Program-made: the position numbers and the translations under genes
Notes under the pieces: model-generated
Databases searched by the model: none
Told to the model about the DNA's origin: nothing
Seen by the model: only the letters and a program-made list of their open reading frames with translations
In this document: piece by piece, positions 1 to 64,000 of the stretch
How the letters are laid out: each line of letters starts with the position of its first letter
How positions within the stretch are numbered: the stretch's first letter is position 1
Source: an uncultured bacterium
Lineage (GTDB): Bacteria > Planctomycetota > Uabimicrobiia > Uabimicrobiales > JABWCH01
Assembly (NCBI GenBank): GCA_938003875.1
Contig: CALKWO010000084.1
Coordinates: 4,128 to 68,127 of the forward strand
DNA length: 64,000 nt
Reading direction: 5' to 3'

Positions 1-123
1 ATAGCATGCGCTATAGGTAGAAGATGCTGTATGAGGATAGCTTACATTAGAAACATCTCGATATGTTTCTGCAAATGCAAAGCTACACAGAATCATCATT
101 ATGATAAAAAAATTTTTGATCAT
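1..123 (-). CDS. Partial CDS (N-terminus only, continues off the left edge): exported protein with signal-peptide-like start
   Basis: ATG at 123 with AAGGA about 8 nt upstream. Reading frame is open to the window edge. N-terminus MIKNFFIIMMILCSFAFA looks like a signal peptide. Absent from the ORF track because no stop lies in the window. Confidence 0.35.
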   Translation of the reverse strand, partial: MIKNFFIIMMILCSFAFAETYRDVSNVSYPHTASSTYSACY

Positions 124-156
124 AAGATTGTCCTTTCTATTAATATATTATGAATT

Positions 157-3100
157 TTACTGCCATGTTTTTAATTCCATGACAGAATCATTCCATTGTT
201 TTGCCATATAAGCCAAAATCCGCCTGAGCATTTCTCTTCGGTATTCCAGAAGCCATGCACTCAGAATCAGAATGCTTCCTAAGCTTGCCCACCAGATTGC
301 CTGGGGAATAGTGCCGAAATTTACGTATGCAAAAAGCAGGAGCAAGATATCGCTTAGCAAGAAAACCGTACCTGAGAAGAAGAAAATAAGACGCTTTTGG
401 GTGACTCCATAGATAAGTACAGCCAGGGATTCGATAGACAGGAAAAGAGAATGGTATAGATGCTTATAGGGCGAAATACCTAAAGGTGCAAGGTGAGCAA
501 ACCATCCTGAACAGCTTTGTACCAGGGTAGGCAATAAAATCAAGACAATCCCCAGGAAAAAGCAATCGTTGTGGTAGTCTGCTTCTTTGTCGGATTTCTC
601 GAAGATATAACCCAGAACAAGAAGAAACAGCCCTAATGGCACTGTATAGAATTCCCAGACATTGGCAGCCCATGAAATCAGAGTGGCATAGTAGGAAAAA
701 AAGAAGCTTAGTGCAGCAAGTCCAAGGTGTTTTCTTGTAATTCTATACAAAACGAACAAAAGAATGGCACTTACCAGAGAAAGGGAAATTGGATAGTAGA
801 GACTTGCATGGGGAACTCCCACAAACAAGAAGAAAAAGGCAACATGAGCCAGATAGCCATTCTTGAGCATAGCGTCTGTCCAAATTTCCGCAAGCCTGCT
901 TTTGGTGGCTGCTGCAAGATAAAGCAAAAGCAAGGCAAGGACTATGGCAACAAGCATGAAAGTATCGATGGTGAAAGAATAGTATGCTCCCATAGCAAAA
1001 ATTCCGACAACACCAAAAGATACGCTCAGGAAAGCAAGCATCTTTTCCTGGATTTTATGCGCTACTATACCATAGAAGATGCCTGACAGGAACATCAAAA
1101 TCGAGAGCGAGAGACTACCCTGGTTTTTAGATAAGGCCAGAATAGGCGCAAGAAGAGTCAGACCTAAAAAAGCATGGAAAAATTCTGTCTTTCGTAGAAG
1201 TAGTGCCAGCCCTAGAGAAATCAAGGAAAGAAGGATATACTGGAATTCTATGATGTTTGTATACAGAGAAAGCTTTTCCAACATGAGATAGTAGGCAATA
1301 GCAAATAGCGTTACGGATGTATAGGACATGGTCTTTCGACTCAGCCAGAGCTTCTCTACAGGGAAAAAAGAGAGTAGCGCAAAAGAAACAGAACAAACCG
1401 ATAGCGTCATCAACGTAGGATTGACGATTTTCCCCTGAACCAATACAGACACAATCAGCCCCATGTTGCAAAGCAAGTTTACCCTGAAGATAGGAAGAGC
1501 AAAAGAAAGATCATTTTTTTTCTTGATAAGATAGGCTATCATCAGCAAGAACACATTTCCCAGAGAAAGGATAAAGGTCATCTCATTGCCATGAAATTTT
1601 TTGCTTGCAAACAAGGCTGCGAGAAGACAGGCTAAAAAGAGAATGCTGCTCAGATAGCAATAGAATGTCTGGCGATATAGGACAATGTATAGGAAATAAT
1701 AGGCAAAGGCCAGGCCAATCACAAAGGTCGAAACCAGAGCACCAGGCGTTACGCCAGGCATGAGGAAAGGCAAGGCGAGGAATGAAAACACCGTAAGCTG
1801 TGCTGTGGAAAAAGCTACCTTTTTGACGAGCGAATCTTCTCTGAGGTGTTTGCTCAGTGCCAGGAGAGCTATGGCTACAGGGATGAAGTACAGTGCGTAC
1901 TCAAAGGCATACAAATTTCGGGGCAGCCAGAAATAGTAGTGTACATACCCAAAAATAAATAGTGTATGCATGGTGAATAGATTGGGTGAGTAGCACCATA
2001 ACCCGATAGAGGCAAAAAAGAACAGGAAAGTAAACAGGATTCCTGTTTTGATTTCTGTAGCATAATAGAAATTCCAATGAACCAAAAGCTGAACAAGACA
2101 CAATAGTATCAGAACAGACGCATAGCCTCCCAGAATTCTAGCAATAGAGGCATGGGAATAGAAAAAGTAGATTGCCAGGATCAAGGCAAGGATAGCAAGA
2201 AACAGGTACAGAGTACCCCAGGAATAGAAATCTATCTTTTCGTGAAAAACAAGGAAGAAGCCTGCCGTGAAATAGGCAAGGCTAAAGACAATGTCTGTTC
2301 TTTTCTTGTATAGAGCAAGACGAATGAGGAAGAAAAGCATTCCTAGAAATACAGTGCTTTGAGCAATCCACAGATCATAGCCCAGAGAGCGAAAAAAAGA
2401 TACTAGAGTAAATGCGATTACAAGCAAAAGTGCAAACACAGGCAACACAGAAAAAACTTTGCTGTAAGAACACAGGAAATGCCCTGACACAAAGAAAAAA
2501 ATGCCCAACGCCGTCATGGAAAAACAGATATACTGTAAGCTTGCATCCAGCCTGTTGGCATGAAGAACACACAGGACAAGAAGAATCAATATGCCCGCAA
2601 GCATCATGTCTTTTCTTTGCAAAGAAATAGAGCAATAGATGTAAAAACACAAAGCAAAGACAAGAATCATGGTCAGCGTGTTAAAGTGTTCTTGGTAGAA
2701 TTCTTTTCCCCAGATAGCGACAAACACCAAGACCATAAGCACAACAATATGAGAGGCATAGAAAAGGGGTCTTTGTATCCATTCTTTTTTCTTCCAGAGA
2801 GGAAGATACTCCAGCCCTGCAAGAACCAGTCCCCAAAGTAAAAATAAGACAGACCAGGTAGAATGGCTGATGGTCGTTGTTTTTTGATACAAATTGATAA
2901 TCAAAAGCCCATTCATGGCAATGGCCAGGGAAGTGCAAAAAGCACTATGGTAAAGGCGATTGATGGCTATGTATCCAAGCATCGCAGCAACAGGAAAAGC
3001 TACAAGGCCTGATTCCTGTACATGGGTTGTGTATGCGCCCAGAATACAATATACAACAAGAACCACTGGCACAGCAATAAATCCAACCGCCTGAACGAGG

Positions 3101-4728
3101 TCTTTTCCCTTATCAGGGAGATAAGGAGCATACCGAGGCATCAGACCAAGCATCAGAAAAGAAGCCAGTACAGGCAAGATTCCCTGCCAGAAAGTTGCCA
3201 TTCCTGCGATATGGCTAAAACCTGCAATCGCCAGTAGCAAAGAAATAGACGTGCTGGCACAGGAAAACAGGGCAAAAAAAGGATGAGGCAAGAAAAGAAT
3301 CTGGAGAAGCCCCAAAGCAGAGGTACATAGCATGACCCAGGAAAAAATATCTGTGTTCCACCAAAAAACGCATTCTACAATGGCTATTAGCGAGATTAGA
3401 TTCGCTGCGGACTGCAAAATCAAGGTAATCAAAGCAAGCGTTTTTTTCTGGGTGAAATAGGCTGGCAGAAGGAATAGAATCGAGTTCAAAGCGAAAAATA
3501 AGGCAAATTTTTCGGAAGGAACAATAAATTTTTGCAGTGTCAGGAAATGCGACCAGAAAACGAGAATACTGGCAAGCAAGGTAAACAAGGCACTTCGTAG
3601 CAACCAGGCATTCCAGGCAAAAAGCAAGCTTGTAAGCCAAAAAACGATATAGCGATTGCCATGATCCGCCAGCAACCCTACTTTTACGGCAAAGTAGAAA
3701 TTCAGGGGGAAAAACACAGATGCCAGAAGCACAAGTGTGAACCCGATTTTATGAATCCACTGGTTTTTTCTAAGGATGTTGTAGCCTACAGCAAAGCAGG
3801 TAAGAGTGCATAGCAGAAAGCTTCCAAAAACCAGATATTTATAGCTTTCCCAATGGCTTCGTAAAAAGACGACAACAGCAGTGAAAACAAAGGATACGCC
3901 TAGAATCAAAAGGATAGTGACAATGTTCTGGCTTAAAAAGGAAGCAAGAGCAAAAGAAGATTTTGGCTCAGGCATTTTTTCTGGAATAGAGACACTCTTC
4001 TCTGTTTTTTCTAAAGGAGCAGAAGACGTTTTATCCTCCTGCTTTTCCGTAGCAATTTTCTCAGGAATCGCAACAGATTGTCTGAAATCTTGTGGCTCTA
4101 TCACAGATACACAATAGAACCATGCAAAAGCAAGACATAAAAATTCTGGGCTGTGATCTAGGATTCCATGATTGAAAAAGCATATCGCCAGAAAAGTGAG
4201 AATCTCCCATGCCAAATTGCCCGCTGCTTTGCTTATATTGCTTTTGGCTAAAGCAAAGACTTTATAGAGTTTTTTCCTTCTCAGGCCTAAATACCAGTAA
4301 AGGCCAAGAAAGATGCCGATTCCTATAATATTATGCCTGCTAGGAATCATACAAAGCAGTATGAGAAAAACCAGAACAGCGATGCCTCTTCTTGTCCAGA
4401 GTGCCTTCTTGTCTGTTATTTTCCTGATCAGGAAATCCAGTGTCATATCCACTTTGATTGCCCCTGCAATCCACCAAAAGATAAGCAGCGCAGAGACCCA
4501 ATACCAGTTATATCTGGAAGAAAAATGATAGTGAATTATGAACAGAGTAAGGGTCAGTTTTATCGCTGTTTTGATAAGATAGGGATTGCTAAAGAGGACT
4601 TTCCAGCGATTGTAGCTGGCTGTAAGCCAAAAGACAGCAAGAACAAATGCCAGCAAAGCGGATTCATAAATCATTCCTGTTATAGCAAGCACAATGGCAA
4701 ATAGTATCCCAATCTTTTTTGTGGACAC
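157..4728 (-). CDS. Giant (1523 aa) polytopic integral membrane protein, family not recognised
   Basis: One uninterrupted ORF, almost entirely hydrophobic helices (dozens of TM-like segments). The only clear soluble linker is at about aa 215-265 (…AIPEKIATEKQEDKTSSAPLEKTEKSVSIPEKMPEPKSS…). Starts 3 nt after the stop of the SPFH gene. Confidence 0.8.
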   Translation of the reverse strand: MSTKKIGILFAIVLAITGMIYESALLAFVLAVFWLTASYNRWKVLFSNPYLIKTAIKLTLTLFIIHYHFSSRYNWYWVSALLIFWWIAGAIKVDMTLDFLIRKITDKKALWTRRGIAVLVFLILLCMIPSRHNIIGIGIFLGLYWYLGLRRKKLYKVFALAKSNISKAAGNLAWEILTFLAICFFNHGILDHSPEFLCLAFAWFYCVSVIEPQDFRQSVAIPEKIATEKQEDKTSSAPLEKTEKSVSIPEKMPEPKSSFALASFLSQNIVTILLILGVSFVFTAVVVFLRSHWESYKYLVFGSFLLCTLTCFAVGYNILRKNQWIHKIGFTLVLLASVFFPLNFYFAVKVGLLADHGNRYIVFWLTSLLFAWNAWLLRSALFTLLASILVFWSHFLTLQKFIVPSEKFALFFALNSILFLLPAYFTQKKTLALITLILQSAANLISLIAIVECVFWWNTDIFSWVMLCTSALGLLQILFLPHPFFALFSCASTSISLLLAIAGFSHIAGMATFWQGILPVLASFLMLGLMPRYAPYLPDKGKDLVQAVGFIAVPVVLVVYCILGAYTTHVQESGLVAFPVAAMLGYIAINRLYHSAFCTSLAIAMNGLLIINLYQKTTTISHSTWSVLFLLWGLVLAGLEYLPLWKKKEWIQRPLFYASHIVVLMVLVFVAIWGKEFYQEHFNTLTMILVFALCFYIYCSISLQRKDMMLAGILILLVLCVLHANRLDASLQYICFSMTALGIFFFVSGHFLCSYSKVFSVLPVFALLLVIAFTLVSFFRSLGYDLWIAQSTVFLGMLFFLIRLALYKKRTDIVFSLAYFTAGFFLVFHEKIDFYSWGTLYLFLAILALILAIYFFYSHASIARILGGYASVLILLCLVQLLVHWNFYYATEIKTGILFTFLFFFASIGLWCYSPNLFTMHTLFIFGYVHYYFWLPRNLYAFEYALYFIPVAIALLALSKHLREDSLVKKVAFSTAQLTVFSFLALPFLMPGVTPGALVSTFVIGLAFAYYFLYIVLYRQTFYCYLSSILFLACLLAALFASKKFHGNEMTFILSLGNVFLLMIAYLIKKKNDLSFALPIFRVNLLCNMGLIVSVLVQGKIVNPTLMTLSVCSVSFALLSFFPVEKLWLSRKTMSYTSVTLFAIAYYLMLEKLSLYTNIIEFQYILLSLISLGLALLLRKTEFFHAFLGLTLLAPILALSKNQGSLSLSILMFLSGIFYGIVAHKIQEKMLAFLSVSFGVVGIFAMGAYYSFTIDTFMLVAIVLALLLLYLAAATKSRLAEIWTDAMLKNGYLAHVAFFFLFVGVPHASLYYPISLSLVSAILLFVLYRITRKHLGLAALSFFFSYYATLISWAANVWEFYTVPLGLFLLVLGYIFEKSDKEADYHNDCFFLGIVLILLPTLVQSCSGWFAHLAPLGISPYKHLYHSLFLSIESLAVLIYGVTQKRLIFFFSGTVFLLSDILLLLFAYVNFGTIPQAIWWASLGSILILSAWLLEYRREMLRRILAYMAKQWNDSVMELKTWQ

Positions 4729-4731
4729 AGG

Positions 4732-6030
4732 CTATTCCCCTTTGTGTTTAAGTGCTTTCATGGCTTCTTCCATCATAAAACCATCTGCCTGGGAAGGAAC
4801 CACAATGACTTGTACTTTATCCGAAATCTTGTCTACATATAAAAAGCGTAGAAGAGCAGGATTCTCTGCAATCACTTTTTGTACTTTCAGCAGAGCTTCT
4901 GCTTTCCCTTCGGCCTTGAGGATCTCCGCTGCCTTATAGCCTTCTGCGCGGATAAGATCAGCAGCCTTTTGGGTTTCTGCTTCTTTGAGCTGCATTTCCT
5001 GTTCTTTGAGCTTTTTCTGCATGGTAATTTCATCTTGTTTTTGCTCGACCTTTGCAGTAAGCTCCAGTTGCTCTATTCTTTTCTGGGTTCTCTGAATTTC
5101 ATCCAGAACTTTTTGGTATTCTGGATCGAATTCCATAGATTCCAGAGCAACATCGTCAATTTTCACCTTAGAATCAAGGATTTTGTTGTAAGCTTCTTTG
5201 CGCAGACGTTGGGTCAATTCTATACGGCTTTCGCTGGCATAGATTTTTTCTAGCTCTTCGGAAACCACGATCTGGTTTACAATGCTCTCGATTTTAGGCA
5301 TGACAAAGCCCTTCAGATAGCCTGTGCCTAAAAGATTGTGTACAAATTCAGCATCCTGTGGCTCTACATGGTAGTATACCTGAAGATTCAAAAAGAATCG
5401 CTTTTTGTCTTTGCTAAAGCATTCTTTTCTCAGTCTTTCCATTTTGACCTGAGAGGGATAGTAGCTTTCAATATCCTTTGTGTATTGAGAAGGAAAAGAA
5501 ATGCTGTCTAAAACAATATTGGTAATTTTGACCCCTGCCTCTTCCCATTCTGCTATAAGATTTTTCCGAATGCTCGCCAGCAGGCTTTCTTTTGCCTGAG
5601 CAAATATTTCTTGCCTGTTGAAACTTCTGATTCCTTCTAGCAAATACATCTGGGAAACTTTACGCATTTTTTCTGTGATTTTATAGTCATTCCCATATTT
5701 TTTGTGGAGCTCAATGAGCTTTTCTGGGATGATTTGATAGTAAGTACTTAAAGAAGCATAAACTTCTCTCTTATCTGCTGTGATAGCCTTATCAGCAGTA
5801 ATATTGATAGCCATTTCTCGCATATCGTACTCTCGTATGCTAATCATCAGAGGCCTTCTCCAATACCAGCCAGCAGGCAAAGGATCAGGCAAAACACGAG
5901 GCTGGCCTATGGCAGCGATTTCGACTCCCATATAACCATCTTCGATAATACGGAATCCAGAGAAAAATAAAACCAGAGCGACAATAAGAATCACGACCAA
6001 AAGCAAAGCACGAAAGAGAAAATTTTTCAT
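4732..6030 (-). CDS. SPFH/Band-7 (stomatin/prohibitin/HflKC-like) membrane scaffold protein; apparently two SPFH-like halves plus a coiled-coil tail
   Basis: N-terminal TM helix followed by FRIIEDGYMGVE…, a typical SPFH start. C-terminal coiled coil with AEGYKAAEILKAEGKAEALLKVQKVIAENPALLRFLYVDKI. Internal similarity between …VKITNIVLDSISFPSQYTKDIE… and …VKIDDVALESMEFDPEYQKVLDEIQ…. Confidence 0.8.
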   Translation of the reverse strand: MKNFLFRALLLVVILIVALVLFFSGFRIIEDGYMGVEIAAIGQPRVLPDPLPAGWYWRRPLMISIREYDMREMAINITADKAITADKREVYASLSTYYQIIPEKLIELHKKYGNDYKITEKMRKVSQMYLLEGIRSFNRQEIFAQAKESLLASIRKNLIAEWEEAGVKITNIVLDSISFPSQYTKDIESYYPSQVKMERLRKECFSKDKKRFFLNLQVYYHVEPQDAEFVHNLLGTGYLKGFVMPKIESIVNQIVVSEELEKIYASESRIELTQRLRKEAYNKILDSKVKIDDVALESMEFDPEYQKVLDEIQRTQKRIEQLELTAKVEQKQDEITMQKKLKEQEMQLKEAETQKAADLIRAEGYKAAEILKAEGKAEALLKVQKVIAENPALLRFLYVDKISDKVQVIVVPSQADGFMMEEAMKALKHKGE

Positions 6031-6050
6031 AGAACTCTCTCCAAAAATGT

Positions 6051-6344
6051 TTATTTTTGTATATATATGGTGCGCCTGGAAACAATCCCTACACTAAAAA
6101 AATGAATCAGGCTATCCCATACACTGAATTTGCTTATTACCTGATAGTTAGGACTTTGAGCAAGAGCACCAGCATCTTTGTCCTGCCCGACAGGAACTAT
6201 ACCCCATAAAACATACCATTGATGGTGGATTTCTTCTTCACTGGATTTATGAAAGCCACTTCCCATAGTATATTGGTGTCTGAAACAACCAGAACACAAA
6301 ACCAAACACAACAGCAATAATAAAGAACATTTTTTCAACATCAT
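6051..6344 (-). CDS. Small lipoprotein, Bor-family-like
   Basis: Lipobox LVLCSGC. 97 aa, the same length as lambda Bor and alignable to it by eye (…HHQWYVLWGI… / …FFSVGIVSRRTIY…). AGGAG RBS upstream. Confidence 0.55.
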   Translation of the reverse strand: MMLKKCSLLLLLCLVLCSGCFRHQYTMGSGFHKSSEEEIHHQWYVLWGIVPVGQDKDAGALAQSPNYQVISKFSVWDSLIHFFSVGIVSRRTIYIQK

Positions 6345-6487
6345 TTACTCCTGGTTATAAAAAAAATATCGTGGTGTGTTTACTATTTTTAGCGACCGGA
6401 ATTAAATAACTTCCCCATTTTCTAAAATAAAACAAGTGGAATTTCTAAAAGTAAGTATAAAGCCCATAGTTCAACATCAAATTAGAA

Positions 6488-7363
6488 TTAAAAATTTGCA
6501 TTTTCCCCCAATATCAAGATCACCCCAAACAACATCCCCAAGATAGCAATAGCCTTACGACAGAGGGCATGTTCATGGAAAATTTTTCCACCTAGAATTG
6601 CGCTAAAGAAAACAGATGTTCTCTTGATTGATAAAACCAGAGCTACTGGCGCAATTTTTACGGCTTCTATTTGAGTATAGCGATAAATCAAGGTAAAGAT
6701 AGCTACAAGAACAATCCATTTCCATGGAATTGTTGTTACCGCCTGTTTTTTGGCAAAAAAACAAAAAACAGCCAGGAAAAAAAGCAGAAAAAAAATTTCC
6801 TGAAAGAACAAAAAAGCATAGGGCTGTACCCTGTATTTTCCTAACAACAGCTTATCTAAAAGTGATGTGATACTAAAAAGAAGCAAAGCGATGAAAACAT
6901 AGTGGTGTTTGGAAGACCGCAAAAAGGAAAAAAATTCTGTTCTGATTTTTTTCTCTTGTTCCCATTCTAACGCATAGGCCCCTGAGATCAAAAGCAGCAT
7001 ACCTAAAATGCTATGAATAGAAAGTGCTTCTCCTAATAGTATCCATGCACTTAATGCAACAAAACCTGGCGTAAGAACCATCAATGGCAATGCAATGCTA
7101 ATTTCTAGATTTTTCAGAGACAGCATTACAAAAAGAAAGGCGTTGGCATTTAGGATACTTTTTACCAATAGAACCAACAGGATAGTCCAGGAAAGTTTGC
7201 TAAAATCAATATTCCAGACAAAGGGAAGACAAAAAAAAATATTAAATAGACTAAGATAAAAAGAAAATGCTAATGCTTCCATTTGATGTAGGATTTTTTT
7301 TTGTGAAATAGCAGCAGCGGAAGAAAAAATAGAGGATATAAGAGCGAAAAAGAACCATTGCAT
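6488..7363 (-). CDS. EamA/DMT-superfamily transporter (10-TM permease)
   Basis: 291 aa made of two similar 5-TM halves, with a composition typical of the EamA family. Confidence 0.6.
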   Translation of the reverse strand: MQWFFFALISSIFSSAAAISQKKILHQMEALAFSFYLSLFNIFFCLPFVWNIDFSKLSWTILLVLLVKSILNANAFLFVMLSLKNLEISIALPLMVLTPGFVALSAWILLGEALSIHSILGMLLLISGAYALEWEQEKKIRTEFFSFLRSSKHHYVFIALLLFSITSLLDKLLLGKYRVQPYAFLFFQEIFFLLFFLAVFCFFAKKQAVTTIPWKWIVLVAIFTLIYRYTQIEAVKIAPVALVLSIKRTSVFFSAILGGKIFHEHALCRKAIAILGMLFGVILILGENANF

Positions 7364-7542
7364 AGATTAAGCCCTAACTTTGTTTTAGTCAAAATTTTGT
7401 TAAACATATTTCAAGAGAAGATATAAATAGTGACTTCTTTAAAAGTATGCTAGAACCGCAAAATGGAGTAGATGCTATTTCCATAGCACTACTCATTTTG
7501 CACAAGATCATTTTGACCAATACAGTAAATTCAAAATTTTTC

Positions 7543-9300
7543 CTATACGATGCCACGAGGTTTTTTTTCACAATAATGAGTATGAAGCAATTCATGAGCT
7601 TTGTGCCCATTGGGCGTACCTAAAAATTCTTCATACAGCTTCTTTATATATTCATTTTCATGAGATTTGCGAAGCTTTTTCTGGCTGTCTATCGTATACA
7701 ATGCCTTCGCTCTTTGCTGGATTAGTTCAGTATCCATGATATGGATGCCTTCGGGAGGATAAGGCTGTCCACCGCCACCAATGCATCCTCCAGGACATGC
7801 CATGATTTCAATAATGTGGTATTTCTTTTCACCTCTTTGTAACTTGCCAAGAATGTGTTTAGCATTTTCCAATCCGTTAGAAACAGCAATGCTCAAAACT
7901 TTACCATTGATAGTGAGTTCGGCTTCTTTTGCTCCTGCCACTCCTCTCACCTGATGAAAATCGAGATTTTCGCAGACTTTTCCAGTAAGTTTTTCGTATG
8001 CAGTCCGCAGCGCAGCTTCCATGACACCGCCTGTAGTTCCAAAAATATCGCCTGCTCCAGAGGAAAGGCCTAAAGGATTATCAAAATCACTGTCATGAAG
8101 GTGCTGGAAATCAATTCCATAGCATTTCATCATCCAGATAAGTTCTCTCGTTGTTAAAACGGTATCTGTATATGGATATCCATCTTTTGATATATGTTCA
8201 GGTCTTTTGGCTTCATATTTTTTTGCTGTACAGGGCATGACCGCTACGACGTAAATATTTTTAGGATCAATTCCCTCTTTTTCAGCATAGTATGTTTTCA
8301 ACAAAACGGATTGCATAGACATTGGAGAACGACAAGTGGATGCATAAGGAATCAACTCTGGATAAAAGTGTTCCATAAAATTGATCCAGCCAGGAGAGCA
8401 AGAAGTGATCAAAGGCAAATTTTCATTTTTTTCCAATCGAGTCAAAAATTCCGTAGCTTCCTCGATAATTGTCAAATCTGCACTGAAATTTGTATCGAAA
8501 ACTTTAGCAAATCCCATCAGTCGAAGAGCAGTGACCATTTTCCCCGTTGCAGGTGTTCCAATGGGGTATCCAAATCCTTCGCCAATAGCCGCACGAATAG
8601 AAGGTGCTGTATGAACAACAACGTGTTTCTTTTTATCCATCAATGCCTGAAAAACTTCTTCCGTATGATTGTGTTCTATAATAGCAGCAGTAGGACATAC
8701 GTTTGCGCATTGTCCACAATGTACGCATACAGATTCTTGCATTGGCTTCATATAAGCAGGAGCTACCACCATATCGCTTCCTCTATGATGCTGACTCAAG
8801 TTATTTACTCCCTGCACTTCAGAACAGACTCTTACGCAACGACCACAAAAGATACACTTTTCTGGATTTCGAGCTATGGCAGGAGAAGAAATATCTTTGG
8901 AATGATGGTTACGTTCCTTGACATTAAAAAATCTTTGTCTAATTCCAAGATCATAAGCCAATTTCTGTAGTTCACAGTTGCAGTTTCTTTCGCATGTCTG
9001 ACAATCCTGGGGATGATTGTTGAGAATTAACTCCACAATATCACGCCTCAACTGTCGAAGAGATGTAGAATGTGTGTGTATCTTCATACCTTCCTGAACT
9101 GGATAAGTACAAGATGCTATTGGTTTGGGAAAACCTTCTACTTCTACCAGACAAACGCGGCAAGAGCCTTGAATGCTAAGATGAGGGTGATAGCAAAGTC
9201 TCGGTATATGGATACCTATTGCATCGGCTGCCTGCAATACTGTGCTTCCTGCAGAAATTTTTGTTTTTATACCATCAATCGTAAGATTCACTTCCGTCAT
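7543..9300 (-). CDS. [FeFe]-hydrogenase, CpI-like M3 architecture (2Fe-2S, His-ligated 4Fe-4S, 2x 4Fe-4S, H-cluster domain)
   Basis: N-terminal 2Fe-2S ferredoxin fold (CYHPHLSIQGSCRVCLVEV). HPQDCQTCERNCNCELQ. CIFCGRCVRVC and CVHCGQCANVCP. H-cluster motifs TSCSPGW (L1 variant), MPCTAKKYE (L2) and EIMACPGGCIGGGGQP (L3). Confidence 0.93.
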   Translation of the reverse strand: MTEVNLTIDGIKTKISAGSTVLQAADAIGIHIPRLCYHPHLSIQGSCRVCLVEVEGFPKPIASCTYPVQEGMKIHTHSTSLRQLRRDIVELILNNHPQDCQTCERNCNCELQKLAYDLGIRQRFFNVKERNHHSKDISSPAIARNPEKCIFCGRCVRVCSEVQGVNNLSQHHRGSDMVVAPAYMKPMQESVCVHCGQCANVCPTAAIIEHNHTEEVFQALMDKKKHVVVHTAPSIRAAIGEGFGYPIGTPATGKMVTALRLMGFAKVFDTNFSADLTIIEEATEFLTRLEKNENLPLITSCSPGWINFMEHFYPELIPYASTCRSPMSMQSVLLKTYYAEKEGIDPKNIYVVAVMPCTAKKYEAKRPEHISKDGYPYTDTVLTTRELIWMMKCYGIDFQHLHDSDFDNPLGLSSGAGDIFGTTGGVMEAALRTAYEKLTGKVCENLDFHQVRGVAGAKEAELTINGKVLSIAVSNGLENAKHILGKLQRGEKKYHIIEIMACPGGCIGGGGQPYPPEGIHIMDTELIQQRAKALYTIDSQKKLRKSHENEYIKKLYEEFLGTPNGHKAHELLHTHYCEKKPRGIV

Positions 9301-9368
9301 AATTCTTAATTTCCTTATATTATTACTCTACAAATGGCTTCTTTCACTATACTATCCTCTATAAAAAC

Positions 9369-9530
9369 AATATTGACGTTTGTGTAAAAAGTCCTGATAG
9401 ATCTTTTTCGTTATCATTATCGTTCTCTTTATCTAAATCCTTTATAATTAACAGGATGCTTTTCGATAACGATAACGATAACGATAAAGATAACGACTAT
9501 TAAAAGACTTTTTACACAAGCATCAATATT
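9369..9530. repeat. ~160-bp imperfect palindromic intergenic element with an internal (GATAAC)n hexamer run
   Basis: Outer arms aatattgacgtttgtgtaaaaagtc (9369-9393) and gactttttacacaagcatcaatatt (9506-9530) are complementary at 23/25 positions. The inner arms are rich in cgttatc/gataacg. Five tandem hexamers at 9465-9494. Confidence 0.8.
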
Positions 9531-9667
9531 AAACCATTCTACAATAAAAAAAGAATAAAACAAGTGGAATTTCTAGTCAAATCCTATAAATTGGATGTGG
9601 TACAATTTTATTTTCCATTAGCTAACTCTATACTAGCCATTTTGGTAAGCTTAAGCAAAGTAACCCA

Positions 9668-10465
9668 TTATCGCATATCTCCGAATTTTTTTGTCAGGGC
9701 ATCCTGTCTGGATAGGACTTCCTTATAGTAGTCTCGCATTTTTAATTTTGAAGCGGCTGCTTCGTCAATAAGAAAAGTCGTGTTAGGGTGCATTTGAAGG
9801 ATGGATGCTGGCCATAGAGCACTGAGGGGCGATTCCACTGCATTGGCGATAGCAGATGCTTTATGCTCTCCAAATGCCATCAAAAGAATACGTCTGGCTT
9901 CTGTGATGGTACCGATTCCCATCGTGATTGCCAGATGAGGCTGAAATTCTCCTTCTTGGAAAAATCGCCTGTTGTCCTGAAATGTCTGGTTCGTCAGTGT
10001 TTTGATTCGCGTTCTCGACCCCAAGCTGGAAGTTGGTTCATTGAAGCCTATATGACCATTGGCACCAATTCCCAATATTTGTAAGTCTATGCCACCAGCA
10101 TCTCGAATCATCTTTTCATACTGAGGCCCTACATCCATAGGATTCTCTGCCATACCATCAGGTACATGGGTATTGTTCATATCAATGTCTATATGCTTGA
10201 ATAGATTCTCGTTCATAAAATAGCGATAGCTTTGGTGATGCGAAGGAGGCAGGCCAATGTATTCATCCAGATTGAAAGTGATGACTTTTTGAAAAGAAAT
10301 CGTCCCTTTTTTATAGCGTAGGATTAACTCTTGATAGAGTGCTAGAGGTGTGCTGCCTGTTGCAAGGCCAAGAACAGCATGGGGTTTCTTTTTCAGTAGG
10401 GTACAGCAAATATCCCCCCCGCGTTCAGATACCTCTTGCGAAGAATTGACAATAATCACTTCCAT
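9668..10465 (-). CDS. nagB: Glucosamine-6-phosphate deaminase
   Basis: GLATGSTPLALY, FNLDEYIGL and GIGANGHIGFNEP motifs. Start moved to MEVIIVNSS (ATG 10465) because GGGAG lies upstream; the ORF track extends to 10525. Confidence 0.9.
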   Translation of the reverse strand: MEVIIVNSSQEVSERGGDICCTLLKKKPHAVLGLATGSTPLALYQELILRYKKGTISFQKVITFNLDEYIGLPPSHHQSYRYFMNENLFKHIDIDMNNTHVPDGMAENPMDVGPQYEKMIRDAGGIDLQILGIGANGHIGFNEPTSSLGSRTRIKTLTNQTFQDNRRFFQEGEFQPHLAITMGIGTITEARRILLMAFGEHKASAIANAVESPLSALWPASILQMHPNTTFLIDEAAASKLKMRDYYKEVLSRQDALTKKFGDMR

Positions 10466-10532
10466 ATTTTTCTCCCACATTATTATAGAATCCCAGGGCA
10501 ATGCCCTGGGAGATAGAATTATCATGGATAGG

Positions 10533-11786
10533 CTAGAATTTATCGAATGCGATCATGGATTCGGGGACATGATATTTTTTCTGAAGAAGATCCAGGACAG
10601 CATCAATCATCATGGGAGGCCCGCATAGATAGTATTCGATTTGTTTTGGGTCTGCGTGCTTGGAAAGATACATCTGATCGCACACGCTATGGATAAAGCC
10701 TGTTGGTCCTTCCCATACATCTTCTGGCTGCTTTTCGGATAGAGCTACGTTGAAACTGAAGTTGGGACAGTTTTTCTGTAATTCACTAAATTCTTTATAG
10801 TAGAACATTTCCTTGACAGACCTTGCACCATACCAGAAAGTGATCTTTCTGTTGCTTTTGATCTGGTTGAGCAAATAGAACAGATGGGAGCGCATGGGGG
10901 CCATGCCTGCTCCACCGCCTAAATAAAGCATCTCTCGATCTGTTTCCTTGATGAGGAATTCGCCGTAAGGCCCGCTGATTTCGACTTCGTCTCCTGGTTT
11001 CAGATTGAAAATATAAGATGAACCCAGACCAGCACTATGGCTCGTTCCTTTAGGAGGAGTGGCAATACGCACATTCAGCATGACAACGTCGTTTTCGTAA
11101 GGTGCACTGGCCATAGAGTAGGCACGGTAGATTACAGCTTCCTTGCTTTGCACTTTGAGATTTTCAAAAGGCTTATAGGCACTTTGGAACTGTTCTTCTA
11201 TTGCAAAATCCTTGAAATTACAGGTATATTTAGGAATATGGAACTGGATGTATTGACCCGCTTTGAACTTGATCTCTTTGGGGTTGACAAGTTCCAGAAC
11301 CGTTTCTTTTATATAGCTTGCCACATTACGATTAGAACGTACTCTTGCTTTGAAAGCCTGGATGGCAAAATATTCTTCAGGGATGAAAATTTTTACATCA
11401 CTCTTCACCTTTACCTGGCAGGACAAACGCCATTGATCGCGAATTTCTTTTTTGGTGAGAAAGCCTTCTTCAGTAGGTAAAACAGGCCCACCATTTTCCA
11501 GAACCTTCACCTTACAATATCCGCATGTTCCCTGGCCACCGCAAGCAGAAGGGACAAAAATTTTATTGGAAAAAAGATAGGATAGAAGACTGCTACCGCC
11601 TCGTACTTTAAGAGGCTCTCTTTCTTCTCCCATATCAATTTTGCATTCGCCATAGTTGGCTATGGTAGCATCGGAAATGGCCATTACAATAGCCAGGAAA
11701 GCCCCTATACCACCTAGTATTCCTATGGATAAAAGATAGGCACTGATGTTGCTTTCCATTAGAATAAAAAACAAAAAGATTTCCAT
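10533..11786 (-). CDS. nqrF: Na+-translocating NADH:quinone oxidoreductase subunit F (TM anchor + 2Fe-2S ferredoxin + FAD/NAD(H) FNR-like domain)
   Basis: CGGQGTCGYCKV plant-type 2Fe-2S motif. RAYSMAS FAD motif. GGGAGMAPM NAD motif. Last gene of the nqr-ordered operon. Confidence 0.9.
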   Translation of the reverse strand: MEIFLFFILMESNISAYLLSIGILGGIGAFLAIVMAISDATIANYGECKIDMGEEREPLKVRGGSSLLSYLFSNKIFVPSACGGQGTCGYCKVKVLENGGPVLPTEEGFLTKKEIRDQWRLSCQVKVKSDVKIFIPEEYFAIQAFKARVRSNRNVASYIKETVLELVNPKEIKFKAGQYIQFHIPKYTCNFKDFAIEEQFQSAYKPFENLKVQSKEAVIYRAYSMASAPYENDVVMLNVRIATPPKGTSHSAGLGSSYIFNLKPGDEVEISGPYGEFLIKETDREMLYLGGGAGMAPMRSHLFYLLNQIKSNRKITFWYGARSVKEMFYYKEFSELQKNCPNFSFNVALSEKQPEDVWEGPTGFIHSVCDQMYLSKHADPKQIEYYLCGPPMMIDAVLDLLQKKYHVPESMIAFDKF

Positions 11787-11807
11787 TTCTTACCTTTCAT
11801 TGAAATA

Positions 11808-12398
11808 TTATTGCATGCTCACAACACCAGCGAAACCACTGAAAGCCAGAGCCATAATCCCTGTAATGATCATGGTAATTCCGATACCTTCCAGAGATTT
11901 AGGTACATTGGAAAATCGCAATCGCTGGCGGATGGCTGCCATTCCTATTATGGCAAGGGACCAGCCTATTCCACTGGCGATTCCGTAAGAGATAGACTGA
12001 AGAAAGGTATAGTTGCGTACTATGGAAAAAAGACATGCTCCGAGGATAGCGCAGTTGACTGTAATCAAGGGAAGGAAAATTCCCAGAGCAAAATACAGAG
12101 TAGGGCTGTATCTTTCGACTACCATTTCTACAAATTGAACCAGGGCAGCAATCACCATGATGAAAATCAAAAAATAAAGATACTCCAGGCCTAATGGCTT
12201 TAGAATAAGATGGAATATCAGCCAGTTTACTGTAGTAGTAATGCTCATCACGAAGGTAACAGCGCAGCCAAGCCCAAAAGAAGCCTTCAGTGTTTTAGAG
12301 ATAGCGATGAAGGAACACATTCCCAAAAAATTGGACAAGAGAATGTTGTTCGTAAAAATCGCTGCTATAAAGATTATAATAGGATTGATTTCCGACAT
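11808..12398 (-). CDS. nqrE: Na+-NQR subunit E (RnfA/NqrE family)
   Basis: 196-aa 6-TM protein with FTNNILLSNFLGMCSF. Position in the operon fits. Confidence 0.88.
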   Translation of the reverse strand: MSEINPIIIFIAAIFTNNILLSNFLGMCSFIAISKTLKASFGLGCAVTFVMSITTTVNWLIFHLILKPLGLEYLYFLIFIMVIAALVQFVEMVVERYSPTLYFALGIFLPLITVNCAILGACLFSIVRNYTFLQSISYGIASGIGWSLAIIGMAAIRQRLRFSNVPKSLEGIGITMIITGIMALAFSGFAGVVSMQ

Positions 12399-12417
12399 AC
12401 ATTATTTCCTTATTTCC

Positions 12418-13068
12418 TTATTTTCCTTCTTGGGCGACTTTTTTGCCCGAAGCGTTGACGATCCAGATTAAAGTTCCCAACATCAAAAAAGCTCCTGGAG
12501 GCATAATCATGATATTCCAGGCAATCCAACTTTCCTGAGGAAGTATAGGATAGTAGCAAATGCTGCCAAATCCGAGAATTTCCCTTGGTATAGCAATGGC
12601 TATTAAAATTATGGAGTAACCAATACCAGCACCAAGCCCATCCAGAAAGGAAGGCCAGGGACGATTTTTCATGGCAAACACCTCAGCACGGCCCATGACG
12701 ATACAGTTTGTAGCAATCAAGCCAACATAAGCCCCTAGTTGTTTGCTGACTTCATAGGAAAATGCCTGAAGCAAGAGGTCAACGATGGTCACAAACACTG
12801 TAATGATTAGAACCTGTGTAATCATGCGGATTCGCCCAGGAATGTATTCTCTAAGCAAAGAGACAAAAACATTCGTAGCAACTGTAACCACAATAAGAGC
12901 AATGCACATAATCAAGGTATTGTACACAAGGTTTGTGACTGCCAGGCAGGAACATATACCTAAAATCTGGCGGAAAATAGGATTTTCTTTCCATATATTT
13001 TCCAAAAATACTTTTTTGTTTTCAGCACTGAACAAACTCATTTTCTTAAGCTCCTTAGCAGCAGGCAA
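12418..13068 (-). CDS. nqrD: Na+-NQR subunit D (RnfE/NqrD family)
   Basis: N-terminal AKELKK…NPIFRQILGICSCLAVT matches the Vibrio NqrD N-terminus as I recall it. That requires the TTG start at 13068, 2 nt after the nqrC stop. An alternative ATG lies at 13041. Confidence 0.85.
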   Translation of the reverse strand: MPAAKELKKMSLFSAENKKVFLENIWKENPIFRQILGICSCLAVTNLVYNTLIMCIALIVVTVATNVFVSLLREYIPGRIRMITQVLIITVFVTIVDLLLQAFSYEVSKQLGAYVGLIATNCIVMGRAEVFAMKNRPWPSFLDGLGAGIGYSIILIAIAIPREILGFGSICYYPILPQESWIAWNIMIMPPGAFLMLGTLIWIVNASGKKVAQEGK

Positions 13069-13070
13069 AA

Positions 13071-13988
13071 CTATGGTTTTGCTTCTGGAAAATTCTTTAA
13101 AAAAGCCTGTGTGTTCGCATCGAAAAATTCTTTATCGTTTTTATCTCTTACAACTTTGGCCAGTTTGCTAAAAACATGGTAAAGATTTTTGCTGATGAAG
13201 CGATCCAGGGCACGACTTGTCTCGGAAGCTCCTGTGATAGCATCCACTTCATTCTGTTTTTTATCATAGTTGGCCGTTGCTTCGCCATCGTAAGTGCCTT
13301 TCCTGGCGGTCACTCTTAGTTCAGGCTTTAAGGAACCTTCCCTGAAGATTGTTTTGTTCCAGAAAGTGAATTGTCCCTGGAACCATCCTTCCTCTATTCT
13401 CTGTCCCAGGCCTGGGGTTTCCTTATGGTCGTAGAAAGTGATTCCTGCTATGTTCCTGAAGCCTTCTTTGAGTGCAATATATCCAGAGACTTTGTCCCAA
13501 AATCCAGCCCCTGCAATCTCAAAGGTATATATTGACTGGCCTTCTTTTTTGGCCTGGAAAATATATAGGTTATGCAAATAGTCTATCTTTTGAGAAGGAA
13601 GATAGGCAAATTCTTTTCCCTTATAGAAAGTAACTTCATTTTGGGAAGTAACTTCCAGGACATCAATGCAACTGCTGAATGTTTCCAGAATTTTTTCTGT
13701 TTTTTCTTTTTTCAAATAGTACTCGGTTCGTTCAATTCGGATTGCTTCTTTTTGGAATTTTTCCTGAATCGTATTTTCTGGCATATTGCTAAGTTTTTCA
13801 TCTTTAGCCAGAAGGTTTTCTACTTCCTGAGGGAGAATGCGCATGGATTTTAAAATATGGATAAATCTTTCTCTCTGCTTATTTTTGGCGATATATTCTT
13901 TTGTTTCTAATGCAAAAAATGTAAGCAAAATAGCAGAAATCACAGAGAGTACGAAGAGGAACAATATCATACGAATGTAGTTTTTCAC
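13071..13988 (-). CDS. nqrC: Na+-NQR subunit C (RnfG/NqrC, FMN-binding), longer than usual
   Basis: N-terminal TM helix. FMN_bind-like C-terminal half with the flavinylation-type motif DAITGASETS. Overlaps the nqrB stop by 4 nt. Confidence 0.85.
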   Translation of the reverse strand: MKNYIRMILFLFVLSVISAILLTFFALETKEYIAKNKQRERFIHILKSMRILPQEVENLLAKDEKLSNMPENTIQEKFQKEAIRIERTEYYLKKEKTEKILETFSSCIDVLEVTSQNEVTFYKGKEFAYLPSQKIDYLHNLYIFQAKKEGQSIYTFEIAGAGFWDKVSGYIALKEGFRNIAGITFYDHKETPGLGQRIEEGWFQGQFTFWNKTIFREGSLKPELRVTARKGTYDGEATANYDKKQNEVDAITGASETSRALDRFISKNLYHVFSKLAKVVRDKNDKEFFDANTQAFLKNFPEAKP

Positions 13989-15187
13989 TTTTTTACCCCC
14001 CGATAGCGAACCATGATAACGATTTCATCAATCAATGCGGCAAATATGTTCATGAGCAAAATAGCGAACATGATCCCTTCCGCGTACCCAGAAAATCTAC
14101 GAATCACAAGAGCGATGCAGCCAATGGCAAAACCATAGAAATAGCGGCCTGCTTGCGTTACAGGCCCAGTTACAGGGTCTGTTGTCATAAAGATAGCACC
14201 AAACAGGAACCCCCCTGAAAGAAGGCTGAAAGCAACAAGATAAAGGCGATCTGCCAGGCAATGGGCATCATAGAAGAAGAAAGCGCATATTGCTCCACCT
14301 GCTATGGTTGACAAGATAGTACGCCAGTTGGCGACTTTCATCACCATCAACGCGATTCCACCTAAAATCAATAGGACTGAGCAGGTTTCTCCCATAGAAC
14401 CACTTCGATATCCCCAAAGCAGATTGGGAATAGTTTTTTTTACATATTCCATATATTTCTTGTAGTCTTCTTGCGTGCTTCCTTCCTCTGCGAGTTTCAA
14501 ACGCAATTCTTTGGCTTTGGCTAGAGGAGTGGCCTCGCTGACAGCCTCGTATTTCCCATTTTTTTTCTCATGAGAAAGCAAACCACGATGGGAAGTAAAG
14601 CCCCCCAATCCTTGGAAAACAGGCTTATAGTTTTCTACCGAAATACTATTGGGATAAGGTTCGACAAAGGCTCCACCTGTCATATAGAGAGGAAAAGCAA
14701 TATAGAGAAAGCAGCGAGCGACGAGGGCTGCATTGAAAGGATTCTTGCCCGTGCCGCCAAAGACTTCTTTTCCAAAAATGACACCAAAAAAGATCCCCAC
14801 AGAAATCATCCATAGAGGAATGGTGGGCGGTAATATCAAAGGGTATAGAATTCCTGTAATCAAAAAGCCTTCTGTGATTTCTTCTTTGCGCACAATGCAA
14901 AAAACGACCTCCGTAAGACCACCAACAATGTAGGAAGTCAGAATCACCAGAATTGCCCGTTGTCCATAGAAATAAACAGATGCAATCGCAGCAGGCAAAA
15001 CAGCGAAAAGCACCATAATCATAAACCGTTTTATATCAATCCCTTCTCGTATATAAGGCTTTTCCTTTGTTGTATGAGGTGTGCCATAAAAAAAATTGTC
15101 GCCAGCATCAACCAGAGGTTTGAGGGGGCGAAGAAAAGGGTATTTTTCCAGCATTTTATACTGTAAATCAAAAATTTTTCTAAACAT
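13985..15187 (-). CDS. nqrB: Na+-NQR subunit B (RnfD/NqrB family)
   Basis: NqrB-type N-terminal extension (…PLVDAGDNFFYGTPHTT…IDIKRFMIMVLFAVLPA). Polytopic. Flavinylation-like EAVSEATPL. Confidence 0.88.
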   Translation of the reverse strand: MFRKIFDLQYKMLEKYPFLRPLKPLVDAGDNFFYGTPHTTKEKPYIREGIDIKRFMIMVLFAVLPAAIASVYFYGQRAILVILTSYIVGGLTEVVFCIVRKEEITEGFLITGILYPLILPPTIPLWMISVGIFFGVIFGKEVFGGTGKNPFNAALVARCFLYIAFPLYMTGGAFVEPYPNSISVENYKPVFQGLGGFTSHRGLLSHEKKNGKYEAVSEATPLAKAKELRLKLAEEGSTQEDYKKYMEYVKKTIPNLLWGYRSGSMGETCSVLLILGGIALMVMKVANWRTILSTIAGGAICAFFFYDAHCLADRLYLVAFSLLSGGFLFGAIFMTTDPVTGPVTQAGRYFYGFAIGCIALVIRRFSGYAEGIMFAILLMNIFAALIDEIVIMVRYRGVKK

Positions 15188-15241
15188 ATTCCTTGTATTT
15201 CCTTACATGGATAAACGATAAATGTCATCCTTCTTAATTTT

Positions 15242-15493
15242 TTAGATTGAAGAGATAGCTACCTCGCCTGATGGCATAGGTAAACTAAGCAACCTTTCTT
15301 CCATTTGCTGTACTTTATCTTCTAATTCTAAAAGAATTTTTTGAATCATTTCTACTTCTTCATCTCTAATCAAATATTGTCCACACTGCTGGCATACATA
15401 GGCAGGAAGATTATCAATCACTAACTGGTATCCCCTTTTTTTATGAAATAGGGAATCTTTCCTATTTTTAAGTTTCCTTTGCAATAGTAGCAT
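15242..15493 (-). CDS. Small zinc-ribbon protein resembling the C-terminal half of a YgiT-type zinc finger, followed by a coiled coil
   Basis: …VIDNLPAYVCQQCGQYLIRDEEVEMIQKIL… matches the second knuckle of YgiT-type fingers; the first CxxC is absent. Lies between nqrA and nqrB on the same strand, 4 nt after the nqrA stop. Confidence 0.5.
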   Translation of the reverse strand: MLLLQRKLKNRKDSLFHKKRGYQLVIDNLPAYVCQQCGQYLIRDEEVEMIQKILLELEDKVQQMEERLLSLPMPSGEVAISSI

Positions 15494-15497
15494 TCCA

Positions 15498-16916
15498 TCA
15501 TAGCTCTTTTTTCAATTCTTCTTTGCCTTTTTGTATATCATTCATAATCGAAATTTTGGAAGGGCATACATAAGAGCATAGTCCACATTCTATACAGGCG
15601 TGAAGCCTGATCCCTTTGGCTTCCTCTGCCATCCCATGAGAGCAATATTTATGCAGCAAATGAGGGTACAAGGGTCTGGGACAAATGTCTTCACAATAAG
15701 CACACTGAATGCAAGGTCTGTGTTCTCCATGCAGATTTGTATCTAGCTTTTTCCCAAAGGGAAGGAAAGAGCTAACGAAAGTCTTGCTGTTAGAATCTGA
15801 CCTAAAACCAGGTTGCAGGAATGCTAGGAAATGACGCGTCTTGTCATCTTCTATACAACTTGTGGATTTGATATCTCTGCCAATGGGAGTAAGCTGCATG
15901 TTTTCAGCCATGTCTCCTGTGAGGGGATCACCTAGCAAGAATCTTGTTTCTGTATCACGCCTTGCAAATTGCTCTGCGATTTCGCTTACAGGGGTTCCAA
16001 CCCTTACTTTGAGAATTTTGTTTTCTTTGTAGCCTTTGCCCCCTAGAGAAATCCATTTTTCGATGACAGGCTTTCCAGCCGAAAGAGCTTCATAAACAGC
16101 TATGGTATCGGCGATGTCCAATACCACAGCACCGATAGCATCAGGCTTTTGTCCATCAGGAACACATATTCCCGTCAGAGATTCTGTCAGAATTTCTGGA
16201 AGTTCCTGGGGATATTTGGGAGACAAAAATTTTATGGCAATCCCTTTGCTTTGTGCCAGTGCATTTTCCAGGCTTTGGGCAAATTTTTTATCTTTGGAAG
16301 AAACGCCTATATAAACAGGCACATCCTGATAGAATCTCTGCAAGGCTTGTATTCCCATAGAAATAGCAGAAATCTTACTCTCATATACAAGGCCAGTGGG
16401 CATAGCAAAAGGTTGGGTTTCCAAAGCGCAAACTATCAAACATTTTACCTTTTCTATCTCTAAGGCACTAGATTTTTCTAAAGTAGGCAAACCTGTAGCA
16501 CCCAAAGAACTCACACCACTCATATACAGAAGACGGCTTATGCTTTCTTTATTCAATTTGAAGAGATCCTGCTTTGCTCCTTCCAAGAGCACGATATCTT
16601 GAGATGCACTGGCATCAAGGATGGCGGCCAGAATTTTTTTGCCTTTGTATTCTACTTCTCGTATTTCTCGTACAGTTCCATTTACACTGGAATGGACAGG
16701 AGTGGATATTCCTTCGCTGCCTTTCCCGATAATCTGGCCTGCTTTAACACTATCTCCTGCTTTGACCAAAGGTATGGTCTGTTCTCCAAATCCCTGAGCA
16801 AAAGGAATTACAACATACTTGGGGATTTTCATTTCTTCAACATTCGCTTTCGGTATACCTTGAATATTCTTAAACAAATACCCGCCCCGAAAGCCTTTTG
16901 CACAACAAATGCTCAT
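15498..16916 (-). CDS. nqrA: NqrA-position subunit with RnfC-like features (barrel-sandwich N-terminus, degenerate nucleotide-binding motif, two intact 4Fe-4S ferredoxin motifs)
   Basis: FRGGY…IPLVKAGDSVKAGQIIGKG N-terminus. SSLGATGLPT. KYPQELPEILTESLTG. GDPLTG. C-terminal CIQCAYCEDICP and CIECGLCSYVCP. First gene of the operon. Confidence 0.8.
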   Translation of the reverse strand: MSICCAKGFRGGYLFKNIQGIPKANVEEMKIPKYVVIPFAQGFGEQTIPLVKAGDSVKAGQIIGKGSEGISTPVHSSVNGTVREIREVEYKGKKILAAILDASASQDIVLLEGAKQDLFKLNKESISRLLYMSGVSSLGATGLPTLEKSSALEIEKVKCLIVCALETQPFAMPTGLVYESKISAISMGIQALQRFYQDVPVYIGVSSKDKKFAQSLENALAQSKGIAIKFLSPKYPQELPEILTESLTGICVPDGQKPDAIGAVVLDIADTIAVYEALSAGKPVIEKWISLGGKGYKENKILKVRVGTPVSEIAEQFARRDTETRFLLGDPLTGDMAENMQLTPIGRDIKSTSCIEDDKTRHFLAFLQPGFRSDSNSKTFVSSFLPFGKKLDTNLHGEHRPCIQCAYCEDICPRPLYPHLLHKYCSHGMAEEAKGIRLHACIECGLCSYVCPSKISIMNDIQKGKEELKKEL

Positions 16917-16973
16917 AAATAAAACCTCTTTTAGAAAGACACTAAATACGGAGTATATAAAAAATATTTCGAT

Positions 16974-17002
16974 ATTCTAATAAATGAATATTTTTTTGTC
17001 AA
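16974..17002 (-). promoter_or_regulatory. Sigma70-type promoter candidate for the nqr operon
   Basis: Minus strand reads TTGACA-17 nt-TAGAAT. The -10 element ends about 58 nt upstream of the nqrA ATG. Confidence 0.5.
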
Positions 17003-17036
17003 TATCACACAGACCTATTTTCCAGTTGTGGGATAT

Positions 17037-17085
17037 AAAAAAATACAGATAGATACAGATAATCTTTATCTATATCTATCTGTGG
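17037..17085 (-). terminator. Rho-independent terminator downstream of the LamG gene pair
   Basis: Minus strand: stem acagatagatatagat / atctgtatctatctgt followed by a T7 run. Lies 13 nt past the stop at 17098. Confidence 0.7.
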
Positions 17086-17097
17086 TTTAATAAATTA

Positions 17098-17844
17098 TTA
17101 AATATGCACATATCGTAAAAAGGCCAATATAAAAATTGCTATTGCAAGACTATAAAATGTTCCTGTTTCTGGTATCGAAGAATAGATCCCATTTATCTGG
17201 GACAGGGAAAGAACATCCGTAGTAAAGAAAACTTCATCTACCATGCCATAAAGAAGGGTATCATTGCTATAAGTATAGCTGTTGCCTATTCTAAGCTCTT
17301 GCCCTGCGCCAGTGCTATGCCTTTCTTCCATGGAGCTGGAAATAGCAAGCCTCGAACCTACCAGAACACCATCAATATAAAGGTACATTGTATCTCCATC
17401 AAATGTCTGCGCAACATGATGCCAGACACCTGTGGAAATGGAATGAGAAAGAGAAGTACTTCCACCACAAACATAAGAATATAGCCTTCCGTTGCCATGG
17501 TATGTTAATCCATAGGCTAGATTTGACTGTGCGACCAGACCTGCATCGCATGCTGTTGCAGCAATGGACGGATCTATATAAACCCATGCTCCTAAAGAAA
17601 AGCTTGTAAAATTGGCATTCAAAGAAGAAGAAACTAGGGAAAGATAGCTATTCTTTTGGAAATTAGCGGCATTGTTCACAAGTCCCGATGCAATAGAGAC
17701 TGATCCCAATTGTGCTGACAAATGGTTTCCATTTCCACTGGTATCCTGAAAATTGCTGTCAAAGCTCCATTGTCCAAGCATTGCTGCATGAAGCCCTACA
17801 GCGCATAGTAGATATAAAAATAAAATATCTATTGTTCTTGCCAT
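17098..17844 (-). CDS. Secreted LamG-like (concanavalin-A-like lectin) protein with a variant PEP-CTERM-type tail
   Basis: Signal peptide MARTIDILFLYLLCAVGLHAA (ATG 17844, AAAGGA RBS). LamG_3-like FDGDTMYLYIDGVLVG. C-terminal IPETGTFYSLAIAIFILAFLRYVHI. Confidence 0.7.
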   Translation of the reverse strand: MARTIDILFLYLLCAVGLHAAMLGQWSFDSNFQDTSGNGNHLSAQLGSVSIASGLVNNAANFQKNSYLSLVSSSLNANFTSFSLGAWVYIDPSIAATACDAGLVAQSNLAYGLTYHGNGRLYSYVCGGSTSLSHSISTGVWHHVAQTFDGDTMYLYIDGVLVGSRLAISSSMEERHSTGAGQELRIGNSYTYSNDTLLYGMVDEVFFTTDVLSLSQINGIYSSIPETGTFYSLAIAIFILAFLRYVHI

Positions 17845-17863
17845 AAAAAAAATTCCTTTCTCT

Positions 17864-19399
17864 TTATTTTTGGCGAATGCCATTTCTCTGCCAGAAATAA
17901 AGCACTATAATAAAACCCAGGAGTATAGCAGTGGCTGGTTCAGGAATCGCAGTTCCTATTCCACTTCCTAGCTTGATATAGTACTGGCCTTCATAGATCC
18001 AGCTATCGCCTATGGCTCTGTTTCCATCATCTCCAGGGAGCAGACCGCCGTAATATTTCCAGGGAGTTCCACCAACCAAGATGTCTATAGGATTCAGTCC
18101 TGCTTTTCCATTAGAATATAGTGTTGTCAGTGCATTTAGTTCTTCTGTGCTATAATCAAAATTCCAGACATTGTTGATCGTACTCGCTATGGTTTCGTAA
18201 GTTTCTACACTCACCTGATACAAGGATGCTATCTCGTTTGCATCCAAAGCTCTGTTCCATATAGCTGTATCATCCATAGCCCCCTGGAGAGTTTTGTCTG
18301 CTGTGGCCCATCCAAAGCTTATATAGCTTGTGTTTAGGAAGCTCATAGGTGCCTGTGCCTGGGATTGCAAGATACCATTTTTATATAATTTTGTAGTTGT
18401 CCCATCGAAAGTCGCAGTGATAAGAGACCATTCGTTAAGATTGAAAGAAGTAGCCAGATTGGCGATTTCCCCTGGCACAATATCATGCTGGATATAGGTA
18501 GGATCAATGAACAATCTCAAAGCATCACCACCAGGATTTTGTAACAGCATAAGCCCCTGCCTGTTTCCAGCACCCTGGATTTCAGGTTTGACCCAACAAG
18601 AAAGAGTATAGTTGTTCAAATTCAAAGAAGACGTATTGATCCCAATATAATCGTTGACTCCATCCAGATCTAAAGCATTGCCAAATTTTCCTGCAACTGT
18701 AGCATTGTATCCTGGGACAGGCTCATAACCGCTACCAAAATTAGCTACACCACTAGAATTATGATGGACAGCCGAGGTATAGCTCTCTCCATTGTAAATG
18801 TTTTTTCTGACATTTCCTGATCCATCTGTGATAGCTACATTTTTCAGATAAGCTGTTTTGGTTGAGGTATAGTCAACTTCACAGGCAATATCATAATACC
18901 CTATTGTCCTTCCTACATGACTTTCAGGCAAAGCAATTTTTCTGTGATACCATTGGTTTACAGCATAACTGGATAAATTACTAGCAGGGTGAGCACCTAC
19001 ACCATTCTGATCTTTTGTGGCACTACCATCATTCATGCGAGTATCTCGTAGTGTACCTCCATCCGTCAGAGTATAGTCAAAAGCAATCCTGTCGTCGTTG
19101 GATGTCCACATCACATCGTATTCAAGATAGCTCCCAGAAGTAATGGTATAGTCTGTTACACTGGTTAAATCCTGATATCCATAAGCATTACCACCAAAAT
19201 AGGTCATATTAAAAGACGCTTTTAGCCCTGTACCATCATACAAAATTCCTTGCCTTGAACCAGCAGAGTCAGAAAAATTTGGGCCGCTGATTTCATCGAA
19301 TTTCCAGAGTCCTATAGCAGAATTGTAGTCATCTGCAAAGGAAACAGAAGAAAGGACAATAAAAAAAATTAAAAAACTTATTTTTTTGTTTTTTAGCAT
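17864..19399 (-). CDS. Secreted LamG-domain protein with canonical PEP-CTERM sorting signal
   Basis: Signal peptide. LamG_3 signature (GKFGNALDLDGVNDYIGI…TATFDGTTTKLYKNG…MDDTAIWNRALDANEIASLY). C-terminal IPEPATAILLGFIIVLYFWQRNGIRQK. Confidence 0.8.
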   Translation of the reverse strand: MLKNKKISFLIFFIVLSSVSFADDYNSAIGLWKFDEISGPNFSDSAGSRQGILYDGTGLKASFNMTYFGGNAYGYQDLTSVTDYTITSGSYLEYDVMWTSNDDRIAFDYTLTDGGTLRDTRMNDGSATKDQNGVGAHPASNLSSYAVNQWYHRKIALPESHVGRTIGYYDIACEVDYTSTKTAYLKNVAITDGSGNVRKNIYNGESYTSAVHHNSSGVANFGSGYEPVPGYNATVAGKFGNALDLDGVNDYIGINTSSLNLNNYTLSCWVKPEIQGAGNRQGLMLLQNPGGDALRLFIDPTYIQHDIVPGEIANLATSFNLNEWSLITATFDGTTTKLYKNGILQSQAQAPMSFLNTSYISFGWATADKTLQGAMDDTAIWNRALDANEIASLYQVSVETYETIASTINNVWNFDYSTEELNALTTLYSNGKAGLNPIDILVGGTPWKYYGGLLPGDDGNRAIGDSWIYEGQYYIKLGSGIGTAIPEPATAILLGFIIVLYFWQRNGIRQK

Positions 19400-19468
19400 T
19401 TGTATCCCCCCTTTCTAGTTTAAGCTAGTTTTTTTTGACTGGTTGCCTAACTAATGAAATACTATGGA

Positions 19469-20092
19469 CTATTTATGTTCTAATTTTTGAAGTATCTTAA
19501 AGGCTATATCAGGATATTTTTCCTTTAAGCAGTCAGGGCATATTCCATGGCTGAATTCTGCTTTAGAATGGCTGCTTATATATTCGTCTACTTGTTGCCA
19601 GTAATTTTGATCATTACGAATTTTTTTACAAAAAGAGCAGATAGGTATTATACCTTGTAGCGTTTTAATATGAGCAGAGGCCTCTTCTAGTTCTCGGATT
19701 TTAGCTGTTAGTTTTGCTTGAAGTCCTAATGTATATATACCAACAGAAACGCGTGCTTGAAGTTCTTCCCTGTGATAGGGCTTTCCAATGTAATCATTGG
19801 CCCCGACAGCCAATCCTGCGACAATGTCTTCTTTGCTGTCTCTTGTAGTCAAAATAATGATATAAGGGGGGTCATTGGTTTCCAGAGAACGGATTTTACG
19901 GCACACTTCAATTCCATCCATTTGGGGCATAATCCAGTCTAAAATTGCCAGTTGAGGGTGATCGGGCTTTTGCATAATTTCCCATGCATCTAGCCCATTG
20001 CATACATCAATTACATCGTAGCCTTGTTTTTGGAGTATATTTTTGAGCATAAAGCGCGATGTAAAGTCATCTTCGGCTATCAAAATATGCAT
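19469..20092 (-). CDS. Response regulator: REC domain + coiled coil + C-terminal 4-Cys module
   Basis: MHILIAEDD…DVIDV…LAILDWIMPQMDG…KP is a REC domain. Tail is CSFCKKIRNDQNYWQQVDEYISSHSKAEFSHGICPDC. Start at ATG 20092 with AGGAG 8 nt upstream. Confidence 0.85.
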   Translation of the reverse strand: MHILIAEDDFTSRFMLKNILQKQGYDVIDVCNGLDAWEIMQKPDHPQLAILDWIMPQMDGIEVCRKIRSLETNDPPYIIILTTRDSKEDIVAGLAVGANDYIGKPYHREELQARVSVGIYTLGLQAKLTAKIRELEEASAHIKTLQGIIPICSFCKKIRNDQNYWQQVDEYISSHSKAEFSHGICPDCLKEKYPDIAFKILQKLEHK

Positions 20093-20188
20093 TTTAAAAC
20101 TCCTAAGCACTTGAAGATAAATCCTTTTTCCATTATTATATAAAATTGTTAAAAAATCAATAGAATTTTATTCCAATTCCAGGGCAAC

Positions 20189-21694
20189 CTATCCCCATCT
20201 ACTTGCTTTATACTGGGCTTTTTTTCCTTCCAATACGAGAGATATAAAATTGGCAGGAATTTCTGAGCTGGAAAGAATGTGCTTGCAGACTCTTTCTAAA
20301 TCAGGCCCAACAGCAGGGTTAATGGACTGGATTTTATCGCTTAAAACAGATGGAGAATAACCAAAGATTAAAACCGATGGATCTTCATAGCGAGGATTCT
20401 TTAAGAGTTTAAGCAAATTGAGAAGCCTGGAAAGAGAAGATTCCTGGGACTGCAATAGGCTATGAATCTCACCTTTTAGCTCCTTAGCGATACCATGGCG
20501 AACAATAGAAAGTGCCTTCTGGCTTAGAGCAGGAGAGAAGATGTTAAGGCTTGTTGCAAAAGAAGAGAATGCAACCTTTTCTCCTGGCTCAATGTATGTA
20601 CGAATCAGAGTTAAAAGCTTATTAGCAGTAGAAGACGTTTCCTGAGTATTTTTTAATTTCTCCAATTTTTGCAACAGCTCAGGCAGAGTGTTCAATCGCA
20701 ATATTTCTTTACAGATTTTAGCATCTACTTCGCTTGTCAAAAGCAAGCGGGAAAGCTTTTCCTTTATATTGACCTCTCCATAAGTTCCTAAAAATTGATT
20801 CAGGATCGCAATCAGTCTGTCTGGCTTACTCTGATATAATTTTTGTATATTCTTAAGATCAGAAATGATTTTCAGAGAGGGATATTTTTTTAATATTGTA
20901 GTACTTTTTAAAGTATATTTATCCAGCAAAGATGTCAGCTCTTCGCAATTTTTCATGGAAAGAATCTGCTTGCGAAAATTTTCACTTTGCTCCATGAGCC
21001 TGTTTTCTGTTTCCTGATGCAGATAATCCCATATTTTCTTATTGATTTTTTTCCCTGAAGTAAGCAAAGACAAACGATCCAGAGTGTGGCAAAAAGAGCG
21101 ATAGCCCTGGTTGATGATGTTGATTAAAATGCTTTCTTCTGTTAAAAGCTTAGTCCTTACAATCAAGGCATTCTTGAGCTGGTTTATGGCCAGGCGATTT
21201 TGCCCTGTTATGTCTTTTCTGGCCAAATAAGAATTGAGGATCTTCAATAGATCTCCAGCTTTTATTTTTTCTAATTCTTTTTCTTTCAAGGAAGTAGGCC
21301 ATTCTATTACAGAAGGTGTACTGTGCAAAGAAACAAGGGTCTGCGTTCTTACTGCTTCTAACTCATAGTCCTCTAAAGGCAAGGCAGTAGACAAGATAGT
21401 TTGTGCTTTTTTTTGGGAGAGTTTCATGCTCCATCTTTGGACTATGCTAAGCCTGGGCTTGGAGGAAAACAATGTATTTTCTCCCTTTTCTTCCAACACC
21501 TGATGCAATTCATGAGAAAGAGAATCTTTCTTTCGACTTGCCATGATAGTTTCATCTTCTTGCACTTTTTTCTTTATAGGAGAGCTGGCAACAAGCGTTT
21601 CGTCTTCTTCTATTTTGGGGGGCTTTCCCTTGGGGCTGCTCCCAACAATCGTATCGTCTTCCTTTTTCTGCTTAAACCATTTCAATGGTACCAT
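20189..21694 (-). CDS. Hypothetical protein, mostly helical, with a triple acidic N-terminal motif
   Basis: Long ORF with codon usage like its neighbours. N-terminus repeats EDDTIVGSSPK / EDETLVASSPIKK / EDETIMASRKK. No family recognised. Confidence 0.6.
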   Translation of the reverse strand: MVPLKWFKQKKEDDTIVGSSPKGKPPKIEEDETLVASSPIKKKVQEDETIMASRKKDSLSHELHQVLEEKGENTLFSSKPRLSIVQRWSMKLSQKKAQTILSTALPLEDYELEAVRTQTLVSLHSTPSVIEWPTSLKEKELEKIKAGDLLKILNSYLARKDITGQNRLAINQLKNALIVRTKLLTEESILINIINQGYRSFCHTLDRLSLLTSGKKINKKIWDYLHQETENRLMEQSENFRKQILSMKNCEELTSLLDKYTLKSTTILKKYPSLKIISDLKNIQKLYQSKPDRLIAILNQFLGTYGEVNIKEKLSRLLLTSEVDAKICKEILRLNTLPELLQKLEKLKNTQETSSTANKLLTLIRTYIEPGEKVAFSSFATSLNIFSPALSQKALSIVRHGIAKELKGEIHSLLQSQESSLSRLLNLLKLLKNPRYEDPSVLIFGYSPSVLSDKIQSINPAVGPDLERVCKHILSSSEIPANFISLVLEGKKAQYKASRWG

Positions 21695-21756
21695 ATACTC
21701 CCTTTCAAGATATAGAGATTTTCTAACTAAAAGCCCCTTCTAATATTCGGATATGC

Positions 21757-22254
21757 TTATTTATACTGCGAAGCTTTGGGCCCCAGGACTTTCCATGCTT
21801 CATTCATGTACTCTGTAAGTGCTTTAGCCTGGGTCTCTGTATAGAGGTTTTCTCTGTTTCCGACTCCAGCAACCGCTACAATTTTATTGCCATCAAAAAC
21901 AGGAATATTCATGTGCCTTTTTACATCTACATGCCCTGGAGGATAGCCCTTTTTGGTTGGTTTGGAAAGAGCTTTGTAATCATTTGTGATAACAGGCTTT
22001 CTTTCTCTTACTGCATCACCCCAAAGTCCTGTGTCTTCCAGGATATAGACAATCGGTTTTACAATCAGTTGGCAGGTTGCCATAGCAGATTTAGACCATC
22101 CGATCATAGTCAGGACATCTTCATCCTCGTTCATCACTGCAAAATATGACAGCTTACTCTCTGTTATTTTACAGGCATCTTCGAGTATTGTATCCAAAAT
22201 TTCCTGTATTGGTAAATTTTGCTTTTTTTTCAAATTTTCTAATAAAGGATTCAT
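21757..22254 (-). CDS. Stand-alone GAF-domain protein
   Basis: 165 aa with …[21 protein letters not shown]…[19 protein letters not shown]…[20 protein letters not shown]…VAVAGVGN…, a GAF_2-like pattern. ATGA overlap with the upstream gene. Confidence 0.7.
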
Positions 22255-23225
22255 GTATGTTGCTCTCCTATTTTCTTTTTTAGTTCGTCTAGCTTTTCAT
22301 CTGTTATAAAAATATTTTTTTCTATTCGGTTCGTAAATTTATTCAGAGTCACAAAATAATTCTTGATAACATCCGAAGAATTTTTCACTTCTTTATATTT
22401 TTCTGTACTCTCTTTTGCTGAATTTTTAATTTCTATAGAGGAAGTAGCAATGCTCTGGATTTTTTCTTTCTGAGCTTGTGATATTTTTTGCATCTTCTCC
22501 AGGTCAGAAGAAAGCCTGCAAGACTCTTCGGCTATAGAAGAAAAAATTTGCAGGGATTTGCTAAGATAGTCTGAGGATTCCTGTATTTCTTTAATCCCGT
22601 TGCTGATGTATTCCTGAGCACTCTTTGCCTCTTTATTCGCTATCTGTGAAAGAGACTTAATTTCTCTTGCAACTACACCAAATCCAGCCCCTGCATTCCC
22701 TGCTCTTGCTGCCTCGATAGAGGCATTCAAAGAAAGCATATTGGTCTGCTCTGCTACATCATTGATGACTCTTACAAAATTTTTAAAGAACTGGACTCTT
22801 TCTCTTAGATTTTTCATTATCTTAGAAATGTGTTCTACTGCTTCCATTCCATTTTGAGAAAAATGAGAAAGATGACGCGCTCTTTGGTTAGATTCTTCTA
22901 TACTATGAAAAACTTCCTGGGAGATTCCCTGCATCTCATCTGTAATCTCCGTCATCAACGTTGTTTTTGCCATATTATCATCCAGAACATGGCTTATATT
23001 TTCATTGCAATGAAGAAGACGGATGATGAAATCATCAATATCAGAGGCGATTTTTTTATAATACGACATATCGGCTCTGATTTTTTTCAAAACAACAGCC
23101 TGTTCTTCTAGGGAAGCGATCATCCACGTATTGTCAGAGAGTCTTTCTTCTTGACAATTCTTCTTTTTGACTAGATTAGAAAAAAAATGTGATAATTTTT
23201 TATAAATTCTTTCTAATATTATCAT
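22251..23225 (-). CDS. Soluble methyl-accepting-chemotaxis-protein signalling-domain protein (no TM, no sensor domain recognised)
   Basis: Highly conserved MCP tip [35 protein letters not shown] flanked by heptad-rich helices. TAATG overlap with the upstream ORF. Confidence 0.85.
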
Positions 23226-23518
23226 TAAGCAGGTTTATCCTTTTTAAAAATGCTTTTCAGAAACTCTAAAAAAGCATGGAGTTTTTCCAACAATTCTATA
23301 TCATATCCTTTAGCAACAACATCCTTGATTTCTACTTTTTTAGCTATGTTGGCTTTTTTTTCTTCTTCTGTTTCTTCCTGAAACTGAGGGAATTTTGTCT
23401 GGATGTTGAATTTATCGGTTTTTTTGAATTTATGTAGTGGAGATGCTACCTTGCAGCGCAGCCTTTGTAAAAATTCCTCTACATTTTCAGATATATTGTC
23501 TTTATGATTTTCTTCCAT
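23225..23518 (-). CDS. Small charged hypothetical protein (97 aa)
   Basis: Start placed at MEENHKD (ATG 23518), which forms a TAATG overlap with the TPR gene stop. The ORF track's longer form would overlap the TPR gene by 58 nt. No family recognised. Confidence 0.5.
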
Positions 23519-25149
23519 TATTTTCCATCCTTGTTTTCTGATAACGGCTGAGTTTTTTGCCATAGTTCTTTCCATTTTTTTTCCAGTTTTTCATAGTGTT
23601 CATCAAAATTTTTTTTCCGTTTAAAATAGAGAAGCGAATAGAATAAAGCAGCTTGTTTATCCTGGTATTCTAAAAGCTCCTTCAAAAGGCTTTCTATTGT
23701 TTCCGAAGGGGCAATACCATCCTGGAAGATCGCTTCATAAACAAGTGTTTCAAGATGAGGAACTTGTTGCTTTATAAAAATATCTTTTGCCTGTTGGTTG
23801 AATACTATCGCTTCTTTTGTTTTTCCTGAGGAAAAAAGATCCATTGCACAGCATAGCTTCATATAGCTTTGTAAATATTCAGGCACGACCAGCTCTATTT
23901 GTTGTGCAATTCCTTCTGTTTTACCATCCAGAAGCGATTTCATGATTTCCGATTCTCTGGAGGTACCCATTTCTTGAGATTTTTCTATATAAAAGCGGGA
24001 TTGGGAAGTATTCTCCAAAAGGAAATAGAAAATCCCTAATGCAAGGCTGGATGAAGGAAAATCTGGCCAGTTTTCCAGGGATTTCAACCATAGATTCACA
24101 GCTTCAACAGGATTTTTCCTCTGCATTTCACACCAACCCTGGCAAACCATCGTTTCAGCAAGATAGCTTTTTTGCGATTTATCATAATTTTCTTTTGCAT
24201 CCTGGTATTTATAGTCTGCCATAGCCATTCGGGCTTGATGTGCGTAAGCTTGATGCAAAGGTGGATAAAGAACAAGAGCGATTTTGGCTCTCTCTCTTTG
24301 CTCTTCTGGACTTCCCAGCATAGCATAAGAAGAAAAATATTCTTTTGACAAAGATATCTTGTCTGTTAAAGAAAGCATTTGTGCAAGTATGTCCGTGACT
24401 TTTAGGTTATGGGTACTCAGCAGCTTTTTTGCTGTATTTAAAAAAGAAGCTTCTTCTTTTCCTAGTGCTTGCTGTATTTCTTTTCTTTCGATTCCCAGAT
24501 CTTGCTGGAATTGCCATACCATAAGCAGGGATTCGCTATTTCCTTCTTGCAAAGAACCCAACAATGCTTTTTTTATAGGATTGAGGGATGTCTGATTTTT
24601 TTTGGCAAAGCGAATGGTGTTCCTGATGATGCTTTCCGCTTCCTCGCCTTTTTTTTCTTTTAGAGAAACTATCGTTTTGTCGATATTTTCTCTATATTGC
24701 ATCAATCTTTCAATTTGTTGAACAAAATTCTGGCAATGAGCAAAATAAATTTTTAGCATCTCTTCTGACCATGCTTCTTTTTGACCTATTTCCAGGAGCC
24801 TTTTTACTTCTTCTGATTCCCCTTGAGAAATCAATTGATCCATTCTCGTAAGATAGATCGCCATTCGATATCGGATTTCCAGGAAACTGGTATTCTTGTG
24901 TTCTGCAATGTCCAGGGCTTTTTTATATGCTATTCTGGCTTCTTTATAGTTTCTATTCGCAAAAAGGCTTTCTCCTAAAAGAACACTTTCTTGGAACTGG
25001 GGCTTTAAAACAGAACCAGAAAGTATAAAAGGGGAAACCGATGCAAAAGAAATAAAAATGGAAAATAGAGAAACGAAAAGGACTTTAGGCCAATTTGTAT
25101 TTTTTTTTTGACTTTCGCCATTAGAAAAAGAAGTTACTTCTTGTTGCAT
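23518..25149 (-). CDS. Membrane-anchored TPR-repeat protein
   Basis: N-terminal TM helix (WPKVLFVSLFSIFISFASV), then multiple TPR-like A/Y/L patterns (…YKEARIAYKKALDI…, …YQDAKENYDKSQKS…, …ALGIFYFLLENTSQSRFYIEKSQEM…). Confidence 0.7.
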   Translation of the reverse strand: MQQEVTSFSNGESQKKNTNWPKVLFVSLFSIFISFASVSPFILSGSVLKPQFQESVLLGESLFANRNYKEARIAYKKALDIAEHKNTSFLEIRYRMAIYLTRMDQLISQGESEEVKRLLEIGQKEAWSEEMLKIYFAHCQNFVQQIERLMQYRENIDKTIVSLKEKKGEEAESIIRNTIRFAKKNQTSLNPIKKALLGSLQEGNSESLLMVWQFQQDLGIERKEIQQALGKEEASFLNTAKKLLSTHNLKVTDILAQMLSLTDKISLSKEYFSSYAMLGSPEEQRERAKIALVLYPPLHQAYAHQARMAMADYKYQDAKENYDKSQKSYLAETMVCQGWCEMQRKNPVEAVNLWLKSLENWPDFPSSSLALGIFYFLLENTSQSRFYIEKSQEMGTSRESEIMKSLLDGKTEGIAQQIELVVPEYLQSYMKLCCAMDLFSSGKTKEAIVFNQQAKDIFIKQQVPHLETLVYEAIFQDGIAPSETIESLLKELLEYQDKQAALFYSLLYFKRKKNFDEHYEKLEKKWKELWQKTQPLSENKDGK

Positions 25150-25161
25150 ACTTTTGCTCTC

Positions 25162-27453
25162 TTAAAATCTCAGGCTAACACCTAAGATAGCTCCAATATT
25201 GAAAATTTCCAGCTTACTATTTTCATAGGCTTGATGAACAAGGTTCGAATCGCCTGAGTGCATCCTGGCTGGTAAAGAAAATTCCAGAGCAGCGTTGAGA
25301 GAAAGATAGCGATTGACCAGATAGCTTGTCCCTAAAGTAATATGATGCTCTGTAATGGCAGCCAGTTGAGGGTTGAGATACTTTTTCGGAACAGGATTGT
25401 TTCCGTAATTGTAGCCTGTTCTCCATATCCAATGAGGACTGCTTTGCCATACAAGGCCCAGTGCAATAACATATTGGTCTTTCCAGCCTATCTTAAAACT
25501 AGGATTCACATCTGCCGAACCGACCAGAGCATTCAAGTCAGCGTTAGATCCACTTTTCAGCTTTGCTTTCAGTTCAAACTGCGTTTCAGAGTAGTTGATC
25601 CATTGAAAGTCCATTGCAAAAAGAAGGCTATCCGTGAAAAGCCAGCTAAACCCAACACCTAGCCTCTGGGGAATATCGAAATCCAGCTCTACATCGTATT
25701 TTCCAGAGAAACCATATTGTCCCTTATTGGGTAAAACGATTTTAGCGATATTCGCTACCCCAATTTTTTCAAAATGGCGGTTAAAATCCAACTTTGCTGT
25801 TCCTTTAGCATCCATCATCCAACCAGGAGGGCTGTACATGGCTCCGATTTGGAAACGATTGTGAATTTTCCAGAGAAAACCAATTCTGCCTCCTATGCCA
25901 AACGCCAGAAGATAGTTTGTGTCTATTTCACCTCTGACATTGTTTTCTCCGACTATGCCAATGAGATAGTCCCCAAAGGTAATGTCTGTGTCTTCAATGG
26001 GTTTGCCTTTTAAAATATTGGATTCCTGGGAAACCAGACCATCCAGTTCCAGTGTCATAAAATGAAAATTCAACGAAACACCAATGCTGAAGTGGTCATT
26101 GAAACGATAGGCGATACCAGGGACAAGAGATGCCAGGATTAAATCCGTACGATTTTCAATTCCTTCTGGAAAAAGTTCAGGATCTACGACTTCCATAGAA
26201 TACCTGGCCCCTGCCTGGGGAAAAACGCCTAGTCCCCATTTCCATCCTGAAGGACGGTCTGCATTTCTAGCCTGGTGGTCTGCCCATCGATGGCAAACAG
26301 GAATGTCTTTATGACCTGCTTCACGATAGGCACTCAGATGCCTTGCTGTCTGGATATCTTTTCCCTGAGATACAAGAGATACTTCTAATTTTTTAGAGCT
26401 TTCCAGTCTATAGTCGTAATATACACTGATACTTTCCCATTCTCCGCCATGCGCAGAATCTGTTAAAGATAAAGGGATTATCAATCTGTCTTGTTCCAGC
26501 TTGTATTCTTTTGGATCAGAAAAAATAAGCCTGGAAGCCTGTCTGGCTAGATTAGCAACAGAAGAAAGCTCTTGCCAAAAATATTTTTCCTCTACTTTAT
26601 AGCCTGATTTTACCCGAATGTTTCTGATCTGTAAAGGAGCATTTTCTGTAAGACAGAAAAAGTGTACATTTGTGGGAATGCTTGCTTTATCCCAGACTAA
26701 AGCAAGATAACCATCCTGCCAGCTTTCCAGCTTTCTTTTTAAAATCAGTACCTCCTGTTTGTCTTCGGCTGACAGAGCGACCTGGGCCTGCTCATATTCA
26801 GGAGAAATTTTCCATTGAAATGAAACCTGGATGCTCCTCACCCTTGCATTTTGAGGCAAAGAAGGGTGGCTATTGCACGAGAAAAAAGTTTTCTGATCGT
26901 TTTGGGCAGAGGGCATACTGGCATAAACCCGAATCCCCGAAAGAACAGAACCTCTGCCTTGCAATTCCAGAGAAAGGCCAGGTATGTTTTTGGGGAGGTT
27001 ACACTCCAGAACGCCTTGTCCTTTACTAGCGGAATGCTGATTCACAGGAAAAGGCTGACCACCCGAAAAGTATACATACTCTGTCTGTAGTGGCTCTCCT
27101 CCAAAAGCATATACAAAAGGGTCGCTGATGGCTTGCCCTGCCTGCGATGGAAAATCGAAAACAGTGGCGAAGGTTGCTATGGGTACTGGTTCAAAATCAG
27201 AATCAGCGTCGTTACTATCATTGGAGAAAGTAATTGTAGGGAAAAAAAATCCTGTGGAGAATTCTGTTGCCTTACCATGCAAAAAGCCAATTCCAGCAGG
27301 ATTTGTGTTTAAACAGGTTGGATCGCTCGCTATTCCTATGTCTACACCGCCACGCCCTGCTCCTTGTGCGCCCATAAAAGTCGGAAACATACCATTTGTA
27401 GCATAAAGACTAAAGGAAAAACAAAAAAGGAGCAAAAAACAAATACGATACAT
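25162..27453 (-). CDS. Outer-membrane beta-barrel of the FadL/OmpP1/TodX type with a large inserted domain
   Basis: Signal peptide. N-terminal GMFPTFMGAQGAGRGGVDIGIASDPTCLNTNPAGIGFL. Alternating beta-strand pattern with terminal …GAILGVSLRF. About 280 aa of non-barrel sequence at roughly aa 125-405. Confidence 0.65.
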   Translation of the reverse strand: MYRICFLLLFCFSFSLYATNGMFPTFMGAQGAGRGGVDIGIASDPTCLNTNPAGIGFLHGKATEFSTGFFFPTITFSNDSNDADSDFEPVPIATFATVFDFPSQAGQAISDPFVYAFGGEPLQTEYVYFSGGQPFPVNQHSASKGQGVLECNLPKNIPGLSLELQGRGSVLSGIRVYASMPSAQNDQKTFFSCNSHPSLPQNARVRSIQVSFQWKISPEYEQAQVALSAEDKQEVLILKRKLESWQDGYLALVWDKASIPTNVHFFCLTENAPLQIRNIRVKSGYKVEEKYFWQELSSVANLARQASRLIFSDPKEYKLEQDRLIIPLSLTDSAHGGEWESISVYYDYRLESSKKLEVSLVSQGKDIQTARHLSAYREAGHKDIPVCHRWADHQARNADRPSGWKWGLGVFPQAGARYSMEVVDPELFPEGIENRTDLILASLVPGIAYRFNDHFSIGVSLNFHFMTLELDGLVSQESNILKGKPIEDTDITFGDYLIGIVGENNVRGEIDTNYLLAFGIGGRIGFLWKIHNRFQIGAMYSPPGWMMDAKGTAKLDFNRHFEKIGVANIAKIVLPNKGQYGFSGKYDVELDFDIPQRLGVGFSWLFTDSLLFAMDFQWINYSETQFELKAKLKSGSNADLNALVGSADVNPSFKIGWKDQYVIALGLVWQSSPHWIWRTGYNYGNNPVPKKYLNPQLAAITEHHITLGTSYLVNRYLSLNAALEFSLPARMHSGDSNLVHQAYENSKLEIFNIGAILGVSLRF

Positions 27454-27507
27454 TATCAGCCTCTTTCTGAAATTATTGTTTCTTTCATAATTTTTTTTCG
27501 TGAATCA

Positions 27508-29379
27508 TTACTGAGCATATTTTTTATACCAGCGATGGAATACCCATAGATTCCACAGTGGATCTCTATAGTCACAGATGCCAGAGAGATGGTTTTGGTA
27601 AAGTTTTTCTATATTTTCATAATCGAAGTAAGGCAGGTTGCCATTTTTGATCACCTCTTCCCTGAAAGATTGGGCGAGTTCAGAGCGCAGCCATTTTTCT
27701 AAAGGAATAGAAAACCCCATTTTGCTTCTATAGAGAATATCATCGGGAAGCAAATCGCTTACCGTTTTTTTCATGATATACTTCCCTTGCATTTTATGAA
27801 TTTTAAACCTTGTAGGAAGCGAAAAGGCATATTCTACAATATGATGATCCAAAATAGGAACCCTGACCTCTAAGGAATGAGCCATGCTTGCTAAATCTAC
27901 TTTTGTAAGTATATCTCCGCTCAGGTACATTTTTATATCAACATAGAAAATTTTCTTTAATGGATCTGAGCATTTTGCCTTGTCATAGTATGATTTAAAG
28001 ACTTCAAAAGAGCGATAGCCCGCAAGTTCTTTCAGCATATCCTGGGAGAGCATTCTTTCTTTAATTTTATCCGTAATCGAAGAAACACTGTTGTAGTAAG
28101 CCTCATCGGGGGTTTTGGCAATATTTTGCAAGGTTGTTTTGGCTCTAAGAAAACGAGGAAGCCAATCTGCCTTGGGATATAAGAGAGACAGAGGGTGTAT
28201 AATCCCCTGTCTGATACAATTCGGCAAATAGCGTCTTACCCTGTTTTCCCACAAGTCCAGATAGTAACGCCTGTAGCCTCCAAAATTTTCATCACCGCCA
28301 TCTCCTGATAGCACAACAGTCACAACACGAGCAGCTTCTCTGCAAACAATAAAAGTAGGAAGCGAAGAACTGTCGGCAAAAGGTTCATCGAAATATTTTA
28401 AAAGAACATCCATTTCCTCTGGCCCAGGAGCATTAACGATGGTTTCATGATGCTCTGTCTGGTATTGGTTCGCTACCATTCTGGCGTAGTCTGTCTCATT
28501 ATAGGCTTTGCTTTCAAACCCAATGCTAAAGGTTTTGACTGGCTGCCTTGTTGCTTTAGCCATCAAAGCAACTACCGTAGAAGAATCAATTCCTCCAGAA
28601 AGAAAAGCACCTAAGGGAACTTCACTTTCCAGATGGCTTTCCACACATTCGCCAAGAAGTCGTTTTATTTCCTGGCTTGCTTCGGGGAAAGAGTTGTTTT
28701 CATAGGAAAAATCCAAATCCCAATAAGCCCGTGTCACTATATTCTCAGGACTGGCAATCAATATATGGCCAGGCAAAAGTTTGTAGACATTCTTGAAAAT
28801 TGTAGCTGGTTCTGGGACATAGCGATAGGTCAGATAGTCTGAAATCGCTTTGGGGCAGATTTCACGCTGGATACCTGCAACCAGCAATGCTTTCATCTCA
28901 GAAGCAAACAAAATACCCTGTTCTGTAACAGCATAAAGCAAGGGCTTAATCCCAACACGGTCCCTGGCAAGTATCAGCTTTTTTCGGCTGGAATCCCATA
29001 AAGCAAAAGCAAACATCCCTCGCAGTCGTTCCACAAAAGATTCGCCTATTTCTTCATACAAATGCAAAATGGCTTCCGTGTCGCAATGGGTTTTAAAGAT
29101 ATGCCCTTTAGCGATCAGGCCTTCTCTGATAGAGTGGTGGTTGTATATCTCACCATTGAACACCACTGCAATCCGTCCGTCTTCATTGAACATAGGCTGG
29201 CCACCGCCAGCTTTATCTATGATGGAAAGTCTTCTATGGCCAAGTCCCAGATTTTTTTCAGAGTAAAAACCCTCTGCATTGGGCCCTCGATGAGCTATGG
29301 TATCTGTCATGGCCTGCAAAGTTTTTCTATCCACATCTTGCAAGCTACGATAGTTATAAATTCCACATATACCACACAT
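27508..29379 (-). CDS. asnB: Asparagine synthase (glutamine-hydrolysing) family amidotransferase
   Basis: MCGICGIY Ntn-Cys start. SGGIDSS PP-loop. 623 aa. Confidence 0.88.
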   Translation of the reverse strand: MCGICGIYNYRSLQDVDRKTLQAMTDTIAHRGPNAEGFYSEKNLGLGHRRLSIIDKAGGGQPMFNEDGRIAVVFNGEIYNHHSIREGLIAKGHIFKTHCDTEAILHLYEEIGESFVERLRGMFAFALWDSSRKKLILARDRVGIKPLLYAVTEQGILFASEMKALLVAGIQREICPKAISDYLTYRYVPEPATIFKNVYKLLPGHILIASPENIVTRAYWDLDFSYENNSFPEASQEIKRLLGECVESHLESEVPLGAFLSGGIDSSTVVALMAKATRQPVKTFSIGFESKAYNETDYARMVANQYQTEHHETIVNAPGPEEMDVLLKYFDEPFADSSSLPTFIVCREAARVVTVVLSGDGGDENFGGYRRYYLDLWENRVRRYLPNCIRQGIIHPLSLLYPKADWLPRFLRAKTTLQNIAKTPDEAYYNSVSSITDKIKERMLSQDMLKELAGYRSFEVFKSYYDKAKCSDPLKKIFYVDIKMYLSGDILTKVDLASMAHSLEVRVPILDHHIVEYAFSLPTRFKIHKMQGKYIMKKTVSDLLPDDILYRSKMGFSIPLEKWLRSELAQSFREEVIKNGNLPYFDYENIEKLYQNHLSGICDYRDPLWNLWVFHRWYKKYAQ

Positions 29380-29507
29380 GATTTTCCCTTTTCTTCCCAG
29401 GCATTACGCCTGGTCTGTGCTGCACTTTTGTGCCTTCTACAAAATCTACGCAAAGGTTATTTTATTTTGTTTCTATTCACTTGGCAATAGAAAATTCCTT
29501 CCTTGCA

Positions 29508-30308
29508 TCAACAATTCTCAAGAGAATACACGCTTTCTCTTAAGAACTCTTGTAACTCCTTTAAATCTTGATATTTCTGTATTGTTTCAGGAAGTATCAA
29601 ATGTCCTGTCGTCACCTTCACCATGCTATTTCTTTTTCGTAAAAATTCTGCTGGCAGCCTCACTGTCCTGAGCAAAGGGTGAATTTTTCCAGCCAGGTGG
29701 AAAAGGCGACTGTTCTGTCCATGAAAATACAAAGGAAGTACAGGAACCTGGGCTTTTTGGATCAAACGTATGGGAGAGAGCGGCCAGGGACGGTCGCTAA
29801 CGCCTTTTTGCCCTCGATAGTATGTAGACACTTCTCCTGCAGGGAAAAGTCCAACAGATCCCCCCTTAGCAAGATGCTCCAGACATTGAGTGGTTCCGCC
29901 CATGCCCTGGTGTTTTTTATCATCGAAGGGATTCACAAAAATAAAAAAGTCTTTTAGGGGTTCTAGTTGTTGGAGTAAAAAGTTGGCAGTAACTTTGTAA
30001 TCTGGCCTGATTTTGCGGATCAGCAGGATGCTTGTAAGTCCATCCAAAAAACCGAAAGGATGATTGGAGATAGTGATAAAAGGACCTTGTTGTAATATAT
30101 CACAAAGTTTACTTTGCTCTTTCAGGAAAATCCGAATATTCATTTGCTGCAAAATCTTTTCTACAAGTTCTAGCCCCTGAGATGGATAAATCGTATCATA
30201 AATTTTATTCAATTCCTTTATCTTGAGCAACTTCATGATAAGATTGACCCAAAAATCCCCCAGAGATATAGCCTTTTGAATCGCCTGCCTTGGTACAATT
30301 TCCTTCAT
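29508..30308 (-). CDS. Lysophospholipid/glycerolipid acyltransferase family protein (PlsC-like)
   Basis: HX4D motif NHPFGFLDG and FPAGEVS block. Start set to MKEIVPRQ (ATG 30308) with GGAGAGG upstream; the ORF track's GTG is at 30371. Confidence 0.7.
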   Translation of the reverse strand: MKEIVPRQAIQKAISLGDFWVNLIMKLLKIKELNKIYDTIYPSQGLELVEKILQQMNIRIFLKEQSKLCDILQQGPFITISNHPFGFLDGLTSILLIRKIRPDYKVTANFLLQQLEPLKDFFIFVNPFDDKKHQGMGGTTQCLEHLAKGGSVGLFPAGEVSTYYRGQKGVSDRPWPLSPIRLIQKAQVPVLPLYFHGQNSRLFHLAGKIHPLLRTVRLPAEFLRKRNSMVKVTTGHLILPETIQKYQDLKELQEFLRESVYSLENC

Positions 30309-30413
30309 AATACAGCCTCTCCAAAAATTGTGGTAAAATCGCCCATATCGTTTTGGTTGATTGCTTGACACCAGAAATATTTTAAAGTAGAATACTCGTC
30401 TTTCTGTTTTACT

Positions 30414-30860
30414 ATGATTGGAAATGGATTTATGAATAAAGAAAAAATCAAAAAGATTATATTGATTCTGATAGGGAGCGTTTGCGTTGGACTGGGTTTT
30501 ATCGGTATGTTCCTTCCCCTTTTACCAACGACTCCTTTCTTACTTCTTGCTGCCGTATGCTATGCTAAAAGCTCCCATGCTTTTTACCAATGGCTAATGA
30601 CAAATTCCTGGTGTGGTCAGTATATCAAAAATTATCGTGAAGGTAAAGGCATGATCTTGAAACAAAAAATACTTACTATCCTCTTGTTATGGCTGACCAT
30701 AAGCTACTCATGCTTTTTCATAGTATCCAGACTTATAGTGCAATTTCTTTTATTGACAATAGCCATCCTTGTTACGGCTCATCTTCTATATCTAAAAAAT
30801 ATAAAGCCTGCCCAACACCCCAACGCTAAAATGAATCCAAGGCAAGAGACAAAGATTTAA
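30414..30860 (+). CDS. ybaN: YbaN/DUF454-family inner-membrane protein
   Basis: GFIGMFLPLLPTTPFLLLAAVCYAKSSHAFYQWL…YIKNYREGKG is the family signature. An alternative start is ATG 30432. Confidence 0.8.
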   Translation: MIGNGFMNKEKIKKIILILIGSVCVGLGFIGMFLPLLPTTPFLLLAAVCYAKSSHAFYQWLMTNSWCGQYIKNYREGKGMILKQKILTILLLWLTISYSCFFIVSRLIVQFLLLTIAILVTAHLLYLKNIKPAQHPNAKMNPRQETKI

Positions 30861-30911
30861 TTTTTTTGGACGTAGCCGCTATTGTCAAAAGCACAGCAGA
30901 GCTACAAACAG

Positions 30912-30950
30912 AAAGAGAACCAAAGATAGAGTCTATCTTTGGTTCTCTTT
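30912..30950. terminator. Perfect 18-bp stem-loop between convergent genes (terminator-like, no clear U tract)
   Basis: aaagagaaccaaagatag-agt-ctatctttggttctcttt, between the ybaN stop (30860) and the histidine-kinase stop (31120). Confidence 0.45.
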
Positions 30951-31119
30951 AGAGGATATTGAGAGAAGACGCAGGGATTGCGCTAGCGTTTGACTTTTGA
31001 GCAGACATGACTTTTTCGGCGCAACCCTGCGACTACAATCTGTTGCAAGACAAAATTTTAAAACTTAACACGAATGACGATAACGACAAAACTATAATTT
31101 CCTATACAGCAAGTTAGGA

Positions 31120-34100
31120 CTATTTCTTTTCGACTTTTTTGTCCAGGGATTCTCTTACCTTTTGTGCCAGATCATGAAGTAAAAATGGTTTTTGAATAAA
31201 ATTAATATCTTTATCCAACAAACAACGTGAAGCAATGGTATTGCTGCTATAGCCAGACATGAATATCTTTTTCATTTCAGGACAAAAAGAGGTTATTTTT
31301 TTTGACAGATCCCATCCATTCATATCAGGCATAACTACATCAGTTATAAGAAGTTGTATCTCTTCATGATGCTCACTAGCAATACGAATGGCCTCCCCTG
31401 GCGTAGAGGCAGGCAGCACACGATATCCTAATCTCTCTAACATTATCTTCACCATATCCAAAATCGCTGGTTCATCTTCCACCAGCAGAAGAGTTTCATT
31501 ACCTTGATTATTTGTAACCATGAAATTTATCTTTGGCGTTGGATCCGCCTTAGCAGAATAGCGTGGGAGGTAGATACTAAAAGTCGCTCCGCATCCAGGT
31601 TCACTGTATACTTTAATGAAGCCATTGTTTTGTTTTACGATTCCATAGACAGTAGCCAGCCCAAGACCCGTGCCTTTGCCAATTTCTTTGGTAGTAAAAA
31701 ATGGCTCAAATAGCCTATCCAAAATTTCTTTGCTCATGCCGCATCCGTTATCAATGACTTCCAGAAATACAAATTCCCCTGGAATAAACCCTGGATGATG
31801 AGTGCAATAGATATTATCGAAAGTAGCAATCCCTGTTTTAATTGTAATTTTTCCTACTCCTATAATAGCATCGCGGGCATTGACACATAAATTGGCCAGT
31901 ATCTGATCAATCTGAGATGGATCCATATTTACCGTCCCTGTTTTTAGCCCTGGTTGCCAGTCGAGATGAATATTCTCTCCAATCAAACGCCTTAGCATTT
32001 TAAGCATCCCCTCTATTGTTTCATTTAAATCAAGAACTTTAGGCATGATAGGTTGTTGGCGTGCAAAGGCTAACAATTGTCGGGTGAGATTAGCGGATCG
32101 CGTGGCTGCCTTGCGGATTTCCTGCATGTCAGTGTAGAATGGCTGTAATGGATACATCTGCTCCATAGCCATATCCACATGCCCAAGGATTACCCCTAGC
32201 ATGTTATTAAAGTCGTGGGCAATTCCGCCTGCCAGGCTACCGATGGATTCCATTTTTTGAGCCTGAAGAAACTGAGCTTCCAAAGAAAGTTTCTTGGTAA
32301 TATCTTCGACTATCTCGATTACTGCCGTAATCTCTCCAGATGAGTTGAGGATAGGAGAAGAAACAATACGATAATTTCGTATTGTTCCTGCCTGAGGTGT
32401 TTGGCTTGTAGCTTCATGTACCTGTTTGTCTTCTAGTGTTTTAATGACAGGGCAATATTCGCACACTTTTTCTCGTGGCGGATTGTTGAATGCATGATAG
32501 CATATAGGATGTTGATCTGGCTCAATTATGGGAAACCACTTATGCATTCGATTGTTTAGTTCTAGAATTTCCATTTTAGGGCTGATAAGACTAATCCCGA
32601 TTTCAATGTTTTCCAGGATACTACGCATCTTGGCTTCACTTTCTTCCAGTGCCTTCTCTGCCTGCTTATGCTTAGTAATATCAATAAAAGTTACAATGAT
32701 TTGCGCTATTTTTCCTTCTTTATCAAAAACAGGATCAGCGTTCACCAAAGTCCAAAAATGCTTGTCTTTTTCTATATGGCGTACACCAATAATAAAATTT
32801 TTCAAGGATTGTTGTTGTGTAAGTACCTGGTTTACAGGATATTCCTCAGCAGGCATATTGCTTCCATCTTCGCAGAAAAAATTCCAGGCTATATTGAGCA
32901 CTGTTTTTCCAATCAATTGCTCTTTTGTTAGCCCAAGCAATCTTTCTGCTGCGGGATTGCATGTCAATATCTCTGTGTTAGAGCTATGAACGATAACACC
33001 TGCCTGTATTTTTTGGACTAATGTTCGATATTTTTCTTCGCTTTCCTTAAGATCGCGTAGTATTAAAAAATTGGCTAACGCATCATGGAGTTTTCTGGTG
33101 ATTTCTTGAAATAGCCGCTTATCTTCTTGTGTCCAAACCTGATAAGATGAATCATAGTGTAATTCAAGCAACCAGGGTTTATCTACTTGAGGATACAAAG
33201 CCGTTGAAATCCAAAAGTAGGGTTTTACATATTGCAATGCCTCACTTAGCGGATAATTGGATTGAGAATCGAATATTTTAATATTGTTTATATCTCTCAT
33301 TGCCTGAAAATATTGGGAGATATTCGTATCCATCTGAATTTCAAACCCTACAGGAAAAGCAGATTCTATTCGAAAACTCTCCATCATCACACGGAATGAA
33401 GCCGCATCAGGATCGCAAGGAGAAAATAACAGCACTCTGTTGCAATCAAATATAGAAAGCATTGTATTCAAAACGCCCTTTAGCATCTGCTCAAGATCAT
33501 TTGTCTCTTGAATAGCCTTGTTGATTTGATCCATACTTTCAAAGAATCGAAGATGAGCTAAACGTTCTTGCTCTGCTTTTTTTCTTTCCGTGATATCCAT
33601 TAGTACAGCGACATTTCCTGTGATTTTTCCATCCAGATCATGCAAGGGCGATGCATAGATACTATACTCGATGGGGGTGCCATCACGCTTTTGGCGTTTA
33701 ACATCTACACCATCCATCGTCTTGCCGCTTCGTATCCAATCACGAAATTTTTTGAATTCTTCCTTTTTATCTTGGGGTACAGAGGGAAGAAAATGTCCAA
33801 TTGCTTCTTGCGCATTCCAACCAAGCAATTTTTCAGCCGCAGGATTCCATACGGTATGTACATATCCTTCTAAATCCAGTCCCATGATGGCCGTTGGGGC
33901 TGCTTCGATAATTGCTCGAAGCATGTCATTGGACTTCTTCAGATCATCTTCTACTCGTTTTCTTTCATAGCGGATACGTAAAGCAATGATCCCAAATGCC
34001 AGATCGCTTGCCAATTCTTCCATGAGTTTAATTTCATCCATTGTGATTGAATTGGACTCTGAAGAATAGATCAGCAGAACTCCGAAAACTTTTCCATTTT

Positions 34101-34590
34101 CATCCTTAAGGGGCAGAGCGATACCAGCGCGATATCCACGTTGCAATGCGCTTTGGCACCATGGGGACATTTGTGGATCTGTTGTGAAATCCTGAACATA
34201 GAGTATTTGTCCACTTCGAATAGCTTTTCCCGCAGGCCCTTTCCCGTATTCTGAATTTTCTGACCAGGTAAGTTTTATATTTGCGATGTATCCATTATCA
34301 AACCCAGACCAGGCTACAGGCCTTATTGTTTTATCAGCATCGTTTTCGGCGTAGCCTACCCATGCCAGGCGATAGCCTGCATCATCGCATATAATACGAC
34401 AAATTTCGTTAAGCAATGTCTGCTCATCCGTCGCTCTCAAAAGAGTCTGGTTGCAGTTACTGAGTGCATGCAATTTGCGATTCACGTTGTGGAGTTGTTC
34501 TACCAGTTTAAGATCGCTAAGTTCTTTTTCTAATTGCAGATTTGCTTTTTGTGATTCATGACTTTTTGATATAATTATTGGATCGTCCAT
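31120..34590 (-). CDS. Hybrid sensor histidine kinase (coiled coil, GAF, multiple PAS, second GAF-like region, HisKA, HATPase_c, C-terminal REC)
   Basis: GAF (…[21 protein letters not shown]…). PAS blocks with …[11 protein letters not shown]…, …[16 protein letters not shown]… and …[11 protein letters not shown]… junctions. H-box [13 protein letters not shown] boxes ([24 protein letters not shown]). REC (LLLVEDEP…[10 protein letters not shown]…KP). Confidence 0.9.
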
Positions 34591-34652
34591 GGGAATACTC
34601 CTTACAAAAGATTAAAAAGAGATTATCCCTGTTTTAGAACAGCTCTGTCAGA

Positions 34653-35489
34653 CTAATGAGAAAAGGAAAATTCTTGTTTATCGAAGAAAAAAAGCCCTGC
34701 CAGAAGCATCACAAAGCTAACACAAAGCAAAACAAGAGAGGCATCCCAGAAGGTACTCATATAGCCTGATCTTTGTCCAAGCAAATCGAAAATCATGGAT
34801 TCCAGATAGTGAGAAACAGCAAACTTTCTTGCTCTTTCTGTTACTGCAACCATCATGAACTCCCAGAAAAAAGCATAGAGGAGGGAAAAATACATTCCTC
34901 CTTTGAACATGCCAATCAAGAGAAAAAGGGAGCTATAGCTCAGAATTCCTAAAAAATAGACAAAAAGCATCTGAAAGAAAATTGTGAGTTCGCCTTTCAT
35001 TCCAAAGAGAAAGAAGAACATCAGGATTAGGGGAACAAGAGAAATGGAAAGGCCTGTGAGCGTCAAAGCCGTAGCCTTGGAAAGATAGATGCTTTTTCGG
35101 CTCAAAGGCCTTAAAAAAAGCATCTGGAGCGTTCCCATCTCTACTTCTTCGCCTATTGCCTTGCTGCCCAGACAGCTCAGTCCAAAAAGGAGAATAAATC
35201 CGAGCAGAAAGCGGTAGCTCAGGAGCGAAAAGATTTCTTTTTGGCTCAAGGGGACGACTTTGGTTTTAAAAGGAACTCCTTGTGGATTGAATTCTTCAGG
35301 AGCTTGCAGGGTGCTATACTCTTCTTCATGAGCGTATACCTTGCGGGTATTCTTTGCCAGATCAGGGTTTAGCTCAATAAAAATACAAACGAGTACAGGG
35401 AGAAAGCTAATTATTAAAAAAAGCAGAGTATAGCGATTCTGGAAAAGATGGAGAAAATTCCATTTGAGAATGCTGATAAAACCTTTCAA
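34653..35489 (-). CDS. ABC-2-type transporter permease-like membrane protein
   Basis: 278-aa polytopic protein. 4-nt overlap with the ATPase gene. Confidence 0.55.
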   Translation of the reverse strand: MKGFISILKWNFLHLFQNRYTLLFLIISFLPVLVCIFIELNPDLAKNTRKVYAHEEEYSTLQAPEEFNPQGVPFKTKVVPLSQKEIFSLLSYRFLLGFILLFGLSCLGSKAIGEEVEMGTLQMLFLRPLSRKSIYLSKATALTLTGLSISLVPLILMFFFLFGMKGELTIFFQMLFVYFLGILSYSSLFLLIGMFKGGMYFSLLYAFFWEFMMVAVTERARKFAVSHYLESMIFDLLGQRSGYMSTFWDASLVLLCVSFVMLLAGLFFFDKQEFSFSH

Positions 35490-36427
35490 TGGACACCCCC
35501 TACAAGAAATCGGAAAAGGGATTCTAAATTTTGCGTTACGGGCATTATCTTTTTGATTCTATAGTCTTTTTCACTCAGAAGCTGAGGAAGGCGCAGGGAA
35601 AAGGATTCAAAGTCTTTTGTACTGACAAGGATAGTTCTGTCATCTTCTTGGATTTCGATGCCTGTCACATCCTGAAAAGAAAGGAGATCGCAGGCAAGGG
35701 AACGAAGATTCTCGCCTTCTATCGAAACTCTGTTTTCTTGCTTTTTGGCTTGCTTCTGAAGTTCTGCTATCTTTCCATGAGCGACCATTTTCCCTCGATC
35801 CAGAATCACTACCTGGTCCGTGAGGGCTTCCATTTCCTTGAGATTGTGGCTCGTGATAAAAATTGTCGCTCCCTGGCGTTCCATTTCCTTGAACAGCTCT
35901 TTGAGATGATGCTTCACGAGAGGATCACATCCCGTAAGCACCTCATCCAAAAGCAAGATTTCTGGATCGTGGGCAATGGCCTGCGCCAGCTTAACGCATT
36001 GCCTCATACCCTTAGAGAGAGTTTCTATCTTTTGGTTTAATTTATGGGAAATTCTTACTTTTTCGATGGCTTGTATTGCCTTTTGTCTGGCTTCACGCGA
36101 AGAAAAGCCATGAAGCTCCGTAAGAATGCTGACGAATTCTAAAACCGTTATATTCTGATAAAGAGCCTCTTTTTGAGGGCATAGACCTAAATGGCGGCGA
36201 AAGTGCGTGCCAGAAAAGGAATTCTCACCCAAAACCAGGACTTCTCCCTGGCTAGGCTTTAAAAGGCCTGCGATGAGATGTAAGAGTGTGGTTTTTCCAG
36301 CAGCGTTGCTGCCTACAAGCCCTGTGATTCCTTTGGGAATTTCCAAATTTACGCCAAGAATGCCTCTCACATCTCCATACCATTTAGAAAGATTTTTTGC
36401 CTCAAGAATCACTTTCTCTGTCATCAT
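35486..36427 (-). CDS. ABC transporter ATP-binding protein
   Basis: Walker A GSNAAGKTT, signature LSKGMRQ, Walker B LLLDEV. Confidence 0.9.
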   Translation of the reverse strand: MMTEKVILEAKNLSKWYGDVRGILGVNLEIPKGITGLVGSNAAGKTTLLHLIAGLLKPSQGEVLVLGENSFSGTHFRRHLGLCPQKEALYQNITVLEFVSILTELHGFSSREARQKAIQAIEKVRISHKLNQKIETLSKGMRQCVKLAQAIAHDPEILLLDEVLTGCDPLVKHHLKELFKEMERQGATIFITSHNLKEMEALTDQVVILDRGKMVAHGKIAELQKQAKKQENRVSIEGENLRSLACDLLSFQDVTGIEIQEDDRTILVSTKDFESFSLRLPQLLSEKDYRIKKIMPVTQNLESLFRFLVGGVH

Positions 36428-37308
36428 GCTAATCCTTCAAAAATGATTTTTCCTAATTTACGATATACAAAAGCAATAGAGAAAAGAGTCAGACAAAGGA
36501 CAACTCCCCCTGATATCCAGAACAATCCTGGAGACAGGCTTTTAAAGAGAAAGATACTATGTCCTATTCTATCTAAATTGCCCAGAAAAGAAGAAAAATG
36601 CAAGGAAGAAAGCTTTTGTATATTTTGAGCGACATATTCTAATACAAAGCCCACAATAAAAACAGCAAGAAAGGACAGCGTCACCATGCGAGAATTCTTA
36701 GTAAAGCAAGAAAACATCAAAAGTAAAAAACCCATGGAAAGGCTTACAACAAATAGATAAGCCAGGGTTTGTATAAATCGCATGAAATGAATGTCTTTGC
36801 TGACAATATACCAGTTTGGAGATTGGGTAAAGCCAGAAAAGATAAAAGAATGCGTCCAGAAAAGAAAGACAGGCAGCCATACAACTAAAAAAGAATAGAA
36901 AAAAGTTACCAAAAATTTTCCCAAAAAATAGTCTTTGCGAGTTATGGGCCTTGAGAAATAGATATGGTATGCGCCTTTTTTCAAATCATCGCTGATCAGA
37001 CCGCCTGTAACTGTTGCCAGGATCAAGCTTAGCCAGGGTAGTTGTATATAGATCATGCTGAGAATGGTTTTACTGAAATATCGTTCCCCTTGAATTTGCA
37101 AAAGATCAGCATCCAACTGTCCCTGGGTAAGAAGAAGAAAGAGAATAGATTTTATAATGGCAGTAAGCCAGGCAGCGACCAGCAAGAAGGTTGTCCATTT
37201 TTTCCGAAAAGTGCATTCCATGCCAAATAAAAAAACAGGCAACCATCTTCTTTTGGAATTTGTTTTTCCTTGAAAAGGGATATAGCGATAATCATCCATT
37301 ATTACCAT
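36424..37308 (-). CDS. Polytopic membrane protein, probable second ABC-2 permease component
   Basis: 294 aa with several TM helices. 4-nt overlap with the ATPase gene. Starts 9 nt after the pilT stop. Confidence 0.5.
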   Translation of the reverse strand: MVIMDDYRYIPFQGKTNSKRRWLPVFLFGMECTFRKKWTTFLLVAAWLTAIIKSILFLLLTQGQLDADLLQIQGERYFSKTILSMIYIQLPWLSLILATVTGGLISDDLKKGAYHIYFSRPITRKDYFLGKFLVTFFYSFLVVWLPVFLFWTHSFIFSGFTQSPNWYIVSKDIHFMRFIQTLAYLFVVSLSMGFLLLMFSCFTKNSRMVTLSFLAVFIVGFVLEYVAQNIQKLSSLHFSSFLGNLDRIGHSIFLFKSLSPGLFWISGGVVLCLTLFSIAFVYRKLGKIIFEGLA

Positions 37309-37317
37309 AACAGTCTC

Positions 37318-38382
37318 TTAAATTTTAGCAATTTTGTCAGGTTTTTTCATGTGAGTTAAGGCTGTTTCTTTTGATATGATACCTTCTCTATAAATGCTTT
37401 CTATAGCAAGATCCAGAGAACACATACCTTCCTGGGTTCTGGTTTCCAGAACGCTATAAATCTGATGAGTTTTGGCATCACGAATCAAATTCGCTACAGC
37501 AGTGTTGTTCAACAAAACTTCACAGGCAACCACTCGTCCTTCTTTATCTGATCTGGGAAGGAGTCTTTGAGCGATAACACCTGTCAAGCACAACGCCAGT
37601 TGCAAGCGTATCTGGTGTTGCTGCTCTGGAGGAAAGACATCCACAAGGCGATCTATGGTTTGCACAGCATCGTTAGTGTGCAAGGTTGCCATAACAAGAT
37701 GCCCTGTTTCCGAAGCAGTCAAGGCACAAGAAATGGTTTCCCTGTCTCTCATTTCTCCAACTAAAATCACATCAGGGTCTTGTCTCAAGACATATTTTAA
37801 AGCAGCATGGAAGGTGGGAGTATCACGCCCAACCTCTCTTTGCTCTACAATGCTTTTTTTATGCACATGGATGTATTCGACAGGGTCTTCAATCGTAATG
37901 ATATGAGAAGCCTTGGTTCTGTTGATCAAATCTACGGCAGAAGCCAGAGTCGTGCTTTTACCATGCCCTGTTGGGCCTGTGATAATCAAAAGCCCTAAAG
38001 AAGACTGAACCAGTGTTTTCAAAATTTTGGGAAGCCTTAGCTCTTCAAAATCAGGAAGTACATTAGGAATACTACGGAAGGCAGCACTGACGGTACCTTG
38101 TTGCTGGAAAACATTGATACGAAAACGATGTATCCAGTTGTCTTCCTCGCACCAATAGCAAAAGCCAATATCCAAAGATTTTTCTTGCTCAAAGGTTTTT
38201 TTCTGCTCTTCCGTCATAATGTTATAAAGCATCTTGTGGGTATCCTGGGAACTGAGAATTTCCTTTCCCACAGGCCAAAGCTCTCCATCCACTCTCAAAT
38301 AGGGAGGGGCATTGGCAATGATGTGCAAATCCGATGCTTTTTTTTGCGATACCAGACGAAACAATTTTTCCAGTTCTATCAT
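37318..38382 (-). CDS. pilT: Type IV pilus retraction ATPase PilT
   Basis: Size 354 aa. Walker A GPTGHGKST. Asp box. His box GHLVMATLHTN. PilT-type AVANLIRDAKTHQI. Confidence 0.9.
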   Translation of the reverse strand: MIELEKLFRLVSQKKASDLHIIANAPPYLRVDGELWPVGKEILSSQDTHKMLYNIMTEEQKKTFEQEKSLDIGFCYWCEEDNWIHRFRINVFQQQGTVSAAFRSIPNVLPDFEELRLPKILKTLVQSSLGLLIITGPTGHGKSTTLASAVDLINRTKASHIITIEDPVEYIHVHKKSIVEQREVGRDTPTFHAALKYVLRQDPDVILVGEMRDRETISCALTASETGHLVMATLHTNDAVQTIDRLVDVFPPEQQHQIRLQLALCLTGVIAQRLLPRSDKEGRVVACEVLLNNTAVANLIRDAKTHQIYSVLETRTQEGMCSLDLAIESIYREGIISKETALTHMKKPDKIAKI

Positions 38383-38471
38383 AAATTTCTTTAATTAAAG
38401 ATAATGTACAAAAAACAAACTCTGGCACTGTTCATGCCAGAGTTTACAGTTAATTACAACAATATAGCATC

Positions 38472-40097
38472 TTATTTTTTGTCATAATCAGGATTGAGTT
38501 TGTCCATTTCGAGTTTTTGTTTCAGATGAGGATAGAATTCAAATTCTGTATCGAATTTATCGAATTTTTCCTGCTGGGCTTTCCATTCTTGTTTTCCCAT
38601 ATTTTTCAGGTATTCTTCATTTACGATGCTGATGTTCATGAAGATCAGGAGTTCGGTTTTGATCATTTCCTGGATTTCATTGCTGAAAAGGAGTCCCAGA
38701 AGAGGAATATCGCCTAGCAAGGGTACTTTGAAACGGGTTTTACGGACAGTGTCTTCCAGAATACCACCAATGACGATGGTCTGGCGATCTCTGGCAACCA
38801 CATTGGATTCTACGATTTTTTTCTTCAAAATGGGAACGATATTTTCGATTCCATTGGCAGTATAACGGAAATTATCGATTTTGGCAGAAACTTCGCCTTT
38901 GAGAGCCAGTTTGACATTGCCATCGGAATAGATATCGGGTGTGACTTCCAGTTTGATACCAGCTTCCTTGAAGGAAATTGTGACAGTCACAGTGTTGGTA
39001 TCTTTATCCAGCTCTGAAGTAGTATAAGGAATGTCCTGGGTGACTTCAATCTTGGATGTCAGCTTGTTGGCACACAAAAGATTAGGACTGGACAAGAGTC
39101 TGGCATTGTTGCGATTGGCTGTTGCAGAGAAACCAGCAGTGAAATTATCGTGAGGACTCTTGAAAGCCATTCCCATAGTATCTGTATAACTATCAGGAAG
39201 AGCATTGAAATAGGATGGATTGACCAGCATATCGTCTAACTTCCAACCTTCGCTTTCAAAAGCAAAACCAGCACCAGTGTTGGCATCCAAAGTTACTTCC
39301 ATAACATGGCAACGGATATAGACCTGGGGTTCAGGCTGATCGGCTGTGTTGATGAATTGAGCTACTTTGTTTAGGACTTCTTCTTTGTCTCTTACAACCA
39401 GAGTCATGGTTTTTTTGTCAAAAGAAAGTTTTCCTTTGTCCTGGGTCAACATGCTTTTGATGGTTTCTTCTACATTGTCAGGATTGAGACGATTGATCTT
39501 GAAGGTTCTCTCTTGCAATCTTGCATCAATAGCACTGCTGGGATCCAGGTTTAAAAACTCTACATATTCTTTGACTTTAGCAACATTCTCAGGGGCATCC
39601 CAAACCAAAACAGCATTTCCATCACGGTTGACTTCCATCTTTCCCTGGAAGGAAAGCATGCTTCTGATTTTGGCTTCGACTTGCTCTACAGGTGTTCTGA
39701 GAAGCTGAAAATAGTTCTTTTCTGATGCGGATGTACCGCCTATTCCTAGCTTGTCATCCAGGCCAGCCTCAGCCTTTACAGCAGCTTCTTTTACTCTTTC
39801 TTCCAAAGTATAGATATTTTCCTTTTTGACGAGAAGATAGCCATGCTCATTGCAGACGATTTCCAGAAGCTTTAGAGGAGGTATGCTGTCTTTCAGTTGC
39901 AATGTGACTTTTTTGTCAATCTCTTTGGTCAGAACCAGGTTGATTTTGGCTTGCTCTGCCAACATGCGGACAACATCATCCAGTCTGGCATCTTTTAAAC
40001 TAATAGCAGGAATACCATCTTGGGCTACGATAGTAGCAAAATTTCCCAAAAGAATCATTGCTAAAACAAGCAATAAAGTTTTACATTTGAGTACCAT
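38472..40097 (-). CDS. Secretin (PilQ/GspD family) outer-membrane channel
   Basis: Signal peptide. N0/N1-like repeats. Secretin core …LLSSPNLLCANKLTSKIEVTQDIPY… and …VPLLGDIPLLGLLF…. Confidence 0.88.
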   Translation of the reverse strand: MVLKCKTLLLVLAMILLGNFATIVAQDGIPAISLKDARLDDVVRMLAEQAKINLVLTKEIDKKVTLQLKDSIPPLKLLEIVCNEHGYLLVKKENIYTLEERVKEAAVKAEAGLDDKLGIGGTSASEKNYFQLLRTPVEQVEAKIRSMLSFQGKMEVNRDGNAVLVWDAPENVAKVKEYVEFLNLDPSSAIDARLQERTFKINRLNPDNVEETIKSMLTQDKGKLSFDKKTMTLVVRDKEEVLNKVAQFINTADQPEPQVYIRCHVMEVTLDANTGAGFAFESEGWKLDDMLVNPSYFNALPDSYTDTMGMAFKSPHDNFTAGFSATANRNNARLLSSPNLLCANKLTSKIEVTQDIPYTTSELDKDTNTVTVTISFKEAGIKLEVTPDIYSDGNVKLALKGEVSAKIDNFRYTANGIENIVPILKKKIVESNVVARDRQTIVIGGILEDTVRKTRFKVPLLGDIPLLGLLFSNEIQEMIKTELLIFMNISIVNEEYLKNMGKQEWKAQQEKFDKFDTEFEFYPHLKQKLEMDKLNPDYDKK

Positions 40098-40172
40098 GAA
40101 AGTTCTCCACTCCTAAATTGTAAATAAAGGAACAATAGTATGATAAAACGACCTTGAGAAGGCAATAGAGAA

Positions 40173-40745
40173 CTATTTTTTGATAGCTTTCTCTACTTTT
40201 TTTCCTTCCACGGAAAACACAATAGCATCCGAACGAATTTCCAAAATTTTTACTTTTCCCTCTTTTATGGATTCGCCTACTCTGACGAATTTATTTTCAC
40301 CACCAACTTTGATATTGGCGTTGCCATAGAAAATCCCTACGATTTCCACATCGTCCAGGTTTATCGCTTCCCCCTGTACTGTAGAAGGAGGAAAATAAAA
40401 ATACCTTTCTAATCGGGAGATTTTTTGAATTTGCTCGCCCATTTTGGCATTCATAATCTCCAGTTCCTGGAGTTTATAAACTTTTTCTACGTCCAGTTGC
40501 ATGTCCGCTTCTTTCTGTAGTTCGGTCAGAGCCAATATCAAGTCTTTTGCACTGGGATTCTCTTTGTTTGTGACTTTTTCCCATACGCTGGGAGGCACAA
40601 ACGCTTCCCCTTCGGTTTCCTCTATTCTCTTTTCTGAGAACTGGACTTGCGCCAGAAGAGGAACTTCAAATGTAGAAAGATATGCCATAGCTCCTATGCA
40701 AAAAAGTACAGGCATAAGAACTGCGAAGAGATAGGATTTATTCAT
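40173..40745 (-). CDS. Bitopic pilus/secretion assembly protein: TM + coiled coil + PilP/GspC-like C-terminal beta domain
   Basis: N-terminal TM helix, then a coiled coil. C-terminal …VEIVGIFYGNANIKVGGENKFVRVGESIKEGKVKILEIRSDAIVFSVEG… resembles PilP/GspC HR domains. 4-nt overlap with the upstream gene. Confidence 0.5.
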   Translation of the reverse strand: MNKSYLFAVLMPVLFCIGAMAYLSTFEVPLLAQVQFSEKRIEETEGEAFVPPSVWEKVTNKENPSAKDLILALTELQKEADMQLDVEKVYKLQELEIMNAKMGEQIQKISRLERYFYFPPSTVQGEAINLDDVEIVGIFYGNANIKVGGENKFVRVGESIKEGKVKILEIRSDAIVFSVEGKKVEKAIKK

Positions 40746-41176
40746 TGTAAATTTTTCACTCCATCAATTTTCCAAGTTCCATTTTCTTCCACAAACACAA
40801 ACATGGTTCTGTTGTTCTGAAAATTGACTGTAGTGATTGCCCAAATTTGTTTGCCATTATAAGCACTCTGGACAATCGTGTCTATTCTTGCGTCTTTCAG
40901 ATGCTCGCTCCCTACCTGCTGCATATTCTGAGAAAATCTTTCCAGAGAGCGATCTTTCTGCCATCTACTAGACAGCATTTGATAGGCTTTTTTCCAATCT
41001 TGATGTTCACATGCTGCCTTAAACTGCATAAAAGCATCTTTTTGCGGGGTCAAGGCCTTAGGCTTGGACTCCGATTCCTGGATCAGCTCATTTTCTTCAT
41101 TGACCTTGACCCAGCAACCCGACAGAAAAAACATGCACACAAGACAAACAGAAAGATAGAATTTTTTTATACCCAT
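40742..41176 (-). CDS. Lipoprotein, NTF2/DUF4878-like fold suspected
   Basis: Lipobox FFLSGC. 144 aa. Lies inside the pilus cluster. Confidence 0.5.
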   Translation of the reverse strand: MGIKKFYLSVCLVCMFFLSGCWVKVNEENELIQESESKPKALTPQKDAFMQFKAACEHQDWKKAYQMLSSRWQKDRSLERFSQNMQQVGSEHLKDARIDTIVQSAYNGKQIWAITTVNFQNNRTMFVFVEENGTWKIDGVKNLQ

Positions 41177-41244
41177 TTTTTACCTAAAGTTCAAGAAAAA
41201 TTCTTAAAATTTGTTTTAGTCAAGTAGAATCTTATAACTTTCGC

Positions 41245-42357
41245 TCAATCTAAATTATTGGATTTTACCTTTGGTACAGAAGAGGTAGTATCAAAAATAT
41301 ATGCTGTACCCCATGCATCTGTATAATATTCACCCGTGCCATTGGTTCCAGGCAATAAAGGAGGAGATTGATTCTGCATATATCGAAGCGCAGTCTGCCA
41401 AGATGTTGGGATTGCTGGTGTATAACCTGCGTTCCGATAGTAATTCAGGGCTGCATTGATGGCATCAATTTCTGCTAGAGTTACGTCCCTTTTAATATCA
41501 GATACATAAACAATCTTTATCTGATCATCGCCTTGAGGATTCATTTGAGTGGCGGGTGTCTGGTGTATTCTGTCTGGCCCTGCACTCTGGATTTTAAATT
41601 GGTTATTGGAAATAAAAATCGCTCTATAACGGTTTCTCCAGATATCATAAAGCACTGTATTCTCCTCTGGTGTTTTGGGAAGACGCTCAGACGATATATA
41701 AGGGCCATTCCAGCCAGCAACACCTGGATTTTGGTATAAATACAATAGATTTCTTTCAGGAGGTGTAACTCCTGTTACAGGAGGCCATTGATTTGTATCT
41801 CGGTTATAATCACGAATTGCCCTGGCAAGTTTATCCATAGATTCTGTTAGGTCAACATTTCGTTTTTTTATTGCAAGATCGCCTACATAAGCTTGTTTTA
41901 CAATATCGTCGCCTTGCATACTTGCATGGTATGCTTTATCTGGGCCAGCACTTTGTATTTTCAAAATAATGTCTGGATTGTCAGTGTCTGGGATAGCTCT
42001 ATAGGGCATTCTCCATTTATCGTAGAGAACAGTGTTGTCTTCTGCATCTGTAGAAATATAGTTCGTTGCAATATAAGGGCCTCGCCAACCAGGAATTGAA
42101 GGTCCTAGCGTTCTATCAAACAAATAGCGTAAATTTCTTTGCTGCGGCGTAGTGCCACCAATAGGAGGCCATTGTCCTACATCTCGATAGTAATAATATA
42201 CCGCTTTGGCAATAGCATCCATATTTTTGATTGTTTCTTGTTCTCTTTCTAGGTCTATAAGTCTGCTTCCTGTAGGTAATAATGTCCCTGCAACCATAGC
42301 CATGAGAGCAAGAACTACAATCATTTCTATAAAGGTAAAGCCTTTTTGATATCTCAT
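41245..42357 (-). CDS. Large type IV pilin / pseudopilin with about three tandem GspG-like modules (paralog 2)
   Basis: Prepilin leader and methylation motif MRYQKG|FTFIEMIVVLALMAMVAG. Repeated …YYRD.GQWPP…NL.YL…GW.GPYI…DNTVLYD.WR..YRA…IQSAGPD…QGDD… blocks. ATG 42357 with AAGGA RBS. Confidence 0.85.
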   Translation of the reverse strand: MRYQKGFTFIEMIVVLALMAMVAGTLLPTGSRLIDLEREQETIKNMDAIAKAVYYYYRDVGQWPPIGGTTPQQRNLRYLFDRTLGPSIPGWRGPYIATNYISTDAEDNTVLYDKWRMPYRAIPDTDNPDIILKIQSAGPDKAYHASMQGDDIVKQAYVGDLAIKKRNVDLTESMDKLARAIRDYNRDTNQWPPVTGVTPPERNLLYLYQNPGVAGWNGPYISSERLPKTPEENTVLYDIWRNRYRAIFISNNQFKIQSAGPDRIHQTPATQMNPQGDDQIKIVYVSDIKRDVTLAEIDAINAALNYYRNAGYTPAIPTSWQTALRYMQNQSPPLLPGTNGTGEYYTDAWGTAYIFDTTSSVPKVKSNNLD

Positions 42358-42469
42358 AATTTTTTCCTTCACTTTAGAAAGTTTTTATACTTTATTTATT
42401 GTAAAAGGAAAAACAAAAATTTTCTAAAATGTATTTTTTAAAATCTGTAACTCATTTTTTTATATTGAG

Positions 42470-43603
42470 TTATTGAGTATTATTAGAGCGAACCTTTTGA
42501 CCAGCACTTATTAGACGATATTGTTGACCCCATGAATCTGTCAAATAGGGCCCAGTTCCATTGGTTCCAGTCAATAAACTGCGGTTTTGTAAATATCTTA
42601 ATGCATTTGGCCATGTTGTGTTTGGAACTATTTTAGGCGTATAGCTAGATTGAGAATGGTAATAGTCAAGAGCTTCATTGATGGCTTCAATTTCTGTCAG
42701 AGTTACCTCTCTTTGGATATCAGAGACATAAACATTCACTATAATATCATCTCCTTGAGCGGTAGTGTGGATAACAGAAGTCTGATGCACTTTATCCGAA
42801 CCAGCACTTTGGATTCTCAGTACTGTATTGGGGTAAGTAGTATCAGGGGTCACTCTATAGCGTGTTCGCCATTTATCATAAAGTACTGTGTTGTCTTCTG
42901 TAGTTTTAGGAAGAAGCGAAGACATGATATAAGGGCCATTCCATCCTGTAATGCCTGGATTTTGATATAAATATAATAAATTTCTTTCAGGCGGAGTAAC
43001 TCCTGTTGTAGGAGGCCACTGGCCTATATCTCGGTAGTAAGAACGTACAGCATTAGCAATTTCTTTCATACTGTTTGTTACTACATCTTCTTGCTCGACA
43101 ATGGTAAGATCCCCTACATACACCTGTCTTACAATATCATCACCTTGAGCAGTCATCTGGTTAGTATTAGTTTGAAATGTTTTATCTCTGCCAGCACTCT
43201 GTATTCCCAAGATATAGTTGTTGGATGATGTATCGGGTACTGCTCTGTAAGCAGTTCTCCATTTATCATAAAGAATAGTATTGTCTGCTGCATCTGTAGA
43301 AAGAAAATTCGATGAAATATAAGGTCCTCTCCAGCCAGGAATTGCCCCCCCTAGAGTTCTATCATATAAATATCTTAAATTTTTTTGTGGAGCAGTAACT
43401 CCAGTGGTTGGTGGCCATTGCCCAACATCTCGATAATAAGAACGCACGCCCTCGGCAATTGCGTCCATATTATCCATGGTTACTCTCTCTCTTTCGTTCT
43501 CTAGTATTTGCATCCCAGCAGGCACCAAAGTACCCGCAACTATAGCCATAACAGAAAGCACCACAACCATTTCAATTAAAGTAAAACCTTTTTGGTGTCG
43601 CAT
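42470..43603 (-). CDS. Large type IV pilin / pseudopilin with about three tandem GspG-like modules (paralog 1)
   Basis: MRHQKG|FTLIEMVVVLSVMAIVAG. Same modular repeat pattern as its neighbour. Strong GGAGGAG RBS. Confidence 0.88.
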   Translation of the reverse strand: MRHQKGFTLIEMVVVLSVMAIVAGTLVPAGMQILENERERVTMDNMDAIAEGVRSYYRDVGQWPPTTGVTAPQKNLRYLYDRTLGGAIPGWRGPYISSNFLSTDAADNTILYDKWRTAYRAVPDTSSNNYILGIQSAGRDKTFQTNTNQMTAQGDDIVRQVYVGDLTIVEQEDVVTNSMKEIANAVRSYYRDIGQWPPTTGVTPPERNLLYLYQNPGITGWNGPYIMSSLLPKTTEDNTVLYDKWRTRYRVTPDTTYPNTVLRIQSAGSDKVHQTSVIHTTAQGDDIIVNVYVSDIQREVTLTEIEAINEALDYYHSQSSYTPKIVPNTTWPNALRYLQNRSLLTGTNGTGPYLTDSWGQQYRLISAGQKVRSNNTQ

Positions 43604-43626
43604 ATTTTCTCCTCCACAAGAAATTT

Positions 43627-44847
43627 TTATTTTTTCCCAACGATTTTCAAAAGATCGTAGATTGGCATCAATGTTCCCATGATGATAAAAAGCACGATTC
43701 CACCAGCACCAAAAATGATCAGGTTTTCTGTAATCTGTAAGAATCGCTTGATAGAATTGGGAATTTCCTGGTCATAGAAAATACATACCTTTTGCAAGCT
43801 TTCATCCAGCTTACCTGCTTCATCTCCTACTTTTACCATGGTAACGACAAGAGAAGGAAAAACTTCTGTGGCTTTCATGGCAACGGAAAACCTTTCTCCT
43901 TCCTGGATGGCTTTGGAGACTTGCTGTATTTTTTTCTTGAGATAATGGTTGGAAAGCACTTCTTCGCAATAGCCAAGGGAATCGCTGACATCCACACCTG
44001 ATTTTTGCAGTGAAGCCAGTGTGCTGCAAAATGCAGAGGCATTGTCTTTGATGATTAATGGACCAAAAAGTGGTAGATTCAGCAACCATTTATCCGTTGT
44101 CAGGCGCATTCCTGGATTTCTGCGAGAAATAATAATCATAAATACGCCAGCAATGGCTAATACAATAAGAATCAAAGCATTGTTGATCAGGAAGTTGCTG
44201 GCCCCCTGGATGACCCTTGTAGGGAAAGGAAGGAGAACGCCTGCATCACTATATACCTGGACGATCTTGGGCAACAGATAAAGCAGCAAAACCAAAATCA
44301 GACAAAAAACGGCAAACGATAGCGTTACAGGATAGATCATAGCACTGACCAATCTGCCTTTTGTCTCTTCCCTTCTTTCGATAAAACGAATCAAGCTATC
44401 CAATGCTGTATCGAGATTACCTGTGGCTTCGCCAACGCGAATCAATGCTATATAAATTTTGGGGAATACTTTAGGATACGCAGCCAGGGCATCGGAAAGA
44501 GAGCTTCCATTCTTGAGTGCCATGCAAACATTGTCCAGTACCTGGGCAAAATAAGGATTGGATGTTTCACCCTTTAAATCCTCCAGCCCAGAGATCAAGG
44601 GAACACCAGCAGAGTACAGCGTCTTTAGATGATGGGTGAAGGGTAGAACATCTTTCATCTTCACTGTGCCTGTTATCTCTGCTTTTTTGGGCGCGTCTGT
44701 AGATTTAGCAACAGCGTATTTAACCAATGTGAGATTCTGTGCTTTGACTTTGGACAAAAGATCGGCTATGGATTCCGCCTCCATAGTGCTGTTGATTTCA
44801 TCGCCTTTGTTGTTTCTGGCTTTATAAGAATACATTGTTTTTGCCAT
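43627..44847 (-). CDS. Type II secretion / type IV pilus platform protein (GspF/PilC family)
   Basis: 406 aa, two T2SSF-like halves each followed by TM helices. Lies between the ATPase and the pilins. Confidence 0.88.
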   Translation of the reverse strand: MAKTMYSYKARNNKGDEINSTMEAESIADLLSKVKAQNLTLVKYAVAKSTDAPKKAEITGTVKMKDVLPFTHHLKTLYSAGVPLISGLEDLKGETSNPYFAQVLDNVCMALKNGSSLSDALAAYPKVFPKIYIALIRVGEATGNLDTALDSLIRFIERREETKGRLVSAMIYPVTLSFAVFCLILVLLLYLLPKIVQVYSDAGVLLPFPTRVIQGASNFLINNALILIVLAIAGVFMIIISRRNPGMRLTTDKWLLNLPLFGPLIIKDNASAFCSTLASLQKSGVDVSDSLGYCEEVLSNHYLKKKIQQVSKAIQEGERFSVAMKATEVFPSLVVTMVKVGDEAGKLDESLQKVCIFYDQEIPNSIKRFLQITENLIIFGAGGIVLFIIMGTLMPIYDLLKIVGKK

Positions 44848-44895
44848 CGTACGATCCTTTTATTGATATTTCACAATGAATTGACAGCCTTAAAA

Positions 44896-46599
44896 TTAAT
44901 GCTCTGGTAAAACTCTCATGGCTTCCAGTATTGTTGTGGTTCCATCCAATACTTTTGCTCTTGCATCTTGTTTGAAGAATGTCATTCCTTTTGCAATACA
45001 GAATTTTTTCAGTTCGATTTCATCTACTTTCTGGAGCATGAGACTACGAACATCGTCATCGGGCATGAAAAGCTCATAGATAGCCCTTCTTCCTCTATAC
45101 CCATTGCCTTTGCATTTTTTACAGCCAACCTGTTTGTAAAGTTTGAGTTGCTGCTCTGGTGGATACCCCAGCCATTCATTTTCTTGCGGAGTGGACATAT
45201 AGGACTCTTTGCAATAAGGGCAAAGTGCACGAGCCAGACGCTGGGCAAGAACGCCATTTAAAATGGAAGTGAGCATAAAAAGATCAATGTCCATATAGAG
45301 AAGACGCGGAATAGCACCAATAGCCGTGTTAGTATGAAGTGTGCTAAGGACAAGATGCCCTGTCTGCGCTGCATGAACAGCCATCTCTGCTGTTTCTTTA
45401 TCTCGAATTTCTCCCACGAGAATAACATTAGGGTCATGGCGTAAGAATGCTCTCAAACCCGTTGCAAAGGTATACCCGATAGAGTGGTTTACCTGGGATT
45501 GACGAATAAAGGGAAGCTGATATTCTACAGGGTCTTCGATAGTGACGATGTTTTTTTCAATCGCGTTCAGGCTCTTAAGACAAGAGTAAAGACTGGTGGA
45601 CTTTCCTGAACCTGTTGGCCCAGTTACAAGAAATAGCCCAAAATTTTTAGAAATGATGTTTTCTATATTTTTGAGCATCTCTCGGTTAAAGCCTATGGAG
45701 CGTAAACTGAAAAGTTTATTCTTTTCGAGAATACGAATGACGATGTTTTCCCCATGCGTAATCGGCATGGTAGAAACACGAAGATCAATGTCTATTTTAT
45801 CTTGCTTAAAGCTGATTTTTCCATCCTGTGGCAATCTGCGTTCGGAAATGTTCAACTTTGCCATGAGCTTAATACGGGAAATGATACTGTTTTGCAATTC
45901 TGTAGGAATCGAAGGCCCAGAACATAGAATACCATCTACTCTGTATCTCATCTGAACATGGCTGCCCAGTGGGTTGATATGAATATCGCTCGCCTTCCAC
46001 GCAGCACCCAAAGCAAGGAGCTGGTCTACCAGAGTTTGAACAGGTAAGCTGGATGCATCCGTATCCGTAGTTCCTTCCAGCTCTTTAAGGCATCTCTGGA
46101 TTGTTTCCTGGATGCTTTCATCCAAAGCTTCTTTTTTGGTTTTGTCAAAATAATAACCGTCTATTGCTTTGAGTACCTCTTCTTCTGAAACGGAAACGCA
46201 TTTTACGATAAGACTTTCGTCGGTATTTCGAATCAGATCGTTGATAGCATCCATAGCAACGATATCATAAGGATTAGACAAACCAACGGTCAGTTCGCCT
46301 TCCTGTATGTAAAGAGGTATACATTTATATTTGACGACAAACTCAGGCGGAAACAATTTTATAACTTCAGGGGCAATTTCAATGCCCTCAAGAGTGGGAA
46401 TATGTTCTATATCCAGATCCAGACAGAGCAAGCTTGTCAGAGTCTCTTCCGTAATAAAGCCTCTGTTTACGAGAATTTTTCCAAGAGATTCGTGCGTCTG
46501 CTTTTGCTCCGCCAGGGCTACGTCAATCTGTTGTTGTGTAACACAGCGCAAAGCAATAAGATTATCAACCAATTTGGTCATTTTTGTTGAAATTGCCAT
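44896..46599 (-). CDS. Type II secretion / type IV pilus assembly ATPase (GspE/PilB family)
   Basis: N-terminal GSPII_E_N-like domain. Walker A GPTGSGKST. Tetracysteine CPYC…CKKCKGNGYRGR. His box GHLVLSTLHTN. Confidence 0.92.
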   Translation of the reverse strand: MAISTKMTKLVDNLIALRCVTQQQIDVALAEQKQTHESLGKILVNRGFITEETLTSLLCLDLDIEHIPTLEGIEIAPEVIKLFPPEFVVKYKCIPLYIQEGELTVGLSNPYDIVAMDAINDLIRNTDESLIVKCVSVSEEEVLKAIDGYYFDKTKKEALDESIQETIQRCLKELEGTTDTDASSLPVQTLVDQLLALGAAWKASDIHINPLGSHVQMRYRVDGILCSGPSIPTELQNSIISRIKLMAKLNISERRLPQDGKISFKQDKIDIDLRVSTMPITHGENIVIRILEKNKLFSLRSIGFNREMLKNIENIISKNFGLFLVTGPTGSGKSTSLYSCLKSLNAIEKNIVTIEDPVEYQLPFIRQSQVNHSIGYTFATGLRAFLRHDPNVILVGEIRDKETAEMAVHAAQTGHLVLSTLHTNTAIGAIPRLLYMDIDLFMLTSILNGVLAQRLARALCPYCKESYMSTPQENEWLGYPPEQQLKLYKQVGCKKCKGNGYRGRRAIYELFMPDDDVRSLMLQKVDEIELKKFCIAKGMTFFKQDARAKVLDGTTTILEAMRVLPEH

Positions 46600-46814
46600 A
46601 GTTTTACTCTACTCTATAGAAAATAAAATTTTCAAGGAAAAATACTTTTTGATGCTTCTTTTTTCCAGCATATAAAATTTTATTTAAAAATCAAGAACTA
46701 TTCTAAATTCCTTGCGAACTTTTTTATTTTAATTTTTTTTAATTTTTGGTATTCTGTAATTTATTGACAAATATAAACATTATTTTATTGTAAAAACATT
46801 TGTATAGGAAAACA

Positions 46815-47528
46815 ATGGAAAGAATAAATGCATTTTTAAGCACTGCACCTGCCCTGATTTTATATCAGGGAGATTTGGAAAAAGCCAGACAAAAGGGTAC
46901 GATTCTTTTTTATCATGGTTTGGGAGCGTGCAAAGAATCTCAGGAAAAAGAAATTGTAAGCCTTGCACAGCATGGTTTTCTGACGGTTGCCCTGGACAAT
47001 ATAGGGCATGGGCAAAGAAAGTACAAAGATTTTGAAAAAAAATTTTCGATGAACAATCCTGCTCTGGAATACGACTTTACAAAAGCCGTACAGGAAACAG
47101 CCAAGGAAACGCCTGATGTAATACATGCTCTCTTGGAAAGAGGCCTGGCTCAAGCAGGCAAAATAGGAATATGCGGAATTTCTATGGGAGGCTACATTGT
47201 ATATTCTGCTCTTTTAAACAAGTGTGGTATACAGGCAGGTGTTTCGATTCTGGGGTCGCCTACATGGAAAATCCAGAATACAGAAAGCCCTCACCACTTT
47301 CCAGAGCGTTTTTTTCCAGTGGCTTTTCTGGCTATGAATGCAGGATCGGACAGAAGCGTTCCGCCCAAATTCGCAAGGGAATTCCACGAAAGACTCAAGC
47401 CTTTTTACAAAGCCTCCCCTGGACGGCTTTCTTACAAAGAATACCCAGGAGCCGACCATTTTATGCCAGAAAAAGACTGGAATGATTTGTGGGTGAGAAC
47501 GCTCGAATGGTTTGATTCTTTTTTATAA
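46815..47528 (+). CDS. Alpha/beta hydrolase (dienelactone hydrolase / S9-like)
   Basis: Nucleophile elbow GISMGG. C-terminal …PGADHF… histidine. ATG 46815 preferred over the TTG at 46800. Confidence 0.7.
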   Translation: MERINAFLSTAPALILYQGDLEKARQKGTILFYHGLGACKESQEKEIVSLAQHGFLTVALDNIGHGQRKYKDFEKKFSMNNPALEYDFTKAVQETAKETPDVIHALLERGLAQAGKIGICGISMGGYIVYSALLNKCGIQAGVSILGSPTWKIQNTESPHHFPERFFPVAFLAMNAGSDRSVPPKFAREFHERLKPFYKASPGRLSYKEYPGADHFMPEKDWNDLWVRTLEWFDSFL

Positions 47529-47543
47529 AACACTAGGGCGAAA

Positions 47544-48332
47544 TCAATTATCGGATTTATTCATTTCTCTCCAGGGAACCAAAATACTATAAAGCCTTTG
47601 CATTAAAAAATTGAAGCTGCTGCCTAAAAGAGAAATAACAACAAGTGTAGCATACAATTCTGCCAGATGCAATGTCTCCCAGGCGAACCATATCAGCGTT
47701 CCCAAACCATTTTTAGCAGAAATGATTTCTATTGCAATTGTATTGACAAGACTCATGTTAAGGGCAAGACGCACTCCGCTCAATGTTGAGGGCATGCTTG
47801 CGGGCAAGATCACACGGAGAAAAATATGATAATTGCCTGCGCCATAGCTGCGTGCAATTTCATAATAGTCTTTTGGGATTTGCATGACTCCACTCATGGT
47901 ATTGATAACCATAGGGAAAAAAGAGGCCAGGGCAATAGAAAATATTTTACTGGCCTCACCAATCCCTAAAATAGCCATAATTAAAGGAAGAAGGGCTATC
48001 TTAGGGATGGGATGTATGGCTGCAATGAAGGGGTCTATCATATTGCGAAAAAAGGAAGAATACCCCATTAATATACCCAAGATAAAACCTACATTGCATC
48101 CTATCAGAAAACCAAATAATAATCTCTGCAAAGTCGCCAATAGATGTATTGACAAGGTGCCATCCATGAAAAAGGAATATATTGTCTGTAAAATTTTACA
48201 AGGAGATGGGAAAAAAAAGGAAGAGATAATTCCATGGCGAGAAAAGAATTCCCAACTACTTAGCACAAGGAAAACAAACAGACAAGATATACATATTCCT
48301 TTTTGTGTATATTTTTTTTTCAAAATTTTCAT
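47544..48332 (-). CDS. ABC importer permease (SsuC/TauC/NrtB-type, BPD_transp_1)
   Basis: 6-TM protein with an EAA-loop-like ARSYGAGNYHIFLRVILPASMP. Confidence 0.85.
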   Translation of the reverse strand: MKILKKKYTQKGICISCLFVFLVLSSWEFFSRHGIISSFFFPSPCKILQTIYSFFMDGTLSIHLLATLQRLLFGFLIGCNVGFILGILMGYSSFFRNMIDPFIAAIHPIPKIALLPLIMAILGIGEASKIFSIALASFFPMVINTMSGVMQIPKDYYEIARSYGAGNYHIFLRVILPASMPSTLSGVRLALNMSLVNTIAIEIISAKNGLGTLIWFAWETLHLAELYATLVVISLLGSSFNFLMQRLYSILVPWREMNKSDN

Positions 48333-48333
48333 C

Positions 48334-49149
48334 CTATATTTCGCAACTTCTAGTAACTTCTTTTTCTATCAATTTCCATATATGAAATTTTATTTCTGCT
48401 ATTGTTTTGAGATGTTCTCCAGAAAGTTGCCTGGGGCGTTCTAAGGGAATAGAAATTTCACAAAGAATTTTTCCTGGTCGGCTGCTCATGACTAAAATTT
48501 TGTCTGAAAGGAAAATAGCTTCTTCGATATCATGTGTCACATAAATTACAGACTTCTGGTATCTCTCCCATATATAAAGTAGCCTGGCTTGTAAAATACG
48601 TTTGATTTGTGCGTCTACAGAAGCAAATGGTTCATCCATCAAAAGAACATAGGGGTCTGTCGCCAATGCTCGCAAAATAGCTACCTGCTGACGCATTCCT
48701 AGAGAAAGCTGATCGGGAAAATACCTGGCAAAAGAATCTAAAGATATTTGTTTGAGAAAAGACATAGCTCTTTCCGATCTTTCCTTCTTGTTGACTCCTT
48801 GCATCTCCAGGCCAAAGGCAACATTCTCCAAAACGGTAAGCCAGGGAAATAAACCGTGATTTTGGAATACCATGGATGTAAGAGTTTTTTTCTCTGGCAT
48901 ATTGTACATTATCTCCCCTGAAGTAGGGCACAGGATTCCATCTATAATTTTTAAAATCGTTGTTTTTCCGCAGCCATTCGGCCCTACAATGCTTAAAAAT
49001 TCCTGAGATTGAAGCTGAAAAGAAATATCTTGCAAACAAAGCAATTCTTTGTCCTTAGCTTTGTAAGATTTAGAAATTTTATTGCATGTTATAAGCATAT
49101 TCGTTATTTTTGTTTCAGCCAAAATGTTATTGAATATATCAATACACAT
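48334..49149 (-). CDS. ABC importer ATP-binding protein (SsuB/TauB-like)
   Basis: GPNGCGKTT, LSLGMRQQVAILRAL, LLMDEPF. The true start may be MLITCNKISKSY at 49098. Confidence 0.88.
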   Translation of the reverse strand: MCIDIFNNILAETKITNMLITCNKISKSYKAKDKELLCLQDISFQLQSQEFLSIVGPNGCGKTTILKIIDGILCPTSGEIMYNMPEKKTLTSMVFQNHGLFPWLTVLENVAFGLEMQGVNKKERSERAMSFLKQISLDSFARYFPDQLSLGMRQQVAILRALATDPYVLLMDEPFASVDAQIKRILQARLLYIWERYQKSVIYVTHDIEEAIFLSDKILVMSSRPGKILCEISIPLERPRQLSGEHLKTIAEIKFHIWKLIEKEVTRSCEI

Positions 49150-49154
49150 ATTCG

Positions 49155-50195
49155 CTATTTTTTATCCAATTTTTCAAAAATTTGTTTTGCATACTCCACA
49201 AACCGAGAGTCATACAACTGGCTTTCTTCAATTCTTTCTTTGATGTAACCACGAGATAAACACCAATTCTGAAATTTTTTTAAAGATTCCAGATTTACTG
49301 TTCCATCTATCTTAATAAGAGGCCATCCCATTTTAAGGCATGTTTCCTTATCATGTTTTGTATGCTTCATCATGATTTCCACGTTTCGATCCGTTTTGCC
49401 TTGCATGTATTGTCTGACACCTTTGAGATAGGCAACCATGAATTTTTTTCCCAATTCTGGTTCTCTACGAAGCAAACGTTCTCCATACATTATATACCCA
49501 AATTCAAAATCAGGTATGATTTCTTCTGTAGTGAATCGCAAATCAAAATTGCCTCTTTTCGAGAGAAGAGTAAGCAGAGGCTCTCCCAGGCTTACAAAAT
49601 CAATAGAGCCATTGATAAGGGCTTCTGAAGCCATATTATCTGGCATACGATCACTTTCTATATCTTTTATTGTTAGACCTGCCTTTTGTAAACAGCAATC
49701 AATATGGTATTCTTCATAGCTTCCCATGTCAATGTATGCCTTAAGACCTTTGAGCTTCTCTATAGGAAAAGGTTTATCAGGCTCTATCAGGTTTTTGCGG
49801 AATACAATCGCTTTTTGTATGGTTCCATCCTGGGATCTGGCAATGCCTTTGTTGGCGACAATACGAATGTCTACCTTTTGGGAAAAAATATTAAAAAAAC
49901 CTGCTCGGCTACCTCCTGCCCAGACATCAAGCTCTCCTTTCGCCAACAAAAAGAGAGCTTTTGGCCCCTGGTTGGCGTGGACGAATTCTATTTCCAACCC
50001 TTCCTGATCAAAGTATCCTTCTTCCAGGGCAATATGAATAGGGATGAAGCTGGGACGAGGCTGACATAGCAGCTTTAATTTGATTTTGGCTTCTGAAGGC
50101 TTTTTGGACTGAATTGTTTTTTCAGATTCTGAAGTATTGCAAGAGCATAGAATCATGAAAAAGACAATAAGCAAAAACAGCGATAGTTTTTTCAT
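49155..50195 (-). CDS. Periplasmic substrate-binding lipoprotein (NMT1/SsuA-like)
   Basis: Lipobox MILCSC. Size and pattern of the SsuA/NMT1 family. ATGA overlap with the upstream A-T-TE gene. Confidence 0.65.
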   Translation of the reverse strand: MKKLSLFLLIVFFMILCSCNTSESEKTIQSKKPSEAKIKLKLLCQPRPSFIPIHIALEEGYFDQEGLEIEFVHANQGPKALFLLAKGELDVWAGGSRAGFFNIFSQKVDIRIVANKGIARSQDGTIQKAIVFRKNLIEPDKPFPIEKLKGLKAYIDMGSYEEYHIDCCLQKAGLTIKDIESDRMPDNMASEALINGSIDFVSLGEPLLTLLSKRGNFDLRFTTEEIIPDFEFGYIMYGERLLRREPELGKKFMVAYLKGVRQYMQGKTDRNVEIMMKHTKHDKETCLKMGWPLIKIDGTVNLESLKKFQNWCLSRGYIKERIEESQLYDSRFVEYAKQIFEKLDKK

Positions 50196-52816
50196 ATTTT
50201 TTCTTCCTTCCTGTCGCGAGCCAGTGCCAACTCACGTTTAAAATGTTCTGCAAGAATTTGAACATTAGGCTCCTGCTCAATGCCTTTATGGTCTCCTGGT
50301 ATGGTATAGACCTGTTTTTTTTCTATCCTATCGAACCATAAATTTCTGGAGCCATGTGTATAATCTATGAGAGAATCCCTGCCTACAAAAAACACAATTT
50401 TGTCTTTGTATTCTTTTGGTATATAATTTTGTGCCGCAAGGGCGACGAAATGTTTGATTTTTTCGTAGTGTTCTTTTCTAGGACGATTTAGAGAACGGGC
50501 TTTTTTTCTTACCAGAAATCTTTTGATATATTCTTTGAACTCGGAAAATGTCATGCCATATACTGCCTTGCTATGCCTGCGGATGCTTCTTAGTATATTG
50601 ATAGTCCATGATCGTAAGATTTTAAGCTTTTTAAATATGCCTCGTTTTATTTTGGTGATGCCTTGTGGCTTTTCAGGATAATACATTTCCATCAAAGCAA
50701 GAAAAGGAATTTTTTCTCCCTGAGCAGACAATTGCTGTGCCATTTCAAAGGTAATTATGCCACCCAGACACGTGCCACAAAAGAAATAAGGGCCTTGAGG
50801 TTGTATTTCTTTAATTTCCTGGATAAAAGTGGAGGCAACGTCCTCCAGAGAAAAATCTTTTGTAAATCGTTCTCCTTGCAGATGAAGTCCATAGCAAGGC
50901 TGGTCTTGTCCAAGATAGCGTATAAGGTGTACAAAAAAATTGGGGTTTAGTGTTGTGATAAAGAAAATAGGAGGTTGTGTCCCTTTTGTCTGAAGAGGAA
51001 GAATGCAAGAAATGTCTTCCTGGCTTTTCCCTTGGGCGATAGCATAGCCAAGAAGCTCGATAGTAGGCAGTTGCCAAAAACGAGATAAAGAAAAATTTTT
51101 GCCAAAATATTTTTCTATCTTTGCCAGAACCTGCTGGGCCAGAAGAGAAGTTCCTCCTAATTCAAAAAAATTATCATGAACTCCGATAGGATATATTTCT
51201 AAAACTTCCTGCCAGATAATAGCTAGTTTTTCTTCCATTTCATTTCTGGGAGGCTCATATCCGGTCAGCATTTCATGCCTTGTATGAGAAGGCTCTGGTA
51301 AGACAGAACGGTCAATTTTACCATGAACATTTAGAGGCATCGCCTTTAAAAATACAAAGACAGCAGGGATCATATAGTAAGGTAACTTTTCTTCTAGTTT
51401 TTTCCTTATTTCTGTGGAATTTAGAGAATATTTTTCTTTGAGGACAATGTAGGCCACAAGACGATTGTTATTGTTGGCTTCTTTTCTTGCAATAACAATC
51501 GCCTGGCTTATACAGTCAAGAGAATATAGGATATTTTCTACTTCAGCAAGCTCAACCCGAAATCCAGCGATTTTCACCATATTGTCTTTTCTGCCTGAAT
51601 GAAGTATAGAGCCATCGGGCAGGCGTTTCCCCATATCTCCTGTACGATAGATAATCGTCCCATCTTCACAAAACTGGAAAGTCTTTTTGGTAAGCTCTTC
51701 ATTGCGCCAATATCCATGAGCAAGGTAGCGGCTTCGGATAACGATTTCGCCTTCATCGCTTTCTATAGGAGGATCCTGGGTAGTATCGAGAAGAGAAATT
51801 TCTTTGTCCTTGGCCTTAACAGTGAGTGGTATAGGTCCATCGCTCAATTCCGTGGTTCTTGTAATGTAGTTGCACATGATTGTATTGGTTTCTGAAGAAG
51901 AAAGGTTATGTCTCAAAATACAATCACGGCTGACATGATTCCAAAACCTCATTATATCGCTTTTGTACAGAGCCTCTCCGCCTACTCCCATTAAACGCAG
52001 ATGAGGAAAAAAATCTTTTGGCTTCAGCACATCCAAAAAGGTTCTGAAAAAAGAAGACATCATGCTCGTCATGGTAATCTCTTCTTTTTTCAGATGTTCA
52101 GCAAGGCTTTGAAAGCTCTCAGCAGCAGTATTATAAAGAAAGAGCGTAGCCCCATTAAAAAGAGAATTCATAATCTGGGATCGAGAGGAACCAAAGCTGG
52201 AAGAAGTCAAGAGGCTAATACGCTCATGAAAGTTGCCGGAATAAATATTGTTTTTCGCCATAGCAGCATATATAGCAGTAAGGTGCGTGTTGATCGCTCC
52301 TTTGGGAATTCCTGTAGAGCCAGAGGTATAGTAAACACAGGCAAATCGATTGGGTTCTATTTTCAGGCCAGGGTTTTCTGAAGACAGACTTTCCGAAATT
52401 TCTTCTATACAAACCAGAGGAACTTTATTTCCTATGATTTCTCGTACTTTAGAGCGATAATGATAATCTGTTATGACAAGACTGGCCTGAGAATTTTGCA
52501 ACATCATGGAAATCCTATCAGCAGGGTATTGTGGATCAACAGGTATATAGAATTTTCCTGCCTTGAGGGAGCCCAAAAGGGCTTCTATAAAAGCTATATC
52601 TTTGTCCAATAAAAGAGCAACTGCCTCTTCTTTTTCTCCTATTTTGGATAGAATACCATGGGCCAGGCGGTTGCTCTTTTCGTTGAGATGGCTATAACTC
52701 AATTCCGCCAGAGCAGATTTTACCGCAATACGATTTGGATATTTTTGCACCTGCTCTTCAAAGCATTCTGGTATAGATCGTTCTATGTTATAGCTAAAAT
52801 TTATATTTTTTTGCAT
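50192..52816 (-). CDS. Stand-alone NRPS-like enzyme: adenylation - thiolation (PCP) - thioesterase, no condensation domain
   Basis: A-domain cores: LSYSHLN, LKAGKFYIPVD, YYTSGSTGIPKG, FGSS, NLSSSET, GEIVIRSRYLAHGYW, YRTGDMG, GRKDNMVKIAGFRVELAEVE, LPYYMIP, HGKIDR. PCP motif FFELGGTSLLA. TE motif GTCLGG with a late GDH. Confidence 0.88.
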   Translation of the reverse strand: MQKNINFSYNIERSIPECFEEQVQKYPNRIAVKSALAELSYSHLNEKSNRLAHGILSKIGEKEEAVALLLDKDIAFIEALLGSLKAGKFYIPVDPQYPADRISMMLQNSQASLVITDYHYRSKVREIIGNKVPLVCIEEISESLSSENPGLKIEPNRFACVYYTSGSTGIPKGAINTHLTAIYAAMAKNNIYSGNFHERISLLTSSSFGSSRSQIMNSLFNGATLFLYNTAAESFQSLAEHLKKEEITMTSMMSSFFRTFLDVLKPKDFFPHLRLMGVGGEALYKSDIMRFWNHVSRDCILRHNLSSSETNTIMCNYITRTTELSDGPIPLTVKAKDKEISLLDTTQDPPIESDEGEIVIRSRYLAHGYWRNEELTKKTFQFCEDGTIIYRTGDMGKRLPDGSILHSGRKDNMVKIAGFRVELAEVENILYSLDCISQAIVIARKEANNNNRLVAYIVLKEKYSLNSTEIRKKLEEKLPYYMIPAVFVFLKAMPLNVHGKIDRSVLPEPSHTRHEMLTGYEPPRNEMEEKLAIIWQEVLEIYPIGVHDNFFELGGTSLLAQQVLAKIEKYFGKNFSLSRFWQLPTIELLGYAIAQGKSQEDISCILPLQTKGTQPPIFFITTLNPNFFVHLIRYLGQDQPCYGLHLQGERFTKDFSLEDVASTFIQEIKEIQPQGPYFFCGTCLGGIITFEMAQQLSAQGEKIPFLALMEMYYPEKPQGITKIKRGIFKKLKILRSWTINILRSIRRHSKAVYGMTFSEFKEYIKRFLVRKKARSLNRPRKEHYEKIKHFVALAAQNYIPKEYKDKIVFFVGRDSLIDYTHGSRNLWFDRIEKKQVYTIPGDHKGIEQEPNVQILAEHFKRELALARDRKEEKI

Positions 52817-52819
52817 AGT

Positions 52820-54262
52820 TTAGAACCGAACTTGAAAGCGTGTCATGAAAATATGGGCATCTGTTTTTTCGTTATTTTTTTCGTTATGCAGCATAGAATA
52901 AATATAGTCAAACATAATGCGAAGATGAGAATTGGGATACCAGTTCAAACCCACGATGATATTATCCATACGTCCACCGCGTATTTCATCATTCAGATCA
53001 AGCTTGGAATAGCAAACTGCCATTTCCCAAGCACCATATCCGCCTTCCAGAAAACTTTTTTCAGGCTTTATATCAAGAAAACGGCCTCTTTCTTTATCGT
53101 AGTTGCGGTGTTCTCCTGTAAGAAAGTATGTAGCATACACATAATAGCCCCAGAAACGATCATTGTCTTTATCAGCAGAGCTTTCATAGTTGATAAAAGA
53201 GCAAATCAACTCGCTCTGTATGGACAGAGGGCCAATAACACATGCACCTTCTAAACCAAGAAGATGGTTATCTTCTACATTTCTTAGTATACCTGTGTCT
53301 ACGAAATAAGGAGTCATGCGAGCTTCAGGCTTTGCTCTATATCGGGCTTCATCATTAATAGGATTGCGATAGCTATAGCCTATACCCAAATGAACAAGGG
53401 TTTCCCCCTTATTTTCATAATAAGGCAATCCTGCTATTCTCGCTGTAAAAGCATAGGACCCGCTATCTCCTTCCACTTTAGGGGGATTGTTATTAGGTGT
53501 GTCACGGAAAAATCCAAAGCTAAAAGATATGCGTTCTTCTGCCAGATTCCCGAAATAGGCAATGCCTAAATTTCGGTTAGGAGAAAGTATTTCCACAGAG
53601 TTTCTTTCCATAAAGGTAAGCCAGGGGGCAGGTCTTTGCGTTTCCAGGCAGAAAGGCTCTTTGAAATGCCCTAGTATCAATTTTCCAGAAAGAGGAAGTC
53701 CTGAAATTCCCATATAAACATCAAAAAAAGCTGCTGTTCCACCTGCAAATGATAAGTCTATTTTGTAAAAGAAATGCTTACATACCGTGCCTTCTAAGGT
53801 AGGTCTTACAGAACGAAATTCCATAGAGTCTTCAATCGGCCCCTGGTTTTCATGAATCGTTCTATCTTCATGCCCAAAGATAAAATCTACAGCCACCCTA
53901 CCTCCTACAGTCATGGTAAATTTTTTATCTTCTGTTTCAAAAGAAAATCGCCCTTTCCAAAAACTTTCCACAGGAATTTTCTTGGGGTCTTTTTTCGTTT
54001 CCAGAATATTGGAAACTTCTTCTTTTATCATTTGTCTTAAGCTGTCTTTATCCTGGATTGGCTCCTGTTGTTCCTGATTTTTTTCAGGAAGAGAACCTTT
54101 TTCTTTATCCTTTTCCAGATCTATCACTCTCTTTTGGAGAGATTCTAAAAGCTTTTTCATGCTTTCGATTTCTTGCTGTTGCTTTAAGATGATTTCCTTA
54201 TCAGACTCTTGAGAAAATAAAAAGAAAGGAAATAAAAAGATACATAAAAATAGCAATTTCAT
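52820..54262 (-). CDS. Porin of the phosphate-selective OprO/OprP-like family with an N-terminal coiled coil
   Basis: Signal peptide MKLLFLCIFLFPFFLFSQ (ATG 54262, AAGGA RBS). Coiled coil QQQEIESMKKLLESLQKRVIDLEKD. Beta-strand alternation ending …MTRFQVRF. Confidence 0.65.
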   Translation of the reverse strand: MKLLFLCIFLFPFFLFSQESDKEIILKQQQEIESMKKLLESLQKRVIDLEKDKEKGSLPEKNQEQQEPIQDKDSLRQMIKEEVSNILETKKDPKKIPVESFWKGRFSFETEDKKFTMTVGGRVAVDFIFGHEDRTIHENQGPIEDSMEFRSVRPTLEGTVCKHFFYKIDLSFAGGTAAFFDVYMGISGLPLSGKLILGHFKEPFCLETQRPAPWLTFMERNSVEILSPNRNLGIAYFGNLAEERISFSFGFFRDTPNNNPPKVEGDSGSYAFTARIAGLPYYENKGETLVHLGIGYSYRNPINDEARYRAKPEARMTPYFVDTGILRNVEDNHLLGLEGACVIGPLSIQSELICSFINYESSADKDNDRFWGYYVYATYFLTGEHRNYDKERGRFLDIKPEKSFLEGGYGAWEMAVCYSKLDLNDEIRGGRMDNIIVGLNWYPNSHLRIMFDYIYSMLHNEKNNEKTDAHIFMTRFQVRF

Positions 54263-54314
54263 AAAATTCCTTTTTTGATATTTTTTTGTCTTTACTAACA
54301 TCAATATTCATAAT

Positions 54315-54358
54315 CTAAAAAAAGTGAGGCTACTACTTGACTTCAGCAATAGCCTCAC
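54315..54358 (-). terminator. Rho-independent terminator after the lipoprotein gene
   Basis: Minus strand: gtgaggcta…tagcctcac stem followed by a T7 run. About 50 nt downstream of the stop at 54407. Confidence 0.7.
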
Positions 54359-54406
54359 TTTGTAGCCGCTACGTTTTCGATCTAATAGCAGCCTGTAAAA
54401 AAAGCT

Positions 54407-54922
54407 TTAATTTTTTGTCTGAAATGTCTTTAAATACGATGCCAGGGTAACTTCCTTTGTATTGCTTTGGTTCAAAGGAAGCTTATGGCATTCTACAATC
54501 TGGTTTTCATAATAGAATCGCCATTCCTGGGAATTTTTGGCACTATAGAGTAGCTCTGAGTTTTTTTCCAGTTTATTGCTTCCAGAAAGGGTTCTCAGGG
54601 AAATGGTTTTGCTTCCCTCTTTGCTCAAAAACTGGATTTTGGCTTTTTGAGAAAATTCCGCTATTCGAGCATTGTCTTTTTCTTTACCCTCGCTATATCC
54701 TGGAGGAAGATAGATGTATCCACTGTCTATATCAATATAGAAAGCCACAACACCAGGGATGACAAAACAAAGGCATAAAAGAGCGTCCATAAGAACCACT
54801 TTGCTGTCCAGCTTTCCGCCAGATTGGCCTTTTCTTTCAGGATACCAGTAACTCCCACAGCCTGTGCTTATCGCAATTATCGAAAGGCATAAAAGAAGGC
54901 ATATTGCTTTGTTGAGATTCAT
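54407..54922 (-). CDS. Lipoprotein with an internal hydrophobic segment, unknown function
   Basis: Lipobox AISTGC. 171 aa. No family recognised. Confidence 0.55.
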   Translation of the reverse strand: MNLNKAICLLLCLSIIAISTGCGSYWYPERKGQSGGKLDSKVVLMDALLCLCFVIPGVVAFYIDIDSGYIYLPPGYSEGKEKDNARIAEFSQKAKIQFLSKEGSKTISLRTLSGSNKLEKNSELLYSAKNSQEWRFYYENQIVECHKLPLNQSNTKEVTLASYLKTFQTKN

Positions 54923-54945
54923 GTTTTACCCTTATCAAAAGATCA

Positions 54946-56223
54946 TTATGAAATAGAATTTTTTACTTCCCATGTTTTGGAAATCTGACGATAAATATAA
55001 ACAAACAAAAATCCTAAGAAAAATCCTGCAATATGGGCCCACCATCCAACATTCTTTTGTCCTGAAAGTTGGCCGACAAATTGTACGATAACCCAAAAAC
55101 CCAGATAAAAATACACAGGAATTTTAAAGGGATAAGGAATGATGATGGTCTGGTATAAGGCTGCTTTGGGGAAAAAATATAGATATGCACCCATCACTCC
55201 AGCGACAGCTCCACTGGCTCCTACCAGAGGGGTAGCAGGAATACCCATTTTTACCATAGCGATGACTTGCACCAGGGCAGAAAGAATACCACAGGCAAGA
55301 TAAAAAAGGATAAAGCCAAAATGGCCAAGGCGATCCTCTACATTGTCTCCAAATATCCAGAGGAAATACATATTTCCAATCAAATGCAACCATCCACCAT
55401 GAATAAAAGCATAACTTACTAAAGTAAAAAGGCTCATGCCCCCTAAAATTTTCTCAGGAACAGCCCCATAGGTACGGAAAAAATCGCTAAGATGCGCCAT
55501 ACTGAAAGTAGAGAGTATCCATTGAATCAAAAAATTGATGACAATAAAAGAAACAACTACGTATGGAAAACGCCTTCTAGGTGGGTTATAGGCTTCTACA
55601 GGAAAGCCTGTTAAAGCAGTGAAGGCCCAGAGCCCTGCTGTGACTTCAGCAGCATAGGTTCCTTCGTCCAGCTCTCTTTCTTCTGCCACTTCATCTCTTT
55701 CTTCCATATCCAGTGTTATTGGTTGTATCTTTTTGATAACAACAGGCATGGGCTTTTCTGTTTTAGGGACAGGATAGAGACGGAAAGGGTGAATTTTTCC
55801 TATAGTTTCCTGGTTAGCAGCATCTTTTCTCTTGGCTGCAACTTGTTCGCGTATCAGTTGTTTTGTTTTAGGAAATTCATTTTTATCCAGCCATACACCC
55901 TGGCAATGCTTGCACTGGTCTATGGTAAGCCCCTTGTCGTTTTTAAAGGTTTTGGCTTCCATGTGGCATTTGCATTCAGGGCAATTCAAATCGCTTTCTT
56001 GTTGCAGAAAAATATCTTTAGAAAAGTTCATCAACTCGCGATTTTTTTGCAAGGAAAGAAGTTTGGCCAGCGTTTCTCCATAATACCATGTCCCTCTACA
56101 TTGGGAGCAGGTGGCAAGATGAATGTTGGAGAATGCTTCTTTTTTTAAATCGCATTGGCATCGTGGACATAGCATGGTTTCCAAAGGGAATCCCTCCTGA
56201 TAAAAAAATGTTTTTACTCCCAT
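54946..56223 (-). CDS. Rhomboid-family intramembrane serine protease with two N-terminal zinc-ribbon modules
   Basis: CPRCQCDL…CSQCRGTWY and CPECKCHM…CKHCQGVWLD. Rhomboid core HGGWLHLIGNM, GASGAVAGVMGAY (catalytic Ser) and WAHIAGF (His). Confidence 0.85.
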   Translation of the reverse strand: MGVKTFFYQEGFPLETMLCPRCQCDLKKEAFSNIHLATCSQCRGTWYYGETLAKLLSLQKNRELMNFSKDIFLQQESDLNCPECKCHMEAKTFKNDKGLTIDQCKHCQGVWLDKNEFPKTKQLIREQVAAKRKDAANQETIGKIHPFRLYPVPKTEKPMPVVIKKIQPITLDMEERDEVAEERELDEGTYAAEVTAGLWAFTALTGFPVEAYNPPRRRFPYVVVSFIVINFLIQWILSTFSMAHLSDFFRTYGAVPEKILGGMSLFTLVSYAFIHGGWLHLIGNMYFLWIFGDNVEDRLGHFGFILFYLACGILSALVQVIAMVKMGIPATPLVGASGAVAGVMGAYLYFFPKAALYQTIIIPYPFKIPVYFYLGFWVIVQFVGQLSGQKNVGWWAHIAGFFLGFLFVYIYRQISKTWEVKNSIS

Positions 56224-56549
56224 TTGTCCCCGTTATGAGGGCGATGGATTTCATAACCGTCTTCCTCTAAAAAAGAAAGAATTTTTTCTAAAGCGGATTT
56301 TTTCTTGATAATAAAATCTATAAGCTCTTCTTCGTTTGTTTCATACAAGCTTGGTAGTAAGCTGTCAGGGATACCTTCGCCAGGAATATATACAATTTCT
56401 CCTTTATTTTTCAGAATATCATATAGTTCTTTTGGTATTTCCCCATTGCTTTTGACAACAACCACTCCCATTTCCTCTAGTGCAGTGATAAGGTCTTGCA
56501 TCAATTCTGCTGCACTTTCTGCTTCAAGATTCAGTTTTGCACTACCCAT
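56214..56549 (-). CDS. Small acidic hypothetical protein
   Basis: 111-aa ORF on the same strand, overlapping the rhomboid start by 10 nt. No family recognised. Confidence 0.45.
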   Translation of the reverse strand: MGSAKLNLEAESAAELMQDLITALEEMGVVVVKSNGEIPKELYDILKNKGEIVYIPGEGIPDSLLPSLYETNEEELIDFIIKKKSALEKILSFLEEDGYEIHRPHNGDKWE

Positions 56550-56570
56550 GATCTATCTCCTGTTTGAGTT

Positions 56571-57095
56571 TTAAAAAGGGGCAAAATCGCCCTGGCTCCA
56601 ATAGTCTTCTTTTAAATCATTCTGCTGTTTTAAAAGTACCTGATAGTGTGTCGTTTCCCAATCAGCAAGTTCACGATAAAAAGATTTTATACCAGGATCG
56701 TTTACTTTGTTTGCCTGCTCCTTATAGAATTGGATGGCAGAAAGTTCCAACTGAATTCCAACAGACAATGCCGTCATTTCATAATGTGCATCTTTAACGC
56801 GATCTTTGATACTGTCTGAAAAGATAGGACTTATAGATGTAAAAGCCGTTTTTGTGAGATGCTTGTCAGAAGCAATGTTGCCTGTTTCTATAACGGCTTT
56901 ATACTGTAATTTTAAGAATTGAACATGCTCCATTTCTTCTTTTGCCAATCTTTCAAAAACAATTTTGCCCTGGGGATCTTGTGTGCTTTTGGATGCCATC
57001 ATATAAAAATTATAGCCATCCACTTCAGATTTCATTGCTTCTAAAATGCCTTTAGCAATGTCCTGAGCGTTTGTGTTCATAATGCTTTCCTTCAA
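56571..57095 (-). CDS. Ferritin-like di-iron protein (rubrerythrin-type four-helix bundle without a rubredoxin domain)
   Basis: Two E…ExxH pairs: EVDGYNFY…EEMEH and ELSAIQFY…WETTH. Confidence 0.65.
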   Translation of the reverse strand: MKESIMNTNAQDIAKGILEAMKSEVDGYNFYMMASKSTQDPQGKIVFERLAKEEMEHVQFLKLQYKAVIETGNIASDKHLTKTAFTSISPIFSDSIKDRVKDAHYEMTALSVGIQLELSAIQFYKEQANKVNDPGIKSFYRELADWETTHYQVLLKQQNDLKEDYWSQGDFAPF

Positions 57096-57185
57096 AATCT
57101 TATAGTTACTTTTTTACAGGAGTATTGCGAATCATAAACCTGGAGTTACAGATTACAAATCTGTAACCAAACGATGTATAGTATT

Positions 57186-58157
57186 TTATCCATGAGGTGT
57201 TAAGGTAGGCCAGAAAGAGTAGGGGCTTGCAATTTTTCCCCGAAATAAAAGCTCTGAAAGAATTTCTGTTATAGAAATTTTTGTTTGCTCTTGTATTTCT
57301 TTAAAAGAAGGAATAGGATCAATGCCTAAAAAAATGCAATTGTCCTGATGATCTAATCCTAATTCTATACTGGCATAAAGAAGCCCTGTTATTTTCATCA
57401 GGTTCTGAATTTTTTTCAATATTTCTGCCGGGCATTCAAATGTTTTGAATAGAGGTGTTTCATAGTCGTCTTTATAGAAGACTTCCACGGGAACAGGGAA
57501 ATTCCCTATCATCAAGACACAGAAAAATTTTTTGAAAACGAAGGCTTCCTGAAATAGACAAGGTGCTAATACAAGATTTTCTGTTTCCTCCAAATGCTCT
57601 TTTAATAGCCTGGCTAAACTCGCTCCCAAAGGAATCAGAGGACGGTAGTTGACTTTTGTATTATATTTTTCCCAAAAGGATTTCAAGGAATCAGGATGAG
57701 ATGTAATCAATGTTTCTGGTATTTTGAATCCGGCTATTTTAGCTGCCTGCAACTGGTATATGGAATTCAGTGCGATTTCCTGTCTTTCTGGCTGGTTGAC
57801 CCAAAGACAATCTTGGCTAGTATAGCTTATGGCATTTAAAAATTGGCAACATTCTGTATAGGCAAAGGCAACAAAATCCTTGCTTTGCAATTTATCAGAA
57901 ATTTTTGGTATTCCTGGTGCCCACCACCATACGCTACGCAGCTTCTCAAAAGAAATGCACTTTTTTTCTTCAGAAGCAAGCAATACCAACTTGTTTCCAC
58001 TGTTCGATACATAAAATTCGCATGTGTAATTTTTAGGAAATTCAGCAATATCTAAAATCAAGACATTCTGTGTATGCTTATCCTGGATATATGCTTGAAT
58101 TTTTTGAGCATGCTCATTTTCTTCTGATGCGATAATAAGAATTTCTGGTGTAAGCAT
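57186..58157 (-). CDS. Possible MvdC/MvdD-like ATP-grasp protein with a divergent active-site region (tentative)
   Basis: By-eye colinearity with microviridin-type ATP-grasp ligases as I recall them: ILIIAS…DIAEFP…, …LRSVWWW…, …QLQAAKIAGFKIPETLITS…, …LFQEAF…, …YASIELGL…IFLGIDP. The usual …LE(I/V)N… metal-binding motif reads FLGIDP here. Confidence 0.35.
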   Translation of the reverse strand: MLTPEILIIASEENEHAQKIQAYIQDKHTQNVLILDIAEFPKNYTCEFYVSNSGNKLVLLASEEKKCISFEKLRSVWWWAPGIPKISDKLQSKDFVAFAYTECCQFLNAISYTSQDCLWVNQPERQEIALNSIYQLQAAKIAGFKIPETLITSHPDSLKSFWEKYNTKVNYRPLIPLGASLARLLKEHLEETENLVLAPCLFQEAFVFKKFFCVLMIGNFPVPVEVFYKDDYETPLFKTFECPAEILKKIQNLMKITGLLYASIELGLDHQDNCIFLGIDPIPSFKEIQEQTKISITEILSELLFRGKIASPYSFWPTLTPHG

Positions 58158-58507
58158 ATTCTACCTTGCCCTTTTTAATCTTCACAAATCAGTACGCTTA
58201 CTTCACGTTGGTTATGACTTCCATTCATAAGTATATCACTTATAGTGATTTCTCCCAAGAAAAAAAAATAAAAAATCAGAAATTTTTGAATTTTTATTTT
58301 ACTAAAAAGAATTTATAGTGTAATATTCTACGTTGAAATATAGTGTTGCATTGTAAGTTTAAACTTGAAGGATAGAAAATTATAGTTTTTTGTTAAATGC
58401 ACTTTACGCTATATTCCAATCTTAGCCCTAAAGGTGCGAAATATAATAGCCAGTGGCAATGCACCTGGTAATTTGATTTTCAAAAAAAATCATGGAGATA
58501 AAGAAAA

Positions 58508-59212
58508 ATGTTTGAAGACTATGAAGAAATTTTGACTACAGAAGAATTAGCGCAAATTCTACGGCTCAATGAAAGAACAGTCATCAAGCTGGCAAAAGAA
58601 GGTCAGCTACCTGCTGCTAAGATAGCCAGCCAGTTTCGCTTTAGCAAAGAAAAAATACTGGAATGGTTAGACCTGCAAATGGATAAATACTCTGATGATC
58701 TTTTGTCCGATATGGAAAAGGGAATCTTAAATAAAGCCATTCCTATCCATAGTCTTTTGAAGCCTGTCCATATTAAAATGGAATTGCAATCCGAAACAAA
58801 AGAAGATGTTTTGAAGGAATTGGTAGATGTTGCCCACTCTACTGGCCTGGTAAAAAATCCTGAAGAGCTTTTAAAATGTATCAAAGCCAGAGAAGAACTT
58901 TGTTCTACGGCAGTAGAAAACCAGATTGCATTTCCTCATCCTCGCACAACCAGTTGGACTATTGTCAAAAATTGGCTGATTGTGATTGGAATTTCTAAAA
59001 AAGGAATCGAGTTTGGTGCAGCAGATGAAAAGCCTGTAAGAATTTTTGTGATGATGTCTATTCCTTTGCTACCCTTGCATTTACAATTGCTTTCTCGTTT
59101 GGCTCGAATTTTCAAAGATGATACTATTAAGCAAAAAATCTATGAAGCAAAGACGCCAGAGGAAATAATTACTATTATAGAAAAAAAAGAAGCAGAGTGG
59201 CAAACCAGCTAG
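58508..59212 (+). CDS. HTH (excisionase/MerR-like HTH_17) fused to a PTS EIIA-2 (PtsN-like) domain
   Basis: ILTTEELAQILRLNERTVIKLAKEGQLPAAKI…RFSKEKILEWL is the HTH. The EIIA-2 pattern has the IAFPHPR histidine and …VRIFVMMSIP…LHLQLLSRLARIF. Confidence 0.75.
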   Translation: MFEDYEEILTTEELAQILRLNERTVIKLAKEGQLPAAKIASQFRFSKEKILEWLDLQMDKYSDDLLSDMEKGILNKAIPIHSLLKPVHIKMELQSETKEDVLKELVDVAHSTGLVKNPEELLKCIKAREELCSTAVENQIAFPHPRTTSWTIVKNWLIVIGISKKGIEFGAADEKPVRIFVMMSIPLLPLHLQLLSRLARIFKDDTIKQKIYEAKTPEEIITIIEKKEAEWQTS

Positions 59213-59322
59213 ATCTATGCTGAGTCGTGCATAAAAAAAATTCCACAGAGGACACGATGTCCCAAAGAGGCTGTGTTCTTTGTGGCAAAAACTCTTTCAT
59301 ATTTTGCAGGTTAGGAAAAACT

Positions 59323-60558
59323 ATGGGAAACCTGATACAAACCGTTTTCCTATTGTCTTTAATTTTGTTCCTTCCTTTTTCCTTATATTCTAACGAAGCA
59401 TCTCTTCTCAAGCCTGTCTCTCAATATATTCCAGAATTGATTTCCTTATTGGATCACGAGTGTTCCTCGAAAAGGATGTGGGCAGCAGGTCAACTTTGTC
59501 TTATAGGCGAAGAAGCCCAAAAAATTATTATGCAAAAGTATCCTTCTGTTAGTTATAGAGCCAGACGAGAAATGGTTAGCATTCTTAGCAAAAATCCTAC
59601 AGATGCAACGAAAGAATATCTTATCAAGTGCCTTTTTGATATGGACTATGGCGTAAGAAACCGTGTTTCTGTCGCATTTCTGTCGTTGTGTGACCAAGAC
59701 AAAGAGCTTTGGGGGAGAGTAAAGCTTTTGACTCATAAAAATAAAGAAATAAAGAAAAGCATAGAAACCCTCTTAAGAACTCTAGTATATAAAAAAGTAG
59801 AAAAAGAGCTAGGGAATCTGGTTTCTCCCCAAGGCGGATTTGGATTCTATGAAGGTCAATTCAAAAATATGCTTTATTTACAGGAAGACGCTGTAGACCC
59901 GCTTTTGGAAATTTTTACTCAAAAAGACTACCTGTTCGTTCATATCGAGCAGCAAGAAAAAGAATGGAATGCCTATACGATAAGGTATCTTGCTGGTGAA
60001 GCACTTTCCCAGTTTGAACCGTGGATGAAATCAAAGAAGGCAAAAGTGCTGGTTGCTTTACAAGACATGATTGCCCAGTCTCAGGATCAGAAAGAAGACC
60101 AGCTCAGAGAGATTGCCATGACGGCTCTTTATTTTTTGGGAGATAAGAGCTATTTGGAAGAACGCATAAGAAAATACCAGATCAATATCCAAACTTATGA
60201 AGCCATTATAGGAAGTAGAAAGCTATTTATAGAAGAATATCAACATAAACTTGCGGAAAACTATTCTGAGCTAGGCATGATCTATTTGCGCATTCGCCAG
60301 GGAAAAAAAGGAATAGATATGCTCAAGAAAGCCATATCTCTGGATCCCAAAAACGGCCTCGTTTACTATAACCTGGCATGTGCTTATGCCTGTTTAAATG
60401 AGATCGAACAAGCTTTGGATGCACTAGAAGCAGCAGTGGATAGAGGCTACGATGATTTCGCATGGATGCTTAAAGATGGAGATCTGAGAAACCTACACAA
60501 TACAAAACGCTTTCAGGATGTCATCAAAAAGCTACAAGATAAAGCAATTGGTAAATAG
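59323..60558 (+). CDS. Secreted HEAT-like/TPR repeat protein
   Basis: Signal peptide MGNLIQTVFLLSLILFLPFSLYSNE (ATG 59323). HEAT-like N-terminal repeats. C-terminal TPRs (…AENYSELGMIYLRIRQGKKGIDMLKKAISLDPKNGLVYYNLACAYACLNEIEQALDALEAAV…). Confidence 0.7.
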   Translation: MGNLIQTVFLLSLILFLPFSLYSNEASLLKPVSQYIPELISLLDHECSSKRMWAAGQLCLIGEEAQKIIMQKYPSVSYRARREMVSILSKNPTDATKEYLIKCLFDMDYGVRNRVSVAFLSLCDQDKELWGRVKLLTHKNKEIKKSIETLLRTLVYKKVEKELGNLVSPQGGFGFYEGQFKNMLYLQEDAVDPLLEIFTQKDYLFVHIEQQEKEWNAYTIRYLAGEALSQFEPWMKSKKAKVLVALQDMIAQSQDQKEDQLREIAMTALYFLGDKSYLEERIRKYQINIQTYEAIIGSRKLFIEEYQHKLAENYSELGMIYLRIRQGKKGIDMLKKAISLDPKNGLVYYNLACAYACLNEIEQALDALEAAVDRGYDDFAWMLKDGDLRNLHNTKRFQDVIKKLQDKAIGK

Positions 60559-60631
60559 TCTAGCAATGAAAATTATTCTGCTTGCTATCCTATAATATTT
60601 AAATATACAAGTTTACAAAAATTATGTTATT

Positions 60632-60906
60632 CTGCGAACGGGCATAATTTAAAATTTTACCACAGAGACACAGAGAACACAGAGGAAAACGAGAAGAGAA
60701 CCACAGATGAACACAAATAAACACGGATTAAATAATGTTCTTGTTTCAATTTATGCATATCTAAAAAAACGATAAAATAGAAAGAAGCTATTATAAAAAA
60801 TTATTTGTGTTCATCTGTGTTTATCCGTGGTTCAAAATCTAAAAACTCTCTGTGCCTCTGTATCTCTGTGGTTAATTCTATTTTTTTAGTTTATGGCCGT
60901 TCGCAG
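60632..60906. repeat. ~275-bp imperfect palindromic (MITE-like) intergenic element rich in CACAGAG/CTCTGTG units
   Basis: Termini ctgcgaacgggcata (60632-60646) and tatggccgttcgcag (60892-60906) are complementary at 14/15. Inner arms accacagagacacagagaacacagag and ctctgtgcctctgtatctctgtggtt. The gaaccacagatgaacacaaat blocks appear in both arms. Confidence 0.8.
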
Positions 60907-60933
60907 TATATGATGACAAGAAAGGCAAATTTT

Positions 60934-62370
60934 ATGAAAAAGAATGTCTTGATACTATATTTGTTTATTGTTGTAATCTCTGCTTATTCTCTGGAAAATG
61001 AGATCAAAGAAAATGATGTATTTGCTTTTGTATATACATGGTTTTCTCAATTTGACCGCCAGGTACCTTGCCATGAATTTTTACAATATTTGCCAGACTC
61101 TGAATTTCATATATCCTTCCCTGGAACTAGCATTCGCAATAAACCAGATTTTAAATTGTGGTATGACGGGATACTTCAGTCTATCAAGAGCAATACACAT
61201 AAAATCGTTTCCATAAAAATACTGGAGAAAGAACAAAATTTTTTTGTGCTAACTGTTCTGGTTCGATGGAAAGCAACAACGTATACTGGCGAAAATTATG
61301 ATAATACTTACCAGCAGTCATGGAAGCTTAGAATAATCAATCGTAATATTTTTATTGAAAGCTATATAGTGAAACAGGTTGGCTTGATGGAAGTGTACAG
61401 TTCTTATCGCCAATGGACAGGTATTGCAGTATCTCCACAAGGTCGTATTTTTGTAAACTACCCCCGCTGGTCTAAAGATGTTCCTGTTTCGGTTGCTGAG
61501 ATACTAAGGGATGGTAGTATTCGTCCCTATCCTAATGAGCAAAAAAATCTTTGGACAGAGGAGTCTGGTTCCTTAAACGATTTTGTATGTATTCAAAGTG
61601 TTGTGAGTGATGAAGAAGGATATCTTTGGATACTGGATTCTGGCAATCCTCAATTTCAGGGTGTTAAAAAAGGTGCTGTTAAACTCATCAAAGTAGATAT
61701 CAGTAAAGATCAGATTGTTCATACGTATTTTTTGGATGAGCACATTGCTCCATTGCATAGCTATCTAAACGATGTAAGGTTCGATATACAGAAAGGGTTT
61801 GCATATCTCAGTGATTCTGGTCTTGGCGCAATTGTAGTTTTAGATCTCAAAACGAATAAGGCAAGACGAGTTTTAGAAAATCATTTTTCAACGAAATCAG
61901 AAAATATTGTACTCAAGATAGGTGGAAAAGAATGGCGTATGCCAGATGGTACTGCATTGCAAATACATTGTGATGGAATTGCTCTGAGCCATGATAAAAA
62001 TTATCTGTATTATCAAGCGTTAACAGGAAGATCCTTGTACCGCATTAGAACCTGTTTTTTACAGGATGAAAATATATCAGCAGCAAACTTAGAAAAAAAA
62101 GTGGAGTTCGTTGCTAAGACAGGAGCTGCAGACGGATTAGAATTCGATGCTAACGGGAATCTTTATATTTCTTCTTTGGAAAGAAATGCTATCTGTCTTT
62201 TTACCCCTGAAAATATATTAAAAATTGCTATTGAAGATGAGCGTATTGCCTGGCCAGATAGCTTTGCTATTTCTAAAGATGGAATAGTCTATTTCACAAC
62301 TTCTCAAATTCATTTAGGAAACAACATCAGTATGCCCTATAGAATATTTAAAATTGTGCCTTGTGAATAA
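60934..62370 (+). CDS. Secreted NTF2-like domain + major-royal-jelly/yellow-family beta-propeller protein
   Basis: Signal peptide MKKNVLILYLFIVVISAYS (ATG 60934). The MRJP-like pattern is …GIAVSPQGRIFVNYPRWSKDVPVSVAEI…, …YLWILDSGNP…, …LIKVDISKD… and …SYLNDVRFD…AYLSDSGLGAIVVLDL…. Confidence 0.7.
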   Translation: MKKNVLILYLFIVVISAYSLENEIKENDVFAFVYTWFSQFDRQVPCHEFLQYLPDSEFHISFPGTSIRNKPDFKLWYDGILQSIKSNTHKIVSIKILEKEQNFFVLTVLVRWKATTYTGENYDNTYQQSWKLRIINRNIFIESYIVKQVGLMEVYSSYRQWTGIAVSPQGRIFVNYPRWSKDVPVSVAEILRDGSIRPYPNEQKNLWTEESGSLNDFVCIQSVVSDEEGYLWILDSGNPQFQGVKKGAVKLIKVDISKDQIVHTYFLDEHIAPLHSYLNDVRFDIQKGFAYLSDSGLGAIVVLDLKTNKARRVLENHFSTKSENIVLKIGGKEWRMPDGTALQIHCDGIALSHDKNYLYYQALTGRSLYRIRTCFLQDENISAANLEKKVEFVAKTGAADGLEFDANGNLYISSLERNAICLFTPENILKIAIEDERIAWPDSFAISKDGIVYFTTSQIHLGNNISMPYRIFKIVPCE

Positions 62371-62502
62371 TTTGGTAATGTTAAATTACCAAATTAAATA
62401 GATGATTTCATTTTTTTTTTTTGCAATAGATAAAATTCAAAATACAATATGTCCGTCCAAATCGTTTTTGTAAAATTCTATGTATTTTTCAGGAGATCGA
62501 AT

Positions 62503-63540
62503 GTGAAAAACATCGTGATGTTGTTGCTTTTTGTTTGCAGTATAGCATGGGGTCAATTGAACGATTATATTGGCTCTATAGATGTAACAAATGAAGGAAT
62601 TAATCCAGAATGTGTTTTGATAGATAGCACAAATTTCAAGATATATATTTCTATACATAATACACAAAATACTGGTGCAAAAGATGGACTAATTGGAGTC
62701 TATGATTTACAAACTCATAACCAGGAAAAAATCTTCCAATGTGGAAGCAATGTCCTGATTGATCCTATGGGCATGGCATTGATTGGTAACTTCCTTTATG
62801 TTGCCAACTCAGATTTGACAGGAATCACTGGTGGCAATATTGTCCGTATTAATGTTGTCACAGGAGATTGGGTTTCTGGCGGAAATGGAGTTGCTCTGCC
62901 TGCTGGTGGCAATAACTATTTTGATTTGACAACAGACGGCACTAACTTATGGGCAGGCTCTAGTTTGAGTACGCCAACAGGAAACCTATATCGTTTTTCC
63001 CAACTGGAAAACTGGCCTAATCCTACTGTCAACACGACCAGTCTTGTTACAAATGCAAGAGGAAATGGAGTAATTTTAGGCGCAGGCAATGATATATGGG
63101 TCGCAGACTTCTCTGGCGGGAATCATGCAGGGCATGTCCAAAGCTATGATAGAAACACAGGCACTGTAGGCACTTTATGGAATTTTTTTTCTGTTGGGGC
63201 AAATCTTATGGATGGACTGGCATGGATAGGTGAGCCAGGAAACAGCGATCTGTATACAACGGATTGGGGGGCAAATGTCTATCTTCGAAGCCATAAAAAT
63301 AATTCCTATACAACCATAATCTCTGGGTTTGAACACGCCGCAGATATTGACATTGATAAAAATAACAAGAGATTGTATGTTGTAGATATGACAGCAGATG
63401 AAATTAAAATATACGGAGAAAAAAAATCGGAAAAACACCATAGCAATGGTCATACCTGTGGAGCCATAGGGATTGAATTTTTATTTCTTATGCTAATTCT
63501 AAAACTCTTGAGTAAATTTAAAAATAGAAATAAAACCTAA
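62503..63540 (+). CDS. Secreted beta-propeller (NHL/SMP-30-like) protein with a C-terminal hydrophobic-basic tail
   Basis: GTG 62503 with AGGAG 7 nt upstream (an alternative ATG is at 62518). Signal peptide …MLLLFVCSIAWGQ. Propeller-like blades (…PMGMALIGNFLYVANSD…, …HAADIDIDKNNKRLYVVDMTADEIKIY). Tail CGAIGIEFLFLMLILKLLSKFKNRNKT. Confidence 0.65.
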   Translation: MKNIVMLLLFVCSIAWGQLNDYIGSIDVTNEGINPECVLIDSTNFKIYISIHNTQNTGAKDGLIGVYDLQTHNQEKIFQCGSNVLIDPMGMALIGNFLYVANSDLTGITGGNIVRINVVTGDWVSGGNGVALPAGGNNYFDLTTDGTNLWAGSSLSTPTGNLYRFSQLENWPNPTVNTTSLVTNARGNGVILGAGNDIWVADFSGGNHAGHVQSYDRNTGTVGTLWNFFSVGANLMDGLAWIGEPGNSDLYTTDWGANVYLRSHKNNSYTTIISGFEHAADIDIDKNNKRLYVVDMTADEIKIYGEKKSEKHHSNGHTCGAIGIEFLFLMLILKLLSKFKNRNKT

Positions 63541-63756
63541 GCTTGATGCTTGTGTAAAAAGTTCCTGCCGCGGGTGAGGCACAGTAATAAAACCTGGGGT
63601 TTTAACCCCAGGAAGCAGGAAATACAAAGTTTTGCTAAGAAAAGCAAGAATCTTATCTCCTCTTCTTTTTATTCCTGGAAGAAAGTTTTCCATGGAACAA
63701 CAAACCTCGCTGAATATACATATAAGACTGTCTTCATGTTTTTTAAGGTAGATTTC

Positions 63757-64000
63757 ATGTGGTATTCTATTCTTTTTTTCTTTTTATTTATATTAAATGC
63801 GGTTTTGGCACAGAATTTCCCTGTGGAAAAATTGCTTGAAAAAATGGTGTTGGAGACAAAAAACAGTAAAAATTTTACTCATTTGCCAGACTATAAAAAA
63901 TTAAAGGATATGGGGCAGGAAGGAATATTGCAACTGGTTTCTGTGGCTAAGAAAAAAACATCTCTGCTTTCTTCTCGGATTATGGCTTGTAGGTTGTTGG
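63757..64000 (+). CDS. Partial CDS (N-terminus, runs off the right edge): secreted HEAT-like repeat protein
   Basis: ATG 63757 is open to the window end (81 codons, no stop). Signal peptide MWYSILFFFLFILNAVLAQ. …GQEGILQLVSVAKKKTSLLSSRIMACRLL resembles the N-terminal repeats of the 59323 gene. Confidence 0.5.
   Translation, partial: MWYSILFFFLFILNAVLAQNFPVEKLLEKMVLETKNSKNFTHLPDYKKLKDMGQEGILQLVSVAKKKTSLLSSRIMACRLL

Follow-up and report, generated by a model that had tools for sequence, protein, structure and literature searches.

An adenylating A-T-TE enzyme encoded in one operon with a porin and an NMT1-type ABC importer: a possible uptake-and-activation unit for a carboxylic acid

NRPS-like enzymes that consist of an adenylation, a thiolation and a thioesterase domain (A-T-TE) are known from fungi and bacteria. 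TdiA, AtrA/GreA and RalA act on endogenous aryl-pyruvates, which they dimerise by Claisen or Dieckmann chemistry, and the keto-acid code of such enzymes reads V-A-(E/H)-F-S-G-G-A-C-K. In E. coli, lysophospholipid salvage by Aas/LplT and vectorial acylation by FadL-FadD bring an exogenous molecule in, convert a carboxylate to a thioester and then carry out a transfer. Operons that combine ABC uptake of aromatic acids with a CoA ligase include CouPSTU/CouB and the Hba and Bad clusters of Rhodopseudomonas palustris. Here we compare these systems with an operon in which an A-T-TE enzyme is encoded together with a porin and an ABC importer. A literature search of partial coverage found no described system of this composition, as the original prediction had supposed; this is weak evidence of novelty.

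The operon occupies positions 47544-54262 of the window (the whole 64,000-nucleotide stretch of DNA that we analysed). From the ORF list and a direct reading of the junctions, its five minus-strand genes encode a porin, the A-T-TE enzyme, a binding lipoprotein (SBP), an ABC ATPase and an ABC permease (Table 1). The porin and A-T-TE genes meet at TAA-ACT-ATG (3 nt), the SBP start sits on the A-T-TE stop in ATGA (a 4-nt overlap), and the last two junctions are TAG-CGAAT-ATG (5 nt) and TAG-G-ATG (1 nt). The original prediction had given exactly these genes and spacings, and Pfam bore out its domain calls for all five proteins. We infer from the spacing that the five genes are co-transcribed. The sole strong terminator-like site between 47000 and 55200 ends the upstream gene, so the unit begins at the porin. 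Given an AAGGA ribosome-binding site and a signal peptide, the likeliest start codon of the porin is the ATG at 54262; the mechanical ORF reaches a TTG at 54304. No consensus sigma-70 site is evident in the leader. A Fur-box-like stretch there was dismissed, since by eye no more than about 11 of 19 positions agreed and the DNA is A+T-rich, and an Rfam search of the operon region and eight related loci for a riboswitch or leader RNA that might name the ligand gave no match. At the other end, the permease stop is followed after 15 nt by the end of a convergent alpha/beta-hydrolase gene. The flanking ORFs (T2SS/T4P genes, rhomboid, rubrerythrin, PTS-EIIA) are unrelated to the operon.

Table 1. 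Positions of the operon genes, of the domains of the A-T-TE enzyme and of the upstream signals
Feature	Position	Strand	Basis
Porin gene	52820-54262	-	ORF list, Pfam
A-T-TE gene	50192-52816	-	ORF list, Pfam
Adenylation domain, aa 1-515	51272..52816	-	AMP-binding + AMP-binding_C
Carrier (thiolation) domain, aa 516-600	51017..51271	-	PP-binding
Thioesterase domain, aa 601-874 plus stop codon	50192..51016	-	Thioesterase, structure model
SBP gene	49155-50195	-	ORF list, Pfam
ABC ATPase gene	48334-49149	-	ORF list, Pfam
ABC permease gene	47544-48332	-	ORF list, Pfam
Short A+T-rich leader/promoter region, AAGGA ribosome-binding site before porin ATG	54263..54320	-	Sequence reading
Intrinsic terminator of upstream gene (54407-54922)	54321..54361	-	17-pair stem, then T run

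Might a generic sulfonate- or nitrate-type importer and a porin simply flank an orphan NRPS-like gene by chance? Transporters of the NMT1/SsuA family are indeed very common, and the NCBIfam matches of these proteins are generic. However, the genes are translationally coupled, 4-nt overlap included. The same gene order is found at 98% identity at one related locus (L004), and the order porin, A-T-TE, SBP recurs at 63-73% identity between unrelated flanks in a 'Ca. Brocadiae' MAG (L001). Because the arrangement recurs with different flanking genes, we conclude that the adjacency is not due to chance.

An SBP-seeded genome scan comprising 74 loci extended this comparison. An adenylate-forming enzyme was encoded at 57 of the 74, was the immediate same-strand neighbour of 51 of 99 SBP genes and lay within 4 kb of 68 of 85; for the nearest relatives of the window SBP (33-39% identity) the latter count was 29 of 33. 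The SBP subfamily itself is large: at E <= 1e-30 it has 2,075 cluster representatives. The conserved neighbourhood implied by the original prediction was borne out for the importer and the adenylate-forming enzyme: their linkage spans many phyla, mostly anaerobic (Chloroflexota, Acidimicrobiia, Synergistota, Spirochaetota, Brocadiaceae, deltaproteobacterial lineages and methanogen-related archaea), and varied gene orders (SBP-ATPase-permease-ATE, ATPase-permease-SBP-ATE and SBP-ATE-ATPase-permease). Where SBP and ATE genes stand in tandem pairs, these often share a single ATPase/permease, as at L052, L040, L031, L044 and L039, and a Brocadiaceae locus (L051) reads SBP-SBP-ATPase-permease-ATE-PPTase. 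We also scanned metagenomes with an A-T-TE profile instead of an SBP seed. This profile caught generic NRPS motifs, and its matches were multimodular NRPS loci of the ordinary kind instead of close relatives; the scan hence served as a negative control only: among the matches listed, a window-type SBP or permease was found at 0 of 80 NRPS loci. Linkage across phyla and gene orders, set against this control, leaves chance neighbourhood an already disfavoured and very improbable explanation. A mirror-tree comparison of SBP and A domain gave 85 agreements of 149 where 69.7 were expected, a modest to weak co-variation at the paralogue level.

We hold with moderate confidence that the operon is a single uptake-and-activation unit for a non-amino, probably anionic carboxylic acid. 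Such a small, non-alpha-amino acid would use the OprO/P-type porin to cross the outer membrane, be taken up by the NMT1-type lipoprotein and be moved inward by the SsuBC-like ABC importer. The cytoplasmic A-T-TE would then adenylate the carboxylate and bind it as a thioester to its own carrier domain, and the TE would either cyclise the acyl group or transfer it to an acceptor, which could be CoA, a different thiol, or a hydroxyl or amine of a lipid or glycan; both routes are likelier than plain hydrolysis. We infer the chemical class of the molecule, the fate of its thioester and, from gene context, its identity with the A-domain substrate. Several points count against this reading. A purely hydrolytic TE would turn the pathway into a futile cycle, the mirror-tree co-variation is modest, the porin link is confined to one lineage, the 64-kb window has no PPTase, and other condensation-less A-T-TE relatives stand in glycan or other contexts without an importer (L003, L169, L170).

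The A domain supports an acid as substrate. It matched AMP-binding (Pfam, 1.8e-54, 185 bits) and AMP-binding_C, and its core motifs A3, A7, A8 and A10 (Lys500) are intact (YTSGSTGIPKG, YRTGD, GRKDNMVKIAGFRVE and GK500IDR). Motif A4, however, reads F-G209-S-S and not F-D-x-S, with Gly in place of the Asp (Asp235 in GrsA numbering) that binds the alpha-amino group in amino-acid-activating A domains. Loss of this Asp fits the acid of the original prediction rather than an amino acid. In the same alignments C-A-T-TE relatives carry F-D-A-S, and condensation-less relatives generally lack the Asp. The score against TIGR01733 (amino-acid adenylation) was 269.9, under the 317.4 cut-off. The pocket residues, approximately G-S-S-S-G-G-N/L-T-I-K, are small, Ser-rich and polar, and are unlike the keto-acid code. 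The carrier domain (PP-binding, 6.4e-13, 49 bits, Pfam) has its putative attachment site at Ser557 in a GGTS motif; alignment A3 shows no variation at G554, G555 or S557. NCBIfam gave no match above cut-off for any of the five operon proteins, so that no named family claimed the A-T-TE.

Like TdiA, AtrA/GreA and RalA, the enzyme has no condensation domain and an A domain without the alpha-amino-binding Asp; the probable activation of a non-amino acid and likely TE chemistry beyond simple hydrolysis we count as further likenesses. Unlike those enzymes, which are not known to be linked to importers, it is importer-linked and has a Cys nucleophile. The proposed logic, in which an adenylate-forming enzyme turns the carboxylate of an incoming molecule into a thioester for transfer, is that of Aas/LplT and FadL-FadD. 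The porin recalls FadL-FadD, where an outer-membrane channel is tied genetically and functionally to the activating enzyme. However, FadL-FadD and Aas/LplT are not known to include an SBP-dependent ABC importer, rely on ANL-type ligases with free ACP or CoA as carrier, and handle fatty acids and lysolipids, whereas here a small-residue, polar pocket is joined to the enzyme's own T and TE domains.

The TE domain was matched by Pfam (Thioesterase, 2.5e-15), and its fold was confirmed by a structure model (pLDDT 88). Aligned to the catalytic Ser of solved TEs, the nucleophile position is Cys683 (G-T-C-L-G); His843 is present, and Glu710 takes the usual Asp position of the Ser-His-Asp triad. Cys variants of the nucleophile also occur in relatives. 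The lid comprises three helices of about 126 residues with a net charge of +21. Most SBP-linked A-T-TEs share a conserved basic lid. A Cys-thioesterase with a cationic lid may represent unexplored off-loading chemistry. The TE of Pks13, an acyltransferase to trehalose and a precedent for TE-mediated transfer, is among the neighbours of the model (ranks 2-27, TM ~0.64, identity 16-19%). This Mycobacterium tuberculosis domain shares the large helical lid, but it has a Ser nucleophile and belongs to a giant PKS acting on mycolic acid precursors. We count the Cys nucleophile, the basic lid and this structural likeness for uptake and activation.

Perhaps the A-T-TE decorates the envelope, acylating a membrane lipid, glycolipid or surface glycan with its TE as acyltransferase, in the manner of Dlt, Aas or Pks13? 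The transporter would then bring in the acyl donor or acceptor, which overlaps with uptake and activation and adds a structural fate for the acyl group. Besides the closeness of the Pks13 TE, the A domain finds its best NCBIfam match outside the NRPS families in DltA, and the modelled three-helix lid could dock on an anionic membrane, although its charge would suit CoA binding equally well. A Lip_A_acyltrans (LpxL/PatA-type) domain replaces the TE at L005, L041, L048, L060 and L062; these loci keep the SBP and ABC genes and have sulfotransferases, GT4 enzymes and Wzm/Wzt exporters around them. One of the A-T-TE relatives without an importer (L170) stands among glycosyltransferases and Wzy. Yet no glycan or lipid genes are found near the window operon or most four-gene cassettes, and the A-T-TE has no membrane segment. 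We regard envelope decoration as quite unlikely.

Turning to the importer, the SBP belongs to the NMT1 family (Pfam, 1.9e-12), is a lipoprotein by its signal peptide and Cys lipobox, and carries the subfamily signature FM(V/A)AYLKGVRQY..GKT.RN. The original prediction had looked to structural comparison for its ligand. The model (pLDDT 92) had Thi5, TauA, SsuA and ThiY as Foldseek neighbours. Being no more than generic NMT1/SsuA/Thi5 folds with 12-19% identity, these allow no ligand to be inferred; that all are generic and under 20% identity counts against uptake and activation. The ATPase (ABC_tran, 3.5e-31) is of NitT/TauT importer type, and the permease matched BPD_transp_1 (3.1e-25); they are 44-55% and 40-53% identical, respectively, to their counterparts at related loci. 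The best NCBIfam matches were SaoA and TauB (207.6 against a cut-off of 357) for the ATPase and SaoP, SsuC (143.9 against 347) and TauC for the permease, and the SBP scored 59.7 against 163.5 for the SsuA family. All scores for named equivalogs with a sulfonate or taurine substrate (SsuA, TauA, SsuC, TauC, SaoA/P) were far under the curated cut-offs. The importer shares its SBP fold and its permease and ATPase families with SsuABC, TauABC and NrtABC (NitT/TauT). Unlike SsuABC and TauABC, it misses the equivalog cut-offs and has an adenylating partner in place of SsuD/TauD-type oxygenases, none of which is encoded in the operon or its flanks.

Classically, siderophore loci such as Ent/Fep likewise bring together an NRPS-type enzyme, an outer-membrane channel, an SBP and an ABC importer, and this too counts against uptake and activation. 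On such a metallophore-like or public-good reading, the A-T-TE would make a product from an endogenous precursor, for example a cyclised or oligomerised acid; the product would leave the cell, bind a scarce metal or nutrient and come back by way of the porin, SBP and ABC importer, with the SBP recognising this product instead of the substrate. One-to-one SBP/enzyme pairs would be expected equally on this account. PqqT, which binds PQQ/lanthanide, shares the SBP fold (Foldseek ranks 42-46), and a full C-A-T-TE module stands beside an A-T protein and importer at some related loci (L017, L037, L055, L050/53/54). Those modules imply true assembly-line biosynthesis and weigh against uptake and activation. 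A related condensation-less A-T-TE lies behind a TonB-dependent receptor and a DASS di/tricarboxylate-type symporter (L171); the receptor speaks for reimport, but we also count the locus for uptake and activation, as the same logic with other importers. The window operon departs from Ent/Fep in having a porin for the TonB-dependent receptor, NMT1/BPD_transp_1 for Peripla_BP_2/FecCD, and neither an exporter nor Asp235. The window encodes no TonB receptor, FecCD-type permease, Peripla_BP_2 SBP or exporter; Pfam found no condensation domain (PF00668) in the operon or its flanks, and no frame of the window has an HHxxxDG motif. A single condensation-less module offers little biosynthetic scope, minimal cassettes hold only importer and ligase, and distant branches pair the SBP with catabolic enzymes. 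We consider export and reimport unlikely. The original prediction had also stressed the absence of MbtH and PPTase. This is correct for the window, where we found no MbtH signature in any frame and, by tblastn, no PPTase, second SBP or PaaK-like gene. The lack of a PPTase does not extend to the system, since one adjoins the A-T-TE at several related loci.

The partners of the SBP clade are carboxylate activators of unrelated kinds. NRPS-like partners are A-T-TE, A-T or A-T-Lip_A_acyltrans proteins. Another is a new 530-aa family on which Pfam and NCBIfam gave nothing and whose profile matches PaaK phenylacetate-CoA ligases. These ligases have no carrier or release domain and often occur in cassettes of only [ligase-SBP]n and an ABC importer (L010, L015, L016). 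With no exporter or other enzyme, such minimal cassettes are best fitted by import followed by activation. In distant proteobacterial and Bacillus branches the SBP goes with an acyl-CoA synthetase and an enoyl-CoA hydratase (crotonase); specific catabolic names for the proteobacterial partners, such as feruloyl-CoA synthetase/hydratase, were rejected because the matches were only generic. This proteobacterial branch resembles Cou, Hba and Bad, where an SBP-dependent importer likewise lies beside a ligase for the imported acid. There, however, the SBP fold is of Leu/Ile/Val type rather than NMT1/SsuA type, and the ligase makes a CoA thioester directly for catabolic enzymes, whereas here a T-TE module has no downstream pathway.

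The pairing of importer and activating enzyme points to an apparently undescribed capture of imported organic acids as thioesters. We tentatively propose, as a possibility somewhat short of probable, that the operon is a diderm version of widespread 'scavenging synthetases', in which ABC-importer binding lipoproteins are paired one-to-one with cytoplasmic adenylating enzymes of the NRPS-like A-T-TE, A-T-acyltransferase or PaaK-like kind and imported acids pass as thioesters to a cellular acceptor. If so, NRPS logic would serve the salvage of nutrients or building blocks and not secondary-metabolite export, and with arrays of SBP/enzyme pairs a single transporter would gain several substrate channels. 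In genome mining, condensation-less 'NRPS-like' genes are tallied as orphan clusters for secondary metabolites. Should many of them prove to be the cytoplasmic half of uptake systems, a sizeable fraction of the clusters predicted in Chloroflexota, Planctomycetota and other anaerobes would call for reinterpretation. Each SBP/enzyme pair offers two independent handles, binding and adenylation, on one ligand, so that substrates can be sought by direct test even in uncultured lineages.

The porin fared differently from the importer. It belongs to the Porin_O_P (OprO/OprP) family (PF07396, 6.4e-49, 167.6 bits against a cut-off of 20.9, spanning profile positions 3-370 of 370). Besides a signal peptide it carries an N-terminal coiled-coil-like extension about 80 residues long. 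The original prediction had placed it at the entry of the pathway, but its linkage is lineage-specific, being confined to the window, L004 and L001; in L001 a homologue of 73% identity holds the same position. No pst genes are found in the window. Its 926 relatives come chiefly from Planctomycetota and Omnitrophota. Among its homologues, one (L172) lies by itself next to flagellar genes and another (L173) belongs to a phosphonate-type ABC operon; with regard to the substrate, these contexts hint at anions only. The porin family also teams with an ABC importer elsewhere, at L173, which we count for uptake and activation.

The five minus-strand genes that the original prediction had joined in one operon were recovered as it gave them from the ORF list, Pfam and a direct reading of the junctions. 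The porin gene is followed by that of the condensation-less adenylation-carrier-thioesterase enzyme (A-T-TE; junction TAA-ACT-ATG), which overlaps the gene for the substrate-binding lipoprotein (SBP) in ATGA; the ATPase (TAG-CGAAT-ATG) and permease (TAG-G-ATG) genes complete the set. For the porin, the ATG at 54262 is the most likely start codon, with an AAGGA site ahead of it and a signal peptide after it. The terminator just upstream ends the preceding gene, which makes the porin the first gene of the operon. At the other end, 15 nt separate the permease stop from the end of a convergent alpha/beta-hydrolase gene, and the flanking genes are unrelated (T2SS/T4P genes, rhomboid, rubrerythrin, PTS-EIIA). 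Pfam detected no condensation domain in the A-T-TE, and neither MbtH nor a condensation-domain signature appeared in any frame of the window. The lack of MbtH and PPTase noted in the prediction extends to the whole 64 kb, in which there is also no second SBP and no gene like PaaK.

Features of the operon and its upstream boundary (window coordinates)
Feature	Position	Strand	Description
Permease	47544-48332	minus	262 aa; BPD_transp_1 3.1e-25 (Pfam)
ATPase	48334-49149	minus	271 aa; ABC_tran 3.5e-31 (Pfam)
SBP	49155-50195	minus	346 aa; NMT1 1.9e-12 (Pfam)
A-T-TE	50192-52816	minus	874 aa; AMP-binding 1.8e-54, AMP-binding_C, PP-binding 6.4e-13, Thioesterase 2.5e-15 (Pfam)
Porin	52820-54262	minus	480 aa; Porin_O_P 6.4e-49 (Pfam)
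Terminator of upstream gene	54361-54321	minus	17-pair hairpin plus T tract

We compared this arrangement with numbered loci (L) from other genomes and metagenomes. A 98% relative (L004) has the identical gene order; in a 'Ca. Brocadiae' MAG, a relative at 63% (L001) has porin, A-T-TE and SBP before its contig ends, with unrelated genes upstream. A 40% relative of the A-T-TE (L003) stands without a transporter, and SBP homologues at about 35% identity also adjoin A-T-containing enzymes. An SBP-signature scan, taking one genome per species, gave 79 loci, which were pooled with the loci of earlier relatives and analysed by tblastn and clustering; scans sampled at most 80 loci each, and ORFs in the loci were called by a simple in-house procedure. 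An adenylate-forming enzyme was present in 57/74 loci having a called SBP ORF, lay within 4 kb of the SBP gene in 68/85, and was its immediate same-strand neighbour in 51/99 (34 A-T-x enzymes and 17 of a 530-aa family). As a control, none of the 80 NRPS loci listed by an A-T-TE profile scan held an SBP or permease of this type. We regard chance adjacency of importer and A-T-TE as effectively excluded. A co-variation test of SBP against A domain gave a weak signal.

The porin accompanies the cassette only in the window, L004 and L001. Porin relatives are frequent in Planctomycetota and Omnitrophota, standing alone (L172) or inside another ABC importer operon (L173). We conclude that the porin is a lineage-specific addition that fits a diderm host and lies outside the conserved core. 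In the Omnitrophota operon (L173, 85-3917), the porin belongs to Porin_O_P and shares 38% identity with that of the window; the other genes there encode an ABC ATPase and a Phosphonate-bd SBP::permease fusion. Residues about 20-100 of the window porin form a Glu/Lys/Gln-rich, coiled-coil-like N-terminal extension ahead of the barrel.

The SBP family is large, with 2,075 members at E <= 1e-30 among 1.84 billion cluster representatives in a profile search. Hosts of the SBP-seeded loci are chiefly Chloroflexota (Anaerolineae); others are Acidimicrobiia, Synergistota, Spirochaetota, Binatia, Methylomirabilis, a Brocadiaceae MAG, and Syntrophaceae along with further deltaproteobacterial lineages. 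Archaeal hosts (Methanoregula, Methanomicrobiales, Methanoperedens) occur too. Culturable hosts include Litorilinea aerophila (L056) and 'Ca. Chloroploca' (L048) and, with the ANL variant, Bacillus sp. 1P02SD (L066) and Massilia cavernae (L087). The genes come in different orders (SBP-ATPase-permease-ATE, ATPase-permease-SBP-ATE, SBP-ATE-ATPase-permease; ATE, the A-T-TE gene). In several loci, such as L040, L031, L044 and L039, one ATPase/permease is shared by tandem pairs of SBP and A-T-TE, and L052 has three such pairs and, where its contig ends, a fourth SBP gene. A PPTase gene (PF01648) comes after the A-T-TE in L051, L052, L058, L059, L034 and L063; the Brocadiaceae locus L051 reads SBP-SBP-ATPase-permease-ATE-PPTase. 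In the Methanoregula and Methanomicrobiales loci (L034, L063), an A-T-TE, a PPTase and several AMP-binding genes about 500 aa in length accompany the SBP/ABC genes; such NRPS-like carrier chemistry is unusual for methanogen relatives.

The partner enzyme varies as well. The nucleophile of A-T-TE partners is Ser in some and Cys in others. Some partners are A-T alone, at times alongside a C-A-T-TE module, and others are A-T::Lip_A_acyltrans, in loci where sulfotransferases, GT4 and Wzm/Wzt abound. In five Chloroflexota loci (L005 at 9038-11908, L041, L048, L060, L062) this C-terminal LpxL/PatA-like domain replaces the TE beside the SBP/ABC genes. The 530-aa partners lie directly upstream of SBP genes in L010, L015, L016, L020, L008, L023, L026, L032 and L049, frequently as repeated ligase-SBP arrays followed by ATPase and permease only (L010, L015, L016). 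They match nothing in Pfam or NCBIfam, and their profile matches PaaK phenylacetate-CoA ligases weakly (4.7e-5 and 1.9e-4); this looks like an undescribed adenylate-forming family. In one 857-aa homologue (P0435), a PaaK-like region (1 to about 525) is apparently fused through a hydrophobic/lipobox segment to an SBP (527-848). It may be a genuine cytoplasm-membrane-exterior fusion of both partners or a read-through artefact. In a distant proteobacterial/Bacillus SBP branch, the partner is an ordinary acyl-CoA synthetase plus an enoyl-CoA hydratase, fused once. A further locus (L171, 2328-10709) shows this uptake-plus-activation layout with different transporters: genes for a TonB-dependent receptor, a symporter of the DASS type (Na_sulph_symp/CitMHS) and a methyltransferase stand in a row with that of a condensation-less A-T-TE, which shares 34% identity with the enzyme of the window.

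Common to the whole family are an importer and its exported binding lipoprotein, joined to a predicted cytoplasmic carboxylate-adenylating enzyme. Could the enzyme instead make a compound that is exported and reimported, as siderophores are? This is the main alternative: NRPS and uptake genes are classically co-located, and the L171 layout and the loci holding C-A-T-TE modules agree with it. However, the exporter, TonB receptor and FecCD-type parts are missing, and the partners in distant SBP branches are catabolic. Moreover, biosynthesis and export have no place in cassettes of importer and ligase only. On the simplest reading, the imported compound would be the substrate of the ligase.

What might that compound be? 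The window SBP and its relatives have a signal peptide with a Cys lipobox at its end, and the conserved helix FM(V/A)AYLKGVRQY..GKT.RN is the hallmark of the subfamily. Structural comparison, proposed earlier for predicting the ligand, settled the fold and not the ligand: the model (pLDDT 92) matches Thi5, TauA, SsuA, ThiY and related proteins, making the modelled fold certain, at identities of 12-19%. None of the transporter proteins reached an NCBIfam equivalog cut-off, by wide margins; naming the system for sulfonate, taurine or nitrate is unwarranted.

The core adenylation motifs of the window A-T-TE are intact, including Lys500 of A10. Its A4 motif is F-G209-S-S. In the same alignments, A4 reads F-D-A-S in C-A-T-TE relatives (about 1400 aa, Acidobacteriota), and the Asp is almost always missing from condensation-less A-T-TE and A-T relatives. 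When an amino acid is the substrate, this Asp binds its alpha-amino group, so the window enzyme very probably acts on something other than an alpha-amino acid. The remaining pocket positions, which we take from GrsA motifs to be approximately G-S-S-S-G-G-(N/L)-T-I-K, suggest a polar and roomy pocket. Together with the anion-selective porin family, the SsuA/TauA-like SBP and the receptor and symporter of L171, this pocket gives a weak hint of a polyanionic or otherwise polar acid.

The carrier domain has Ser557 within a GGTS motif. In the TE, the nucleophile motif is G-T-C683-L-G, with Cys683 aligned with the catalytic Ser of solved TEs; His843 is retained and Glu710 replaces the usual Asp. The TE model (pLDDT 88) has an alpha/beta-hydrolase core and a lid of three long helices, and the solved structures nearest to it in fold are TEs, those of AB3403, Pks13, EntF and FASN and the skyllamycin-type bifunctional TE. 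The lid, of about 126 residues, is strongly basic (32 Lys/Arg, 11 Asp/Glu), as in most SBP-linked A-T-TEs.

We propose that an acid would enter via the porin, be bound by the SBP and be brought inside by the ABC importer; the A domain would adenylate it, a thioester would form on Ser557, and the Cys-TE would off-load the acyl group. Since hydrolysis by the TE alone would waste ATP, transfer or cyclisation is favoured. A Cys thioester acyl-enzyme would keep the energy needed to pass the group to CoA or another thiol, and the cationic lid could bind either CoA or an anionic membrane or polymer. The sister architecture with Lip_A_acyltrans and the Pks13-like fold make transfer to a lipid or sugar plausible; envelope decoration, in which the acyl group would end on a lipid or glycan, is a sub-case.

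The window enzyme shares its architecture with the NRPS-like A-T-TE enzymes TdiA, AtrA and RalA, which use endogenous aryl-pyruvates and are not known to be linked to transporters. The logic of import then activation is similar to that of vectorial acylation by FadL-FadD, lysolipid salvage by Aas/LplT and operons for aromatic-acid ABC uptake with CoA ligases, all of which rely on ANL ligases acting with CoA or free ACP and on transporters from other families. The parts and general principle are familiar. The SBP-adenylase pairing has no description in Pfam, NCBIfam or the portion of the literature covered by our search, and what appears new is that an NRPS-type module is used, that SBP and enzyme are paired in modular fashion, and that this pairing is so broad.

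Several other proteins drew our attention. In four proteins of about 1470 aa (P0069, P0086, P0087, P0099), an A-T-TE in which the A4 Asp is likewise missing is joined to a thiamine-diphosphate enzyme (PF02775/PF02776/PF00205). In the window, 41245-43603 encodes two unusually long proteins (375 and 377 aa) that combine a T2SS-G pseudopilin domain with an N-terminal methylation motif, adjoined by GspE/GspF-like genes (43627-46599). The window also encodes an HTH_17::PTS EIIA_2 fusion (58508-59212) and, on the opposite strand, a protein of 323 aa that weakly matches MvdD pre-ATP-grasp (57186-58157).
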